A stretch of 64,000 nucleotides of DNA, from positions 1 through 64,000 of the forward strand of contig CBDAOB010000004.1 in the NCBI GenBank assembly GCA_965197905.1, read 5' to 3'. How positions within the stretch are numbered: position 1 is the stretch's first letter; each line of letters starts with the position of its first letter. This document shows, in pieces, positions 1 through 64,000 of the stretch. The position numbers were made by a program, and so were the translations under genes. The notes under the pieces are model-generated. The model had not been told where the DNA came from, did no database searches, and saw only the letters and a program-made list of their open reading frames with translations. This stretch comes from Candidatus Latescibacterota bacterium. GTDB lineage: Bacteria > Latescibacterota > UBA2968 > UBA8231.

Positions 1-1056
1 CTTCTGGTGAATGCCGCGGGCGATGCCTCGACGCGAGAATTCCCACCTCGGTTTTTGATGGGGGAGTGGGAGAACGTCGTTGACGCATGGCAGTTGGATA
101 GCTGGGAGGCCTATCGCGACGTCAGGAGACTCGGACGAAAGACGCGCCTACCCGTCGAGCAGCGTGCGTCGCTTTGGACCATCTTTGAACAAGCCAAGGT
201 GAAACTTCGAGAGCGCGGTCTGGTGACACGATCCAAGATGTACGGCGAGCTCACAGCGAGAATCCAAGATCGTCGGAATCCCCCCTTCGACTTCGCAGTC
301 GTGGATGAGGCGCAGGACATCAGCGTTGCCCAACTGCGCTTCCTTGCCGCCTTGGGAGACCAGCGGGCTAACAGCCTCTTCTTCGCAGGTGATCTGGGTC
401 AACGAATTTTCCAGACGCCATTTTCTTGGAAGACACTGGGCATCGATATACAAGGAAAGTCTGAGACTCTCAAACTCAACTATCGAACGTCGCACGAAAT
501 CCGTACGCAGGCAGATCGTCTGCTGGGAACTGAAGTCGCCGATGTCGACGGCAACGTCGAGGATCGGCGGGGGACGGTCTCGGCTTTTGGGGGGCCTCCG
601 CCGATAATATGCGTTTTCGAGACCGTGGAGGAAGAAAACGAGGCCGTCGCGTCGTGGATACAAGAACGCCGAGAGGAGGGCGTGGGTGCCAATGAAATTG
701 CGGTGTTCGTACGGTCGTCTAACGAGTTGGACCGAGCGCACACAGCTGTCGGTTCCGCTGGGCTTCCCTATGAGGTTCTGGATGAAGACGTCGAGGCGGA
801 GAACGATGGCGTGTCGATAACTACGATGCATCGGGCGAAGGGCTTGGAGTTTCGCGCCGTCGCCGTCATTGCCTGTGACGATGAAGTGATCCCGCTCCAA
901 GAGAGGATCGAAACCGTCGCGGATGATTCTGATCTCGAAGAAGTCTACGAAACGGAGAGGCACCTACTCTACGTTGCTTGTACACGGGCCCGGGACCACT
1001 TGATGGTCGCTGGGGTCAAGCCTGCCTCGGAATTCTTGGATGACTTACGGATGTAA
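1..1056 (+). CDS. UvrD/REP-like superfamily 1 helicase, C-terminal part (5' end outside window)
   Basis: Motifs VVDEAQD (II), FFAGDLGQRIF (III), LKLNYRTS (IV), TMHRAKGLEF (V), ERHLLYVACTRAR (VI). Confidence 0.9.
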   Translation, partial: LLVNAAGDASTREFPPRFLMGEWENVVDAWQLDSWEAYRDVRRLGRKTRLPVEQRASLWTIFEQAKVKLRERGLVTRSKMYGELTARIQDRRNPPFDFAVVDEAQDISVAQLRFLAALGDQRANSLFFAGDLGQRIFQTPFSWKTLGIDIQGKSETLKLNYRTSHEIRTQADRLLGTEVADVDGNVEDRRGTVSAFGGPPPIICVFETVEEENEAVASWIQERREEGVGANEIAVFVRSSNELDRAHTAVGSAGLPYEVLDEDVEAENDGVSITTMHRAKGLEFRAVAVIACDDEVIPLQERIETVADDSDLEEVYETERHLLYVACTRARDHLMVAGVKPASEFLDDLRM

Positions 1057-1320
1057 GGTTGGCGCGCAGCCTTTGGGTGGCCGAGCGACCCGATACGATT
1101 CCGCGCCGCTTGATGCGAATCGCCTCGGCCGTGTAGACCCCGGCGAGCTCGCGGGTGCCATCCACCGTGGCGGGTAGTTGCTGAACTTCCCCGGTGACTT
1201 CCATGGTGACTTCCCCGGCGACTTCCGTGGTGACAAGAATGACGCGGGTGACGGAAATCGCAACCGCCCCAAGCTGGGCGTCGGCGTTGTGGAAATGGGG
1301 TAGCAGAGAGCGGGTGCGCT

Positions 1321-1938
1321 GCTACTCCGGCCAGCAGCCAAGCACGATCTGACACCGTGTCAGGCTGGTCGCCCCGATCCGATAGCCTCCGGCGAACTCG
1401 CTGGCCCCGTTCACGGCGGCCAACCCCACTCTCCGACGAAAGTACCGCCCAGCGGTCATTGGGAGTCTCGGTCAGGGACTCCAGTCATCAAAAAGCGGCA
1501 ACCCCGTCTTCTGCTCGGGCGCTTCCGTCACCTGCCGGAGCAGTTGGGTCAGCGCTTGGTTTACCAAGGTCGAATCCGCGACGTGTGATAGCCCCGGCCC
1601 GAACGCGGCCACGAACGCGGGATCAGCGAAACCGTTCACCGAGGTGATCGACAGGGGACTGCCGCCACCGGGGAGCTCCAGCTCGCCCCACGTGGGTTTC
1701 AGTCGCTGGTGGAGCTTCTCAATCAGCGCAGCACGCACCGCTTGCAGGAGCTCTGAGTCGCATCTCACGATCTCATCCAGCCTTCTCCCGATGGCTCGTT
1801 TACCGCTGGAGGTGCTCATGGGCTCGCCTCGTCAGTACGGACCGTTTCTTCGCTGTCGTCGATTTGTCATCACCCCAATGGACCGGCGTTTCTGTAGTTG
1901 GCGGACACGGTAGTGGGCCGCTACTCCGGCCAGCAGCC
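1321..1938 (+). repeat. 19-bp direct repeat gctactccggccagcagcc (1321-1339 and 1920-1938)
   Basis: Exact match seen in sequence; weaker similarity continues ~15 bp downstream. Confidence 0.75.
1472..1819 (-). CDS. Hypothetical protein (115 aa)
   Basis: ORF with ATG start and protein-like composition, flanked by 19-bp direct repeats; no recognised motif. Confidence 0.4.
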   Translation of the reverse strand: MSTSSGKRAIGRRLDEIVRCDSELLQAVRAALIEKLHQRLKPTWGELELPGGGSPLSITSVNGFADPAFVAAFGPGLSHVADSTLVNQALTQLLRQVTEAPEQKTGLPLFDDWSP

Positions 1939-2365
1939 GGAGACGATTCGGCGCCCCAGGCGCCCGCTGTGGCGCTTTCGGGGACCGATTGGGGCATGAT
2001 CGCGCCCAGTCGGCTAGGCGCGCCTGTGTAGCCACGTCGGCCAAGGGGTTGGCGGTCCCGTAGGCCAGGATGTCCTTGTCGGGCACCTCGAGAATCGGGA
2101 ACCCGGGCCCGTCGTAGTCAGCATCATGAAGTCGAGTATATAATTCCCTAAAATTAAGAGGTCGAAAAAAAAAGGGAGGGCCGACCCCTGCTTTGAGATA
2201 TCCGGACCCGGGCTGGAGGGGGTGGTGCTACTTCAGCTGACGGGCGACGAGTTGGGCCGACATCGTGCCGCTGGCGGCTCCAGTGCGGGGTGCTGGCGGT
2301 GTGACGGACGTCCTGCTCGAGGATGGGGTCGCGGCCTTGGACCGCCCGCGACGGGGGTGTTGGGC

Positions 2366-2788
2366 TCAGCCCGGGGTGAACCCGAACAGGGCGCGCTGCC
2401 GCTCCCAGTCCATGGGGAAGGTGCGGATCAGTCGGGTCAGCGACAGGCCGGATGGCTCTTCGCCGTGGAGGATCGCCTCGATGATGTCGGGGGCCAGCGT
2501 GGTCAGCTTCAGGATGCGCACCACATAGGAATTATCCACATCCAGACTCCTCGCCAGATCCGTGATGGAGTGAAAATCCCCGTTCTCAATCGCATCCGAC
2601 CAGGAAAACGCCCGGCCCAGGGCCTGAACCACGGCCGCCTGAACGTCCGATGGGCCATCCGGAACATCGCCATCCAGCGCCTGGGGGGCGAAAATCATCT
2701 TCCGGCCCCGCATCCGCCGGATGCGCATCGGAATATGGATCTGCAGATTGCCGGTCTCCGTCAGCGCGAGGGTCGGCTGCGGAGTCAT
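2366..2788 (-). CDS. Small HTH-containing protein typically encoded downstream of large serine recombinases
   Basis: RRMRGRKMI N-terminus, SITDLARSLDVDNSYVVRILKLTTLAPDIIEAILHG HTH, PMDWERQR end; ATGA overlap with recombinase stop. Confidence 0.75.
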   Translation of the reverse strand: MTPQPTLALTETGNLQIHIPMRIRRMRGRKMIFAPQALDGDVPDGPSDVQAAVVQALGRAFSWSDAIENGDFHSITDLARSLDVDNSYVVRILKLTTLAPDIIEAILHGEEPSGLSLTRLIRTFPMDWERQRALFGFTPG

Positions 2789-4373
2789 CGGCCGTTGCTC
2801 CGTTCCCTGGCCTCACTCGCCAAGCCGCTCAGCTCGATGATGAGGCTGGACAGGCCCCGGGTCTTCAATTCCATGTCGATGCCGGTCTCCCGGATTTCCA
2901 CTTTCTCGACCAGCAGCCGGATCAGCCGGTTGCGTTCCAGGGGAAACAGGTCGTCCCAAAAGGTCTCCACGCTCTGGAAGGCTTCCGCGACCTCCCGTTC
3001 CGCTACGGGGTCTGCCTCGAACGCCCGGACTCGGGCCGAGACATCCGTCAGCTGGCGGCTCAGGGTCACCGCCTCCTGGTTGAGCTCGACCAATGCCGCT
3101 CCGGGGTCCGACCCGTTGCCGTTGGGCTCTGCCTCCTTAAGCGCCCGCTCGCGGAGCTTACGGTGAGCATGTTCCAGCCGCTCTTTCCGCTTCAGCAGCC
3201 GCTCCCGCCCGGCTTCTTCCATCCCCTTGGCGGCGAAGTAGGTCCGGGACACCAGCGTCGGGGTTCGGAAGACCGCGCTCAGTTGCTCCAGCACGACCTT
3301 CTCGATGTCCCCGGCCGGCACGCGCTTGAGCCGGCAGCGGCTGACCGCTCGCTTGGCGTCCTTCGCGCAGTGGTAGTAGGTGTAGCGCCGCGGTCCTTTT
3401 TGAGTGTAGGTCAAGCCCATCGCACCGTCGTAGTGGCCGCAGCGAACCACCCCCTGGAGCGGAGAGATGATCTTCGTTCGGGCCTTCGTCTGCCTGGCCC
3501 GGGTGTTCTCCGAGAGCACCGCCTGGACCTTTTCCCATAGTCCCTTGGAAACGATGGCCTCGTACTCTCCGGGATAGCCCTTCCCCTTGTGGACCACCTC
3601 GCCCCTATAGGTGCGGTTGCCGAGCAGGCGGTAGATGTGGCCGGTATTCCACGGGACTCCCCGGCCGGTGTTTTCCCTTCTTCGTGGTCCAGGACTTGGT
3701 GTGGTAGCCCTGCTCGTTGAGCTCGGCGGCCAGTGCCTTGGCCGAGCCCAGATGGGTGAAGCGCTTGAAGATGTGCTTGACCAGCGGTGCTTCCTCCGGA
3801 TTGACGAGCAGCTTCTTTCTGCTCCCGGTCGACATCGTAGCCGAGGATGGCCGGGCCGCCACAGTACTTGCCCCGCCGCTTGGCCGCCGCCACCTTGTCC
3901 CGGATGCGCTCGGCGATGACCTCGCGCTCGTACTGGGCGAAGGTGATCAGAATGCCCAGGAACATGCGCCCGGTCGGGTCGGTGGTGTTGAAGTGTTGGG
4001 TGACCGAGACGAAGCTGACGCCCGTCTGATTGAACCGCTCGATCATCTTCATGAAGTCGAGCAGCGACCGCGACAGGCGGTCGATCTTGTAGACCACGAT
4101 CACATCCACCTTGCCCGTATTCACGTCGGCCAGCAGACGCTGTAATCCCGGGCGCTCCATGTTGCCGCCGGAGAATCCACCGTCGTCGTAGTGGTCCGGC
4201 AGCGCGCGCCAGCCCTGCAGGCGCTGGCTTTCGATGTAGGCCTCGGCCGCCTCCCGCTGGGCATCCAGCGAGTTGAATTCCTGCTCCAGGCCGTCCTCGT
4301 GGCTCTTGCGGGTGTAGATGGCGCAGTGGATGAGCTTCGTCTCCGTGGGGTTGTTCGTGCCGGTATCAGGCAT
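2785..4373 (-). pseudogene. Large serine recombinase (resolvase + recombinase + Zn ribbon), split by ~2 frameshifts (possibly sequencing errors)
   Basis: CAIYTRKS catalytic motif, [40 protein letters not shown]; continues in ORFs 3605-3862 and 2785-3597. Confidence 0.9.
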
Positions 4374-4903
4374 GCTGGCCTCCTCGCATCGTGTCTCTTC
4401 TTCAGCCCGAAGAAGAGCCTGCCGTTCCAGCGGGTGCCGGTAATCTCCCGAGCCACGGCGCTCAAGGAGCGGAAGATCCGGCCCTCGTACTCGAAGCCGT
4501 TCGGGTGGGCGAGGACCTCGTAGCGTCGGTCCTTCCATATCCGGACGAACCGGGTGCCCGGCAGGATGTCCTGCCTTAGCTCCGGGTGATTGCCGGAGAC
4601 CCGGCTCGTCCACCCGGGCCACCGGGTCGCCCTGGGCGACTTGCCGCAAACGCGTCTGGGCGGACTCCGACAGGCCGCCGTAGAACAGTTCCTGGATGCG
4701 ATAGGCCAGGCGCTTGATGAGGAACCGTCTCGCTTGTAGCGGGGCGGCTCGCCGCCGTAGAGATCGCGCCACTGCTCGTGCAGCTGTTCCAGCGACATTG
4801 TCTCGAGCGTCGCCAGCTGTCGCAGGACGGAATGACGGGCGCGGGACCCCTTGCGGCTCTCTTGCGATCCCTTTCCGAACTGATTCACGGGCAACCCCCT
4901 CAT
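4366..4903 (-). pseudogene. DUF2924-family protein, frameshifted
   Basis: [67 protein letters not shown] spread over two frames; typical position upstream of a serine recombinase. Confidence 0.85.
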
Positions 4904-4979
4904 TGACGTCTCCTGGACGCGTTTGTCAGACACGAACGCTCTGTTGGTGCCAGAAGTCAAGTCCTTCTCCCGCTTATAG

Positions 4980-5177
4980 TTAGGGATTCTTTGCTTTTCT
5001 CCCGATATCGCGCGAAGAGTCGCCTTCTCGGGCTCTCCGGCGGAGCACGCCGACGGCCAGGATCGAGGCGATGGCTTCCAGCTTCGCTTTCGGGGCAAGC
5101 GGTTCGGGCTCGGGGCGGACCCCAACTTCAGGCCGGTCGGAACGGATGGTTCCCAACTCGAAATCGGCATTCCACAT
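4980..5177 (-). CDS. Small hypothetical protein of the DUF2924/recombinase module
   Basis: LEAIASILAVGVLRRR segment; ggagg RBS before ATG 5177. Confidence 0.45.
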   Translation of the reverse strand: MWNADFELGTIRSDRPEVGVRPEPEPLAPKAKLEAIASILAVGVLRRRAREGDSSRDIGRKAKNP

Positions 5178-6144
5178 CGTGACCTCCGGCGGCTCGGGGA
5201 CCGGTTGGGCTGGTGTGGATGCCGTGGGAACTCGCCGGACGGCGTGGAGCGGGTTCGCCGGCACCCACAACCGCCTCAGCTTGTCGCTGCCGGTCCGTTG
5301 TCTGGTTGCTGACGCTGCGGCCGGGCGCCGTCCCCGGCCCTGTCGCCGGTGACCTACCGGAGGCGGGCCACGACTGTCGGGAGGTACGGGAATCCGGATT
5401 CAGACCAGAGGGGGGAAATCGGCCATCGGACGAGCCGTGAACTCCCGGGTGCTCAAGACCGGGCACAGGGCGTGTTCCCACAACCCCCGAAAACGGCCTT
5501 TTCGGCTCGACCCATTGATCCTAAATGGATTAACCCAATCGGACGAGGTTCGGACGAGGTCCGGCAGGAACGGAGAATACGGGCCGAACAGAGAATGAGA
5601 GGCCGGAAAACAGGACGAATCCGGCCGGTTGGGAAATGAAGCGGGAATGATGGGAGGAACGCCCAAACCCCTTGGAAATAGGGGTTTTGGACGCACGTCT
5701 CTCCGAGGGCCACCCCGGAGAGACGAGTTGCGTCTTGAAGAATGGTGGAGGGCTTGCAGCCTTCACGCAATCCACGCTCCCATAGCGCGGACATGCGTAA
5801 TCCGTTTATTTGTATAGCCTTAAGAGCGTCAACGGATGGCCCGCCAAGTTTCCGATGGCGGAAGTCATTTTGACCCCAATTTCCCCTCCGGTCGAGAAAT
5901 CGTCGATCTTGGCAATTAACGCCGATTTCCGCCTCCCGCCAAAAGAGCTCCAACTCCGACCTGCCGGCCAGAATGTCCGGATCGTCGTGCCAGACGCTGT
6001 TCACCCTGGTGCTGACGGCGCGCCGCTCGTAAGGGCCGCCATGGGGGTTCACGCACCAAGTCGAGGAGTCGTGGCGCCCCGGAGGGGTCATCGAGGGAGC
6101 GCTCAAAGGGAGGCGGGGCATTGTCAGACAAACGCGATCAGATC

Positions 6145-6525
6145 ATCGCCGAGGCTGTTCGCGACGCGATCACCGCTTCGATTTCGACCCTGCCTGAACA
6201 ACTGCGACGATCGCTGACCTGGGACCAAGGCGCGGAGATGGCTCAGCACGCCCAGCTCCGGATCGACACCGATCTGGCGATCTACTTCTGCGATCCTCAT
6301 AGCCCGTGGCAACGAGGGACGAATGAGAACACCAACGGTTTGTTGCGTCAGTACTTTCCCAAAGGCACAGACCTGAGCAGACATAACGCCGAGGATCTCG
6401 CAGCTGTTGCCACAGCTCTCAACAGTCGTCCCCGAAAAACCCTCGGTTGGCGCACCCCTGCCGAAATGCTCAGTGATCATATACACTCAGTCCAGCAAGC
6501 CACTGTTGCGACGACCCCTTGAGCT
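6145..6525 (+). pseudogene. IS30-family transposase C-terminal fragment
   Basis: SLTWDQGAEMA, YFCDPHSPWQRGTNENTNGLLRQYFPKG, LNSRPRKTLGWRTP. Confidence 0.9.
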
Positions 6526-6671
6526 CAACAAGTAGGCGATAATCTTACTGAGAGTCCCCGCCTTTCTCAGCTTCTTGAACAATTGATTGAGCAGTTTGGA
6601 AAACTTCTGAGAGTACTTCATAAAAAGGTTCGGTCGGGGAAATAACTTTCTACATACGATGAGGAAATTCC

Positions 6672-8145
6672 GAGTTATTGTCAGAAGTTGTGGATCTGGA
6701 GGGACAGGGCCACCAAGGCGATCGACGGCATAAAGGGAGAGAGCGTATCCTCAGGGTGACCACAAACACACCCATACCCCGTAGACGCGGGAGGAGGATA
6801 CGCTCGTGGAAGAATCTACGATCATCATGGACCATGGCGCGATAGCGCGAGGGCAGTGCGAGTCGGCGTTGGAGACGATCCTGCGTGAAGGCGGTCGTCG
6901 CTTGCCGCAGGAGGCTCTGGAGTTGGAGGTGCAGCAATACATCGAGCGCTTTCAGCAGTTGAAGAGTGAGAGCGGCCAGGGCCTGGTGGTACGCAACGGC
7001 TACCACCAGGAGCGCGAGCTGGTAACCGGCGCTGGGAAGGTCCCGGTGCGCCAACCGCGCGTACACGACCGCAGGCCAACGGAGCGCTTCACCAGTGCCA
7101 TCCTACCACCGTATCTACGGCGCACGCCCAGCATCGACGCCTTGATTCCGGCGCTCTACCTGAAGGGTATTTCGACCTCCGCCTTCCCGGAAGCGCTGCA
7201 GGCGATCCTGGGTGACGGTGTGGTCGGTTTATCGGCGAACAACGTCGTGCGACTCAAGCAAGTTTGGGAGCAGGAGTTCCAGGCCTGGTCGAAGCGCGAC
7301 CTGCACGGCAAGCGCTACGTTTACCTGTGGGCCGACGCCGTCTACTTCAATGTGCGCCTGCAGAAAGATCGCCCTTGCGTGCTGGTCGTCGTCGGCGCCA
7401 CCGAGGACGGCCACAAGGAGCTGTTGGCAATCCAGGACGGCGAGCGAGAAAGCCATCTCAGCTGGCTGACCTGCTGCAGGACCTGAAGGCTCGAGGCCTG
7501 AAAGAGCACTCCTTCCTGGCCGTCGCCGACGGCGCGTTAGGTTTCTGGAAGGCTCTGGAGGAAGCGTTGCCTGGCGCCCGCGCCCAGCAGTGTTGGGTGC
7601 ATAAGACGGCCCATGTCCTCGACAAGCTGTCCCAGCGGGTGCGCCCTGATGCCAAGAGTCTGTTGCACGAGATGTACCTGGCGCCCGCCCGAGAGGATGC
7701 CCTGGCGGCCTACGACCGCTTTCCTGGGCCGCTACCAGGACAAATATCCCAAGGCCTGCGAGTGTCTGCGCCAGGACCGCGACGTGATGTTTGCCTTCGA
7801 CGATTTCCCGGCCGCCCATTGGGTGCACCTACGAACGACCAACCCGATCGAATCGACCTTCGCCACGGTCCGCCATCGCACGCGCCAGACCAAAGCCTGT
7901 GGCTCACGCGTCACGGCTCTGACCATGGTCTTCAAACTGGCAACCCAGGCCGAAAGGCACTGGCATCGTCTCAACCGCTATCAACTCATCACCCATCTCG
8001 TCGATGGCGACACCTTCACCGACGGTGAACTGCAACTTAAAAAAGCCGCATGGAAATCAGCCACGGTCGCCCGGATACGCTCTCTTCCGCGGGCCCGTCA
8101 CGCCATGGACAAACGACCTTCATCCACAACATTTGACAATATCTC
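6672..8145 (+). mobile_element. IS256-family insertion sequence with both terminal inverted repeats; transposase (6806-~8060) frameshifted
   Basis: IRL gagttattgtcagaagttgtggat (6672-6695) vs reverse complement of IRR gagatattgtcaaatgttgtggat (8122-8145); protein motifs VRNGY, YLWADAVY, VADGALGFW, QCWVHK, LRTTNPIES. No target duplication seen. Confidence 0.9.
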
Positions 8146-8499
8146 TCACGGTATCCAGACGCACCTGTGGCGGCTTGGTAATTGGGCCGGACATCGAAGC
8201 GCGTTGCGATGAAGACGGAAACGACCCGGTTGATAGAATATCGAACGGAAATCATAAGGTATCTTCAGGATGGCGACTCCGAGCAAAGCGGTAAGCGGCC
8301 CGGAGCAGGACGGCCCACTGGTTTGCGGAACAAGCCAACCTTCGCCCGCGAGGCGAGGGCCAAGACGCTGACCGAGCTGGCACGGGAGACAACCGAGGGG
8401 CGACTGGAATCCATCATGACCGATGCGGGGGTTCCGGAGGCAGCCCACGTACCGTCGGCAACCGCCTTGCTGGACCGGGCGACGGCACGGATACGCTGG

Positions 8500-8744
8500 A
8501 GACCGGCGTGCTCGATAACGGGGATGCTCTGCTGGCGGGCCTGATCGTCATGGAACCCCTCAACAAGCAGAAGCAACGCAATTTCGACCGATTCATGGCC
8601 GCGGCCGGTGACCTGAGGGTGGGCCGGAAGCTCTATACCAAGATGCAGCTTCTATCCATCAAGGAAATCCTGAAGGGCAAGCGGTTCGAGACTCCCGATG
8701 TTCTGGGTAAGAAGACCACTGCGCAGCGTCAACTTGACCTGTAG
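8500..8744 (+). pseudogene. Probable C-terminal remnant of a DNA methyltransferase/restriction-endonuclease fusion
   Basis: GVLDNGDALLAGLIVMEPL..RNF..FMAAAG...YTKMQLLSIKEILKGKRF resembles such C-termini (from recall); no start codon or N-terminus. Confidence 0.45.
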
Positions 8745-8928
8745 GGGCAAGGCGGTATCTTATCATTTCCTAGGTCAATGTCGTCATGTCGCGGTCTCCC
8801 CCGTAACGATTCCGGCCGCGTCTCTCTCCACGTGCGGCGCTCGCCCTACCCCCGGCTGTCCTCGAACACCGGCCGGCCGGACGTCCGCGCGGACTTGAAA
8901 CGGAACCGGGATTGGGGTGGTGTGAGAT

Positions 8929-9321
8929 ATGGACAACCGGGGAATCATCGGACGGCGGGGGTTCTGGCCGCTGGCGTTGCTGTGGCTGCCGGCCGGGGTG
9001 GTCGCGACGGCCGTGGTGCGCTTCGCAGGGGACGCGGGGCCGGCGGACGAGCCCGTGCTGTGGCTGGCGATGGCGCCGATGATGGCGGGGTCGATGATGC
9101 TGGTGGCGCCGTGCGGCCTGCCGCTGGCGCTCGGGTGCCGGCGGGTGTGGAGGCTGGGTTACAGGCGTGGCGCGTGGCTGACCGGCATCGCGCTTGGCGC
9201 GGTCACGGTGACGGCGTCGCTGGTGGCCGGCCTGCTCGGCCCGGTCGCGATCGCGGTCTATGCGGCGGTGCTCAGCCTGCCGGTGTGGCTCGCGTGGTGG
9301 TGGCTGGTACGGCGGGGGTGA
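8929..9321 (+). CDS. Hypothetical membrane protein (about 4 TM helices)
   Basis: 130-aa ORF with four hydrophobic stretches, high GC3. Confidence 0.65.
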   Translation: MDNRGIIGRRGFWPLALLWLPAGVVATAVVRFAGDAGPADEPVLWLAMAPMMAGSMMLVAPCGLPLALGCRRVWRLGYRRGAWLTGIALGAVTVTASLVAGLLGPVAIAVYAAVLSLPVWLAWWWLVRRG

Positions 9322-9370
9322 AGGCCGGCGGAGGCGTGCCGGCTGCGCAGCTACGCGGCCCGCCTCCGGT

Positions 9371-9553
9371 TCAGTGCCAGGAGTCGTCGTCGGGCTCCGG
9401 GGCCTCGGCGCGCATGGAGCGGGCGGCGAGTGCGGTCCAGTCCTCCCGCGAGTGCCCTAGCTTCTTGTTTAATTTATCACAAAGCGTCTCCGCATCATGG
9501 ACGGTCAAGGCAACAAGGGCCGTGGGCACATAGCCCTCCATTCCCTCGAACAC
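9371..9553 (-). CDS. Small hypothetical protein or fragment
   Basis: Protein-like 60-aa ORF convergent with 8929-9321. Confidence 0.3.
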   Translation of the reverse strand: MFEGMEGYVPTALVALTVHDAETLCDKLNKKLGHSREDWTALAARSMRAEAPEPDDDSWH

Positions 9554-9753
9554 GATGCGGATTTGCTACGACATCGTCCTCGATGTCGTAGGCAGGGCAG
9601 AAGCAGTAGTTCGGGTCGTCCGCCTTCTCCTAGGAATAAAGCGGCACCGAAAAGGTGTGCCGCCCCAAGTGTTTCCTACCAGTGGTGGTGGGGAGGTTCA
9701 GCTGCATTCCGATGGCAGAATGTCTATTGCTAAGCCTTCACATCAAATAACTA

Positions 9754-10674
9754 GAGCTATAATCAGAAGGTGTGGAAATAGACAGACGGCGATCCTACCC
9801 TTCCTTTGTAATTAGCCATTACAAACGCCGGGGCTATCCCGGCAGGAAGAGGAGAATCGCCATGGCACAACCTAAGCCGAGCACCACGGAAATGTCCATG
9901 CCCACGTTCGAAACGCTGGAAGAGTGGACGCGCTCGCAGATTCAGTCGCTCATGCAGTCGGTTCTGGATGAAGAAGTCACCCATGCACTGGGACGGTCGC
10001 GGTACGAACGTCAGGCACCGTTGGACGCACCCGGCGGCTACCGCAACGGGTACGGGAAGCGGCGGCGACTGTCTTTGACCTCGGGTACGATCGAGGTGAA
10101 ACGCCCGAGGGTGCGGGGTCTGGAAGAGCGATTTGAGAGTGCGGTGCTGCCGCTGTTCGCCCGGCGCACCCAGGCAGTGGGTCAACTGCTGCCTGAGTTC
10201 TACCCTGCACGGTCTGTCCCAGGGCGACTTCGAGTTGGCGCTGCGCGGCCTGCTGGGCGAAGGAGCGCCATTGTCGGCGTCCTCGATCGCTCGTTTGCGT
10301 GAGAAGTGGATCGTCGAATACAACGCCTGGCGCGGCCGACGACTGGATGACCGCGAGCTCGTCTACGCCTGGGCGGACGGGATCTACGTCAAAGCCGGTC
10401 TCGAGAAACAAAAAGCCGCTCTCCTGGTGGTCATCGACGCGATGAGCGACGGACGCAAGGAAGTCCTGGCGATTGTTCCGGGCTATCGCGAATCGAAGGA
10501 GTCGTGGACGGGCGTACTGCGCGATTTGCGTGACCGCGGACTGAGCGCGGCAAAGTTGTTGGTGGCGGATGGGCACCTGGGTATCTGGGCGGCACTGGCA
10601 AAGGTCTGGCCGGAGACGGCTGAACAGCGGTGCTGGAATCATCGCATCCTGAACGTGCTGGATAAGCTGCCTCG
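9754..10674 (+). mobile_element. IS256-family element, 3'-truncated; transposase starts 9862, one frameshift
   Basis: IRL gagctataatcagaaggtgtgga resembles the IR at 6672; YRNGYG, YAWADGIY, VADGHLGIW, QRCWNH; homology stops at LDKLP, where the IS1595 end begins. Confidence 0.85.
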
Positions 10675-11590
10675 GGGGTATCCATTTAACTGGACGACGT
10701 GATGTCCTCAGTCTGGCGTTGGGCCGACCTCCACGGCCGGTTTGCTCGTGGGCGCTCTAGACTCGTGGGATGGCCTCGCCGTGCGGGCGGTACGGGTGGC
10801 GCCTTTTTGGTCGTCGGCTGGCGATGAGATCCTGATAACGCATCGGTTTGTGGGCGACGGCCAGCTCAAGCACGCGGTAAAATACCATGCCACGGCTGCG
10901 GGAACGGCGGCGGTTGAAGCGGAACACGAACTCGTCGAGATAGCTGACCAGATGGGCGTCGTCGACGGAGCCGTGGTGGGTGCCCAGGAGCCACCGCTTG
11001 GCCAGCGAGGCGACCCGATGCACGGCGGGCAGGAGCTTGACGGGATCGTCGCCCCGAGCGCGAGCTACGCCCTGGCTGCGCCGATCATGCACATAGCCGA
11101 GTTGCGCCAGCCCCTGATAGGGCGGCCACCCGTCAGTGACGATCGTGGAGCCCGGCTCCACGTGGTCCAACACGAATTCGTGCAGAGACTCGCCGGACCC
11201 GTCGGCCACCTGGACCGTCCCGCTCAGCAATTCACGCCCGGGACGCACCAACACCGAGCGCAACCGATGCAGCATCGCCCAGGCGGTCTGGTACGAGCCG
11301 ATTTCCAGCACCCGCTTCAGGCTCAACGCCGAGATCCCATCCTTGCCCGTGGTCAGCGGCGTCCGGGTCCGGTCGAAGATCGTACCTGCCGTCACCGAAC
11401 TGCGAGTACTGCACGCCGAACATTTGTACCGCCCGTCGCCCAGACGCCAGCCACGCCAGATAGTCCAAGCAGTCTGCATCGCTGGCGAACCAGGCTTGAA
11501 ATTCGCCCACGGATCGCGGATAGTGTATACCAGCACGAGGGTGATCCATGCTTCATAAAGATACCCCAAGTCCGGTTAAAAGGAATCGGG
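10675..11590 (-). mobile_element. IS1595-family element with internally deleted, frameshifted transposase (11549 to ~10757)
   Basis: YPRSVGEFQAWF..DCLDYL, CSAC..SVTAGTIF, SYQTAWAMLHRLR, VTDGW, YLDEFVFRFNRR; the first catalytic DE segment is missing. Imperfect IRs tccatttaactggac / gtccggttaaaagga. Confidence 0.85.
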
Positions 11591-11694
11591 AGATATCTCT
11601 CGCGAGGACGTGCGGGCATTTAGGGAGCGACACCGCGAAGCTTTCACGGGCGTCCTGACCGGCGAGTAGCGGGCGCAACTGGAGGCACGGAAGG

Positions 11695-12141
11695 ATGAAC
11701 GGAGACGGGTCGGGCGGGGTGGCGCGCTTGATGCGATTGGAGCTCGGCGGCGGCGACCAGCAGGCACAGCTGCAAGCTCTGCGCAGACGGCACCGGCAGC
11801 AGATGGAAAAATTGAAGGCCTCCGGCGACGTTGCCAGAGAGCAGGTACGAGCCCTTCGCGAGCAGTACCGTGAGGCGTTTCAGGCGGTGCTGACCGAGGA
11901 GCAACGCGCGCAGCTGGAAGAATTGCGGGCAGAGCGCGAGAGCCAGGGTGAACTCCGCGGCAGATTCGGGAGGCGCGGATGGAAAGGCCGGAGTAGCGCG
12001 TCCGGCGGCGATGGCGGAGAGACCGGAGGCGGACCGGTGACGGCAACCGGCCTGAATTCCCCAGCCGGTGATGCGGCAACGGCTGGGGAGCAGACGACCT
12101 GGGACCAGGTGAAAGCCGGCGAGGCCGACGAGCAAGAATAA
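11695..12141 (+). CDS. Spy/CpxP-like helical-repeat protein, probably 5'-truncated, with C-terminal TTWDQVK motif
   Basis: VLTEEQRAQL (LTxxQ) motif, an earlier degenerate VLTGE copy upstream, C-terminal TW-x-x-VK. Confidence 0.55.
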   Translation: MNGDGSGGVARLMRLELGGGDQQAQLQALRRRHRQQMEKLKASGDVAREQVRALREQYREAFQAVLTEEQRAQLEELRAERESQGELRGRFGRRGWKGRSSASGGDGGETGGGPVTATGLNSPAGDAATAGEQTTWDQVKAGEADEQE

Positions 12142-12183
12142 CCGCTATCCGCACTTTCCCCTCTTACCGTCGGGAACAACAGC

Positions 12184-12221
12184 AAAAGGCCGCACCCGGA
12201 ACAGAGGGTGCGGCCTTTCTT
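12184..12221. terminator. Bidirectional intrinsic terminator
   Basis: aaaggccgcaccc-8nt-gggtgcggccttt hairpin with A/T tails, between a + strand gene and the trailer end of the - strand CRISPR array. Confidence 0.75.
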
Positions 12222-12261
12222 GTATCGGTTTCTCAGGCTTACAGGTTACGGCTGAATCACC

Positions 12262-13736
12262 GCTTCGTGTCCCAACAACGCCCCCGGAAATTTTTACTTC
12301 GACCGGCCCATCGTGCCGCATCATCATTTGCTTCAATGAGGCCGGGGCAACAACGCCCCGGAAATCAGCGACCTGCGGGACTATCGCGTTGCCGTAGGCG
12401 CGGCTTCAATGAGGCCGGGCAACAACGCCCCGGAAATCAGCGACCTGCGGGACTATCGCGTTGCCGTAGGCGCGGCTTCAATGAGGCCGGGCAACAACGC
12501 CCCGGAAATTGTACCGCTGACAACTTTTACTTGCAGATAAGTCGTTGTGGCAGCTTCAATGAGGCCGGGGCAACAACGCCCCGGAAATATGCGATACACG
12601 CATCGAAATTGGCTCACGGGACAGAGCTTCAATGAGGCCGGGGCAACAACGCCCCGGAAATCAGCCGTGTCGGTCTCGAAAAAGGCTCCGTCACCCATTT
12701 GCTTCAATGAGGCCGGGGCAACAACGCCCCGGAAATCTTGTCCTGTTTTTACCGGGCCAACCGCTCGTCCCGTGGCTTCAATGAGGCCGGGGCAACAACG
12801 CCCCGGAAATGCCACTGCTCCACGCCGGCCGGCTCCATCCGCGCTTCCGCTTCAATGAGGCCGGGGCAACAACGCCCCGGAAATTGTCCCGGAGGCGGCT
12901 ACACGTGGGAACCGACCCTGGAGGGCTTCAATGAGGCCGGGGCAACAACGCCCCGGAAATGGCGAGAACAGGTTGCCCGCTCGCCGGTCGTTGCGTTGCA
13001 CGTGCTTCAATGAGGCCGGGGCAACAACGCCCCGGAAATGTCGTAGAACAGGGATGCCGCAAGACCGGAGCCTGCAAGGCTTCAATGAGGCCGGGGCAAC
13101 AACGCCCCGGAAATGAAGCACCGTGTCCGTGAACACCGCCCCTGCGTCGTTGCTTCAATGAGGCCGGGGCAACAACGCCCCGGAAATCGACCACTACCAT
13201 CTCGTCGTGACGCCTACGGGCAACGCTTCAATGAGGCCGGGGCAACAACGCCCCGGAAATGTCTGCAGATAGCGCCTAGTGCCCTCGCGGTTCTCCGTGC
13301 TTCAATGAGGCCGGGGCAACAACGCCCCGGAAATGTGATGATGATCGAGATGGGCTTATCTTCATCGTCGTTGCTTCAATGAGGCCGGGGCAACAACGCC
13401 CCGGAAATCATCTACACCGGAGTGGCGCTCGTCACCAAGCAAGTCCAGGCTTCAATGAGGCCGGGGCAACAACGCCCCGGAAAGCGGCAGCAGCGCGTGG
13501 CGATAGTAGAGCGAAGCCTCTGCATGCTTCAATGAGGCCGGGGCAACAACGCCCCGGAAAAGTCCAGGGCGCCGTGTTGTATCTCGGGGCGCCGACTCCA
13601 AGGCTTCAATGAGGCCGGGGCAACAACGCCCCGGAAATCGCCCCCGCGCGAAGCCTGATTTATGCTTCTGACTGAACAAAAGGGCCGGAAGGTCATGACT
13701 GCTTCAATGAGGCCGGGGCAACAACGCCCCGGAAAT
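12262..13736 (-). CRISPR. CRISPR array, type I-G-like repeat ATTTCCGGGGCGTTGTTGCCCCGGCCTCATTGAAGC (36 bp); 19 repeats plus 1 degenerate trailer repeat, 19 spacers
   Basis: Repeats start (+ strand) at 12330, 12403, 12475, 12553, 12626, 12701, 12775, 12849, 12925, 13004, 13079, 13152, 13225, 13299, 13373, 13449, 13526, 13603, 13701; degenerate copy 12262-12291. Spacers 37-43 bp except one of 62 bp. CCGGGGC/GCCCCGG hairpin and ATTGAAGC 3' handle. Confidence 0.98.
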
Positions 13737-13945
13737 GGCCACTTCGGATGTCCTTGTGCAACTTGGGTTTTCCAGGCATTCTGCGAGCGCTACACTCCGT
13801 TGGTCTCCCAGAGTTCAACTGTTCCCCTAAACGCATAATCATAGTAGACCTATCTCCTTGTAGTACATAGAAAAACCGCAATGCGAGGGCTACCGGCGAT
13901 TTTCCCTTCACCGGAGCGCTCGCCGGGAACATGGCGAAGCCCCCG
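13737..13945 (-). promoter_or_regulatory. CRISPR leader
   Basis: Non-coding, lower-GC stretch between cas2 and the first intact repeat, with recurring tgcgagcgct / tgcgagggct / gagcgctcgc motifs. Confidence 0.75.
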
Positions 13946-14239
13946 CTAGACAATTGTGGCCTGCCGGGTCGGCGCCTCATATGTCTTGCCAAGACTTTCT
14001 ACAAGGGGATCGACCCGGTCGGCAGGCCCCAAGTCCACGATCAGGATATGGTCTTCCGCCAACGCGATCAAATCTTCCAAACGCGCGGTCATCTCGGCGC
14101 GCCGCCGGGCGGTCAGCCGGCACTGGAAGACCGACAACTGCAGCCAGTGGCCGTAACCTTTCATCACCTTGAACACGCGGCGCCAACGTTTCGGTTCGGC
14201 TATGTCGTAGGCGACGATGTAGAGACGCTCGTTGGCCAT
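13946..14239 (-). CDS. cas2: CRISPR-associated endonuclease Cas2
   Basis: YIVAYDIAEPKRWRRV..MKGYG.WLQLSVFQC. Confidence 0.97.
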   Translation of the reverse strand: MANERLYIVAYDIAEPKRWRRVFKVMKGYGHWLQLSVFQCRLTARRRAEMTARLEDLIALAEDHILIVDLGPADRVDPLVESLGKTYEAPTRQATIV

Positions 14240-14244
14240 ATCGG

Positions 14245-15957
14245 CTAGCGGGGAAGATAGTGCGGATAGGGGACGATCTCGCCCTGCAGATGGCGCGCGA
14301 GCAACCGGGCCTGCACCTCGATCAGCCGCCGCATGGAGACGCGGTAGCCGAAAAGCGAATGGGTGGTTTCCTGCTCCATACGGCGCTCAAAGGCAGCGAT
14401 GAAGGCCTTGCGGCCGCCGGGCTTCAGCGAACAGGCAGGTCCGTTGAATACGAAATCGCCCGGTTTGACCTCGCCGTTATTGATGGCCTGGATTACGCAG
14501 GAGTCCGCGACGATGGGCCGGAACGGCTCCATCAGATCGAGGGCCAGCGCCGGGCGGCCGTGGCGCGGGCGATGGTAGAGGCCCATGTAGGGGTCCAGCC
14601 CGGTCGTCGAGATCGTCGTCGTGAAAACCCGTGTCAACAAGGCGTAGGCCAGCGACAGCATCGCGTTCACCGGGTCGGTAGGCGGGCGCCGGTTGCGCTT
14701 TGAGAAGGAGAACCCGGCCATGTCCTCTTTCGCACCCGCCGCGAGCATGTTCTCAAAGCAGGCGAAATAGATCGCCGCGGCCTCTCCCTCAACGCCCAGC
14801 AGTTGACGGTCGTCCTGGGCGCGGGACACCCGCTGGACGATTCGCTTCAGCCGGACCAGGACTTCGTTCTTGGCCTCCGCGTCCCGATCGACGCGCCAGT
14901 TGCGGCGCAACATCGTGCGGGCGTTGCGCACCTTCGCCGCCACCAGGTCGCGAGCAAAGGAGAGGCTGCTGCGCTCGTCAAAGGCGGTTCGATACTGCGC
15001 CTCGCGCACAGCCACATTGCCATTGCCAGTGCCGACGGTGTGGCCGAGGAACCATCCTCCGGTGGAAAACCACGACACCGGAATCTCGGCGCGCATCAGC
15101 GCGTGCAGGGCCGGCGTGGTCACCGAGACCGGACCGAACAGAGAGACTTGGGAAACGTCGATCACGGGTACTTCCACGGTCTCTTCTTCGGTCTCCACCA
15201 CCAAGCGCTCGCCGCTTTTGCGCAGCCGCGCCCCCGGCGTTTGTACGTAGAGCGGAAGAGCCGGATCGTCGGAGGGGTTCAGGGGACGCGGCGGATACCC
15301 CTTGCGGAACAGGTTGGTCTCGTCCGGCAGGCAGATTCCGGCCAGCGAACAGCGCGGGCATTTGGGGCTGTTCTCGAGCGGTGGAGGCCGGCGACCCGCG
15401 GCCGCGGCGGAGCGCAGACCCGCAATCGCCTCCATGGTTCTGGCGCGGAGCTCAGCGTCCAGAACGACCTGCACTCGCTCGCGTGAGCCGGCGTACCAGA
15501 GCATGCCCTGCTCGACCTTGTAGCCATTGTCCTCGAGGATCAGGGCCTGGGTGCAGAGCTGAACGCGCTCAGGTTCGTAGGCGCCGGCGGCGACGTGGGG
15601 CCGCTTGCCCTTCTTGAAGTCCACGGGCATCGCAATGCCCTCGTCGGCTTCCACGACGTCCATCTTGGCGATTACGCCGAGACGCTCCGATGACATGGTA
15701 ACAGCCCGGGCCCGGGCCATCTCCGCGCCAAGCTCGTCTGGCTCCGGCAGACGGCCCCCGCCCTCATCGACCCGGACATGGGCACGCCGCCCCTCGGCCG
15801 TGTCTCCGCTCTCGGCCCACTCGCCTTCCACCCATTCCAGATAGGCGAGACGGGGGCAGTAGACCCATTCGTTGACCATGCGGGCCGGGACGAGCAGTGT
15901 GTTCGCGTCGGCCGGTGGCGGAGGAATGGCGAGCGTGAGTTGGCGGTCGTGGGTCAT
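14245..15957 (-). CDS. cas1: Cas4-Cas1 fusion (type I-G adaptation)
   Basis: Cas4: YCPR, KMDVVE, PVDFKKG, CPRCSLAGIC; Cas1: GVEGEAA, RNRRPPTDPVNAMLS, LALDLMEPFRP. Start placed at ATG 15957 (MTHDRQL). Confidence 0.96.
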   Translation of the reverse strand: MTHDRQLTLAIPPPPADANTLLVPARMVNEWVYCPRLAYLEWVEGEWAESGDTAEGRRAHVRVDEGGGRLPEPDELGAEMARARAVTMSSERLGVIAKMDVVEADEGIAMPVDFKKGKRPHVAAGAYEPERVQLCTQALILEDNGYKVEQGMLWYAGSRERVQVVLDAELRARTMEAIAGLRSAAAAGRRPPPLENSPKCPRCSLAGICLPDETNLFRKGYPPRPLNPSDDPALPLYVQTPGARLRKSGERLVVETEEETVEVPVIDVSQVSLFGPVSVTTPALHALMRAEIPVSWFSTGGWFLGHTVGTGNGNVAVREAQYRTAFDERSSLSFARDLVAAKVRNARTMLRRNWRVDRDAEAKNEVLVRLKRIVQRVSRAQDDRQLLGVEGEAAAIYFACFENMLAAGAKEDMAGFSFSKRNRRPPTDPVNAMLSLAYALLTRVFTTTISTTGLDPYMGLYHRPRHGRPALALDLMEPFRPIVADSCVIQAINNGEVKPGDFVFNGPACSLKPGGRKAFIAAFERRMEQETTHSLFGYRVSMRRLIEVQARLLARHLQGEIVPYPHYLPR

Positions 15958-16019
15958 GCGATGGGTGAGGTGGCCACTGGCCGTGGTTTTACATTTGCAC
16001 ACACATCATTTTGATGTAT

Positions 16020-16100
16020 GCCATTCTGCCAAGCGAAGGGTGGCGTTGCTCCACAACTCGGCGAAGAACGCGGGGAAGTCTTCGCGCTCCAGCCTGCCAC
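16020..16100 (-). pseudogene. Relic of a cas3 5' end
   Basis: ctgccaagcgaagggtgg (16026-16043) is identical to 21603-21620; translates as LEREDFPAFFAELWSN/PPFAWQ vs Cas3 LSSTDFAEFFGKLWDKPPFAWQ. Confidence 0.8.
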
Positions 16101-16122
16101 CGCTTCGTGCGCGTCCCGACGC

Positions 16123-17670
16123 TCAAGCTCGCTCGACCTCAAAGGCCGCCAAGTTTCGCGCGTCCTTGCTGAACTCCACAGCGACCAGGTAAATCGGCTG
16201 GCCCAGGCCGCGGTACTTGTCGGCGTAGCGCTTCTCCTTCAATTGCGCCATCGCCGCGCCCTCCGGCGTCATCTCGACCACCTTGAACTCGAACAGGTAG
16301 ACGTTGCCGTTGAAGCGAACCGCCATGTCCAGGCGGCCGTGGCTGCTGCTGTCCTCCACCGCGATGTCCAGCCCCAGCGCCGCGAAATAGGAGTAGAACA
16401 CGCTCGCGTAGTAACCCTCGTACCCGGCGATGTCGTTGTTGGTGTACCACTCGTAGGGAATGCCGGCGAAGAACGCCTGAAACAGCGTCTCGAGCCCGGT
16501 GAAATCGTTGGCCTCCAGCAGCCGGTAGAGCCGGACGCTGTTCGCCATCTGGCGCGACGCGTCCTTCACCAGGTAGCGCAGCAGGCTTCTGTTCAGACTC
16601 TGGCGCACCTCCCGGTTGGGATAGCCCAGCCGATAGAGGGGCTCGCCGCCAAGATCCTCCTCGTCCGTGATGGTGAGGTAGCCGGTCTGGAACAGCAGCG
16701 CCTCCGTCGCCATGTCGTCCACGTCGAACGCGGACAACAAGTCGCTGCTGCCGACCAAGTCGTCCAGGGCCAGGGAACTCACTTGCCGCTGGAACAGGGT
16801 TTCGACCAGGAACGCCGGCGTGCCGGTTTCAAACCACCAGGCACCGAACTTGCGCTTGTCGAAGAGCAACAGGATGTCGAAGGGGTTGTACACCTTCTCC
16901 TCGCCCAGCCAACTGTAGCCGTTGTACCAGTCGCGGATCTGGCCCCGGTCGAGGCCCGGGAGCTCCGGCGCGAACACCGCGTCCAGGTCCGCGTCGGTGT
17001 AGCCGCAGATGGCCGAGTAGCGCGCGTCCAAGGTGATGTCCTTGAGGTTGTTGAGGCCGGAGAACAGGCTGACCTTGGAGAATTTGCTCACCCCGGTGAG
17101 AAAGGTGAAACGGATGTGCGCGTCTGAAAACTTCACGGTCGAATACAGACCTCGCAGAAAGTCGCGATTGGCGCGGGCGATCTCCGGTGCGTCCAGTGCG
17201 TCCAGGATCGGCTTGTCGTACTCGTCCACGAGTACCGCAACGCGCCGACCGGTACGCTCGTGCAGCGCTTTCATCAAGTGGCGAAAGCGGGGGGGCGCGG
17301 CGTCATCGCGAGGGATGATCTCCGCTTCGTCCTCCAGGGCGTTCAATTGCGCCGTCACTTCCTTCCGCAAGTCGTCCGGCCCCTGGTAGTTGCCGCTGCT
17401 GAAGTCGAGGCGCAGCACGGGATGGCGAACCGACCAGTCCCAGTGGTCGTGGATGTCCAGCCCCTCGAACAGCGGTTCGTTGCCCTCGAACAGCTCCTTG
17501 CACGTGTCGAGGAAGAGGCTCTTGCCGAAGCGCCGCGGCCGCGACAGGAAGTAGTGCTTGCCCTCGTCTAGCAGCCGGCGGATGTAGGCGGTTTTGTCGA
17601 CGTAGTAGCAGTCCTGCTCGCGGAGCTCGCGGAAGGTCTGCATGCCGATGGGCAGTCTGCGTTTTTTCAT
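16123..17670 (-). CDS. AAA-ATPase-like protein with C-terminal PD-(D/E)XK nuclease domain
   Basis: LPIGMQTF, YVDKT, SRPRRFGKS (Walker A), LVDEYDKP (Walker B), WYNGY, GRLDM..YLFEFK..AMAQL..KRY. Confidence 0.92.
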   Translation of the reverse strand: MKKRRLPIGMQTFRELREQDCYYVDKTAYIRRLLDEGKHYFLSRPRRFGKSLFLDTCKELFEGNEPLFEGLDIHDHWDWSVRHPVLRLDFSSGNYQGPDDLRKEVTAQLNALEDEAEIIPRDDAAPPRFRHLMKALHERTGRRVAVLVDEYDKPILDALDAPEIARANRDFLRGLYSTVKFSDAHIRFTFLTGVSKFSKVSLFSGLNNLKDITLDARYSAICGYTDADLDAVFAPELPGLDRGQIRDWYNGYSWLGEEKVYNPFDILLLFDKRKFGAWWFETGTPAFLVETLFQRQVSSLALDDLVGSSDLLSAFDVDDMATEALLFQTGYLTITDEEDLGGEPLYRLGYPNREVRQSLNRSLLRYLVKDASRQMANSVRLYRLLEANDFTGLETLFQAFFAGIPYEWYTNNDIAGYEGYYASVFYSYFAALGLDIAVEDSSSHGRLDMAVRFNGNVYLFEFKVVEMTPEGAAMAQLKEKRYADKYRGLGQPIYLVAVEFSKDARNLAAFEVERA

Positions 17671-17761
17671 GGGGGCGCGTTACTCCGATCAGGGAGGACC
17701 AACCGGGTCGGTGTCGAAAGCTCGCGGCGGACAGGGCGAGGGGTGAGTTGGCGGTCGCGGG

Positions 17762-18694
17762 TCATGCAGGTACGGCAGGTGTGAAATTGCGATATTTGTC
17801 CCTGGTAATTCGCTGACTCCGGTAAATCTCGATAACTCCTCTCGCTAAAAGACTCTTGCGATCCGGACGGGGCTTTTGCAACTCGGCCAAGCTGAGCAGT
17901 GACCGCACGGCGTCAATACTCAAGGGCACTTCCCAGATCGGCCATGTGAACAGCACACCTTCGCCACGGCGCTGCGAAAAGCCGGTCGTATGCAGGTGCC
18001 GTTCCCCAGGTGCGGTAGGGAAAAGGGGCAGCGCTTCTACGGCGAGACGATTGGCGCCACGCACCGTACGCACTGGATCGCCCGAAGGTTCCTTCCAACG
18101 CAGCGCGTACCTGCGGTCGTCCAAAGGATCCCAGCGCAGACTCGGCTTGGGGTCTGAATATTGCCACGGCTCAAACAGGGAAGCGTGCAAATGATCAGGT
18201 TTGGTGTTTCCCACCAGTTCTCGCATGGAGCCGATGAAGTGCTGATGTCCTGCTCCGCTCATGGTTCGTAGCGCTGTGTCCTGAATACGAGAGTCTTTAG
18301 CGGAGATGGGGAGGCTATCGCAGCCAAAGGCGGCAATGAAATCTGCGTAATGACGATCGGTGAGATCCGCTGCGTTGCTGGCGGATTGAGCCACTTTTCG
18401 GAACTCCTCGCAGTTGATCGTCAGATCATCGGCAAACCCAAACGCATGATCGCCCTTCATCTCTGTTAGAGCGGGCATGAGTAGTTCGATCAAACCCTCC
18501 GCCGTAATCCCTGTGTCCCCAAGCAATACAGGGGACCAGTGCCCTCCTCTCACTTTCCAACTTACACGCCAGTCCGCCGATGAGTTTGCCTCAGTCGCAA
18601 TTCGCAAGGTACCAATGGCTGCGAGAAATCCGAGCGGATTACTGCCGTCGAGTCCGTTCAGCAAAAGACCTCGGGCTGATCCATTTGCCGTCAT
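17762..18694 (-). CDS. Type I-G Cas8g-like short large-subunit protein (Csb3/Csx17-related)
   Basis: LNGLDGSNPLGFLAAIG N-terminus, SGAGHQHF, LRWDP..RRYALRW..P, GANRLAVEALPLFP, FTWPIW; ATGA overlap with cas3 stop. Confidence 0.8.
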   Translation of the reverse strand: MTANGSARGLLLNGLDGSNPLGFLAAIGTLRIATEANSSADWRVSWKVRGGHWSPVLLGDTGITAEGLIELLMPALTEMKGDHAFGFADDLTINCEEFRKVAQSASNAADLTDRHYADFIAAFGCDSLPISAKDSRIQDTALRTMSGAGHQHFIGSMRELVGNTKPDHLHASLFEPWQYSDPKPSLRWDPLDDRRYALRWKEPSGDPVRTVRGANRLAVEALPLFPTAPGERHLHTTGFSQRRGEGVLFTWPIWEVPLSIDAVRSLLSLAELQKPRPDRKSLLARGVIEIYRSQRITRDKYRNFTPAVPA

Positions 18695-21683
18695 TGTGTC
18701 TCCTCCCGTTCGCTCTGCCGCCAATCAGCGAGTCGCAATAGGGCTTCCAGCCAAGCCAAGCCCCACCAGCCATAGCGTCGAACCAGCCGCCAGTAGCGAT
18801 CCGCGACGCCGGAGTCCAGGCGTTCAAGATTAGTAGGGCCGGACCAGTGCGGCCGTTGGTCGCGCAACTCGAAATCTACATCTACGCCCTGCTCGTCGAA
18901 TACCACCGGCGCGAACGGCCGACAGTGGCCGTGATGGCTGGCAATCAAATGAAGAACCAAGTCGCGCAGCTCATCGCTTTCGGGCAATAGAATGGGCGCG
19001 TTTTCGGCCATACGCACCGAAAGCAGTTCGTGCCGGCCTCCTTCCGGGTATCCGGAGTCCTTGCGGGCGAGATTGCGGGCAGCGCGGGTCTTGGGCATTC
19101 CAGCAGACTTGGCGAGAAGTTCTCCGCCGAACCAGCGATCGCCGCCCCGCAACAAAGACTGAAATCGAGGATCACTTTTGCCCAGATCGTGCAGCAACCC
19201 CGCGTGGGCGATGGTCTCAACCAAGTCTTCTGGCAAGCCGCAGCCCACGGCATGACGGCGGGCGAACGCTTCGACTCCGGGAAGGTGGGTTCGTAGTTTG
19301 ATGGGATGCCCGTTGCGGTGCGAAATGCCGGACGCGGAGGCATCGTCCTCGTCGCTGAAGCTGTCGGCTTGGTGGGCGAGTTTAGGTATGCGGCGGCGTC
19401 CGAGGAGGACGATACTTTTGTCGCCGACAACGCGATAGGCATGGTCCAGTCTGGAGCCGGAGTATTCTTTGCTCAACTCTTTTGCCGCTTCCGGCAACCA
19501 AGACCAGTCTTCCGGGAGCGGTTCCGAGGCGGCCAGCTCGGTCAGCAATTCCCTCAAGACATCACCAACCTCATGAGGGTCGTCATCGTATCTCCGTTCC
19601 AAACCATTTAGCAACTCTCCAGCAGCATCTTTAGCCGCTACACAATCTGGCCAAGCGTTCACCAGGGCCGGATGCAGGCGGAGGATGGGCTTGGCGCGGG
19701 CGAGCCGATAGGCGCGGTCACCCACGTCCAAGTCGGCGCCCGGCGGCAGGTCGCCAAGCTGATGCCGTGGGAGGGGATGGTTGGTCGGGATTACGATGAC
19801 GTCGCCGGGCCGGATCTTTGCGGGCTCCGATGTGATGTCTTCGAGTTTCGTTTCGGTCCCGAGCCACCGGATTACCTGGCGATCCGCAGGGGACGAACCT
19901 TCTTGGTCCATGTCGGCCTCTGTCCGACTGCCCTCCACGTCGGCGCTATCGTCGTCCGTGTCGTTTCCGGCCAACCAGCGTTTGAACATGCTGATCGGTA
20001 CCGGGAGCGTTTCGCTGCTGCTGGGCGGACACAAGGACAATGACTCAATCGCATGTTCCCGTGATTCTTCGTTCGTCAGATCCAGGTCGGCGCGCCAGCA
20101 GACTTGCACATCCGCCGCGCCTTCACGGGGTCCGTGCAGAAACGGAGCCACATCGGGCGAAGGTTGTGGTTCCGGCGCTGTCTGCGACCAGCAATCGACA
20201 TGGGCGGGAAGCATCACCGGGGCATTGACGGACGGCGCGTTGAGTGCGGCCAGGGAATCGCCCTTCGGCAACTTCACCTCGATATGAGCAATCCCGAAAT
20301 CGACCTCGCCATTTTCGTTTTTGCACCCGTTGAGCCAAGCCCAGGTATCGGTCAGGGCCTCGCCGTAAACAGGATCGTCCTGCTTTTTCTCGGCATCGGC
20401 TTGGTCGCCGCGTACGAGAATCACTGCTTGCGCCTCGAGCGGACGCCCCATGCGATTCAACCGGCCAAAGCGCTGGCGCAGGGCGTCGAGACTGGCGCAC
20501 TCAGTCACAAGACCATCGAAGTCGAGATCGGCCCCGACTTCCAAGGTTTGGGTGGCGACAACGATCAGCGGCCTTGCCAAATTACGCGCTTCAGAATGGC
20601 GGGATTGGAGCGGTTCCAATTGGTGCTGAACTATGGCGTCCTTGTCGACGGGACGCATCCGACCTGTCAGCAGTACGGCGTCAATGTCCTCTCGGCTGTG
20701 GAGCAAGCCATAGGTCGCCCGCGCCGTGGCAACGCGGTTGACGAACACTACGATAGCGCGTCGTTCATCGTTGACCAGTCCCGATGCAGCCTCGGCCAAG
20801 GCCCTGGCCAGCACGCTTGTGGCCTGCTTTCCCTTGGCTTTTTCGACCGCCTTCAAGATGGCGAGCTTATCCGCTAGTTGGCGCCGGCCTAGCGGATGGG
20901 CAGGATCGCGGCCTTCGTCGGATTGATCCTCGAATACATCCTCTATCCCAGGAGGCGGTGTGGCCGACATCACCACGGGATAAAATGGACGCCCGAGCGG
21001 AGCATGCGCCCATGTTTGGAAACGTCGAACCGCTTGCAGGGTCTGCAGAAACGGCTGTGCACAGTGCGCCTCGTCGAGCAGGATCAGGCTGTCGTTGGCG
21101 ACGAGTCCCGCGTAAATCGGCCAAGTGACGTGCCCGCGTCCATAGGCGCGGAACAACAAGCGGGAGCCGATCTGATCAACGGTCGAGGCCACCACCGTAG
21201 GTTGTAGCGGACTGCGAGCCCACGCTTCCGACCGGTACATGCCGCCGCGCAATACATGGCGGATAGCGGCCGTTCGTCTTCAGAGCAGGTCGTTTCACCG
21301 CCGGCAACCTGCCGGAGATTGTCCGCGATCGTCTTCAGAATGCCTTCCTCGGCACTCTCAAGTTTCTCTGCCAATCGGCAGGCGCGTTCATGCGCCTCAT
21401 CCACGATCACGCGCCGATCCACCACGAAGAAAATGCGGCGCGGCGCGGTGATGGTCTGCTTCCGGTCCAGCCGGGAAGCCTGGGCAGCTAACGCGAAGAT
21501 CGCGATATCCAGACACGCGGTTTTGCCGGATGCTGTCGGCAAGGCGATAGCCTCGGGCCAGGGAGCTTCTGCTCGTTCCAGTATTCTATCCGCCAATGCC
21601 TGCTGCCAAGCGAAGGGTGGTTTGTCCCACAACTTGCCGAAGAACTCGGCGAAGTCTGTACTGCTCAGCTCGACGTTACCCAC
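18691..21683 (-). CDS. cas3: Type I-G Cas3 helicase with C-terminal HD nuclease; one frameshift near 21255
   Basis: PFAWQ, LPTASGKT, STVDQIGSRLLFR, DEAH, MSAT, QRFGRLNR; C-terminal LHDLGK, RHE, HLIASHHG, LRLADW. Confidence 0.93.
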
Positions 21684-22699
21684 TTGAATGCCATTTCTTT
21701 GGAGCTTACGGAGGCAACCGTTAATTCGAAATGCTGGCCCGGCTTGGCGTCGGCAGGCACGTCAATGGTGTCTTGTATCGGGCCTTGTAGCCCGCTTTCC
21801 AGATGCTTGGCCTTCCAGCCGCCTTTCCTGGTCTTCTCCTCCACGAGTTCTGCTTGGACGCGGTCTCCGGGTTTGACGCGGGTTCCTGTGTACAGGGGCT
21901 TTGGGGGAACCTGCTGGGGACTTGGAGTGGTGGAGGTCTTACAGAGGCGAAAGCGACCGTATCCGACCGCCGTCTTGGCGCCGATGCCGATCCATTCCAG
22001 GGCTTCCTGCAGCCAAGCGCAGACGGTTTTGCAGTGTTCCCGGGCTTCATCGGACTGTCGCCTGGGAACAATCGCAAAGTGGAAGGTCGTCCTTTCCCCG
22101 ACTACCAGAAACGGTATGGGGACCGGGCTGATCCAGTCACCGGGAGGTGCGCCCTTCTGATAATAGTCGGTGTAATGCGGCGTCATTACGTCGGCTTTCA
22201 AACCAACAGGTTTTAAGGGCAGGGCATCAAGGAAAGCCACTTGTCCTACTTGCTGTTGTGAACCTAGAATGCTCTGGCGCTTCTGCTTTTCACCCTGCCA
22301 ATGCTCGGCCCAGGCACCGACCATACCTTTGATGGAAGAGCCCGGCAGATAGGGAACGCCGAGGGTATGATGCCAGAGGAAGCCGTTTTCGATCGGGTGC
22401 TCGCGGCCCAGTCCGGTCACGAACGGACTGATCGTTTGCATATAGATGCACTGACCGTTCAATGCTCTGATCAAGTTCTGTTGGCGCTCGGCGTATTGCT
22501 TCAGTTCCTCGCGGTCTCCGCAAGGCCGCTTCGTAACCGTGGCTATCCACCCTTCTTTGTCCAATTCAGGAGCCTGGACTTGGGATACGGAATCAGGGAT
22601 GGTCCACTGATTGCAGAACTTGTCGTACCATAAGCAGGCATTGCCGCCGTCGGGCAACTCGGCAATATCCGCTTCCTGGTAGAGAGGGCGTTCAGGCAT
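21665..22699 (-). CDS. cmr6: Type III-B RAMP Cmr6 with short C-terminal beta-barrel extension
   Basis: TGLG.EHPIENGF, GVPYLPGSSIKG, DVMTPHY, GIGAKTAVGYG. Confidence 0.95.
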   Translation of the reverse strand: MPERPLYQEADIAELPDGGNACLWYDKFCNQWTIPDSVSQVQAPELDKEGWIATVTKRPCGDREELKQYAERQQNLIRALNGQCIYMQTISPFVTGLGREHPIENGFLWHHTLGVPYLPGSSIKGMVGAWAEHWQGEKQKRQSILGSQQQVGQVAFLDALPLKPVGLKADVMTPHYTDYYQKGAPPGDWISPVPIPFLVVGERTTFHFAIVPRRQSDEAREHCKTVCAWLQEALEWIGIGAKTAVGYGRFRLCKTSTTPSPQQVPPKPLYTGTRVKPGDRVQAELVEEKTRKGGWKAKHLESGLQGPIQDTIDVPADAKPGQHFELTVASVSSKEMAFKWVTSS

Positions 22700-23105
22700 T
22701 GTCTTGTCCCTGTTGTACGTCACTCAAATAGGCCGTAGCGAATTTTTTCAACCAACTCAGGTATTGCTGAGATTCGGCTTGAGCGCGTAGATAATGCTGC
22801 TGGTCATTGCGGGTAATCGCCTGCAGCAGGTCTTTTTTATTTCGATACGACGCGTCTTCGTCATCGCCGCACAGCCAGCTTTGCAAGTCTTGATAGAGCA
22901 GGGCGTGAGGATCCATCTCATTTCCTTTGGCGGTCGCGAGCAGCGTCGCCATAGCCTGCCCAAGACCGTTTTGCTGAATCGTTGCCGGCAATGCCTTGGC
23001 GTAACTCAAATACTCCGATTTCTTACCGAGAGCTTGGCGCTCTTTGACGCGGTTCAATGCGTGCCCGGCGCGGCGTTGATCAAGACTTTGATTGGTCATT
23101 TTCAT
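22692..23105 (-). CDS. cmr5: Type III-B small subunit Cmr5
   Basis: LDQRRA..A, Y.SYAKALPATIQQNGLGQA, WLKKFA. Confidence 0.93.
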   Translation of the reverse strand: MKMTNQSLDQRRAGHALNRVKERQALGKKSEYLSYAKALPATIQQNGLGQAMATLLATAKGNEMDPHALLYQDLQSWLCGDDEDASYRNKKDLLQAITRNDQQHYLRAQAESQQYLSWLKKFATAYLSDVQQGQDNA

Positions 23106-23940
23106 GCCCCTGCCAAGTCACGTTAAACCAGCCTTGGCCAATAGTCTCATTGGCACCAACCTGGAGATACGGACGGCATTCTAATTTTTCGACGAGTGTC
23201 TGTATGCAATTTGTCTCAGCATTCCGTTCCGCCAATACTGAATACATCAGCGTGTCCGGCGACAGAGTCTCCTCATACCACAGGCTCTGGCTCTTTTTTT
23301 GGTCGTCAAGCGCGTTGCGCGCCTGCACGGCAAGGCCGAAGGCGGCAAACCAAGCGAAATCGTCGCCATGCAGCACTACCAGTTGCTCCGGTAACCGGCC
23401 TCGAGCCGTGGCGTCGCCCATCAGGCCGCCGATGACCTGTATCCAGCCATTCAGGGGCGCGCTTGGCTGACTGTCGTCGGACGCGGTCGGTTCGAAGCTG
23501 CGTTCTTCCAGGTATAGCTTGGCGTTGCCTTTACCGCTGTTGCCGAGGTAACTGCCCTTGTCGACATCGGGCGGGTGCTCCGCTGCACTGCCGATGCCCG
23601 ATCGCTTCATGTCCCGCGCCAACCGCTCCAGCAAGTGCGGGCATGTCACCCAACGATAAGCCGAGATCAGGCTGCGGACTGGAAGCAACAGCAATCGCGC
23701 ATCCGATACCAGCAGACCGCCTGCTTGGTCCTGTTTGCCGAAAAGACTCTCCTGTTTGTCCTTTTCCATACCTCGTTGTTTGGCCGCATCGAGCAAAGCT
23801 CCCTTCAAGCTGGACCCGGCAATGTACGGATAGTCCGTTGCTGCCTCACGGGCCACCGGAAGATCAATGGCACCGCCTGTCTGCCCGGCGCCGGGATGGA
23901 TGAAAGTTTCGGCCAGCAGGCCGAGTAGTACCTGTTTCAT
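23080..23940 (-). CDS. cmr4: Type III-B RAMP Cmr4 (target RNA cleavage)
   Basis: IHPGAG, IDLPVARE (catalytic Asp), GSSLKGAL, DARLLLLPVRS, LWYEE, QVGANETIGQG. Confidence 0.95.
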   Translation of the reverse strand: MKQVLLGLLAETFIHPGAGQTGGAIDLPVAREAATDYPYIAGSSLKGALLDAAKQRGMEKDKQESLFGKQDQAGGLLVSDARLLLLPVRSLISAYRWVTCPHLLERLARDMKRSGIGSAAEHPPDVDKGSYLGNSGKGNAKLYLEERSFEPTASDDSQPSAPLNGWIQVIGGLMGDATARGRLPEQLVVLHGDDFAWFAAFGLAVQARNALDDQKKSQSLWYEETLSPDTLMYSVLAERNAETNCIQTLVEKLECRPYLQVGANETIGQGWFNVTWQGHENDQSKS

Positions 23941-25109
23941 GACGATTGCTCCGTAATGCGGTCCTGTTGATGGTGCCAACGTCCCAGAACGATGAGTCCG
24001 AAGCCCCAGGCCGCGCGGTTGCCGATGGTGGTGCCGTGTAACTTTTTTATACTGCCAAGATGTTCTGCCCGGGCTTCCAGAAAAACCACGCTGCCTGGCG
24101 CCAGATGCGGCCGTAGCGGCAACGGCTTACGGGCCACCGAATCCCAACCGCCGATGACCACCGGACGGGGCAGACAGGCACTCACGACTCGCCCCGGCAA
24201 TCCGGCGTATCGCTCATCACCGGGGCGCGGGTGCGTTCCCGTGTCGGCGGGCGTGAGGACGATGACGGTGTAGCGAAGCGTTCCACCGGAAGGCTTTAGG
24301 CCGGTCCGGTTCGGAAGCCGCAGGACTTCTTCTTCCAGGCGAAGCCAACAGGCACGCGACTCTCCGCCCACCGGGTGAGGACCAGCGGGCAAAGGATTCA
24401 TGCACTCTTCCGGCAAGCCGTGCGCTTCCATCGCCAGCGTCACACCCTTGCCGAGGCGGACATGGACGGGCGAGTACATGGCGCCTTCCTCTATGGTCCG
24501 GGTCGCTTGGGAACGGGCGATGCCCACCCGGGGTTCCCGCTTCCACAGATGATCCTGATGGACAAGACAGGTGGGATCGGGAGGCTTGTTTTGCAACACC
24601 GTCCCAAGCCCGTGCGCAGTAAGCCACCAGCCTTTTTCGCGTAGCAGTCTGGCACCTTCCGCCGCGCCAACGGCAACCGGCAGCAACGTGTCCTGGCCAA
24701 GATCGCATGGAGTACCGGGACTCTGGGCAGGAGAAAGCAAAGACAGAGACTCGAATGCAGGTTGTTTCTTGTCCGCTGTCTGGTTCCTGATTGTTTTGCC
24801 CATCAGATGCGCCGGAGCCGGAAACAGGAGTTCGCTTCCGCCGTCCGTTTCACGGACGATAACCGGCCCGCGGAAGCGCAGCGGCCCCAGGTCGCGTCCG
24901 TCCCCGAGTTGATTCCGGACCTCCTCGTTCCAATTGCCGTGTTTCCAACCCAGAAAGCGAGCGCAAGCGGCGCGCACGGCGCCGACCAGTGTCGGCGGGG
25001 CGGGCGGAAACGTACCGACGACTCCGGTTTGACTCAGTTCTCCCTGATTGTAGGACCGGCCATCCCGGAAGAAGAGGGTGTCCAGCGGCTCGAAGTGCAC
25101 CAGCGTCAT
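23937..25109 (-). CDS. cmr3: Type III-B RAMP Cmr3
   Basis: EPLDTLFFRDGR, FPPAPPTLVGA, VGGESR, IGGWD, PGSV, WGFG. Confidence 0.93.
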   Translation of the reverse strand: MTLVHFEPLDTLFFRDGRSYNQGELSQTGVVGTFPPAPPTLVGAVRAACARFLGWKHGNWNEEVRNQLGDGRDLGPLRFRGPVIVRETDGGSELLFPAPAHLMGKTIRNQTADKKQPAFESLSLLSPAQSPGTPCDLGQDTLLPVAVGAAEGARLLREKGWWLTAHGLGTVLQNKPPDPTCLVHQDHLWKREPRVGIARSQATRTIEEGAMYSPVHVRLGKGVTLAMEAHGLPEECMNPLPAGPHPVGGESRACWLRLEEEVLRLPNRTGLKPSGGTLRYTVIVLTPADTGTHPRPGDERYAGLPGRVVSACLPRPVVIGGWDSVARKPLPLRPHLAPGSVVFLEARAEHLGSIKKLHGTTIGNRAAWGFGLIVLGRWHHQQDRITEQSS

Positions 25110-27041
25110 GACGTTCCTTCCTCCTTTGATGGATCGAAGTGGGTTGTCTCCGCCAGAAAGCGGGCGATGAGAAGGCGCCGTCAAGCTGAAAAGTCGAGCC
25201 CGCGCTTGGCGACTCGTCTCCGCGCTGCCTGCCACAAGCGGCAAGCAGATCGGATACGGACGCCTCCGCATCCTGTTGTGTACTATCGTCCTTGAGCGAA
25301 GCACTCTTGACGTATTCCGCCAGAACAATGGCGGGGGCGATCATCTGCGTCGATATCGTTGAGCAAAGGCGCCGTAGCGTTGCCGCAGATGGTAGAAAAA
25401 GCCGGTGGAGTAACAATTTTCCCGGATCCGATTACGGAGCTTGTTTGAGCGCTTCAGGCAACGTTCCAAAGCGTCCAACCCAACGGACTTTGACGCCGCC
25501 GGGCAGCATGACGGCAAGCGCCAACGAATCGCGCTCGTTGCTTCCCTTGGCCGTGTCATGGAGTTCTCTATGGGCACAGGTCCACCACTTCGGGCAACGG
25601 GTTGTGGTAATGGGAAAAAATAATAGCGCAGGAAGCGGTTGCCCAGACTTCATTGTTGCTATTGCTTCCAGGTTCCAAATCCTGGAAGGCGTCACCATAG
25701 GCGCTGCGGAGTTGAATGGCGCATTCGACGGCGTTGGTGATTGGCAACATAGCCCAGAACGTCATCGCCGCCGGCATAGACGGTTACGCCGTTGTGTTGC
25801 TGGACAATGTCCGGAACACGCCGGACGAATTCCGCCAGGGAATTTGGAAACGACTTGTTCCCCTTTTTCCGTAACAATTTGCCGAGATGGTCGCGTCCAT
25901 CAGCAGCAGCGCGTAATAAGGTTCGGCGTTGACGCCGACCGCTTTGCCAAGCGTCGCCAAGGCATTCAGCAACTGCTCGCGAAGCGGCCGCGTCGGGGTC
26001 GTCCGTGTCCTGAAACCTTTCTGGCATTCAGAGGCGTAGCACGCGGTTGGCCAGCGCCGTTTCGAGGAACAGATTGCCGTCCAAATAGGCGTCTTGTTCG
26101 AGCGTGGCGAGTGCGGGCAGCCGCGTCGTGCGTTCGCTGGTTAGTTGCTTGAATGTCTCCTCATCGACAGATTTCGAACAACCGCGACATAATCGGACAA
26201 ACTCTTGCGACTGGCCGGATTGTCAGCGATGTGAGCCAACCACGGCACCGCCGAGAGGTAAACGGTTGAGGGCCAATTTCGTGCCTTGAACGACCATCCA
26301 ATCGTCTCTTCCAAAACCCACTTTTTCAGCTTGGGAAACAGGCGTTTTACCAGGGCAACGGCGCACAGGACGTTCACCGTCCCGAAGATCGAGTCGTCCC
26401 GTCCTGTCCTGCAACGCTTTCCAGAAGACGTCCTGCTTACACCGCTCTCGACTGCGCACGAACCCGGACAACTCCTGCCAGTCGCCCATAACGGTGCAGT
26501 GATCCCCGCCTTCTTCAGGCGGCCAATGGGAACGCCAGTTTTTGCGCGCATCAAGCCAGGCGCCGTCACTGCTGTCGCCCGGATCAGCGCCCATCACCCA
26601 TTGAATCTCCCAAAACCCGTCGATCTGGCGTTCCCAAATGGCACGGGTGCTATTGCCTTGATCGGTGGACTGTGCGACGAATTGCTTCCACACCTGCTCC
26701 GTCAATGTCCGCCATTTCTGCATCGCGGTGTTCACGATGCCTTCCGGGACAAATGTTTCTGGCACCGATGCCTTGAACCGATTGGGCAGGGAGCCGATGA
26801 CGGGAAGTGGAGCGTCAACCGCAGGGTTGTCCATTATCGCCGCCAACAGCGGGTCTTGGGGGCTGTCACACGTGCCCACGGAGGGAAACAGAATCTGCCC
26901 ACCCTGACACAGTGTTTCCGCCATGAGTTGCCCCGCCAGCCACGAAAGCAGGAAAGAGCCCGCCCAGAGGTCGCGCGTACGCCGTGCCTGGGCAACGAAG
27001 CCCTGTACCGGGCCGATGGAGATGTGGAGGAGCATCGTCAC
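25106..27041 (-). pseudogene. cas10: Cas10/Cmr2 (no HD domain, GGDD intact), broken by several frameshifts as assembled
   Basis: SIGPVQGFVAQARRTRDLWAGSFLLS, SLPNRF, LCAVALVKR, PYYALLLMD/DHLGKLL, VYAGGDDVL (~25755-25782), spread over several frames. Confidence 0.9.
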
Positions 27042-28057
27042 AGTTTCACCTCCACGACTTCGGCAAATGGTTCCTCGCGCTGCTGCGGGTCGAGAAGGCG
27101 GTCAAGAAATTTATGAACGGGGCGGTACAGCTCTTCCTCTGGAGCTTGGCGCACCCTCGTCCCTCCAACCGAGATGTCCGATTTGCCCTCGGGCAGAAAC
27201 CGGGCGGGAAGAAACGACAGGACCGAGACAGGTGTATGGTCGCACTCGTGGATATGGATGAACAAAGGGCTGGCGCGCCGGTCGTTTCTACGCCCACGAG
27301 GAAGGCCGAAAGCGATGCGTCCCCGACGGTGACAGGATCGAACGGCGTTTTTGTATTCGCCTCCAATCAGGTCCAGCAACCGCAAAGGTTCGGTTTGGCC
27401 GCTCGACACCAGCACATGGCGGGTCCGCTTGGACAACGCCGTGTATTTGGGGAATTCATTGGGTCCGCCGCCGGTGTGAAGGGCCTTGATCCGGTCGCCG
27501 AGATCTGTCATGGCCTCCGGCTCCCGCCACTCTTCCCGACCGTTGACGCGTAGCGACTCGATAACCAGTGAGCCGTATCCCTTACGACTCCGGGCACCCA
27601 TACCCCCGATGGTCCCAAGCGCGATCAGTGCGCGTTGCAGAGACTTCGACTGTTCATCACAGAGGTCGCGCTCGCGCAGGCGGACGGTGAAGTGCAATGG
27701 GGGTGGGAGACACCCGCGCTCTTTTTCGGGACCTCTCTCCATGACCCCGTAGCCAAGGTAACGGGCGCTCTGTCCAACTCTCAGATTCTTGCCGAGCATA
27801 GTCTGTCCGTCAGGTGGATTCAGTCGCATCAACACGCGGGACTGGCCACCCGCCGCGCTCCCGAAGAGCGCGGCTTCCCGCTTCTGGGTTTTCTGAAGAT
27901 CTCCGTCGTACTGCGACCAAGCCAACGCCCGCCACCAGAACCGCAGGACACCCTTGAAGCTGGGCAGGCGAACCTCGGCGTGCCGCGGGTTTGCGCCAGC
28001 GCAAAACATCGGGGTAACAACACGGTAAGTCGCTTCAATTTCGGTACGCATCAGCAT
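27038..28057 (-). CDS. cmr1: Type III-B RAMP Cmr1
   Basis: VVTPMFCAGA, RLPSFKGVLRFWWRA, LFGS, GGMGARSRKGYGS, RRASPL. Confidence 0.95.
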   Translation of the reverse strand: MLMRTEIEATYRVVTPMFCAGANPRHAEVRLPSFKGVLRFWWRALAWSQYDGDLQKTQKREAALFGSAAGGQSRVLMRLNPPDGQTMLGKNLRVGQSARYLGYGVMERGPEKERGCLPPPLHFTVRLRERDLCDEQSKSLQRALIALGTIGGMGARSRKGYGSLVIESLRVNGREEWREPEAMTDLGDRIKALHTGGGPNEFPKYTALSKRTRHVLVSSGQTEPLRLLDLIGGEYKNAVRSCHRRGRIAFGLPRGRRNDRRASPLFIHIHECDHTPVSVLSFLPARFLPEGKSDISVGGTRVRQAPEEELYRPVHKFLDRLLDPQQREEPFAEVVEVKL

Positions 28058-29783
28058 CCTCCTCGTCGAGCCAGAACGGCTCGCCCGCTTGGTACGGGTC
28101 GTTCTCCTGCTCGCCTGGCGGACGTCTGTCGATCAAGCCGAACCGTCGCACCGATGGACAGGCGAAGGAGTGCGCCTCGCTTGCCAGGCTTTCGGCGGCA
28201 AGCCCCATGAGCGTCGTGCCGCCAGTCACATTCACGAGCACTTCGTCGGCACCGATGAAACGCCTTCGCGCGGTGCTCACCAACTGCTTGATCTCATCTG
28301 GCCCACCACCGAAGGCGTCTTCCAGGGCCAGCGCCTCGGAATCGCCCTCGAACCTGGAATGTTTCAACGCCTCCGCTATCAACTCCTCGGTCTCGCGCGA
28401 ACAGATGACGAGGCACAACTCCGGGTCTCGACCATCCTCGTTCGCCCGACATGCCTGCACGGCGCTGAACAGCACGCCAGGGCGTAGTCCGATGGGGCTG
28501 ACCAGAATCCGGCCGCCGGGCGACACGGGCAGCGACAGGGAGAAGTCGGGGAGCGACTTCAAGGTCTCCTCCCAGAAGCACACTACCAATTTGCGTGTCG
28601 CCGAGATCGTTCCATCCCGGACAAGGTCATCGCCACGCATTCCATGATGCGCATACGCATTGCGAACATCGGCAAGCTCATCCCAAAAGTTACCCAACAC
28701 GCGTTGTTCTTCAGTCAAATCGTCTCGGAGCGCAACGTCCGTGCCGATTGCCTTGATGGCATGAAGAAGTCCCTCCGCGTTGCGCCGCACATTGTGGTGA
28801 AGCCAGTCGCCCTCAGGGGTTTGTCGGAAGATGACCCATGTCACAGTCCATTCGCGCATCAGTCGAAGCGCCGTCGCGAAGTTCTCGCGCCTCAGCAAAT
28901 CGTCGATTACTCTGGCTTGGCGCTTCAGTTCATCCCTGGACAGCGAAACCTTCCGTTTCCATCCATTGCCTGAAACCGGCTCGGTCAAGGCGAAGGGTTC
29001 GATCATCTTGTCGAGTCGATTAACCAACTCGTCGGCAAGGGGCAGACGATGTTCGAGTCGCAACATCTTCTTCAGCGGCTTCAGGCATTGCTCGCGCACG
29101 CCGCGCGCCTGCTGACCCAGCTCGATGGGCAGTCCCGACAGGTACGCTTCCGAGAACCGGGACAGATCCCGCGCAACTCTTTGCGCTAACTGACTGTCCG
29201 GCCGGCCGCGCAGCGCCTGGGCCATGGGCAGCGCGCTACCCGTTTCGCGGATGACCTCCAAAGCATGAACCCAGCGGGGCAGTTCCAGAATCGGGCGCAA
29301 ATCAAGGAAAGCGCTTGGCGCATCCCGATTCAGCATCCCATAGTACGCGCCGCGTACATCGACACTGCGCAGCGCAGCCAGATACAGAACGGAGACGTAG
29401 GTAAGGAACGAGAAGTGCCGAAATCCGTGCGTCACGTCCAGCGTGAGTTCGGCCTTCTCTGGAATGGCACCGGTAACTATGGCTAAGAAAGCATTGACGT
29501 CCTCCGGCGTGTCGCCGCCGGGGACCTCAACGGCCCTGACCGGGTACCGGTCGCCCAACTCCCGTTCAAGCAGCGGCCAACTTTCCTGCCTCGCCTCCGG
29601 CGTGCAGAGCGCCAAAACCTGATCAGGACGTTGTGCCTCGGGCAGTAGATCGTACAGCGCGATGGGCGCGAGTTGAGCTTTGGCACACCGATCTTTAAGA
29701 GTGTAATGCGCCGGTTTTGGGTCCTTGCCAAGCACCGTCAGCAGCAAGTGCTCCCGCGCCGGACCATCGTTCAACTCAGTCAC
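28035..29783 (-). CDS. csx1: Csx1-like CARF-HEPN ribonuclease with an additional C-terminal CARF-like domain
   Basis: N-terminal LTVLG and LDVTHGFRH (DxTHG), HEPN RNAYAH (RxxxxH), C-terminal VSPIGLRPGVL ... VNVTGGTTLM. Confidence 0.88.
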   Translation of the reverse strand: MTELNDGPAREHLLLTVLGKDPKPAHYTLKDRCAKAQLAPIALYDLLPEAQRPDQVLALCTPEARQESWPLLERELGDRYPVRAVEVPGGDTPEDVNAFLAIVTGAIPEKAELTLDVTHGFRHFSFLTYVSVLYLAALRSVDVRGAYYGMLNRDAPSAFLDLRPILELPRWVHALEVIRETGSALPMAQALRGRPDSQLAQRVARDLSRFSEAYLSGLPIELGQQARGVREQCLKPLKKMLRLEHRLPLADELVNRLDKMIEPFALTEPVSGNGWKRKVSLSRDELKRQARVIDDLLRRENFATALRLMREWTVTWVIFRQTPEGDWLHHNVRRNAEGLLHAIKAIGTDVALRDDLTEEQRVLGNFWDELADVRNAYAHHGMRGDDLVRDGTISATRKLVVCFWEETLKSLPDFSLSLPVSPGGRILVSPIGLRPGVLFSAVQACRANEDGRDPELCLVICSRETEELIAEALKHSRFEGDSEALALEDAFGGGPDEIKQLVSTARRRFIGADEVLVNVTGGTTLMGLAAESLASEAHSFACPSVRRFGLIDRRPPGEQENDPYQAGEPFWLDEEDADAYRN

Positions 29784-32139
29784 CGGCCTCACCTTTTTCG
29801 TCCATGGGCCGGCACAGTCCATATCCCCGGAAGCGACCGGCTCCGACGAGCACAGGCCCCTGCACCGGCTCGTCAAAGACGATCACCGCGTGGTTGTGGC
29901 TCCGTCGCCCACCATCGTTCTTGCGCGTCAATTGCGGATACTCCCTCGCATGGGGCACTCCCTCGGCTAGCGAAACCGGGTGCAGCAGCACCTCGCGGGG
30001 ACGCGGCAGACCGATGTGCCCGCACATGTCCTTCACGTTCTCGGCGGCCCGTTCCCACTTGTCCTTGCCATCGAAATGCCGGTTCAGAACCACCGGGGTC
30101 ACGCTCGTCCAAACACGCGATTTCTGTGTCCAAGTGTCCGGGGCAAGATTTCTCGGCGGCCGTTCGCGGATCTCCATCCCGAGGACGCACTCGAACCACT
30201 GGCCGTCAAACAACCGATGTTCACGCGGCAAGCCCGTAGCCGAATCGCGCAGGAAAGGTTCGAGGCAGTGCCCGACTTCCTGCTGATCCAACCCCGCCGG
30301 AAGGGCTAGAGCCAAACCCATAATTCGGCCATCTGCATGTTCCGCGCCGACGAAAGGCAGAGGAGTCAATGCCAGATGCGGTGCGGTGGTGGGGGTGCCG
30401 TCTGGGCGATGACCGCTGAACCATTCCGGCGGCGGTTGTTCGGGACAGGCTCCCATCAACAGGCCGCGCAGGGCCGCCGTGAGTTTGAGCGTCGCCGGCA
30501 GGGATACGCGCTTTCCCTTGACGCTGAAGACAATGAGATGAGGGTCGAAAACGGACCCGGGTACTTCGGGTAACCCTGCTTCTCGCGGTCGATCGTATCC
30601 CTGCCAGCGGCCCGGTACCGGTCGCAGAGTCGTCGGTTCCCCCTCGGAAAAACGGGTTCTCAAACGCTCCTTCATTTCCTTTATATACTGTCTTTGCTCG
30701 CGAGGACTTCGCCTGTTACTCGATCCACTTCCGCCTTGCTTTGCCGCAGCAAGTCGATTTCGGATGGTGTCAACATCCGGGGAGCGGGCGAGGTACCGAG
30801 CCTCCGATTGAGTAAGGCAATCGAAGGCGTGGCCGAAATGTGCTTTCCACCATGCTTCAAAGTCTGATCCGTGCTTTTGTCGGAGTTCATGCAATTGCTC
30901 CTGTGAGGGGTTTAGTTTGGCAGAGTAGGGTTTGCCTGTCAGCGCAACGGCCCCGACGACCTTGCCACCCTGTTTCTCAATCCAGCCACGCAGATTTGCC
31001 AGCGTACCGCCTTGGCCGATGAAATCGTCCACCATCACGTACTCTCGACCAGCTTCGATTGGGCCATCAAAGCAAGCTTGGCGAGCAAGGCGACCATAGC
31101 CGTCCGCGCCTGTGTGGGAGACGACGTTCGTCTGTACAATAGTAATCTCGCGGGTGATACCGAGTCGCTCGCTCAGCAATCTCGTCAAGGCAGCAGGAAT
31201 AGCATTGAGACCTTGGCCTTCCCAAGCATGTGCGCTGACCAGTATAGGATTTCCACTTTCACTGACGGAGGCGACTAGTGCCTGAATTGCGGCGATGCCT
31301 GCTTCATTAACCAAGCTGTTGACGAGGTACGCCGCGCCCACGACGTCATTACTCGTTTTCGCGTCAGGATATTCGGGACACTGTTTGACATCGGATTCGC
31401 CGGCCAGCAACACCGCGTCCGCAAATGCTTCCCAAGCCATCCTTGGCGGTTGCTTCATCGCCTTGGCGTCGGTCTCGGCCTGTTCAATCTCGCCGCGGAT
31501 ATCTTGGTATTCGATCCAATCGTCGCGATTACAGGCTCGGATAAGTCCGTCAAGCCGCCCGGTAGAGGGAACTCGCAATCGGTGTTTGGCGATTCCGGCG
31601 GTCGGCTCCCAAGCAACGGCGAAATCGCCATCCTCCTCCAACCACGCTTGCACAAAAGAGGCGGAATGCCCCACATGAGTGACCTTGGCAGCCAACCGTT
31701 CCATGCTGTTGCGATGCGCACCCAACTCCGTCTCTGGCCACATAAGATGCACTGTCGGGTCGTGGGGGATGGCAACCGGGAAACCACGGGGCTGGCGCGA
31801 CCGATGCTCGGGAAGCTGGGTCAGTCCGGCATCCTTTAGTTTGTTCAGGTCTCCGCTGGTGGGCCTCTTGCGACTGAGGCCCGCGTCGTTGACTGGCACA
31901 TAGCTGACAACAGCAGCACGAGTGTCAGCATCCGAGGCCGCAAGCTCAGGGGGCGGCAGGGTTTCGAGCCAGCGCAGGGCCTCGCCTTCGGCGGCGTCTT
32001 CGCCGGTCTCAAACCAAGCTGCCGCCAAAGCCAGGAAAACCCGATCCGGATGCGGCGGCCATTCGGCCCGCTCCTTTCGCGCTCCGTCCGCTGCTGCCAT
32101 TGACCATCCATTCAGGTAATGGATGCCAAGAGCGAACAT
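29776..32139 (-). CDS. csb2: Type I-G Csb2 (Cas5/Cas6 fusion) with in-frame inserted phosphoribosyltransferase domain
   Basis: AEWPPHPDRVFLAL, ALRWLE, VGHSAS at the N-terminus; WFSGH, HLA..PLPFVG, WTSVTPV, GPVLVGAGRFRGYGLC at the C-terminus; insert ~31449-30731 with VMVDDFIGQGGTL. Confidence 0.92.
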   Translation of the reverse strand: MFALGIHYLNGWSMAAADGARKERAEWPPHPDRVFLALAAAWFETGEDAAEGEALRWLETLPPPELAASDADTRAAVVSYVPVNDAGLSRKRPTSGDLNKLKDAGLTQLPEHRSRQPRGFPVAIPHDPTVHLMWPETELGAHRNSMERLAAKVTHVGHSASFVQAWLEEDGDFAVAWEPTAGIAKHRLRVPSTGRLDGLIRACNRDDWIEYQDIRGEIEQAETDAKAMKQPPRMAWEAFADAVLLAGESDVKQCPEYPDAKTSNDVVGAAYLVNSLVNEAGIAAIQALVASVSESGNPILVSAHAWEGQGLNAIPAALTRLLSERLGITREITIVQTNVVSHTGADGYGRLARQACFDGPIEAGREYVMVDDFIGQGGTLANLRGWIEKQGGKVVGAVALTGKPYSAKLNPSQEQLHELRQKHGSDFEAWWKAHFGHAFDCLTQSEARYLARSPDVDTIRNRLAAAKQGGSGSSNRRSPREQRQYIKEMKERLRTRFSEGEPTTLRPVPGRWQGYDRPREAGLPEVPGSVFDPHLIVFSVKGKRVSLPATLKLTAALRGLLMGACPEQPPPEWFSGHRPDGTPTTAPHLALTPLPFVGAEHADGRIMGLALALPAGLDQQEVGHCLEPFLRDSATGLPREHRLFDGQWFECVLGMEIRERPPRNLAPDTWTQKSRVWTSVTPVVLNRHFDGKDKWERAAENVKDMCGHIGLPRPREVLLHPVSLAEGVPHAREYPQLTRKNDGGRRSHNHAVIVFDEPVQGPVLVGAGRFRGYGLCRPMDEKGEAGD

Positions 32140-33341
32140 CAGCCTTCCTCCGCTCCCGAGGCGCTCGCCAATTCCTGGCTGCGCCGGACCAGTTCAACCA
32201 AGTCGGGTGATGGGGTCAGCTCAATCTCGCCCTCCCACGGCAGGCCGACATCTTTGGCCGCGGCAATCGCCGCTTCCAACAATTTCAGCGCCTCTTCGGG
32301 ACCAAGTTCAAATTCCCGTGGAGATTCTCCGGGACGATCAAGTAACTCCCAAATTGGCTCTTGCTCGGCGAACAACTGACAGCGAGAACGAAGGTCCGTA
32401 TCGACTCGCGCAAGGCTTCCGGCAGCCAACCCAAGTACGGCCAGCGCGGTGCGAGCAGCCAGGTCGGTATCGTGGTCGGAGTCTGCGGAACCGTTGAGGG
32501 GAAAGCGAAGACGGCGCAGGACGGTCAGAGACAGGGTCGTAGTCTGCCGTGCCCTGGAGATGGTGAATCCGCCTTCCGCAATACTCGTTAGTATGTTTCC
32601 ATGATTCGCTTCCGATGGCCTTCCCGTCTTCTTGAACTTCTTGTTGCCGTCCTTCTCATCCAAGGTCCAGTCGGGCGTGCTCTCATTTTTTGATTTGCGC
32701 TCGTAGAGGGTAGCCGCATCGCGCATGATCTCCGCCGGGTCGATACGGATGGCGGTTTTCTTCCCCGCTACCGCGTTATACCCCACAATTTCCGACACCA
32801 CCGTGCGCTGGAATTTGCACCCCAGGCCGCCACGAGGCCCGGTCGAGTCCCATAAACCGAACACTAGCGCCGTAGGACAGAGCCCGAACAGGCCCGTGGC
32901 ATTGCGTGTGTCCGCGGTGTGGAGGATTCGGCCCTTCTCGGACCTGCGGAAGATCGTGCTGTTCAGCAGACTGTCGCGGAATAGCGCATCCGCAACTCGA
33001 TGCGGAGCCTCGAGGCTGGTCACCGTGAACGGCTTGAGCAATTGCTCCTGGTCGAAACGAGCCACCAGCAAAGGCAGCTTCACCTTGTCAGCGCGGTGCG
33101 CCTCCAGCAAAGCCAACTCCATGCGGTTGGCCTGCGACTGCACTGAATCCAGGAGGACGCATTGTCGAATCTGGCCGGTCTCGGGGTCGACGCGCTCCTC
33201 GGTGGCGTATTTGCCGCCTTCGTAGGTCGGGGGGAATACCTTGTCGCCGGGGCCTCCTGTCGGCTGATAGTCGGTCACGCACCGAAACGCTGCGGCCGTT
33301 CCGGCGACCGCGTCCTTCAAGGTCTTTAGATCAATCATCAT
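32139..33341 (-). CDS. csb1: Type I-G Cas7 (Csb1)
   Basis: GDKVFPPTY, LDSVQSQANRME, APHRVADA, PTALVFGLWDS, RPSEANHGNI, LRSRC; gaggag RBS; TGATG coupling to csb2. Confidence 0.95.
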   Translation of the reverse strand: MMIDLKTLKDAVAGTAAAFRCVTDYQPTGGPGDKVFPPTYEGGKYATEERVDPETGQIRQCVLLDSVQSQANRMELALLEAHRADKVKLPLLVARFDQEQLLKPFTVTSLEAPHRVADALFRDSLLNSTIFRRSEKGRILHTADTRNATGLFGLCPTALVFGLWDSTGPRGGLGCKFQRTVVSEIVGYNAVAGKKTAIRIDPAEIMRDAATLYERKSKNESTPDWTLDEKDGNKKFKKTGRPSEANHGNILTSIAEGGFTISRARQTTTLSLTVLRRLRFPLNGSADSDHDTDLAARTALAVLGLAAGSLARVDTDLRSRCQLFAEQEPIWELLDRPGESPREFELGPEEALKLLEAAIAAAKDVGLPWEGEIELTPSPDLVELVRRSQELASASGAEEG

Positions 33342-33544
33342 GGTCTCTCCTCGTTTGTTGGCTGCGCCTTTCCACGGCGGTGATTTGACATCCGTCTCAA
33401 TTCTTTCGTTGGGTCTCACGCTGGGGCCAAGCCCCGGGCATAGCGGTTTTCTTTGTTGACGGGTCTATGGTTGATCGCCCGTCGGTAGCGTAGGACGGCT
33501 TGCCGTCCAGGACTTCACGAAGTAGGTAGCGCTGAAAACAGGTG

Positions 33545-33637
33545 ACACGATATAATTTTATCGTTATATTTTAAACAATATCTACTTTATCTACTTTATC
33601 TACTTTCAACTACCATCCAAAAGATAATACGATATAT
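33545..33637. promoter_or_regulatory. AT-rich putative divergent promoter region of cas operon and mini-array
   Basis: Strongly AT-rich in a GC-rich genome; palindrome acgata-N6-tatcgt (33547-33564); 3x atctacttt tandem (33580-33606); TTGAAA on - strand at 33609-33604. Confidence 0.6.
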
Positions 33638-33752
33638 GTTTCCGATGCACAACACCTTTTCTCGGACCTCGTTGAAGCGATGGCAGTTGTCGTTTCCCGC
33701 ACGTAGTATGTGCATACTTTCCGGGGCCTCGTTGCCCCGGCCTCATTGAAGG
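33638..33752 (+). CRISPR. Degenerate mini-array (pseudo-repeat, 38-nt spacer, repeat), oriented opposite to the main array
   Basis: 33717-33752 ctttccggggcctcgttgccccggcctcattgaagg matches the main repeat at 32/36; 33638-33678 keeps tttccg, a tccga/tcgga hairpin and the cctcgttgaagc handle. Confidence 0.85.
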
Positions 33753-33830
33753 CTGGGAGAAGACGCCGCCAAGGCAGTCACCCCGGCCCTCTTCCACGGG
33801 GCAGACATCCAGCGAAGCAGAGCCTAAAGG

Positions 33831-34456
33831 CGCCGCCCGCCCGTCGATTGGATACGGCCCACGGTGGCCCCCGTCCGCGCTCATTTCGTATCACGAGCTA
33901 CCATTCTATACCACACCATCACACCACCGCTCCACCGCACCGCAACTCCGCCAGCTTGTACCGCTGTCCAGCCGAGGGCCTGGCGCGCTCCGCCAGCTTG
34001 TACCGCCGTCCTGTTATCGTTACTGATTCCTTGCACAACCTCGTGGACAAAACCCTGATTCGCCATAACCACCGCGTCCCGCGCGGCAGAATCCCCTGAC
34101 TTGATCCTTTGAAAATGATCAACCTCTTCCTCCCCCGTCAGAGGAGTGGCCTGTTCCATAGTTGAACCCCCCGTTGGGATGGGCGAAAGCACTACCAAGT
34201 CGACAACTACCCCCATTACCCGACCTGAAAATCACAGAAACCCAAAGTAACTATAGACTTACCCCTAGTCGACAACCACATGCTGATTTTTTGGCGGATA
34301 TTACCTACAACCCACTGTGGGGCCCGGCGCTGACGCGCCGCCCGCCCGGCGCTTGGATGCGGCCCACGGTGGCGCCCGTCGACGCGCACTGCGTATCCCA
34401 CGCTACCATTATATACCGCGCTCCGCCAGCTGGCACCGCTGTCCAGCCGAGGGCCA
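33831..34456 (+). repeat. ~120-bp imperfect direct repeat (33831-33980 and 34336-34456) with internal ctccgccagcttgtaccgc duplication
   Basis: Shared blocks cgccgcccgcccg, cggcccacggtggc, gctaccatt.tatacc, ctccgccagct, accgctgtccagccgagggcc. Confidence 0.8.
33881..34159 (-). pseudogene. Sigma70 region 1.2-2.1-like fragment
   Basis: PLTGEEEVDHFQRIKSGDSAARDAVVMANQGFV matches the L(T)xEEExxLxxRIxxGDxxARxxLxxANLxxV pattern; similarity ends where the repeat begins. Confidence 0.55.
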
Positions 34457-34796
34457 GCTTGTGTCGGTGTCCAACGGCCCCCGCGGGGCCCTCGATAATC
34501 GGGTTCAGACTAACGATAATGCCCCTTATCGTTGGTATGAACCTGCCAAACCGCCATCGCGCCACAGGTGGTAGGGCGCGGCGAGAGCGGCAGAAATCGC
34601 GCGCGCGAACGCCTTCATGCCCCCGTGTCGCCCCTGAAAAAACCTTGACACCGCATCATCACACCACGCATGCCGGAGGCCGCCATGACATCCGCCCCGA
34701 GCCCCAGCCCAACAGCGGCATCTGTTTTTTCACATGCCACGCGGGGAGCCGCGGCGCTCCCCCCCCTCCACACACGCTTCGAGGAGGAGGGCTGCG

Positions 34797-35069
34797 GTGA
34801 AGAATAGGATCTGCGCCTACGTCTATGAGTCTGGAGCGGAGTGTGGCCGCATCTCGCCCGCGGCTATTGCGAATTGCCACTACCAGCGCTGGTTGCGCGG
34901 TTCAAGCATGGAGGCCGCCATAGAGGCGTACGTCCACCACACCGGGTGTTTATATTGCGCCAGGAAGCACCACGCCAACGGCCTCTGCAAGATCCATTAC
35001 ACCCGCGCACGGAGAGGCGGAAAAAATATGGACCGCCCTATCCAGAGAAGGCGAAGGACGAAGAAATGA
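34797..35069 (+). CDS. Small phage-like Cys/His-rich protein (two C..C..CxxHY-like units)
   Basis: gaggaggagg RBS, GTG start; C-x9-C...CHYQRW and CLYC...GLCKIHYTRARR. Confidence 0.55.
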   Translation: MKNRICAYVYESGAECGRISPAAIANCHYQRWLRGSSMEAAIEAYVHHTGCLYCARKHHANGLCKIHYTRARRGGKNMDRPIQRRRRTKK

Positions 35070-35269
35070 GCGGACCGCCCGATGCGCTCCAACGCCTGGC
35101 GGCCATCATCAACTTCTCCGGTGGCAGGTCGTCAGCGTTCATGCTCCACCACCTCCTCGAACACGACGACGGCCGCCTACAGGCGAAGCGCCCTTGGAGT
35201 CAAGCCACCTTGTGGCAGTCGGCCTTGGCAGCGATTTCTTGTAATCAAGCGAGAGAAGCCGCCGCATGA
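35066..35269 (+). pseudogene. PAPS-reductase/PP-loop family N-terminal fragment
   Basis: IINFSGGRSSAFML PP-loop motif, truncated soon after; ATGA overlap with the upstream ORF. Confidence 0.55.
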
Positions 35270-35499
35270 CAACCAGCGTGGCGGCTTTCCGCCACGCTGG
35301 CGGATGTTATCGACTCCGAGCGTCCGATAGATCGCCTTCCCCGGAAATCCGGCACGTCCACCCGCCGCCATTGACTAACGGCCACTCGCTCTCCACCGCC
35401 GATCTGCGCTCCACCAATGCCTTGACGAATCGAGACGCCGTGATCCGGGGCGCATCGAAGTAATGACAGAATTGAGCCCGGATAAAGACGCCGCTATGG

Positions 35500-35946
35500 A
35501 GACAGACAAGCGCAATCCATTCCGCCCCCCAAAAGGGGGACGAGGAACGCGCAAGAACGCTGATATCGGCGCTGTGGAGCGTTCAGGGAAGGTTGTGGCC
35601 GAAGTCGCCGACGATCTCTCCGGCAAGGGGCGTACTCGCTTTTATCAAGCGCGCCATCGAACCTGACGTTTCGACGCTGGTCACGGACGAATACGGGGCC
35701 TACAACGTGGTGCGAAGAATCATGGATCACTGCGTGATTCAGCATTCTCAGCGCTATGTCGATGGCGAGCTCCACACCAACACGATAGAAGGCGTCTGGT
35801 CTCTGCTCAAGCGCGCCTGGTATGGCTCTCATCACCACTACACCAGGCGCTACACGCCGCTTTACGTGGCTGAAGCGTGCTAAAAGTACAACCACCGCAA
35901 GGACGATAACGCCTTCGGCTCGTTTATCAGGGAGTGCTTTGTATAG
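35500..35946 (+). pseudogene. IS1595-family transposase C-terminal remnant
   Basis: GRGT.K..IGAVER.GKV, LVTDEY..Y, HTNTIEGVWSLLKR, LYVAEAC*KYN; frameshift and in-frame stop. Confidence 0.85.
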
Positions 35947-36430
35947 TGCCGCTGCGGTTTGGGGAAGTGCCTGAGATACTACGACTTGACCGCATGTCGC
36001 GCATGGCAGTGATTCTCATCTGCGCGTGCGCTAGCGGTGTGTGGGCGCCCCGAAAGCCATTGAGGACGCGCTTGTCCAAGGGCAGCCGGTTCACAATCTC
36101 CCGAGCATTCTCCTGTGCTTGCAAAAGATGCATAATTCTTGATACTTATGTGCCTGATCGTGCTCTTTGCCGCAGCCCGAGCACTTGAAGCCAAATTCAT
36201 TTCCTTCATAGTAGACAATTCGTTTGCCGAAAGGGTCCACGTGAATTATCTTTCGTCTTGGCATGGGGTTCTCCATGTCTTTGGCCCTGAAAGCTGCTGT
36301 AACAGCTTCGGGCCGGGTTTGCCGTCAAAAAGGGACGGCGCCTGATATTGGTGAAAACAGGGGCGGTATTCACCGCATCCTCTCAGGAACTTTCTGGTCG
36401 TCTGCCTTTCCAGTTCCTGCCTGATTATGG

Positions 36431-36468
36431 AAAACGGGCCTGCGAGCTACAACTCGCGGCCCGTTTTT
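36431..36468. terminator. Intrinsic terminator
   Basis: aaaacgggcc...ggcccgttttt hairpin just downstream of the - strand gene ending at 36519. Confidence 0.6.
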
Positions 36469-36518
36469 CAATGTACGATCAAGGGCTGAAAATGGCTACA
36501 GCCTGAACCAACTCCCCC

Positions 36519-38251
36519 CTACCACCTGTCAGGCGGGCGAATGACCCGGCAGAAGGGCTGCTTGCTTGCGGCTGTCACCTTGGCGGCGGTGCGCGGCACG
36601 CTGTAGGGCTCGGCCTCACTCACGTCCACCTCGTAGCCCATATCGGCCATGGCCTGAATGGTGACCGAGGACATTGGCGAAACCTCATCGAACACTGAGG
36701 TCATGAGTTCTCCGTCCATGACGGACTCGCGCCAATGGCTGTCCCTGCCGTTGCCGCGATCGGGATCGTTTTCCAGCGGGACTCTATTTCCCCTATAGTA
36801 ATTGCCCCCGGAGAGACTGAAGGCGGTTACGGCCTTGATGCCGCTGAAGTAGCTGTCGGGGGCCGGAAGATGAGCCGGGTGATCCTCTGAGGGGCTGTGG
36901 AGAAGACCCCAATCCTCAAAGAGCCTGGGATGGTAATTCTGCCAATAATAATTGCGCGCCTCGATAGCCCCGCCGCGGCCCAAGGCGTCATCGTCGCGGA
37001 CCGGGCCGGCGACAAAGACCCGCACGTCGTCCACCACGTCGTCCACACGTATATCTCCATAGTGGGGGCGGTAATTGCTCCACTAGGCGTCCCACTCGCC
37101 AGTGAGATCCCTGGTGTCGAAGGGGGAATGGATGTAAGAGTAATCGGGAATGTCGCCGGTGATGACACGCTCCCAACGCTCTGCCGCCTGGCGGAAGAGG
37201 TCTTTCTGGTGTTCGGTGTAGGAGCTTTGGGGGACGAACAGCAGCTCGATGTTGAAGCTCGTTTCCGCGTCCCCTCCGAGCTCGACGGCGTACCTGTTCA
37301 GCTCATTGCCGTGTTCGTCTTCGAGGATGATGTCGACGGTCCCTTTCTGGGAGGCGAGCAGATATACGCTCCGGCTGTTGGAGGTCTCCCATTCATTGAT
37401 ATTGTCGTCGCATCCATAGAGGCTGGATCTGAATCCCCACACCTGAGTCTGGAGGGGTTGCCGGTGCGGACATTGACGCGGTCGCTGTAGCTGCCGGCAT
37501 ACGCCGCCGCCGTGGACACGCTCAAGGTGAACGGACGCCAGGTATCTCCGTCGGCAATGAAGGTTGTTTGCGTGGGATCGGGACTCAGAAAGGCTTGCAA
37601 CAGGGCATCTGCGGCGGCCATGGGCTCGCCGATGTGGTAGGTATTCGCTGGTTTCGGGTTCGTGTAGATCCAAGCGCCCAAGAGCGCCAGGTCGGTCCAG
37701 TCGATGATGCTGTCCGAGTTGATGTCCGCCAGCTCGAAATCGTATGAGCTGCCCAGGGCCGGCCAGCCGACGAGGTGGTAGAGCAGCAGCATCAGGTCCC
37801 AATGATTAACCTCGCCGGTGCCATTGATGTCGCCGCGCAGGTCGCCGCCGACGGCTTTCTTTTCGCTCGGCCCGTCAGGCGCCTCCATCCGGGAGGACTC
37901 CAAAGGGGGCGGCCTGGGCGCCGGCGACAGCACGTGGGTGGAAGATTGTGGGGTGAAGAGGAACGAGGTGTCGAGGTAGGTCTCGTGGGCGTCTCTCGCC
38001 AAAAGCCACCACGGAGCCTTGCCCGGGGCCACCTCGACTGAGAACCTGCCCTTTGCATCGGAGGTGGTTCGAGCTTCGAGGGTGAAGGATCCACGGTGCA
38101 AAAGAATGACGCTGGCAAAGGCCACGGGCTCGCCGTCTTTAGCCTGGATGCGCGCCTGGAAAGTGGGCGGACTGGCGGTGGTGGGTGGGGTGGTGTCCGG
38201 TTGACAGGACCAAATGACAAGCATTAGAATTACTGTTGAATAGAGGTACAT
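36519..38251 (-). pseudogene. Secreted/lipoprotein with dockerin-like repeat and leishmanolysin-like (M8-type) C-terminal domain; frameshifted, no HExxH seen
   Basis: Signal peptide ending IWSC; GDINGTGEVN..D / ADINSDSIID..D; FNIEL, AAERWERVITGD, VPLE, SHWRESVM..ELMT, TIQAMADMGY.VD across three ORFs. Confidence 0.7.
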
Positions 38252-38434
38252 GCAGCCCCCCTTCTCTCTCTTTGCAGGGAATGGCAGGGGGCGAGGGCGG
38301 CGCGGGAGTTCACAGCTCCGGCGCCGCTTACATCACGCCCCAAGAAGTGGGAACAATGCGTTCATTCAGGGCGGCGAAGGCGCAGATTGTATGAGTAGCC
38401 AGCGCCCGGGCCAGAATTAAAAGAAGGCCGGGCG

Positions 38435-38614
38435 CTATCAACTCACGCAGATGTGTGCGGGAATCCCTGCGGATGAGCGTCAAGCATCTTCACCGCTACA
38501 TCGAGGAATTTGCCGGCCGGCACAATGTCCGCGACAAGGACACCCTGCCACAGATGTCATTGCTGGCCGTTGGCCTGGTCGGGAAGCGCCTGAGATACGA
38601 CGACTTGACCGCAT
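38435..38614 (+). pseudogene. IS1595-family transposase 3' remnant
   Basis: Translates as MSVKHLHRYIEEFAGRHNVRDKDT..QM.....GLVGKRLRYDDLTA*; the last ~34 bp recur at 35961-35994. Confidence 0.8.
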
Positions 38615-38682
38615 AGGGACACTTACTGAATTTTTGTCAGCCCAACTCTCAGATCCCCAGTAGAAGGGAATAATTCGGTAAA

Positions 38683-39378
38683 ATGAGAATTGAACCCGAA
38701 ATCGCGGGTGTCACGGTTGTCATGTGTGGCCAGTTCAATCCTGCGATTTTTACACCTGCGTGGTTCGGATGGCATGGGCTTCTTTCCGAAAAGCTGGTCG
38801 ACAGCGCAGATCTGAAAATCAACCATCCTCAGATTGCAGAATTTAATGCGGATTGGCTCAATATGCACGTCGTTCTCGGCCGCTTTTTGATTGGCACGGA
38901 CCAGTCACCCGTTGTTCGCCTGCGGGACCTAGCTATCCGAATTTTTCGAGAGCATCTTCCCCATACACCCCTTAACGCCATGGGGATCAACCGAGAAGTA
39001 CGCCTTCCTATGGAGAGCATTAGCGAGCGAGATCGGCTCGGCAGGTTACTGGCGCCTGTCGAGCCATGGGGAGATTGGGGAAAGAAACTGGAACCGGATG
39101 GGAATCATGGCGGCATGACCTCCCTCACTATGAGCCAAGTAAATCCGGAAGGCAGACCGCCGGGCGGGCAAATAAACGTGCAGGTGGAACCATACACCCA
39201 GATCGACCAAGGCCGTCTCGGCGTTATCGTTCGGGTCAATGACCACTATACCAATGAGAATGTAGAGAGCCGGATGGGAACCAGCAAAATCGTCGAGCTG
39301 CTAGAGGAGAATTTTGACGAATCTCTGCGGCGTGCGGACGAAATCATCAATCACATTATGTCCTTAACGGAGAAATAA
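38683..39378 (+). CDS. Hypothetical protein (TIGR04255-like, tentative)
   Basis: 231-aa ORF; VVMCGQFNPAIFTPAW N-terminus, AMGIN, VNDHY. Confidence 0.7.
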   Translation: MRIEPEIAGVTVVMCGQFNPAIFTPAWFGWHGLLSEKLVDSADLKINHPQIAEFNADWLNMHVVLGRFLIGTDQSPVVRLRDLAIRIFREHLPHTPLNAMGINREVRLPMESISERDRLGRLLAPVEPWGDWGKKLEPDGNHGGMTSLTMSQVNPEGRPPGGQINVQVEPYTQIDQGRLGVIVRVNDHYTNENVESRMGTSKIVELLEENFDESLRRADEIINHIMSLTEK

Positions 39379-39380
39379 GA

Positions 39381-39992
39381 ATGTCGGAAGTTGCATTCGT
39401 CACTACAGACATCAGACTTCAGGATTCATCAGGCGTCAACGAGAATTCGAGCGCATTTAGAAACCCTGACCAACGACTTTGGGAAGGATATGCGGACCGG
39501 GTCGCGGCTGCACTACAACAACGCCGAGACTCGGCAATGCTCGACACTGAGATCGTGGCGACTGCTATTGAGGATCTCCCGGCATCAACTGGGATCGGGT
39601 CCGATGTTGGCGCAATCATTGATTTACCTGACCCGACTAAAGTTTCGCGGACTGTGCCCCAGGCCAGTTTTCATCCGCTTCAGGAGTGGGAAGGGTATGT
39701 CATAGAAATGGGAAGAGACGACTTCACGGCGCGGCTGTTGGATTTAACCGCCGGTTCCTCGCAGGAAGAGGAAGAAGCCGTCTTTCCTTTGGCCGAAATT
39801 TCAGAAGACGATCTCAAACGCCTGCGCCTCGGCAGCATTTTTCGCTGGGTTATCGGCTACGAGCGTTCCGCGAGCGGAACTAAGCGGCGTGTCTCCCAGA
39901 TCGTTTTCCGCGACCTTCCTGTCGTGACCAAACAGGATATAGCCGAGGCCGAGGAACGGGCAAGGAAGACCGCTCAGTTATGGGCGGACTAA
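39381..39992 (+). CDS. Hypothetical protein with C-terminal beta-rich domain
   Basis: 203-aa ORF 2 bp after the upstream stop; LQEWEGYV..FTARLLDLT..EIS.DD...G.IFRWVIGY. Confidence 0.7.
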   Translation: MSEVAFVTTDIRLQDSSGVNENSSAFRNPDQRLWEGYADRVAAALQQRRDSAMLDTEIVATAIEDLPASTGIGSDVGAIIDLPDPTKVSRTVPQASFHPLQEWEGYVIEMGRDDFTARLLDLTAGSSQEEEEAVFPLAEISEDDLKRLRLGSIFRWVIGYERSASGTKRRVSQIVFRDLPVVTKQDIAEAEERARKTAQLWAD

Positions 39993-41065
39993 CTACCCGC
40001 GGAGTTCCGCCTAAACACAATGTGATGGAAGTGACCCTTGTCGGCCCTGGTTACGGAGAGTGCATACTCCTTCATATAGGGAACGGAGGTTGGGTAATTG
40101 TCGATTCCTGTCTTGATGCAGAGTCTCGCCCGGCAGCGTTGACTTACTTCCATGACATGGGATTGAATCCTTCTGAAGTCGTTCGCTTCATAGTTGCCAC
40201 TCACTGGCATGACGACCATATACGCGGCATGGGAGAGTTGGTCGAGGTCTGCAACGATGCGACTTTCTGTTGTGCAAGTGCCTTTCGTAAACAGGAATTC
40301 CTCGCGATTATGGACGCTATAGCAAGTCGTCCTATGTCCCAAGTTGGCTCTGGAATTCAGGAACTCTACAAGGTCCGGTCGCTCCTTGAGGAGAAGTCTG
40401 CCAAGCCTGTATTTGCCATAGCCAATCGTAGAATATTTAGGCGGGATAGTTGCGAGATCTGGTCCCTCTCGCCTTTCGACAAGGAAGTTGAGAGGTTCTT
40501 ACAGGAAATAGACTGCCTCCGGCCACAGGAACGCGAAACAAAAAGGCGTACTCCTACCTTGACCCCTAACAAGGTTGCGGTCGTTTTATTAATCAAGGTC
40601 GGCTATACGGCGATTCTCCTCGGTTCCGATCTTGAGGGGCGCGGCTGGTTGGAAATACTCGCTGCCCACGAACGGCCGAATTGCAAAGCCTCAGTTTTCA
40701 AGGTTCCACATCATGGTTCCCAAAATGCTCATGAGGATCGAGTATGGAGAGAGATGCTGCATAGTCAACCAATAGTGACACTAACTCCGTGGAAAAAAGG
40801 TGGACGGAGTTTGCCGACGGAGAGCGATGTAAGACGTATTTTCTCGTTTACCCGAAAGGCTTACGCGACTGCAGCGCTCGATATTTCCAGTCGCAAACCC
40901 GCTCGGAGCAGGAATAGAACAGTAGAGAAGACTATCCGGGAAACTAGCAAAAGGATCAGGCACGTAGCTCCGCCTCCCGGAATGATCCGTCTGCGCCGGC
41001 AGTTCGGTTCACAACCCGATTGGGATATTGAGACGTTTACACCGGCATGTCAATTGACGGATTAG
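39980..41065 (+). CDS. Metallo-beta-lactamase-fold hydrolase (ComEC/Rec2-like)
   Basis: GYGECILL, IVDSC, THWHDDH (HxHxDH), LLGSD, KVPHHGS. Confidence 0.88.
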   Translation: MGGLTTRGVPPKHNVMEVTLVGPGYGECILLHIGNGGWVIVDSCLDAESRPAALTYFHDMGLNPSEVVRFIVATHWHDDHIRGMGELVEVCNDATFCCASAFRKQEFLAIMDAIASRPMSQVGSGIQELYKVRSLLEEKSAKPVFAIANRRIFRRDSCEIWSLSPFDKEVERFLQEIDCLRPQERETKRRTPTLTPNKVAVVLLIKVGYTAILLGSDLEGRGWLEILAAHERPNCKASVFKVPHHGSQNAHEDRVWREMLHSQPIVTLTPWKKGGRSLPTESDVRRIFSFTRKAYATAALDISSRKPARSRNRTVEKTIRETSKRIRHVAPPPGMIRLRRQFGSQPDWDIETFTPACQLTD

Positions 41066-41325
41066 CGAATGATCTACGTTCAAAATTGTCAGCAGAAAGG
41101 CTCCATTGTGGGAGGAACCAACCGGTCGGCGGAGAGGTCGCGCCCTTTCGTATCGTATGTGAGGGGGTCAGAACACTCTTCAGTCTATAACCGCGGGGCT
41201 AAGTTAGAGCAGATTCGGAACGTTCTGGCGGTCGAACTCCGTGATGCGCTCCTCAAAAATCTGCCGGATGCACAAAAAGACGTGTGGGGCGAATAGAGGG
41301 CCTGCTCGAAAAGGAGATGAGACAA

Positions 41326-41489
41326 TGAAGCAAGAGGAAAAGAGTACTCAACCGCCCAAAAGGGGACGTCCGCCAACGCGGATAATCAAGCTGGATGCCA
41401 CCCCGGAGGAAGTAGCCCGCGCCATCTTTGCCGGGGCCAAAAAGCCCGACCCCGCCAAGCGCAAGCAGCCTTCCCCGCAAACACCCTGA
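41326..41489 (+). CDS. Small basic protein
   Basis: ggag RBS; MKQEEK..KRGRP..IKLDATPEEVARAIF. Confidence 0.5.
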
Positions 41490-42194
41490 TTTTGATTCAG
41501 GGTGGCAACTAATCTTTATAATTCCCCTATTTTTCCCTCCTCCTGGGCCATTTGACAGTACTTGTCGAGAATGGGCTTAGCTTTCTTCTTTCGCCTATTG
41601 GTGAGCTGTCCGCTTCTCTGATCAATCCGCTCTGCGAAGTCATTCATAACGCGCTCCATGGCCTGCTGCTCCGGGGCGTTGTCGAGAGCGTCAACAGGTG
41701 GGAAATTGCTTTTGAGTACATCGTCGATCTCGTCAGCCAAGTACTGGCGGGTGTCGTCGTCGGTGTTGGCTATGCAATCGGCCAAGACTCTCAGCATCCG
41801 CCGACAGGCTACAGAATTGGGATTCGAAAAGGATTTGCTCGTAGAGCTCCCAGCGGTCGAGCACCAACTTCCGTACGGTCAGCGTGACCGGCTGCTTGCC
41901 TACGCGACATCGCCAACGGGCAATGCAAACTCGCCACTTGGTGCGCCCTGCCGCATGTCACGTGCAAACTCTCATTTTCGCCCTATCCGAATCTCCGACC
42001 GCAGATCCTTGACGGCCTCGCCCATTTTTCCGCTCTTTGCAAAAGTCCAGTTATTAAAGACGTTCCTAGTTGAAAATTTTGAACTTGGTTGTCCAGCATC
42101 ATTGATAGGTCCAGAGGGAGGCTTTGAATTTGCCCGCGTGTATCGTGTGGAATGTTGGCTTGCTCTGCCTGCCTCAGTTTCCACAGTTTTCGGC

Positions 42195-42283
42195 GGAGAT
42201 AGTCTGGTGTCCAGAATTCCGACGATTTCCATCAGTGCGCGCCGCCCGTCAGGGTGTGCAAAACTGAAATCTGGGATAAACAC
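42195..42283 (-). pseudogene. DUF790-like nuclease fragment
   Basis: VFIPDFSFAHPDGRRALMEIVG(I/F)W resembles the DUF790 C-terminal PD-(D/E)XK core (from recall). Confidence 0.45.
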
Positions 42284-42339
42284 CGGTGGCCGTCATCGCG
42301 TGGCCCCCGGCGCTGTCGTCCGGTTTTTGCCGAGCTGGA

Positions 42340-44118
42340 TTAAACGGACGGATTTGCGTCCGCAGAGCCGCTGACCGTCCGCCGAGGTACCCCGGCGGAC
42401 GCTGCGGACGGTATGGACGGTTGCGCCCCGCCCTCCTCTGGACCTGGGAAGGCCCCTTCGGCGGAGGTGATGTGAATGGTTCTGGTGCGCCCCCGGCCTT
42501 CCCTGGTGTAATGGATCTCGATGCCGGTCTTGCGCAGGAAGGCAGCGGCCCGCCGCAGGCGGTCGGAGAGCGCGCGTGGGCTGCCGGGCCAAGTCCTGGA
42601 CTTGGCGGCCCGCTCGCCAGCCGCTTGTGCCAGGATATCCAGAAGCTGCGTTGCCGTGCCCGTCCACTGCGTCCGTCGCACCATCACGGCGCGCACGGCG
42701 GCGGCCACCGGGTCGGCCTCAATGACGTTTTCGACCACCTTGTCGCGATTGCCGCCGTAGGCCGACCAGAAGGTGCCGGCGGGCCAGAGAGCCCGTTCAC
42801 AGGCCGTTGCCCACAGCCCGAAATCCGCCATGCGGGGCAGCCCTTCCAGCTGGGTCTGTGGCAACCTCCTCAGGCCTTGCACCACGGCGTCGAGCAGCCC
42901 ACCCAGGATACGGGGCCGCTCGGCGTCGAAGGCGGCCCACAGTTCCGCCTCGGGCCGGCGGCATGCCTCGGGGATGGCCTCCAGGGTCAGGAACACGGCC
43001 CGGTCGGCCAGATCCGGCCGCCCGACGATGTCCTCGATGCCGTTGAGGATCACCGGCCGGGTGGCGTCGAACAGCACTTCGTCCTGGTCGGTGTAGAGCT
43101 GTCGCACGGCGAAGCCGCCGCCGGTCGCCAGACGGCAGAGCGTGTCGGAGATCCACGACGGCAGGGCTGAGACGTTGTCGAAGGCCAGCACATGCCCGTT
43201 AGTGGCGGCGATGAACAGGTCGCGGTCTTGGCGCGGCAAGGCCCGTAAGGGCGCGGTGTTGGGATCAAGCAGGGCGCGGAGGATCGCTGCGAAGGTGGAT
43301 TTCGCCGAACCCTGCTCCCCCGACAGGACGATCACCGGATAGGGGCCGCGAGGGCGCAAGACCGCCAGCGCCCAGGCGATCACCAGTACGAAATCGGCGT
43401 CGGACCGGAGGTTGAGGAAGGAACGCAGCGTCTCGACGGATCCACCCGGTACCGGCATCGGCAAGGGCTGCATCCCGGCGGCGCGGCGGAAGCGCACCGG
43501 CGGATCGTCGATCACGCGCCAGCCGGCGGCGTCGATTTCGACCGCGCGCCAAGCGTCATCCCCGAGGTCGAGATAAAGCCGCCCGCCCAGACCGCCGACA
43601 CGGATGCAGACCGACCGTTCCGGTCCGTCGAAATGCGCCTTGGCCTCCGCCACGTTGAGCGTGGCTTGCAGCGCCTCCGAACTGGGCGCGCCGCCCGTGG
43701 TCTCGAAGAACTGCCGCGCCAGCCAGCGGCGGAAGCCTTTGGTCCGGACCGGCCAAGTCTCGCGATGGCCGTTGATGTTGATATCGGCGACGGCCGCCCC
43801 GTCCGCCGAATGGAAGAGGTCGGCCGCGCCCAAGAGGTTGATTAGGACATCGGCCTGTGTCGGTCTCCGGCCCCTAGCGCCCGTTTCCTCGGCGATGGCC
43901 TCGTCGAGGGCCGTCACCCGGCAGCCCGCTTGCTTGAGACGCGCGCGCAACGCCTCGAAGGCGGCGCGGTCCTTCTTGCTCAGCGCCGCGAGCCGCTCCA
44001 GCACGTCCGCCTCGAAGGCCGCGCCAGGATCGGTCGCCGCCTTTTCGACCAGACCGTCCAGCGGGTCGGGGAAGTCCTCGGCGGCATCGATCGCAGCGGC
44101 TATCGGGGTCTCGGACAC
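42340..44118 (-). CDS. Primase-associated P-loop ATPase/helicase of an integrative element
   Basis: PYPVIVLSGEQGSAKST Walker A, LAFDNVS, RQLYTD, ILNGI, DLADR, PRMADF. Confidence 0.85.
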   Translation of the reverse strand: MSETPIAAAIDAAEDFPDPLDGLVEKAATDPGAAFEADVLERLAALSKKDRAAFEALRARLKQAGCRVTALDEAIAEETGARGRRPTQADVLINLLGAADLFHSADGAAVADININGHRETWPVRTKGFRRWLARQFFETTGGAPSSEALQATLNVAEAKAHFDGPERSVCIRVGGLGGRLYLDLGDDAWRAVEIDAAGWRVIDDPPVRFRRAAGMQPLPMPVPGGSVETLRSFLNLRSDADFVLVIAWALAVLRPRGPYPVIVLSGEQGSAKSTFAAILRALLDPNTAPLRALPRQDRDLFIAATNGHVLAFDNVSALPSWISDTLCRLATGGGFAVRQLYTDQDEVLFDATRPVILNGIEDIVGRPDLADRAVFLTLEAIPEACRRPEAELWAAFDAERPRILGGLLDAVVQGLRRLPQTQLEGLPRMADFGLWATACERALWPAGTFWSAYGGNRDKVVENVIEADPVAAAVRAVMVRRTQWTGTATQLLDILAQAAGERAAKSRTWPGSPRALSDRLRRAAAFLRKTGIEIHYTREGRGRTRTIHITSAEGAFPGPEEGGAQPSIPSAASAGVPRRTVSGSADANPSV

Positions 44119-44134
44119 GTCTCATAATCCCCGT

Positions 44135-45028
44135 TCATTCCGCGCCCTCCGGGAGGTGGCGGGCGCAGCCGGTCAGGAGGTCGTTGAAGTCCATGCCGCG
44201 CGGCGGGCGCGCGATGCGCACGCGGTGGCCGTCTCGTGTCCAGTGCCTGGCACCCTCCCGCGCCGCCGCTTCGCCGGCATCGTCGCCATCGGCCAGCACG
44301 ATCACCTCGCGGCATGTGCGGGGAAGATCGAGGGCCCGCAGGCCGGTGGTCGAAAGGGCCGCCCAGGCCGGTCGGCCCGTTGCCTGCATGGCGGCGAGGC
44401 AGGTCTCGATGCCTTCGCCGACCATGAGCACGTCGCCGGGCGCGGCAAGCCGGACGGCGCCCCCAGCGCACGGGCCGAGCATCATCTTTGACGGATCGAC
44501 CGGTGCCTTGCCGGCGCCGGTCCGGCCCAGGAAGGTTCGGTGGATGGCCAGCGGCTGGTCGTCGCTCCCGCGCGTCACCAGTGCGACCATCGCCGGCCAG
44601 ACGGTGCCCGAGGGATGCTTCAGCCCGGCATGAAAGCGCAGCGTCGGCGGGGGTGCGGCATTCAGGCCGCGCGTGGCGAGATAGGTCTCGACCGGCGTTC
44701 CGTCCGCCGGCCTCGCAGACTGCCAGATCGAGAGCGCGGCTTCGGTTCGCCTGGCGGGATCACGATCCAGGCGTTCCGTGACCACGGCCCGCCCCGCAGG
44801 GCGATGGGAACGGTGCGGCGCGCCCGCCGGCCAGAGGCCGTGCGTGCGCAGGGCTGCGATAACCTGGCGTTGACTGCAGCCAGCATGGCAGCGGACCAGC
44901 ACTTGGCCGTTGGCCCCGTCACGGATCGATAGGCTGGGGTCCCGATCGTCGTGGGCTGGGCAGCGGGCCATCCAACCCCCGCCTGCGCGCCGGCCGCCGA
45001 GGGCCTTCGCCAGGGTATCAGCCGTCAC
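44135..45028 (-). CDS. Zn-finger + Toprim DNA primase-like protein
   Basis: CPAHDD..PSLS, CHAGC, GEGIET, IVLADGDDAG, DFND; gaggagg RBS before GTG 45028. Confidence 0.88.
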   Translation of the reverse strand: MTADTLAKALGGRRAGGGWMARCPAHDDRDPSLSIRDGANGQVLVRCHAGCSQRQVIAALRTHGLWPAGAPHRSHRPAGRAVVTERLDRDPARRTEAALSIWQSARPADGTPVETYLATRGLNAAPPPTLRFHAGLKHPSGTVWPAMVALVTRGSDDQPLAIHRTFLGRTGAGKAPVDPSKMMLGPCAGGAVRLAAPGDVLMVGEGIETCLAAMQATGRPAWAALSTTGLRALDLPRTCREVIVLADGDDAGEAAAREGARHWTRDGHRVRIARPPRGMDFNDLLTGCARHLPEGAE

Positions 45029-45358
45029 CGCGTCGCCTCCTCTTCGAAGCCGCTCGGGCCGTGCCCGCACATGGGCTGCCGTTCCAGCGCCGGTAAGATC
45101 CGGCAAAAATGTTGTTCCGTCGGTCCTCGCGGCGATGTTTCTCCACAATGGACCTGAGGGCGTACTCGATGCAAGCAAGGGTCGGCCGGTTTTGCCGGAG
45201 GGCCGCGTTGCATCGCGTATGACCGTCCCGGATCAGTCCCTCCCTCGTACTCAACACCGGTGCAGCGCAAGGTGCTGCGTGTGAAAAGGTCTGGCGAACC
45301 TTCGAGGCCGCGACGGGACCGCAGATTTCGCGGTCAGCGGGACGGTCTGGCGTGGTGG

Positions 45359-45580
45359 TCACGACGGCTGGCCGGTCAACTTTTGGCGCGGCGCCTCGCG
45401 GCTGGCCTCGATCTGCCTTGTCAGCCACGCATCCACTTCCGCCTCGATCCAGCCGACGGCGCGGCCGCCGAGGGATACGGGCCGGGGGAAGCGGCCTTCG
45501 GAAATGCGCAGATAGATCGTGCTGCGGGAAAGGCCGGTGCGGGCCTTGACGGCGGGAAGTCGGAGTATGCGGTGTGTCAT
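45359..45580 (-). CDS. alpA: AlpA-family regulator/excisionase
   Basis: ILRLPAVKARTGLSRSTIY..ISEGRFPRPVSLGGRAVGWIEAEVDAW. Confidence 0.95.
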   Translation of the reverse strand: MTHRILRLPAVKARTGLSRSTIYLRISEGRFPRPVSLGGRAVGWIEAEVDAWLTRQIEASREAPRQKLTGQPS

Positions 45581-45819
45581 TCTTCATCCCTCGCGAAATG
45601 ATTGGGGGCACGTCGAGCAACAAGGTAGGTGGGCGCTTTGGGCACGAAAAGCGCCCGTCAGGCCCGCGCCCGGTGTGAGCAACTCGAAGCAGCCCAGCGG
45701 GTTACCACGTCGAGGGCGTGATTTTCAAGGCGGAAACCTTCGCGCGCATACGGACGAACTCTTGAAAAATCAACGGCTTACAGGCGGGTGAGTTGGGCGA
45801 AAAAATTCCGCCCAACTTT

Positions 45820-46608
45820 TTATGGCTGCAGCTGCTTGCGGATAGTTTCGGCGGCCCGGCCGCGGGCGACTTCCATGTTGGCAATTCGTCGTGAATACCA
45901 GACATCGGACATGTGCGGGCGCGTCTTTTTCAGTGCCCGATACGCCTTGCGCCAGCTCTGGCGCCGGGCCGCGGTCTCCAGCTTCCGCACCTCGCGCCGG
46001 GCCTGGCCGGGGGTGTAGCGGGCATCCCCCGTGGTGGAAGCGTCCACCAGTTGCCGGATCAGCCCGGCGTCGAGGGTATAGCGCCCGTCGGCGAATTGGA
46101 AGGCCTCCGCCAGTGGAATGCGGCTCGATCCCGCCACCAGCGCCAGTTCACCGTCACACCGAAGACCTAGCATCTGGGTGCGCTTGTTCCCGGTCGCCAT
46201 GCCGATCTCCAGCAGGCGTTCGTTGTCCTGCCTTTTGCCGCTGAATCGCAGAGACAGACTGTCGGCGATGAATCGGGCGACGGCAGGGGTGCTGGCCTGC
46301 CATTGCGTCAACCGGGCGGGCGGGATGTCCACGCGGTTTATGTCGCTGCGTTTGTCGCACACCACGAACAGCGCCGGATCGCCCGGGGGGGCGGGAATCG
46401 TGTGCACCGGCATCACACATTGCTGCTCGCAGCCTGGACACACCGTGCTGGAAGCAGGCCGCGCCGTGCGGATGATCTTTTGCGCCTTCAGCGCCGCTAC
46501 CGCCTCATCCGACCAGTGAGCCAGTGCGTGCGAGTCGATCCGGACAGCGTGGCTCGGGGAGGCGCCCACGCCGTCAAGGAGTTCGAACAGGGCGGCTTTC
46601 AGCGTCAT
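45820..46608 (-). CDS. Hypothetical protein with Cys cluster and C-terminal HTH-like tail
   Basis: 262-aa ORF; CPGCEQQC..C; 3 bp downstream of the upstream gene's stop. Confidence 0.75.
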   Translation of the reverse strand: MTLKAALFELLDGVGASPSHAVRIDSHALAHWSDEAVAALKAQKIIRTARPASSTVCPGCEQQCVMPVHTIPAPPGDPALFVVCDKRSDINRVDIPPARLTQWQASTPAVARFIADSLSLRFSGKRQDNERLLEIGMATGNKRTQMLGLRCDGELALVAGSSRIPLAEAFQFADGRYTLDAGLIRQLVDASTTGDARYTPGQARREVRKLETAARRQSWRKAYRALKKTRPHMSDVWYSRRIANMEVARGRAAETIRKQLQP

Positions 46609-46611
46609 GCC

Positions 46612-47805
46612 TCAGCCTCTTTGCGACGGTTCCTTGAGTTCGATGCCCGAGGCTTCCAGCATCGCCCGCAGCTTCAGATCCTGCGCGTCGTACTTGAGCG
46701 AGCAGGAATTGGGGTAGGTCAGGCGAACCGGCACCTTCCGGGCCGGGTTCCCCGCATCCATCGCCACCACAGCCGCCAGCTCCACCTGAGTGACGCTGTA
46801 GCGGTGCAGAGGGGTGGACTCGCCGACCTTCTCCAGCAGGTCGTAGACCGCATCGGGATGGGTGGAGGCATCCGCTTCCACCGTGATCCGGTCTCCCCTT
46901 CTCACCCGCGAAGACAACCGCAGTTTCCTCACCGCCACTTCTTCGATCCCGCTGCCCACGTCGTAAACGAACTCGAATTCCCTCTGGCGTAGCGGATTGA
47001 GATCGTAGACCCGCTGGTCCGTGGGAGCGGGCGGCAGTCGCAGTTTCAGAATCGCCGTCGCGAACATCTCCTGCAACGGTTCCACGGCCCGGTAGGGACC
47101 GCGAAAGTTCACGTCAAGCGAGCCTTCCTGCTGCGAGTAGACGAAGATCACCTCGAAGGCGGGATTGTGCGGCCGCCGGTCGAACGCTCCATTCACCCAT
47201 TCGATCTGTTGCTGCGAGTAGTCTTCGGGATAGGCGAAGAAGTAATCCAGCTCGTTTCGGCGAAAGGCTTCCACCACACAGTTGTTGCCCCGGCCTTCGG
47301 TGTGGTGGAAGTAGGCGCGGATCAGAGTGGCAAGCTGCTCGAGGCTGGCCGTGTCCACTGCCGCCGGTTGGTGGCCCAGATGCTTGCGCTTGCGCCAGTA
47401 GGGCAGCACATCGGCGTGATAGAACCGCGTAGCGCCCCGCCAGAAGTCCGGGTAATCCATGGAGGTGACCATGGCCCGATGGTAGTGGTTGGGCAGCGCC
47501 GACAACGTTTCGACGAAAGCGGTCAACGCATCGAGGGCATCCCGCCACTGCCAGCGCGCTTCGTCGAGAATGGCCCAGACGCCCTTCTCGCAGCTCATCT
47601 CGAAGATCTCTCGAAACTCGGCGTCCATCGCGTTGCGTTGCTCCTCGGGCAGCTCCAGCCAAGCCCTGAACAACTCGTCCGGTCGGGTTTCCTTCATGGT
47701 CGCGAAGTCCAGCTCGCCAAACAGCGCCTGGCCCTCGAAGTAGCGGGCCAGCAGATCATTCGGAATCTGCCGGAAGAAGCTCCGAGTCGAGTAGTGACGG
47801 GCCAT
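46612..47805 (-). CDS. Hypothetical protein (~397 aa)
   Basis: Long ORF with natural composition (MARHYSTRSFFRQ...EGRGNNC...PNSCSLK), operonic with 45820-46608. Confidence 0.8.
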   Translation of the reverse strand: MARHYSTRSFFRQIPNDLLARYFEGQALFGELDFATMKETRPDELFRAWLELPEEQRNAMDAEFREIFEMSCEKGVWAILDEARWQWRDALDALTAFVETLSALPNHYHRAMVTSMDYPDFWRGATRFYHADVLPYWRKRKHLGHQPAAVDTASLEQLATLIRAYFHHTEGRGNNCVVEAFRRNELDYFFAYPEDYSQQQIEWVNGAFDRRPHNPAFEVIFVYSQQEGSLDVNFRGPYRAVEPLQEMFATAILKLRLPPAPTDQRVYDLNPLRQREFEFVYDVGSGIEEVAVRKLRLSSRVRRGDRITVEADASTHPDAVYDLLEKVGESTPLHRYSVTQVELAAVVAMDAGNPARKVPVRLTYPNSCSLKYDAQDLKLRAMLEASGIELKEPSQRG

Positions 47806-48074
47806 CGCTCTATGCTCCAACCGTTTCGTTCTGAAATCCCCAAGAGGGTGTAGGAGGTTTTACGGTCTTCCAACACCACTGAACGGGTTCAGAACAACAG
47901 GCCGGAGACCATTGCCTGACGCGGCGCGCAACGGAGAAACCCGGTTTAATGGGTTCGGGGAAATGCGCCGAAAGGCGGTGGGGGAGAGCCGCCGGGCTCG
48001 ATCTTGTAAAGGGCTAACCTGGCCCTTCTCGTCCAACACATCGAGCCCGCCCCCAAGCAGATTTGCGGTATTCC

Positions 48075-48300
48075 AGAGTTCCGTGGCAGCATCTCCTCGT
48101 AGACGGCAGAGATTGGATGTGGCAGCGGCAAGATGATACGTGGTGGTGATGGCGACGTAGGGCTCGAAAAGCCAAGCGCAAGTTAAGGTTACTCCAGTAT
48201 GCCTCTGAAACCCGTCGCCGTAGTTCCGCCGTCACCGTCGAAGAACCAAGGACGGCCCATTTCCACTAATGTCAAGCGATGGCTCGTCGTCTCTATACCG
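48075..48300 (-). pseudogene. Degraded N-terminal fragment of an SNF2-type helicase
   Basis: GRPWFFDGDG / RVSEAY / PLPHPISAVYEEMLPR in shifting frames; resembles the pre-Walker A region of RM-associated SNF2 helicases (from recall). Confidence 0.55.
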
Positions 48301-48519
48301 ACGTGTCGACGCCGGACGCAGCGAGGCCGGTCAAGCGGGCTCCTATGCTGAGATCCTCAATTCGAGCCCTCAGTATTCCCGGGTATACGGGTGGGCGTCC
48401 TGCTCGCCTCGGACGCGATCCAAGCATGCCGCTCTCCATACGGAACCGCACCTTGAGCACGCAGGACTCGGCACTGGCCGTCATCCGTGACCACCGGTTC
48501 CGGTCTCATCCATGACGGG

Positions 48520-49758
48520 TCATCCATGACGGCGCTCCATCGGCGCGCCCTGACCGCCTTCCGCGCTCAGGTAGGCCGCCCACTCTTCCATGAGCTTGCG
48601 CCGCCGCTCGAACAGGTCCGAACGCGCGTAGGCCGCCTCGGTCTTGTCCTTGATCACATGCGCCAGCGCCGCTTCCATCACGGCGCGCGGCGCCTGGGTG
48701 CGTTCTGCCGCCCAGTCCCGGAAGCTCGACCGGAACCCGTGCGGCACGGCTTGGATGCCCAGGTCCCGCAGGAGCTTGGAAAGCGTGGCATCCGACAGCG
48801 GTTTGTCGTATCTTATACCGGGAAACACGAGGCCGCTGCCGGCGGCGATCGCCTTCGCCTCGTTCAGGGTTTCCAGTGCCCGCCCGGACAACGGCACTCG
48901 GTGGGGACGCTTCGCTTTCATGCGCTCGCCGGGGATGATCCACTCGGATGTGTCCAAGTCGATTTCGTCCCATGTCGCCAGGCGAACTTCGCCCGAACGG
49001 CACGCGGTCAGCACCAAGAACTCGAAGGCCAGCTTGGAAGATAGGGATGCTTGCGAAGCCCGCACCGCCTGTATCACGCCGGTGACCTCGCCATGGGGCG
49101 TCGCCAAGTGATGGCGCCGGACGCCGTTGTGCCGGGGCAGGGCTGCGCCCAGCGCGTCGCCGGCGGGGTTGTCTGGTCGCAAGCCTTGTGCCACGGCCCA
49201 CTTCATCACCGCGCCGATACGCTGGCGCACCCGCCGTGCGGTTTCCGGCTTCTCGTGCCAAATCGGCGTCAACACCGCCATTACGTCCGCCGTGGTCACG
49301 TCCGAAACCGAACGCCGGCCCAAGCGCGGGAACACGTACTCGCGAAGCGACGATGCCCATTGCGCCGCGCTCTTGCCGCCCTTCTTCCAGGAAGGCCGGT
49401 GAATTTCTATCACCCGGGCGGCGGCGTCCTCGAACGTGGGCATGCCTTGATCCTTGCGCTTCTCCGCCAGCGGGTCGCCGCCCGCGCGCGCGCGCTGGCG
49501 CTGGGCAAGCGCCTGCTCGCGGGCTTCGGCCAACGACACCAGCGGAAAGCCGCCCAGGCCCAGCTCGCGCCGCCGCCCGTGAATCGTCAGCCGCTGCACC
49601 CAGCAGCGCGCGCCGGTGTCCGTGACCAGCAGATAGAGCCCGTGCCCGTCGCAGTACCGACCCGGCTTTGTCACCGTTCGGACAAACGCCGCGCTCAGCG
49701 CCTTCTCGGGATGCCGGCCCCGCTTGCGCCCGGCCTTCAAGGGGGTTGCGTCTGTCAT
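48520..49758 (-). CDS. P4-like tyrosine integrase with N-terminal Arm DNA-binding domain
   Basis: DGHGLYLLV..G.R.W, LGLGGFP.VSLAEARE, LTACRSGE, RMK..RPHRVPL, HGFRSSFRDW, LAH, AAY. Confidence 0.95.
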   Translation of the reverse strand: MTDATPLKAGRKRGRHPEKALSAAFVRTVTKPGRYCDGHGLYLLVTDTGARCWVQRLTIHGRRRELGLGGFPLVSLAEAREQALAQRQRARAGGDPLAEKRKDQGMPTFEDAAARVIEIHRPSWKKGGKSAAQWASSLREYVFPRLGRRSVSDVTTADVMAVLTPIWHEKPETARRVRQRIGAVMKWAVAQGLRPDNPAGDALGAALPRHNGVRRHHLATPHGEVTGVIQAVRASQASLSSKLAFEFLVLTACRSGEVRLATWDEIDLDTSEWIIPGERMKAKRPHRVPLSGRALETLNEAKAIAAGSGLVFPGIRYDKPLSDATLSKLLRDLGIQAVPHGFRSSFRDWAAERTQAPRAVMEAALAHVIKDKTEAAYARSDLFERRRKLMEEWAAYLSAEGGQGAPMERRHG

Positions 49759-49892
49759 TTTATTCCCCTTTTTTTCCCCTCAATTATAAGGGGAATATAT
49801 CGGAACTCGCGGGAAGAATCAAGCCCTGTTTTGTGCAATAGCTCTTTGTTATACAAATACTTATTGGTAATCATAGGAAGATGACGGAATTG

Positions 49893-49923
49893 AAAATGGC
49901 GGACACTCTCTCCGCCATTTTTT
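49893..49923 (+). other. Putative att site: tRNA-3'-end remnant inside a terminator-like hairpin
   Basis: aaaatggcgga-cactctc-tccgccatttt; ctctctccgcca resembles a tRNA-Ser-type 3' end; 135 bp from the integrase start. Confidence 0.6.
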
Positions 49924-49928
49924 GAAGT

Positions 49929-50004
<76 letters not shown>

Positions 50005-50020
50005 TTTCTCTGTTTTTTAA

Positions 50021-50290
50021 GGTCGTGCTAGATGGGGAGATAGCGGTTCCCTGTACCCGCAATCCGCTATAGCGGGATCGAATTCCCACCAAGAGGTTTT
50101 GCGTTGCCGACGGGAACGGCGAAAAGTGGCGTCGAAGGTTGGATTCTGCGCAACGGAAGGCGTCTGAACCCCGTCAGGACCGGAAGGTAGCAGCGGTAAG
50201 AATGTTCCTCCGTGTGCCGCAGGGTGATCTGGCCGGAGCCAACTGGCGTCGGAAACGCTGGCGACCAGAATCGAAGGTGGGTGCACGACC
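50021..50290 (+). ncRNA. ffs: Signal recognition particle RNA, large (Alu-containing) bacterial type
   Basis: ccgtcaggaccggaaggtagcagcgg helix-8 motif; terminal pairing ggtcgtgc/gcacgacc; ~270 nt; directly upstream of dnaX. Confidence 0.93.
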
Positions 50291-50366
50291 TTACACTTCT
50301 CGGCGCGTTGCAAGCGATTTGGCTCGCAGCGCCCAGACACACTATCAAAACTAATCGGACCACCCA

Positions 50367-51986
50367 GTGACTTTTCTCGTTACCGCTCGCAAGTGGCGAC
50401 CTCGACGTTTTAACGAAGTAGTCGCCCAAGACCATATAACCGAAATACTGGAAAACGCGGTCCAATCCGGTCGGATCGCCCAGTCCTATCTGTTTTGTGG
50501 TCCCCGCGGTGTCGGCAAAACGACCATGGCGCGCATTCTCGCGAAAGCTCTCAACTGCGCCCAGCGGGAAGAGGCAAATCCCTGTGATCGATGTGCATCG
50601 TGCGAGAGTATCGCTGCGGGCACCAGCCTCAACGTTCTCGAGATCGACGGGGCTTCAAACAACAGCGTTGACGACGTGCGCGAGCTGCGGGAGGTGGTGC
50701 GTTATGTGCCCACCGAAGGCAGCTACAAAATCTACATAATCGATGAAGTGCACATGCTGTCCACCGCGGCGTTCAATGCTTTGCTCAAGACCCTGGAGGA
50801 GCCACCGGCACACGTGGTGTTCATCTTTGCAACGACCGAAGTCAGGCAGGTGCCCGAGACGATTCTGTCGCGCTGCCAGAGATTCAACTTTCGGCGCATA
50901 CCAACCGCCGAAATCGTCGCGCATTTACAGACTATCACCGAATCCGAAGGGATCAAGACCGAAGACGAGGCTTTGTACCTGCTTGCCAGCCGGGCCGACG
51001 GAGCGTTGCGCGACGCCGAAAGTCTGTTGGATCAGATGGCCGCCTTCGACCAGGAGGTCGTTACCGCCGCTACGGTCGAAAAGATCTTGGGTTTGGTCGA
51101 TCACAATGTCTACTTCAACCTGCTCAATGCCGTACGCGAAGGCGATACGAAACAGGTGCTGGATCTGGTGGAAGAAGTTGTTGGCGCCGGCTTCGACCTG
51201 GATGAGTTCGCCCGTGGATTGGTTGAAAATCTGCGTTCGTTGTTGTTTGCCGCCGTGCAGGGCAACGCGAAGGAGCTCGACATTCCCGATTCGGAACGCG
51301 CCAAACTCGAGGAACTGGCTGTAGATTTCGTCGCGGAAGATGTCCTCCGCATGTTGCAAATGCTCATGGATTTGGAAGTGCGCTTGAGACAGTCCGTACA
51401 ACCGCGTTTCCTGTTGGAGATGGCGTTGGTCCGCATGGCTTCCATGCCGCGCGCGGTGGACGTAGGCGAGCTCTTGACGCGCCTGCAAGAGATGAGAGCT
51501 GCCGAACATACCGCCTCCGCACCCCCGGTCACCCGGTCCACGCCGGCGCCAGCTCGCGCCGAAAAGGCGAATCCGGTTCAAGAGGAACAATCGATTGAGA
51601 AGCCGGCGCTAGAAGCCGCCGAGGCCCCTGCAGAAGAACTGACGATCGAGGTGATCGGAGGGCAGTGGAACGACCTGATTGCCAAGGTCCAGGCGGCGCA
51701 ACCGACCCTGGGCATATTTCTCAAATCTGCCAAACTGATCGGCTTCGAGGGCAGCGTTCTCCACATCGCCTTTTCCAGCGCTGACCGATTTCCAATGGCC
51801 CAGGTTGCGGACAACCGCGAGGCGGTGGAGAGATTCTGCGCCGAGCTGTGGGGGCAGTCCATACGTCTGCAATGCAAGGAGGAGCAGGCTGACGCCGAAT
51901 CGGTGCCGAAGAAAGAGACCAGTGCGAACCCGGCCGATCCCACTGTAAAATCCGTCCTCGATACCTTCGACGGCGAACTCGTCTAA
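50367..51986 (+). CDS. dnaX: DNA polymerase III subunit gamma/tau
   Basis: ARKWRP..F, GPRGVGKTT, EIDGASN, IIDEVHMLS, SRCQ. Confidence 0.97.
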   Translation: MTFLVTARKWRPRRFNEVVAQDHITEILENAVQSGRIAQSYLFCGPRGVGKTTMARILAKALNCAQREEANPCDRCASCESIAAGTSLNVLEIDGASNNSVDDVRELREVVRYVPTEGSYKIYIIDEVHMLSTAAFNALLKTLEEPPAHVVFIFATTEVRQVPETILSRCQRFNFRRIPTAEIVAHLQTITESEGIKTEDEALYLLASRADGALRDAESLLDQMAAFDQEVVTAATVEKILGLVDHNVYFNLLNAVREGDTKQVLDLVEEVVGAGFDLDEFARGLVENLRSLLFAAVQGNAKELDIPDSERAKLEELAVDFVAEDVLRMLQMLMDLEVRLRQSVQPRFLLEMALVRMASMPRAVDVGELLTRLQEMRAAEHTASAPPVTRSTPAPARAEKANPVQEEQSIEKPALEAAEAPAEELTIEVIGGQWNDLIAKVQAAQPTLGIFLKSAKLIGFEGSVLHIAFSSADRFPMAQVADNREAVERFCAELWGQSIRLQCKEEQADAESVPKKETSANPADPTVKSVLDTFDGELV

Positions 51987-51992
51987 GCTGTC

Positions 51993-52589
51993 ATGGGACC
52001 CCTGCCGCTGGAGGAACTGGTCAAATCGCTGGGCCGGCTACCGGGCATAGGACCGAAAACCGCTCAGCGACTGGCCTATTACATCGTCAAACGGCCGCGC
52101 GACGAGGCCGAGACGCTTGCCAAAGCGGTCCTCGACGCCAAGGACAAAATCACCTACTGCACGGTCTGCTACAACTTTACCGACACCGATCACGAACGAT
52201 GTCAGGTTTGTCTCGATGACCGCCGCGACGTGCAGACCATCTGCGTGGTCGAAGATGCAAACGACGTCCTCGTGTTGGAACACAATCGTCTTATCAACGG
52301 CGTCTACCACGTCTTGGGCGGGAAGCTCTCGCCTCTCGACGGGGTGGGACCGTCCGACCTGCGCATCGACGAGCTGGTCCAACGCGTGCAAGCCGGGGGT
52401 GTGCAGGAGGTAATTCTGGCATTGAATGCCAGCACTGAGGGCGAGGCCACGGCTGAATTCATCCAGCGACAACTTGGACCTCAAACCAAGGTCACTCGCC
52501 TCGCTCGCGGTCTGCCGGTTGGGGCGGACCTCGATCTCGCCGACAAAGTCACCCTGGCTCATGCACTAGAGGGGCGGCAATCGTTCTGA
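51993..52589 (+). CDS. recR: Recombination protein RecR
   Basis: LPGIGPKTAQRLA, C4 zinc finger, ICVVE, YHVLGG.LSP, EGEAT, RLARGLPVG. Confidence 0.97.
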   Translation: MGPLPLEELVKSLGRLPGIGPKTAQRLAYYIVKRPRDEAETLAKAVLDAKDKITYCTVCYNFTDTDHERCQVCLDDRRDVQTICVVEDANDVLVLEHNRLINGVYHVLGGKLSPLDGVGPSDLRIDELVQRVQAGGVQEVILALNASTEGEATAEFIQRQLGPQTKVTRLARGLPVGADLDLADKVTLAHALEGRQSF

Positions 52590-52605
52590 GCAGCGAGATG
52601 TGCAG

Positions 52606-53202
52606 ATGAACTACCGCGCATTGATCAACTGGCCGAATGTCTTGACGGCTATGAGGATCGGTCTGACTCCGCTGTTCGTGTTTATGCTCCTGGCCGAGGC
52701 CTGGTACTGGAAATCCTTGGCGTTCGTCGTCTTCGGCGCGGCGTCGCTGACCGATTTCTACGATGGAAAACTTGCGCGGTCGGGAAATCGTGAGACCTCC
52801 GTTGGCAAGTTCCTCGATCCACTGGCAGACAAGATTCTCGTCACTTCGGCATTGCTTGCACTGGTTTTCGGCCAGATGGTAAGTATTTGGTTGGTCGTTC
52901 CCATCGTCGTCAGAGATGTTTTGATTACGGGTCTGCGCTTGTACGGCATTTATCACGGACGCCAGATGATCACCTCCCGGTTGGCGAAATGGAAAACCGC
53001 CGTACAGTTGTTTACCGTTGTCTTCCTGCTCTTCGTTATCGGATTGCAGGAGATCCTCGCCCGCTTCTATCACGAGGACATCTTCCCGTTTGACGATGGC
53101 GAGTTCCAGCTTCTCGCCAACGGTCTGATGTCGGCGGTGCTGCTACTCACCTTGCTGTCGGGATTCCACTACCTCGTTCGCCGCCAGTTCTACCTTCGCT
53201 AG
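52606..53202 (+). CDS. pgsA: CDP-diacylglycerol--glycerol-3-phosphate 3-phosphatidyltransferase
   Basis: PNVLT..R, TDFYDGKLAR..GKFLDPLADK, AKWKT. Confidence 0.93.
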   Translation: MNYRALINWPNVLTAMRIGLTPLFVFMLLAEAWYWKSLAFVVFGAASLTDFYDGKLARSGNRETSVGKFLDPLADKILVTSALLALVFGQMVSIWLVVPIVVRDVLITGLRLYGIYHGRQMITSRLAKWKTAVQLFTVVFLLFVIGLQEILARFYHEDIFPFDDGEFQLLANGLMSAVLLLTLLSGFHYLVRRQFYLR

Positions 53203-53217
53203 CCTGGTAAAAGGAAA

Positions 53218-53670
53218 ATAGCCAGTCTGACCAAGCTGATCGCTACGCTTCTGTGTACCGGGTATGCTCCCGTCGCACCCGGGACGGCAGGTAGTGCACT
53301 GATTGCAGTAGTTTACTATTTTTTCTTCGCCTCAACCGGGGTGGTCGATTGGTTTGTCATCCTTGCGGTCACCTTTGTCGTGGGGGTGTATACGGCGGAC
53401 AGGATGTCCAGAGAGTGGGGACCGGACCCCGGCCGGGTGGTCATCGATGAAGGAGTCGGTTATCTGGTGACTGTCGCCTTCCTGCCTCACGGCATCTGGA
53501 GCGCCGCCCTGGGGTTTCTGGTTTTCAGAATCCTGGACATTTGGAAGCCCTTTCCGGCACGGCAGCTCGAACGGTTGTCGGGCGGATGGGGTATCGTCGC
53601 CGACGACGTGATGGCCGGGATATACGGCAATCTTCTCCTGCGCCTGCTTTTTGCAGCGTTGGAAATCTGA
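53218..53670 (+). CDS. pgpA: Phosphatidylglycerophosphatase A (start codon uncertain)
   Basis: GYAPVAPGTAGS upstream of the track's GTG; DPGRVVIDE, FRILDIWKPFP, GIVADDVMAG. Confidence 0.88.
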   Translation: MASLTKLIATLLCTGYAPVAPGTAGSALIAVVYYFFFASTGVVDWFVILAVTFVVGVYTADRMSREWGPDPGRVVIDEGVGYLVTVAFLPHGIWSAALGFLVFRILDIWKPFPARQLERLSGGWGIVADDVMAGIYGNLLLRLLFAALEI

Positions 53671-53700
53671 GTTCCCGCTACCCTTATCAGCAGGTTCATC

Positions 53701-54741
53701 ATGGGAAAGTCCAGCAACGGAAAAGACGAGAAATCCGACAAGGCGCAATCCCTGGAACTGGCTATCAGTCAAATCGAGCGCCAGTACGGCAAGGGCTCGA
53801 TTATGCGCCTCGGCGATCAGGGCGGCATCGTTCCGGTCGAGTCTATCCCGACGGGCTCGATCTCGCTGGACGCCGCGCTGGGCATAGGGGGTCTGCCGAA
53901 AGGACGAATCGTCGAAATCTATGGTCCCGAGGGGGCCGGCAAGACGATGCTCTCGCTGCACGCTATCCGGGAAGCTCAACAGAAGGGGGGAACGGCGGCG
54001 TTCGTCGATGCAGAACATGCGCTGGACGTAAGCTTTGCCCGTCGTATCGGCGTCGACGTCGAGAACCTCATTATCTCGCAGCCCGATAGCGGTGAGCAGG
54101 CGCTGGAAATCGTCGAGACGCTCGTCCGCAGCGGCGCCTTCGACGTCATTGTCATTGATTCAGTGGCTGCCCTCGTGCCGCAGGCGGAACTCGACGGGGA
54201 AATGGGCGATTCTCACATGGGATTGCACGCGCGTTTGATGTCCCAGGCGCTGCGCAAACTTGCGGGTTCGATCAACCGCTCGAAAACGTGTGTGATTTTC
54301 CTCAATCAGCTGCGCACCAAGATCGGTGTGATGTTCGGGAATCCGGAGACGACGACGGGGGGACGCGCGCTGCCATTCTATTCTTCGGTTCGATTGGATA
54401 TCCGCCGCATCGCGCGCATCAAAGACGGCGAGAATGATATCGGCAGCCGTACCCGGGTCAAGGTCGTGAAAAACAAGCTTGCTCCGCCGTTTCGAGAGGC
54501 TGAATTCGACATCATCTATACGGGTGCCCGAATCGGCGTCTCCCGGGAGGGTGACCTTCTTGATATTGGGGTGGAGAAGGGTTTGGTCGAGAAGAGTGGA
54601 TCCTGGTTCTCCTATGACGGCGAGCGGCTGGGCCAGGGCCGCGAGCAGGCCAAATCGTTTCTCTTGGAGCGCCAGGAGATTGCCACTGGTCTCGAACAGC
54701 GACTGCGCGGCGAGCTCGGGCTCGCCGATCAAGATCCGTAA
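53701..54741 (+). CDS. recA: Recombinase RecA
   Basis: [46 protein letters not shown]. Confidence 0.99.
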
Positions 54742-54826
54742 TCGCGCGTTTTCGCGACGGCTGGTTTCGTTGTCCAATCCGCTCCAATCGATCCACTACT
54801 GACGATTTTACCACTTTCGACGGGAT

Positions 54827-55306
54827 ATGCCGCTTTCAGAGGTTCACGAAGCCCGCGAAAAAGCGCTGACGCTGATCGCCAAAAAGGATCGAACGGTGGC
54901 GGAGGTCAGGAGCCATCTCGATCGTGAGAAGGTGGATCAGGCTACCATCGAGCTCGTGATCACCGATCTTCAGCGCATGAAGCTGGTGGATGACAGAGCC
55001 TTCGCCCGGCGCTGGATCGAGATGCGACTCGATTATCCCGCGGGGAAAGAGAAGTTTGCGGAGGACTTGGCGAACAAAGGGGTCGAGGAACCGATAATTA
55101 CGGACATATTGGATGAATTCGGCGAACAGTTGCAGTCAGACCGGGCTGCGGTCGACCTGCTGCGGAAGCAGGCACACAGGTATGCCAATCTGGAAGAGCG
55201 GAAAGCCCGACAACGGATGTACGGTCTGTTGGCGCGGCGTGGTTTCGACGGCGAAACCGCCGCCGAGGCTGTAGATCAGGTGCTGAGGGAAATACATCAG
55301 AAATGA
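54827..55306 (+). CDS. recX: Regulatory protein RecX
   Basis: Follows recA; RTVAEVR..L, VDDRAFA, LARRGF. Confidence 0.9.
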   Translation: MPLSEVHEAREKALTLIAKKDRTVAEVRSHLDREKVDQATIELVITDLQRMKLVDDRAFARRWIEMRLDYPAGKEKFAEDLANKGVEEPIITDILDEFGEQLQSDRAAVDLLRKQAHRYANLEERKARQRMYGLLARRGFDGETAAEAVDQVLREIHQK

Positions 55307-57921
55307 AGTCCAGCGAGATTAGAGAAAGCTTCCTGCGCTTTTTTGAGGAACGGGGTCATCAGCGGGTGCCAAGTGCTCCGGTCGTTCCCCACGATGACCC
55401 GACCCTCTACTTCACGAATGCCGGAATGAACCAGTTCAAGGACGTTTTCCTGGGAATGGGCAAACGCGACTACACGCGAGCGGTCGACTCGCAAAAGTGC
55501 ATTCGGGTCTCAGGGAAACACAACGATCTGGAAGAAGTAGGCGTGAGCCCGGGGCATCACACCTTCTTCGAGATGCTGGGCAACTGGTCCTTTGGAGACT
55601 ACTTCAAGAAGGAAGCAATCGAATGGGCATGGACCCTGGTCACGGAGCACTGGGGGCTGGAAAAGGAACGACTGTGGAGCACCGTCTTCGAGGGCGACGA
55701 GAGTGATGGCCTCGAACCCGACGAAGAGGCAGAGAATCTGTGGCTCGATATGACGGATCAGGTCCAGGAGCGGATCGTACGTCTGCCGGCTCAGGATGTC
55801 TTTTGGGAAATGGGTGCTACCGGGCCCTGCGGCCCTTCATCAGAGCTGCACTATTACCTGGGCGACGACCTCAGCAAACAGACGGCTGGCGGGCTTCGCG
55901 ACGCAGACAGCGGTTTCCTCGAGATCTGGAACCTGGTGTTCATCCAGTTCAACCGCGACGACCAGGGTCAACTGCATGCGCTCCCGGCCAAACACGTCGA
56001 TACCGGCCTGGGTTTCGAGCGGATCTGTCGAATCCTGCAAAAGGCTGAAACCAACTACGACACCGATATCTTCCAACCTCTCATCGCACGGGTCGCCGAT
56101 CTCACCGACAGCGCATACGAGGGTGAACACGTGGTGCCGATGCGGGTGATTGCCGACCACGTTCGCGCTCTTACGTTTGCCATCGCGGACGGCGCCTTGC
56201 CTGCCAACGATGGTGCCGGGTATGTCTTGCGGCGCATTCTGCGCCGGGCGGCGCGGTACGGACGCCAAATGAACCAACACGAACCGTTCATATTCAAGTT
56301 GACCTCGACCATCGCTGACCTGCTGGGGTCGGCCTATCCGGAGATCGTGGCAAAGAGTGCGCACATCTCGATGGTTATCGAGTCGGAGGAGGAGAGTTTC
56401 GGTAGGACCCTGGACCGGGGTCTGGACATCTTCGAGCGGCTGAGCCAAAAGAACGAAATCTCCGGTGCCGACGCGTTTCGCCTCTACGATACATTCGGTT
56501 TTCCACTGGATCTGACCGAGCTGATGGCTCGTGAACGCGGCTTAAACGTCGACGTCGACGGATTTCAGGTGGAGTTGGAGAAGCAACGCCAGCGTGCGCG
56601 GAAGGCGGGCCGCACGCAGTTTTCCGCCACCGAAGGTGTGGCTGACGTACTCGAAGCCGATCATTCCGACTTCGTTGGATACGAAGAGTTGGAAACCGAG
56701 AGCGAGGTCGTTTTCTCCGGATCCGGTGCCGAGGGCAACCTGCAGATTTTTCTGGACCGAACTCCGTTTTACGCGGAGTCGGGGGGCCAAGTGGGCGACC
56801 AGGGGGCTATTGAAGGTTCTGATTTTTCAGTTGAGGTCCTCGATACCGTCAGGGGCCGGGGCGGAATCATGCACGTCGGACGTCTCCTTTCCGGCGATGT
56901 GGCATCGATAAGAGGCTCTGTCAGGGCTCGCGTGGATGCCGGTAGGCGTTTGGACGGTGCTCGCCATCACACCTCAACGCATCTGCTGCACGAAGCTTTG
57001 CGCCGGATTCTCGGTACCCACGTCGCCCAGATGGGTTCGCTGGTCGCCCCAGATCGACTTCGATTCGACTTCTCCCACTTCAATCCGATCGACGCCGCGC
57101 AACTTGAAGAGATCGAATCTTTGGTCAACGCGGAGATTCGCGCCGACCGCGAGGTCTCTACTTTTGAGGAGGACCTTGAAAAGGCAAAATCGATGGGGGC
57201 CCAGGCCCTCTTTGGGGAAAAATACGCAGACCGGGTTCGCGTTGTTCGCATCGACGATTTCGGCCTTGAACTGTGCGGCGGGACCCACGTGAGAACTACA
57301 GGGGAGATCGGACGTTTCGACCTGATCTCCGAAAGGGGCATCGCGGCGGGTACTCGGCGCGCCGAGGCGCTGGCCGGGACGGCCGCCGAGAGCGCCGCCC
57401 GCCAGCAGCGGGAAACCTTGAGCCGGCTGGGGGCTATGTTAAACAGCCCAGAATACGGGCAGCTGCCGGGCAAGATCGATGACCTGCTGCAGCGCCAGCG
57501 CGACACGGAACGCCAGCTGAGCGAGCTGCAGCAGCAAGTAGCAGGGCAGCGGGGGGTGCAGCTGGCCGACAACGCGATTGAGGTCGACGGCATCAAGGTG
57601 GTCACCGGCCGTGTGGACAATACCGATGTTTCCAACCTGCGTTTGCTGGCTGATGGCTTGCGTCAGGAAATGGGCTCGGGGCTCGGGGTGATCGGCACCG
57701 CGCTGGAGGGCAAGGTGGCGCTGGTAGCGGTGGTAACCGAGGATCTGATCGCGGAGCAAGGATTGCGGGCAGGCGACATCGTCAAAGCCGTAGCACAGTG
57801 TGTGGGCGGCTCCGGCGGCGGCAAAGCCCACCTAGCCCAGGCCGGAGGAAAGTATGTGGAAAAGCTGGACGAGGCCTTGGCATCGGTTCCCGAAATCGTC
57901 CGTCAACATGTGCGCAAGTAA
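55303..57921 (+). CDS. alaS: Alanine--tRNA ligase
   Basis: FTNAGMNQFK, TFFEMLGNWSFGDYFK, GPCGP, DTGLGFER, TPFYAESGGQ, HTSTH, ELCGGTH. Confidence 0.99.
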   Translation: MKSSEIRESFLRFFEERGHQRVPSAPVVPHDDPTLYFTNAGMNQFKDVFLGMGKRDYTRAVDSQKCIRVSGKHNDLEEVGVSPGHHTFFEMLGNWSFGDYFKKEAIEWAWTLVTEHWGLEKERLWSTVFEGDESDGLEPDEEAENLWLDMTDQVQERIVRLPAQDVFWEMGATGPCGPSSELHYYLGDDLSKQTAGGLRDADSGFLEIWNLVFIQFNRDDQGQLHALPAKHVDTGLGFERICRILQKAETNYDTDIFQPLIARVADLTDSAYEGEHVVPMRVIADHVRALTFAIADGALPANDGAGYVLRRILRRAARYGRQMNQHEPFIFKLTSTIADLLGSAYPEIVAKSAHISMVIESEEESFGRTLDRGLDIFERLSQKNEISGADAFRLYDTFGFPLDLTELMARERGLNVDVDGFQVELEKQRQRARKAGRTQFSATEGVADVLEADHSDFVGYEELETESEVVFSGSGAEGNLQIFLDRTPFYAESGGQVGDQGAIEGSDFSVEVLDTVRGRGGIMHVGRLLSGDVASIRGSVRARVDAGRRLDGARHHTSTHLLHEALRRILGTHVAQMGSLVAPDRLRFDFSHFNPIDAAQLEEIESLVNAEIRADREVSTFEEDLEKAKSMGAQALFGEKYADRVRVVRIDDFGLELCGGTHVRTTGEIGRFDLISERGIAAGTRRAEALAGTAAESAARQQRETLSRLGAMLNSPEYGQLPGKIDDLLQRQRDTERQLSELQQQVAGQRGVQLADNAIEVDGIKVVTGRVDNTDVSNLRLLADGLRQEMGSGLGVIGTALEGKVALVAVVTEDLIAEQGLRAGDIVKAVAQCVGGSGGGKAHLAQAGGKYVEKLDEALASVPEIVRQHVRK

Positions 57922-58667
57922 TGGCCCCTCCAAGCACGCTCAACTACCTTCTGGAGATCTGCAAACGGCGTGGGGCCGGCTATCTGACCCTCCTCGATCC
58001 CGATCGCCTGCCACCGGGTGAGTTGGAAGAAAGAGCCAAAGCGTGCGCCGATGCCGATGCCGATGCCATTCTGGTCGGAACGAGCCTTATGCTGTCGGAC
58101 CATTCCACCGTTTTCCAGCGCATAAAAGGAACGGTGGACATACCGGTCATCATTTTTCCGGGCAGCGTTGGCCAAATCGTTCCCACGGCGGACGCGATTC
58201 TGTTTCTGTCCCTCATCAGCGGTCGCAATCCTGAACTGCTCATAGGTCAGCACGTGAAAGCGGCCCCGTTGCTCAAGGAATATGGTGTAGAGGCGATTCC
58301 CACCGGCTACGTCCTGATCGAATCCGGAGTGTTCACCTCCGTTGAATTCATGAGCAATACCCGCCCGATCCCGCGTGCCAAAAACGATATCGCGATGGCT
58401 CACGCCCTGGCTGCCGAATACCTGGGTATGCGTTTGGTCTATCTAGAGGCTGGCAGTGGCGCCCGGGATCCGGTCCCTGACGAAATGATAGAAGCCGTCG
58501 TTAATTACGTGTCGTTGCCAGTCATGGTCGGCGGCGGGATTCGCGATCCCCAGACCGCCCGTACAAAGGTTGAAATGGGCGCCCGTTTCGTGGTAACTGG
58601 CACAGCCGTTGAAAACGACCCGGGCCGTTTGCGCGAATTGGGAGAGGCGGTGCATACCAATGGGTGA
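57921..58667 (+). CDS. Geranylgeranylglyceryl phosphate synthase-family protein (group II-like)
   Basis: LLDPD, ILVGTS, IIFPG, LFLSLISGRNP..LIG, PTGY, YLEAGSGA, VGGGIR; TAATG coupling to alaS. Confidence 0.92.
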   Translation: MAPPSTLNYLLEICKRRGAGYLTLLDPDRLPPGELEERAKACADADADAILVGTSLMLSDHSTVFQRIKGTVDIPVIIFPGSVGQIVPTADAILFLSLISGRNPELLIGQHVKAAPLLKEYGVEAIPTGYVLIESGVFTSVEFMSNTRPIPRAKNDIAMAHALAAEYLGMRLVYLEAGSGARDPVPDEMIEAVVNYVSLPVMVGGGIRDPQTARTKVEMGARFVVTGTAVENDPGRLRELGEAVHTNG

Positions 58668-59487
58668 AGCGAGGTCACGCGCGGACGCTCCCATGGTGGA
58701 TATCCACAGCCACGCCCTACCCGGAGTAGACGACGGGGCCACATCGATGGAACAGGCGTTGGCCATGTTGCGGGGAGCGTGGGATGACCGCATCGGCACA
58801 GTCGTGCTTACGCCCCATTTTCGGCCGGAGGACGGACCCGAGCAGGCTGCCCTGCACGAACAGCGATTCACCGAGTTGCGTACGGCGGTCAGCACCGCCG
58901 GGCTGCCGATCGAGATTCACCTCGGGGCGGAAATCGGGTTCCGCTTCAAAATGGCCGAGGCCGCAAGCTTGCCCGCCTGTCGTATCTCCTCAGCCGGGCG
59001 GTACGTGTTGGTTGACTTACCCCATGGACCGCTACCCACCGGCATCGAGCAGGGGTTCTTCGAGCTCCGGTTGGCAGGTGTAAAACCGATTTTAGCTCAC
59101 CCGGAACGCCATCGACAACTCTCGCGGGCACCGGAGTGGTACGATCGTCTGCGCGAGCAAGACCTGCTCTTCCAAGTGACAGCTGGAAGCATTACGGGCA
59201 GGTTTGGCTCGCGGGCCCAGCAGGCCTCCGAATATCTGTTAGACCGGGGATGGGCCGATCTCGCTGCCAGCGACGCCCACGATCTGGAACACCGCCCCTT
59301 TGGTCTGTCGGCGGCGCGGGAACGGGTCGAGGAGCTTTGGGGCGAAGAAGAGGGTGTGCGACTGTTCGAAACCAATCCCAACTGCGTCGTGCTTGGAGAG
59401 GAATTCGAGATGCAAGACTACATGCCCCAGCCGACTGAATCAACATCGTTTCTCCGCCGGCTCGTGGATGTCTTCACAGGCTCATAG
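58660..59487 (+). CDS. PHP-family (CpsB/CapC/YwqE) tyrosine-protein phosphatase
   Basis: DIHSH.LPGVDDG, TPH, GAE, LAHPER, ASDAH. Confidence 0.92.
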   Translation: MGEARSRADAPMVDIHSHALPGVDDGATSMEQALAMLRGAWDDRIGTVVLTPHFRPEDGPEQAALHEQRFTELRTAVSTAGLPIEIHLGAEIGFRFKMAEAASLPACRISSAGRYVLVDLPHGPLPTGIEQGFFELRLAGVKPILAHPERHRQLSRAPEWYDRLREQDLLFQVTAGSITGRFGSRAQQASEYLLDRGWADLAASDAHDLEHRPFGLSAARERVEELWGEEEGVRLFETNPNCVVLGEEFEMQDYMPQPTESTSFLRRLVDVFTGS

Positions 59488-59494
59488 TGTACAG

Positions 59495-59767
59495 ATGATT
59501 ACCGAAACGATCACCATAAAGAACCCCTTGGGAATACACGCGAGACCGGCTGCTCTGCTCGTCCAGAAGGCCGCCAAGTTCAAGTCGGAGATTTTTCTTT
59601 CGAAGGGCGAGGTGCACCGCATCAACGGCAAAAGTGTCATGGGTGTGATGATGCTGGCGGCGGAGCAGGGTTCCGAGGTCGTGGTCGAAGCCGACGGCGA
59701 AGACGAGGCCGAAGCCATCGCCGTGCTTGCCGAACTGCTGGGCAGCGACTTCGAGGTGCAGGCCTGA
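59495..59767 (+). CDS. ptsH: Phosphocarrier protein HPr
   Basis: GIHARPA (His15), NGKSVMGVMML (Ser46). Confidence 0.96.
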   Translation: MITETITIKNPLGIHARPAALLVQKAAKFKSEIFLSKGEVHRINGKSVMGVMMLAAEQGSEVVVEADGEDEAEAIAVLAELLGSDFEVQA

Positions 59768-61545
59768 TGTACACGCGTCTGGAGGGTATCGCCGCCTCCC
59801 CCGGGGTCGGGATCGGCCGCGCCTTCATCTTCAACAAGGAGATGCCGCGGATTTCGGAGCGACGGATCCCCGCGAACCAGGTGGAGGTCGAGGTAGAGCG
59901 GTTCCGCAATACCCTGCGCCAAGCCGGGGACGAGATTCGTCGAACCCGGCGTATGGTGGAGATGGAACATGGCGCTGAGCTGGCGCAGATCTTCGACGCA
60001 CAGCTTTTGATGCTGCAGGACTCCCACGTTCTACGCCACACCATCTCCCTGATCCGCGATCAGCGCTATTCCGCCCAACGGGCGTTCTCACAATCCTTAG
60101 AACAGATGAAGAACACCTTCGAAGGTATCGAGAACGAATACCTGCGCGCTCGCCTGAGCGATGTACTGGATATCGAAAGCCAAGTCCTCATTCGGTTGGG
60201 AGGGGGCGAGTTGCAGGCACTGCGAGCCGTGCGGGCAAACACCGTGGTTGTCATTCACGAGCTCCTGCCGTCCGAATCGGTGCAGTTGGGCGGAAGGCTA
60301 GTAAAGGGCCTCGTCACCGAGGTGGGCGGCGCGACTTCGCATGCCAGCATCATTACCCGATCCATGCTATTGCCGGCTGTGGTCGGCACCAAGAGCGGGT
60401 GCTCCGAGATAAAATCAGGTGACCTGGTGATCGTAGATGGGACCCAGGGTGTCGTCCACGTGAACCCCGAAGCCGACATCGTGCGTTATTACCGCGGCGA
60501 GCTGCGACGGCAGCTTCGCCGCGAGCGCGATCTCAGCTCCAGGCGTGAGCTTCCGGCGGTCACGCGGGACGAGTGTGAGATCGTGTTGATGGCCAATATC
60601 GACGTCCCCAATGAGATTCAATTAGCCATCGACAACGGCGCCCGTGGAGTGGGCATGTACCGGACCGAGTTTCTGTATCAAGGGTATAGGCTCCCCACCG
60701 AAGAGGAGCAACTGGAGGCGTACAGCGAGATCGTCGAAGCCCTGGCGCCGAATCCTGTTATCATTCGCACTATCGATCTTGGGGGCGACAAGCTAGCGCA
60801 CGCGCTGGATGTCGTACCCGAGGCGAATCCCTTCCTCGGTTGGAGGGGAATTCGGATATGTCTAGATACGCCCGACCTGTTCAGTTGTCAGCTACGGGCT
60901 TTGTTGCGGGCGGGCGTTCACGGCGAGGTACAGATCCTGTTCCCCATGATTTCTGGCTTTGACGAGCTGCAACGGGCTCGCGCTGCGCTGGAAGCCGTCA
61001 AGTACGAGCTTCGAGCCGAAGGCCTTCCCTTCCAAGAAGAGGTAAAGGTTGGAGTCATGATCGAGGTGCCGTCGGTTGCCCTGATGGCGGACCGATTCGC
61101 CCGCGAAGTCGATTTTTTCAGTCTCGGAACCAACGATCTTACGCAGTACGCGCTGGCGGTGGATCGCGGTACTGCGAGGGTGGCGGACCTTTACGATCCT
61201 TTCCATCCCGCCGTTCTAAAGCTCATGAAAATGGTCGCGGATACGGGTGCCGAGCATAAAACCCCGGTCAGTATCTGCGGTGAGCTGGCGGGAGATCCCC
61301 GCGCGGTTCTCCTCCTCGTCGGGTTGGGGCTGGAAATCCTAAGCATAAGTCCCGGCTTGATCCCGGAGGTAAAAGAGGTGATACGTGCGGGCAGTCAGGA
61401 AGAAGCCAAACAGTTGGCGGAGGAATGTCTGGCAATGGAAACGGGTAAAAAAGTGCGCCGCTTCCTCGACGAAGAGATGGCGAAATACCTCGAGAACGTC
61501 CCCTTTTCGAAGTCGCCGAACGACACCGAATCCGAGCTCAACTGA
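59767..61545 (+). CDS. ptsI: PTS enzyme I
   Basis: GIAASPG, GGATSHASI, GMYRTEFL, NPFLGWRGIR, SLGTNDLTQY, CGELAG. Confidence 0.97.
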   Translation: MYTRLEGIAASPGVGIGRAFIFNKEMPRISERRIPANQVEVEVERFRNTLRQAGDEIRRTRRMVEMEHGAELAQIFDAQLLMLQDSHVLRHTISLIRDQRYSAQRAFSQSLEQMKNTFEGIENEYLRARLSDVLDIESQVLIRLGGGELQALRAVRANTVVVIHELLPSESVQLGGRLVKGLVTEVGGATSHASIITRSMLLPAVVGTKSGCSEIKSGDLVIVDGTQGVVHVNPEADIVRYYRGELRRQLRRERDLSSRRELPAVTRDECEIVLMANIDVPNEIQLAIDNGARGVGMYRTEFLYQGYRLPTEEEQLEAYSEIVEALAPNPVIIRTIDLGGDKLAHALDVVPEANPFLGWRGIRICLDTPDLFSCQLRALLRAGVHGEVQILFPMISGFDELQRARAALEAVKYELRAEGLPFQEEVKVGVMIEVPSVALMADRFAREVDFFSLGTNDLTQYALAVDRGTARVADLYDPFHPAVLKLMKMVADTGAEHKTPVSICGELAGDPRAVLLLVGLGLEILSISPGLIPEVKEVIRAGSQEEAKQLAEECLAMETGKKVRRFLDEEMAKYLENVPFSKSPNDTESELN

Positions 61546-62543
61546 TGGCAGCTGGCACAGATCGGATTTGGGCTGTGATACCGGTTGCGGGCTCGGGTAA
61601 ACGCCTGCGTCCCCATACCTACACACGTCCCAAGCCGCTACTGCACGTTGCAGGTCAGCCAATCATTGGGCATATTTTGGACCAACTTGCGCGATTGGGC
61701 GTGAGCAAAATCGTGCTCGTTGTAGGGTACATGGGCGAGCTGATCGTGGATTACGTCCGCGCGCGTGACGACTTCGAGGTCGTCGAGAGCGTGCCGCAGC
61801 CAGAGCAACTAGGGCTGGGCCACGCCACACTGCTTACTCGACCCGTCGTCGGCGGCGATCCGATGATGATCGTCTACGGTGATACCATCTTCGAATGCGA
61901 TCTGTCAGCGGTCCTCGAGCGCAGCGAAGACGCGACCATCGGCGTGAAACAGGTGGAAGATCCAAGCCGTTTCGGGGTTGTCGTCGAACAGGCTGGCAAG
62001 GTCACCAAGCTGGTGGAAAAACCGGAAACCTTCGTTTCCGACCTGGCGATCGTCGGGGTGAACATGATTGCGCGGAGTGATCTGCTGTTCGACTGTCTGC
62101 AGCAGATGGTCGATAACGACCTTCGCACCCGAGGGGAATATCAGCTGACAGACGGGTTTCAACGAATGGTGGAGAGAGGCGCAGATCTCGGCTGTTTCAG
62201 CATCGACCATTGGTTCGACTGCGGCACGCAAGAAGCGCTACTGGCCACCAATCGCCACATGCTCCAGGGAAGTACAGCGCCGGACTTCTCCGGTGAGACG
62301 GTGATTTTGCCTCCAGTGCATATCGACTCTTCGGCCGAAATAGCCGGCTCTGTGATCGGTCCATATGTTTCGGTAGGGGCCGGTTCGAAAGTGGCGTCCG
62401 CCATTATTCGCAATTCGATTCTCGGCGAGCAGGCCACGGTAAAAGACGTCATCTTGGAAAACTCGATCGTTGGATTCCAAGCGGCGGTCGTTGGTTCGGC
62501 AAGCAGCCTGAACGTCGGCGATCTGTCGGAGATTCGCCATTGA
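61545..62543 (+). CDS. Sugar-phosphate nucleotidyltransferase (glucose-1-phosphate thymidylyltransferase-like, long form)
   Basis: VAGSGKRLRP.T..RPKPL, QLGLGHA, EKP, RGEYQLTD, WFDCG, C-terminal hexapeptide repeats. Confidence 0.9.
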   Translation: MAAGTDRIWAVIPVAGSGKRLRPHTYTRPKPLLHVAGQPIIGHILDQLARLGVSKIVLVVGYMGELIVDYVRARDDFEVVESVPQPEQLGLGHATLLTRPVVGGDPMMIVYGDTIFECDLSAVLERSEDATIGVKQVEDPSRFGVVVEQAGKVTKLVEKPETFVSDLAIVGVNMIARSDLLFDCLQQMVDNDLRTRGEYQLTDGFQRMVERGADLGCFSIDHWFDCGTQEALLATNRHMLQGSTAPDFSGETVILPPVHIDSSAEIAGSVIGPYVSVGAGSKVASAIIRNSILGEQATVKDVILENSIVGFQAAVVGSASSLNVGDLSEIRH

Positions 62544-62584
62544 CCTCAATACTATTCGCAACACTACACTAGCAAGGAGCACTA

Positions 62585-63754
62585 ATGTCGAGATTTCTGT
62601 TTACCTCTGAATCGGTATCGGAGGGTCACCCCGACAAGGTTGCCGACAAGATTTCGGATGCCATCCTGGATGCGATGTTGGTGCAGGACGTCCAATCGAG
62701 GGTCGCCTGCGAAACCCTTGTAACGACCGGACAGGTGGTGGTGGCGGGAGAGGTTACGACCCGCGCCCGAGTCGACATTCAAAAGATCGTCCGCGATACC
62801 ATAAAAGAGATCGGCTACAGCAAACCGGAGTACGGCTTCGACTACCGTTCGTGCGGCATCATGATCGCGTTGGACCAGCAATCCCCCGATATCGCGCAGG
62901 GCGTCGACGAGAGTTCGGGTCTGCACGATGAGCAGGGTGCGGGAGACCAGGGCATGATGTTCGGATACGCATGTCGCGAAACCCCGCAGCTGATGCCGTT
63001 GCCCATTGTGCTCGCTCATCGTTTGCTGCTGGAGCTGGCCCGACTACGCAAGAGAAACAAACTCAAATACCTGCGCCCCGACTCGAAGTCTCAGGTTACG
63101 GTGGAGTACGTCGACGGCAAACCGACGCGGGTTGACACGGTCGTAATCTCGACGCAGCACGACCCCGACGCCGCGCACAGCCGCATCACGCGGGATATTG
63201 TCAGCGGTCTTATCAAGAAAGTGATCCCATCAAGGTATCTCGACAGGGACACGATTTATCACGTTAACCCTACCGGTAGATTCGTCGTGGGCGGGCCGCA
63301 CGGGGATTGCGGTCTAACAGGTCGCAAGATTATCGTGGACACCTATGGGGGCATGTGCCCACATGGTGGGGGCGCGTTCTCCGGAAAAGACCCGTCAAAG
63401 GTGGATCGTAGCGCCCACTACATGGCGCGATATATGGCCAAGAATATCGTGGCGGCACAACTTGCTTCACGATGCCAGGTTCAATTGGCTTATGCGATCG
63501 GAGTGGCGCAGCCAGTTTCCATCCTGGTAGATACTTATGGAACGGGCAAGCTTGAGGATGAGAAGATCGCCGAGGTGGCCACCGAGGTCTTCGATTTGAC
63601 GCCGAAAGGCATCATCAAGACGCTCAAGCTTCGTCGCCCGATCTATGGGGAAACAGCTGCTTACGGACATTTCGGCCGCAGCGGTGACGGATTCACCTGG
63701 GAGCATACGAACAAAGCCAAAACCTTGAAACGGTTGGCCGCTGCCGCCCGGTAA
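62585..63754 (+). CDS. metK: S-adenosylmethionine synthetase
   Basis: [41 protein letters not shown]. Confidence 0.99.
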
Positions 63755-63910
63755 TTTCGACGAATTGCGTGTTGCGTGCAGGCCAAGTCTGGCTCTTTCG
63801 CCGCCGGCGCCTTCGGACCGTAAGAAAGGTGTTCCGGCAGTGTCCACAAAATCATATATTATCCAGCCACATTCTCGGACTCACGATTAGTATCCGAAAG
63901 GAGACGCACC

Positions 63911-64000
63911 ATGGGCAGGGCGCTACGCTCCTGGGTTCCGCGGCTCTGGAAGACACTGGGCTCGGGAGGTTTAGGCCTCCTTGCCTGCTTGTTGATACAG
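63911..64000 (+). CDS. Start of a probable secreted/membrane protein (runs off window)
   Basis: aaggag RBS then ATG; hydrophobic GLGLLACLLI. Confidence 0.45.
   Translation, partial: MGRALRSWVPRLWKTLGSGGLGLLACLLIQ

Follow-up and report, generated by a model that had tools for sequence, protein, structure and literature searches.

The window analysed here, a stretch of 64,000 nucleotides, carries a type I-G cas operon on the - strand and, upstream of its first gene csb1, a small CRISPR-like array on the opposite strand, oriented divergently from csb1. Subtype I-G, the current name of I-U, is to our knowledge the least studied of the type I subtypes. The locus raises the question of whether this mini-array is a Cas-regulating gene of the CreR type, whose RNA would direct the effector complex back to its own operon as an autorepressor. 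Judging from the window and from related loci, we consider this likely.

To place the mini-array in its genetic context, we annotated the operon with family profiles, taking as type I-G a system with Csb1/Cas7g, Csb2 (a Cas5-Cas6 fusion), Cas3g and a Cas4-Cas1 fusion. Profiles of these core genes matched in the window (TIGR02570, 70.5 bits; TIGR02165, 290.7; TIGR02621, 600.9; NF049935, 776.7), and from csb1 as far as the Cas3-extension gene neighbouring genes touch or overlap, with a III-B module nested among them.

32139-33341, - strand: csb1 (cas7g), first gene of the operon, with an AGGAG ribosome-binding site upstream (family profile)
29776-32139, - strand: csb2 (Cas5-Cas6 fusion, 787 aa), the expected processing enzyme (family profile)
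21665-29876, - strand: nested III-B module with a TM1812/DxTHG-family gene, cmr1, cmr2 (in pieces), cmr3, cmr4, cmr5 and cmr6 (family profiles)
28035-29876, - strand: TM1812/DxTHG-family gene of this module
21665-28057, - strand: cmr1 to cmr6
13946-21683, - strand: cas3g, Cas3-extension gene, AAA-ATPase/PDDEXK gene, cas4-cas1 fusion and cas2, in this order (family profiles)
18691-21683, - strand: cas3g, frameshifted near 21260
13946-14239, - strand: cas2
12273-13763, - strand: main CRISPR array, 19 repeats and a degenerate terminal one (repeat search)

Both csb1 and csb2 are intact. A 320-aa protein of the 'Cas3-extension family' (NF049934, 296.5 bits) adjoins cas3g, and between its gene and cas4-cas1 lies a 515-aa gene (16123-17670, - strand) with AAA-ATPase_like and PDDEXK_9 domains. 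No family match to the large subunit Cas8g/Csx17 was found among the selected ORFs scanned. The genes cmr1, 3, 4, 5 and 6 are present, cmr3 with a score below the curated cut-off (75.8 vs 100.4 bits). The cas3g gene is split between two frames near 21260 (21200-21340), and cmr2 is spread over at least four frames at about 25330-27041, in pieces of 292 and 111 aa. Four relatives in which csb1, csb2 and the DxTHG gene follow one another in the same order have an uninterrupted cmr2 frame of 631-729 aa. Contigs assembled from public runs (depth 3-6) showed an extra A at 21260 in X1 and X2, two runs of one sample, and, in one run, 1-nt indels at 25333, 25368, 25444, 26171 and 26368. Because these contigs carry indels at some of the affected places, the frameshifts in cas3g and cmr2 may be assembly errors or the alleles of one strain.

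The main array is transcribed on the - strand, and its leader adjoins cas2. Its repeat, ATTTCCGGGGCGTTGTTGCCCCGGCCTCATTGAAGC, occurs in 17 copies with at most one mismatch and in two copies that lack 1 nt. At 12345-12488 a 72-nt unit of repeat plus spacer is duplicated exactly, both of its repeats being without one G. A search for operon terminators returned 17, with 19.8 expected.

The mini-array was found where the preliminary description had placed it, and consists of three parts.

33638-33678, + strand: psi-R1, degenerate repeat (sequence, fold)
33679-33716, + strand: psi-S, spacer-like, 38 nt, with nt 1-11 (33679-33689) as seed (sequence, fold)
33717-33752, + strand: psi-R2, near-consensus repeat that supplies the 3' hairpin (repeat comparison, Rfam)

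Most of the repeat sequence has been lost from psi-R1; what remains is a 5-bp stem (TCCGA at 33641-33645 with TCGGA at 33662-33666, enclosing a 16-nt loop), a 4-nt linker (CCTC, 33667-33670) and the 8-nt handle GTTGAAGC (33671-33678). According to the accessible text of Shangguan et al., these are the features needed by the I-G processing enzyme. By contrast with main-array repeats, psi-R2 differs at only 4 of 36 positions (1, 12, 14 and 36; read by eye), and outside the main array the repeat family has no other copy, since the 18 matches in the whole genome are the 17 of the array and psi-R2. It matched the Rfam family CRISPR-DR16 with 31.1 bits (E 5e-5), below the gathering score of 35, and Rfam returned nothing else over 33300-34700. 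Two repeat-like sequences thus flank one spacer-like sequence inside the cas locus and outside the main array, the ectopic arrangement of the CreR class. Folding predicted an internal hairpin in psi-S, GCACGTAGTATGTGC, at 33699-33713. As read by eye, similar short GC-rich hairpins just before psi-R2 appear frequent in the unpaired 3' half of the spacer; besides the window (GCAC...GTGC), they are seen in L005, L006, L013, L017 and L030.

A search for a promoter of the mini-array itself gave only 8-9/12 matches with poor -35 boxes at distances that are not constant, and nothing convincing. Several observations concern its surroundings. Among public runs, three had contigs that contain sequence of 31500-35000, and none of the three is on record as RNA. 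In contigs of X1 and X2, psi-R2-like repeats (compared with window positions 33718-33751) are joined via unrelated stretches of 38-40 nt, so real arrays with the psi-R2 repeat variant exist in the material of these runs. Just past the mini-array, two direct repeats occur in two copies each, one at 33830-33912 and 34335-34417 (83 nt, 84% identity) and one at 33946-33980 and 34421-34455 (35 nt, 94% identity); a weaker third copy is present at G000:C4:2146524-2146618 (80%). The ORFs 33881-34216 and 34162-34800 beyond the mini-array had no family match.

We then examined the pairing of the spacer with the DNA upstream of csb1.

33607-33620, - strand: target, with PAM TTG (33620-33618) and an 11-nt protospacer-like site (33617-33607) on the csb1 coding strand (pattern search, cross-locus pairing)

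Spacer nt 1-11 match this site (TTG followed by GATGGTAGTTG) at 10/11 positions, the sole mismatch being at position 6, and the reported end of the match at position 12 was confirmed, as just one of the next six positions pairs. The pairing is therefore PAM-proximal and leaves the remainder of the spacer unpaired, as in the CreR class. The seed pattern GATGGNAGTTG had two matches in the 64-kb window, namely the spacer and the site, compared with 0.07 expected, and none of 100 shuffles reached two; with TTN in front, the pattern occurred once in the 6,689,607 bases of the 6.69-Mb genome. TTN is the I-G PAM in the accessible text of Shangguan et al., in agreement with the preliminary description and with the TTN that precedes the target in 15/16 loci of the family described below. 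A comparison of the whole main array with 50,697 phage records gave one weak, irrelevant match, so the PAM assignment rests on the literature and the self-targets.

To determine whether the pairing is conserved, we collected 80 loci encoding Csb1 relatives (61-85% identity); the assembled genomes they come from carry the labels of many different phyla. Their upstream regions and that of the window (81 in all) contained 365 handle-like positions. A match was counted when a TT-flanked site agreed with at least 9/10 seed positions, on the opposite strand, between the mini-array and csb1. Sixteen regions passed this handle-anchored search; L027 was set aside as an artefact of a true array, leaving 14 relatives and the window with a TTN-flanked site on the csb1 strand at no fewer than 9/10 seed positions. 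One further relative, L017, has the same layout with CTA in place of TTN, so that the mini-array layout is common to 15/80 relatives, or 16 loci with the window. Controls gave far fewer matches: 0-1 for seed offsets 3-24, 1 for reversed seeds and 0-3 for ten shuffles. A second scan, which made no demand for a handle, looked for a TT PAM with a seed match and, 28-48 nt beyond, a GC-rich hairpin in the 59 relatives with csb1 first in the operon and in the window. It returned 14 loci, all already known, and the handle sequence NTTG[A/C]AGN stood directly before the seed in 14/14.

The results showed that all 16 seeds (11 nt) are distinct and that each pairs with its own nearby site, which is the covariation of spacer and target that had been named as a check in homologous loci. 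The PAMs are TTA in five loci, TTC in five, TTT in three, TTG in two and CTA in one. Matches were found in 12-16 of the 16 loci at each of positions 1-5, 7-11 and 13-17, and in only 2/16, 4/16 and 2/16 at positions 6, 12 and 18, giving a 6-nt period; pairing halts after position 17, with 0-6/16 (background) from position 19 on. Across the 16 loci every sixth base thus tends to stay unpaired, as expected for Cascade. On sequence grounds, this pattern is the signature expected of a Cascade guide selected to bind without forming a full R-loop. The repeat geometry is preserved as well: in 13/17 loci, with differing sequences, psi-R1 has a stem of at least 5 bp that ends exactly 4 nt before the handle, compared with 22% of random anchors; the 17 include L012, which has a weaker seed (8/10, by eye) and was counted in this comparison only. 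Covarying seeds, PAM and periodicity in the related loci together support the CreR/CreA-like reading of the preliminary description.

The element was present in 16/60 regions with csb1 first in the operon (cas3g comes first in the other 21 loci) and is therefore dispensable. L042 retains only a psi-R2-like remnant, 15-47 nt upstream of csb1. Among 40 related genomes, the region was found in that of L006 only, and the same-genus genome L093 has a solitary psi-R2-like repeat at 1501-1538 (97% over 37 nt). The Csb1 relatives (L001-L080, 61-85% identity) come from genomes labelled as Latescibacterota, Binatia, Nitrospirales, Caldilineaceae, Gammaproteobacteria, Acidobacteriota and others, and this range of phyla suggests horizontal spread of the I-G variant.

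To relate the target to transcription of the operon, we compared promoter-like sequences on the csb1 strand in the window and its relatives.

33624-33652, - strand: predicted promoter of the csb1 operon, -35 TTGTGC (33652-33647), 17 nt, -10 TATTAT (33629-33624) (homology, sigma-70 scan)
33555-33584, - strand: alternative promoter-like site TAGATA-18-TAAAAT (9/12), downstream of the target, with its first hexamer in a tandem block (consensus scan)

The predicted -10 box ends 3 nt before the PAM, and the -35 box lies inside the psi-R1 loop. At the homologous position, most relatives have TTGACA-17-TAnnnT, and L006, from the same family of organisms, has TTGCGC-17-TATATT followed by 3 nt and the PAM. 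A sigma-70 match scoring at least 10 was found within 55 nt upstream of the PAM in 9/16 loci, compared with 2% of random windows. The two boxes are 17 nt apart in 15/16 loci, L017 having 16 nt. In 15/16 the end of the -10 box is 2-16 nt from the PAM; L017 has only a weak best match, which stops 20 nt short of it. Because the -10 box ends just upstream of the PAM, the target would cover the expected transcription start, and because the -35 box lies inside the long psi-R1 loop in many loci, the two divergent units overlap.

The promoter of the window is assigned with some reserve, as its -35 is weak (TTGTGC, 3/6; the -35 of L006 is also weak) and a simple consensus scan picked the downstream site 33584-33555 rather than TTGTGC-17-TATTAT. 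Were that site the real promoter, its -35 would lie about 23 bp downstream of the bound Cascade. The stretch upstream of csb1 is AT-rich, as had been noted (GC 0.24 over 33550-33649), and the TTGAAA hexamer said to overlap the target is present (33609-33604, - strand); it has no good -10 at 16-18 nt (by eye). The comparison makes it more likely that TTGTGC-17-TATTAT is the operon promoter and that the site lies at the predicted transcription start, not on a TTGAAA -35.

A 276-nt leader separates the target from csb1. Its segment 33370-33560 has no second copy in the genome, and a repeated mobile element at this place was thereby ruled out. The last ~45 nt before the csb1 ribosome-binding site (window 33342-33390, - strand), which include a short hairpin, recur almost unchanged in L005 and L006 and can still be made out in L007, L024 and L015; L006 is without ~175 nt of leader that the window and L005 have in common. 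By eye, L005, L013, L017, L023 and L065 have a small ORF, preceded by a ribosome-binding site, immediately after the target, with similar short N-termini in L013 and L065; in these five loci the operon may begin with this additional gene.

The window itself has the shortest pairing of the 16 loci (10/11, vs 13-16/17 in the relatives). Two features next to the target bear on this difference.

33579-33606: perfect tandem repeat, 9 bp x 3.1 (28 bp), which abuts protospacer position 11 (tandem-repeat and deletion-length comparison)
33573-33578, - strand: displaced third target segment TTGTTT (33578-33573), which would pair with spacer nt 12 and 14-17 (deletion-length comparison, L006 homology)

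We removed 0-45 nt next to the site in silico (46 lengths), and only a deletion of 28 nt restored the matches at 12 and 14-17. The restored extent equals that of the relatives, and the TTGTTT motif is the same as in L006. The five matches out of six after removal of 28 nt have a chance of ~0.005 as one planned test and of ~0.2 over the 46 lengths, so the case for an insertion is made by the agreement of this length with a tandem block that was delimited independently, and by the L006 homology. On this evidence, the 28-bp block reads as an insertion that splits an ancestral 17-nt target and leaves 11 nt of it, which would explain why pairing in the window stops at position 12. With its target cut from 17 to 11 nt, repression in this genome is probably weaker than in the relatives.

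The same insertion bears on how far the circuit still works. Counted against the autorepressor reading are the short 10/11 match, the weak -35 box, the rival promoter, the frameshifted cas3g and cmr2, the missing match to Cas8g/Csx17, the failure to find a convincing promoter for the mini-array and the presence of the element in only 16/60 regions. Some of these points fit a relic, in which the window would belong to the I-G mini-array family with its circuit impaired or dead in this genome: the 28-bp insertion falls exactly at protospacer position 11/12, the match is the shortest of the family, cas3g lies in two frames and cmr2 in no fewer than four, and the four relatives mentioned above keep cmr2 intact. 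Nevertheless, PAM and seed are intact, as are the psi-R1 stem, the handle, psi-R2, csb1 and csb2; an 11-bp duplex represses in another CRISPR type according to the literature cited below; and the X1/X2 contigs differ by indels at 21260 and at the five cmr2 positions, so that the frameshifts may be errors of the assembly or alleles of a single strain. We regard a relic as unlikely, though it deserves to be kept in mind.

The long leader, together with the small ORFs behind the target in the five relatives, could also point to a guard of the CreTA kind, in which the RNA would repress a small toxin gene in the 276-nt leader and not the cas operon as such. The leader of the window holds only ORFs of 14 and 17 codons with no good ribosome-binding site (by eye), and no convincing creT-like toxin gene under the targeted promoter was found in it; the conserved part of the leader is not conserved as protein, L005 being out of frame, and with the target 45 nt (L031) or 101 nt (L006) from the csb1 ATG there is no room for a toxin gene. 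Such a guard is very improbable. Chance resemblance, or a functionless remnant of a decayed array, might be suspected from the brevity of an 11-nt match and from the solitary psi-R2-like repeat of L093, but is scarcely credible given that the site is unique in the genome and that 15 other loci show covarying seeds together with the right PAM and period.

In the autorepressor reading, which we prefer, the mini-array would be transcribed divergently from csb1, and Csb2 would cut within psi-R1 and psi-R2 to release an RNA made up of the 8-nt handle GUUGAAGC, the 38-nt spacer and the hairpin of psi-R2. Csb2 cleavage 4 nt 3' of the hairpin leaves an 8-nt handle (Shangguan et al., accessible text), and the psi-R1 geometry fits this processing because its handle has 8 nt and its stem ends 4 nt before it. 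Csb1 and Csb2 would assemble on the RNA as Cascade, which would read the TTG PAM at 33620-33618 while spacer nt 1-5 and 7-11 pair with the csb1 template strand. The complex would dock directly behind the -10 box of the predicted promoter, at the expected transcription start, with a pairing presumably too short to license Cas3, and would act as a roadblock, reducing transcription of csb1-csb2, of the nested cmr genes and of cas3g. The crRNAs of the main array would compete for the effector, so that a shortage of free effectors, through many crRNAs or an inhibitor, would relieve the repression.

This proposal has close counterparts in known systems. CreR represses cas promoters in subtypes I-B, I-E and V-A (Liu et al. 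2023, bioRxiv 10.1101/2023.03.10.532045), and the accessible text of that study lists creA-like elements for I-D, I-C, I-E, I-F and I-U from a manual search (Figure S7). Like CreR, the element described here is a degenerate mini-CRISPR of two repeats within a cas locus; its spacer pairs through the PAM-proximal part with a PAM-flanked site, here beside a predicted effector promoter, and there is no toxin partner. Unlike the tested CreR RNAs, it belongs to a subtype that appears there only in the list, as 'I-U', with none tested in the text available; Csb2, a Cas5-Cas6 fusion, would be the processing enzyme, the family shows a fixed three-segment pairing of 17 nt, the operon also holds III-B genes, and the element is known from sequence alone. 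With CreA of the CreTA module (I-B haloarchaea; Cheng et al. 2022, PMC9458426, accessible text) it shares the psi-R/psi-S/psi-R structure, partial complementarity to a (here predicted) promoter and Cascade as the (here putative) repressor, and it differs from CreA in that no creT-like toxin was found and the target precedes the cas operon itself.

Mini-arrays occur in ~15% of type I loci, and one, from I-F1, was tested (Shmakov et al. 2023, bioRxiv 10.1101/2023.03.03.530964, accessible text). They too have stand-alone repeats and spacers partly complementary to cas promoters, and in one example there a type I module lies on one side and a type III module on the other. The main text and two supplementary files of PMC10120712 make no mention of I-G or I-U, and its other supplementary tables may list I-G loci; the phage crlRNA preprint does not mention I-G/I-U either. 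In the II-A system, tracr-L represses its own cas9, for which an 11-bp duplex suffices without cleavage (described in Shmakov et al., 10.1101/2023.03.03.530964, accessible text). Its duplex with a cas promoter equals in length the pairing that remains in the window; the effector class and the RNA architecture are different. In the literature searched, as far as its accessible parts go, we found no regulatory RNA tested or described in detail for I-G, the 'I-U' listing of Liu et al. being the only entry. The known principle is thus unchanged and such elements are already listed for I-U; the local twist is the target shortened by an insertion.

For the I-G family, the 16 loci are a ready set for compensatory-mutation analysis. 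They also provide an in vivo read-out of which guide positions pair in I-G Cascade, with every sixth free, and of how much pairing is tolerated without cutting, and the insertion in the window offers a natural comparison of 11 with 17 nt. Beyond this, we put forward as a tentative, on balance doubtful, extension that the family uses a fixed 'three-segment ruler' (positions 1-5, 7-11 and 13-17, then a stop), holding Cascade on the transcription start without Cas3, that in the subset with nested cmr genes the expression of III-B as a backup would depend on the type I effector, and that the insertion in the window loosens this brake. The cmr genes are nested in the operon in the window and L006, and perhaps in L032, L042 and L063, and they raise a testable link between two CRISPR types: if the extension is true, III-B would be co-regulated with I-G, and loss of I-G Cascade to an inhibitor such as an anti-CRISPR would relieve the repression and switch on III-B.
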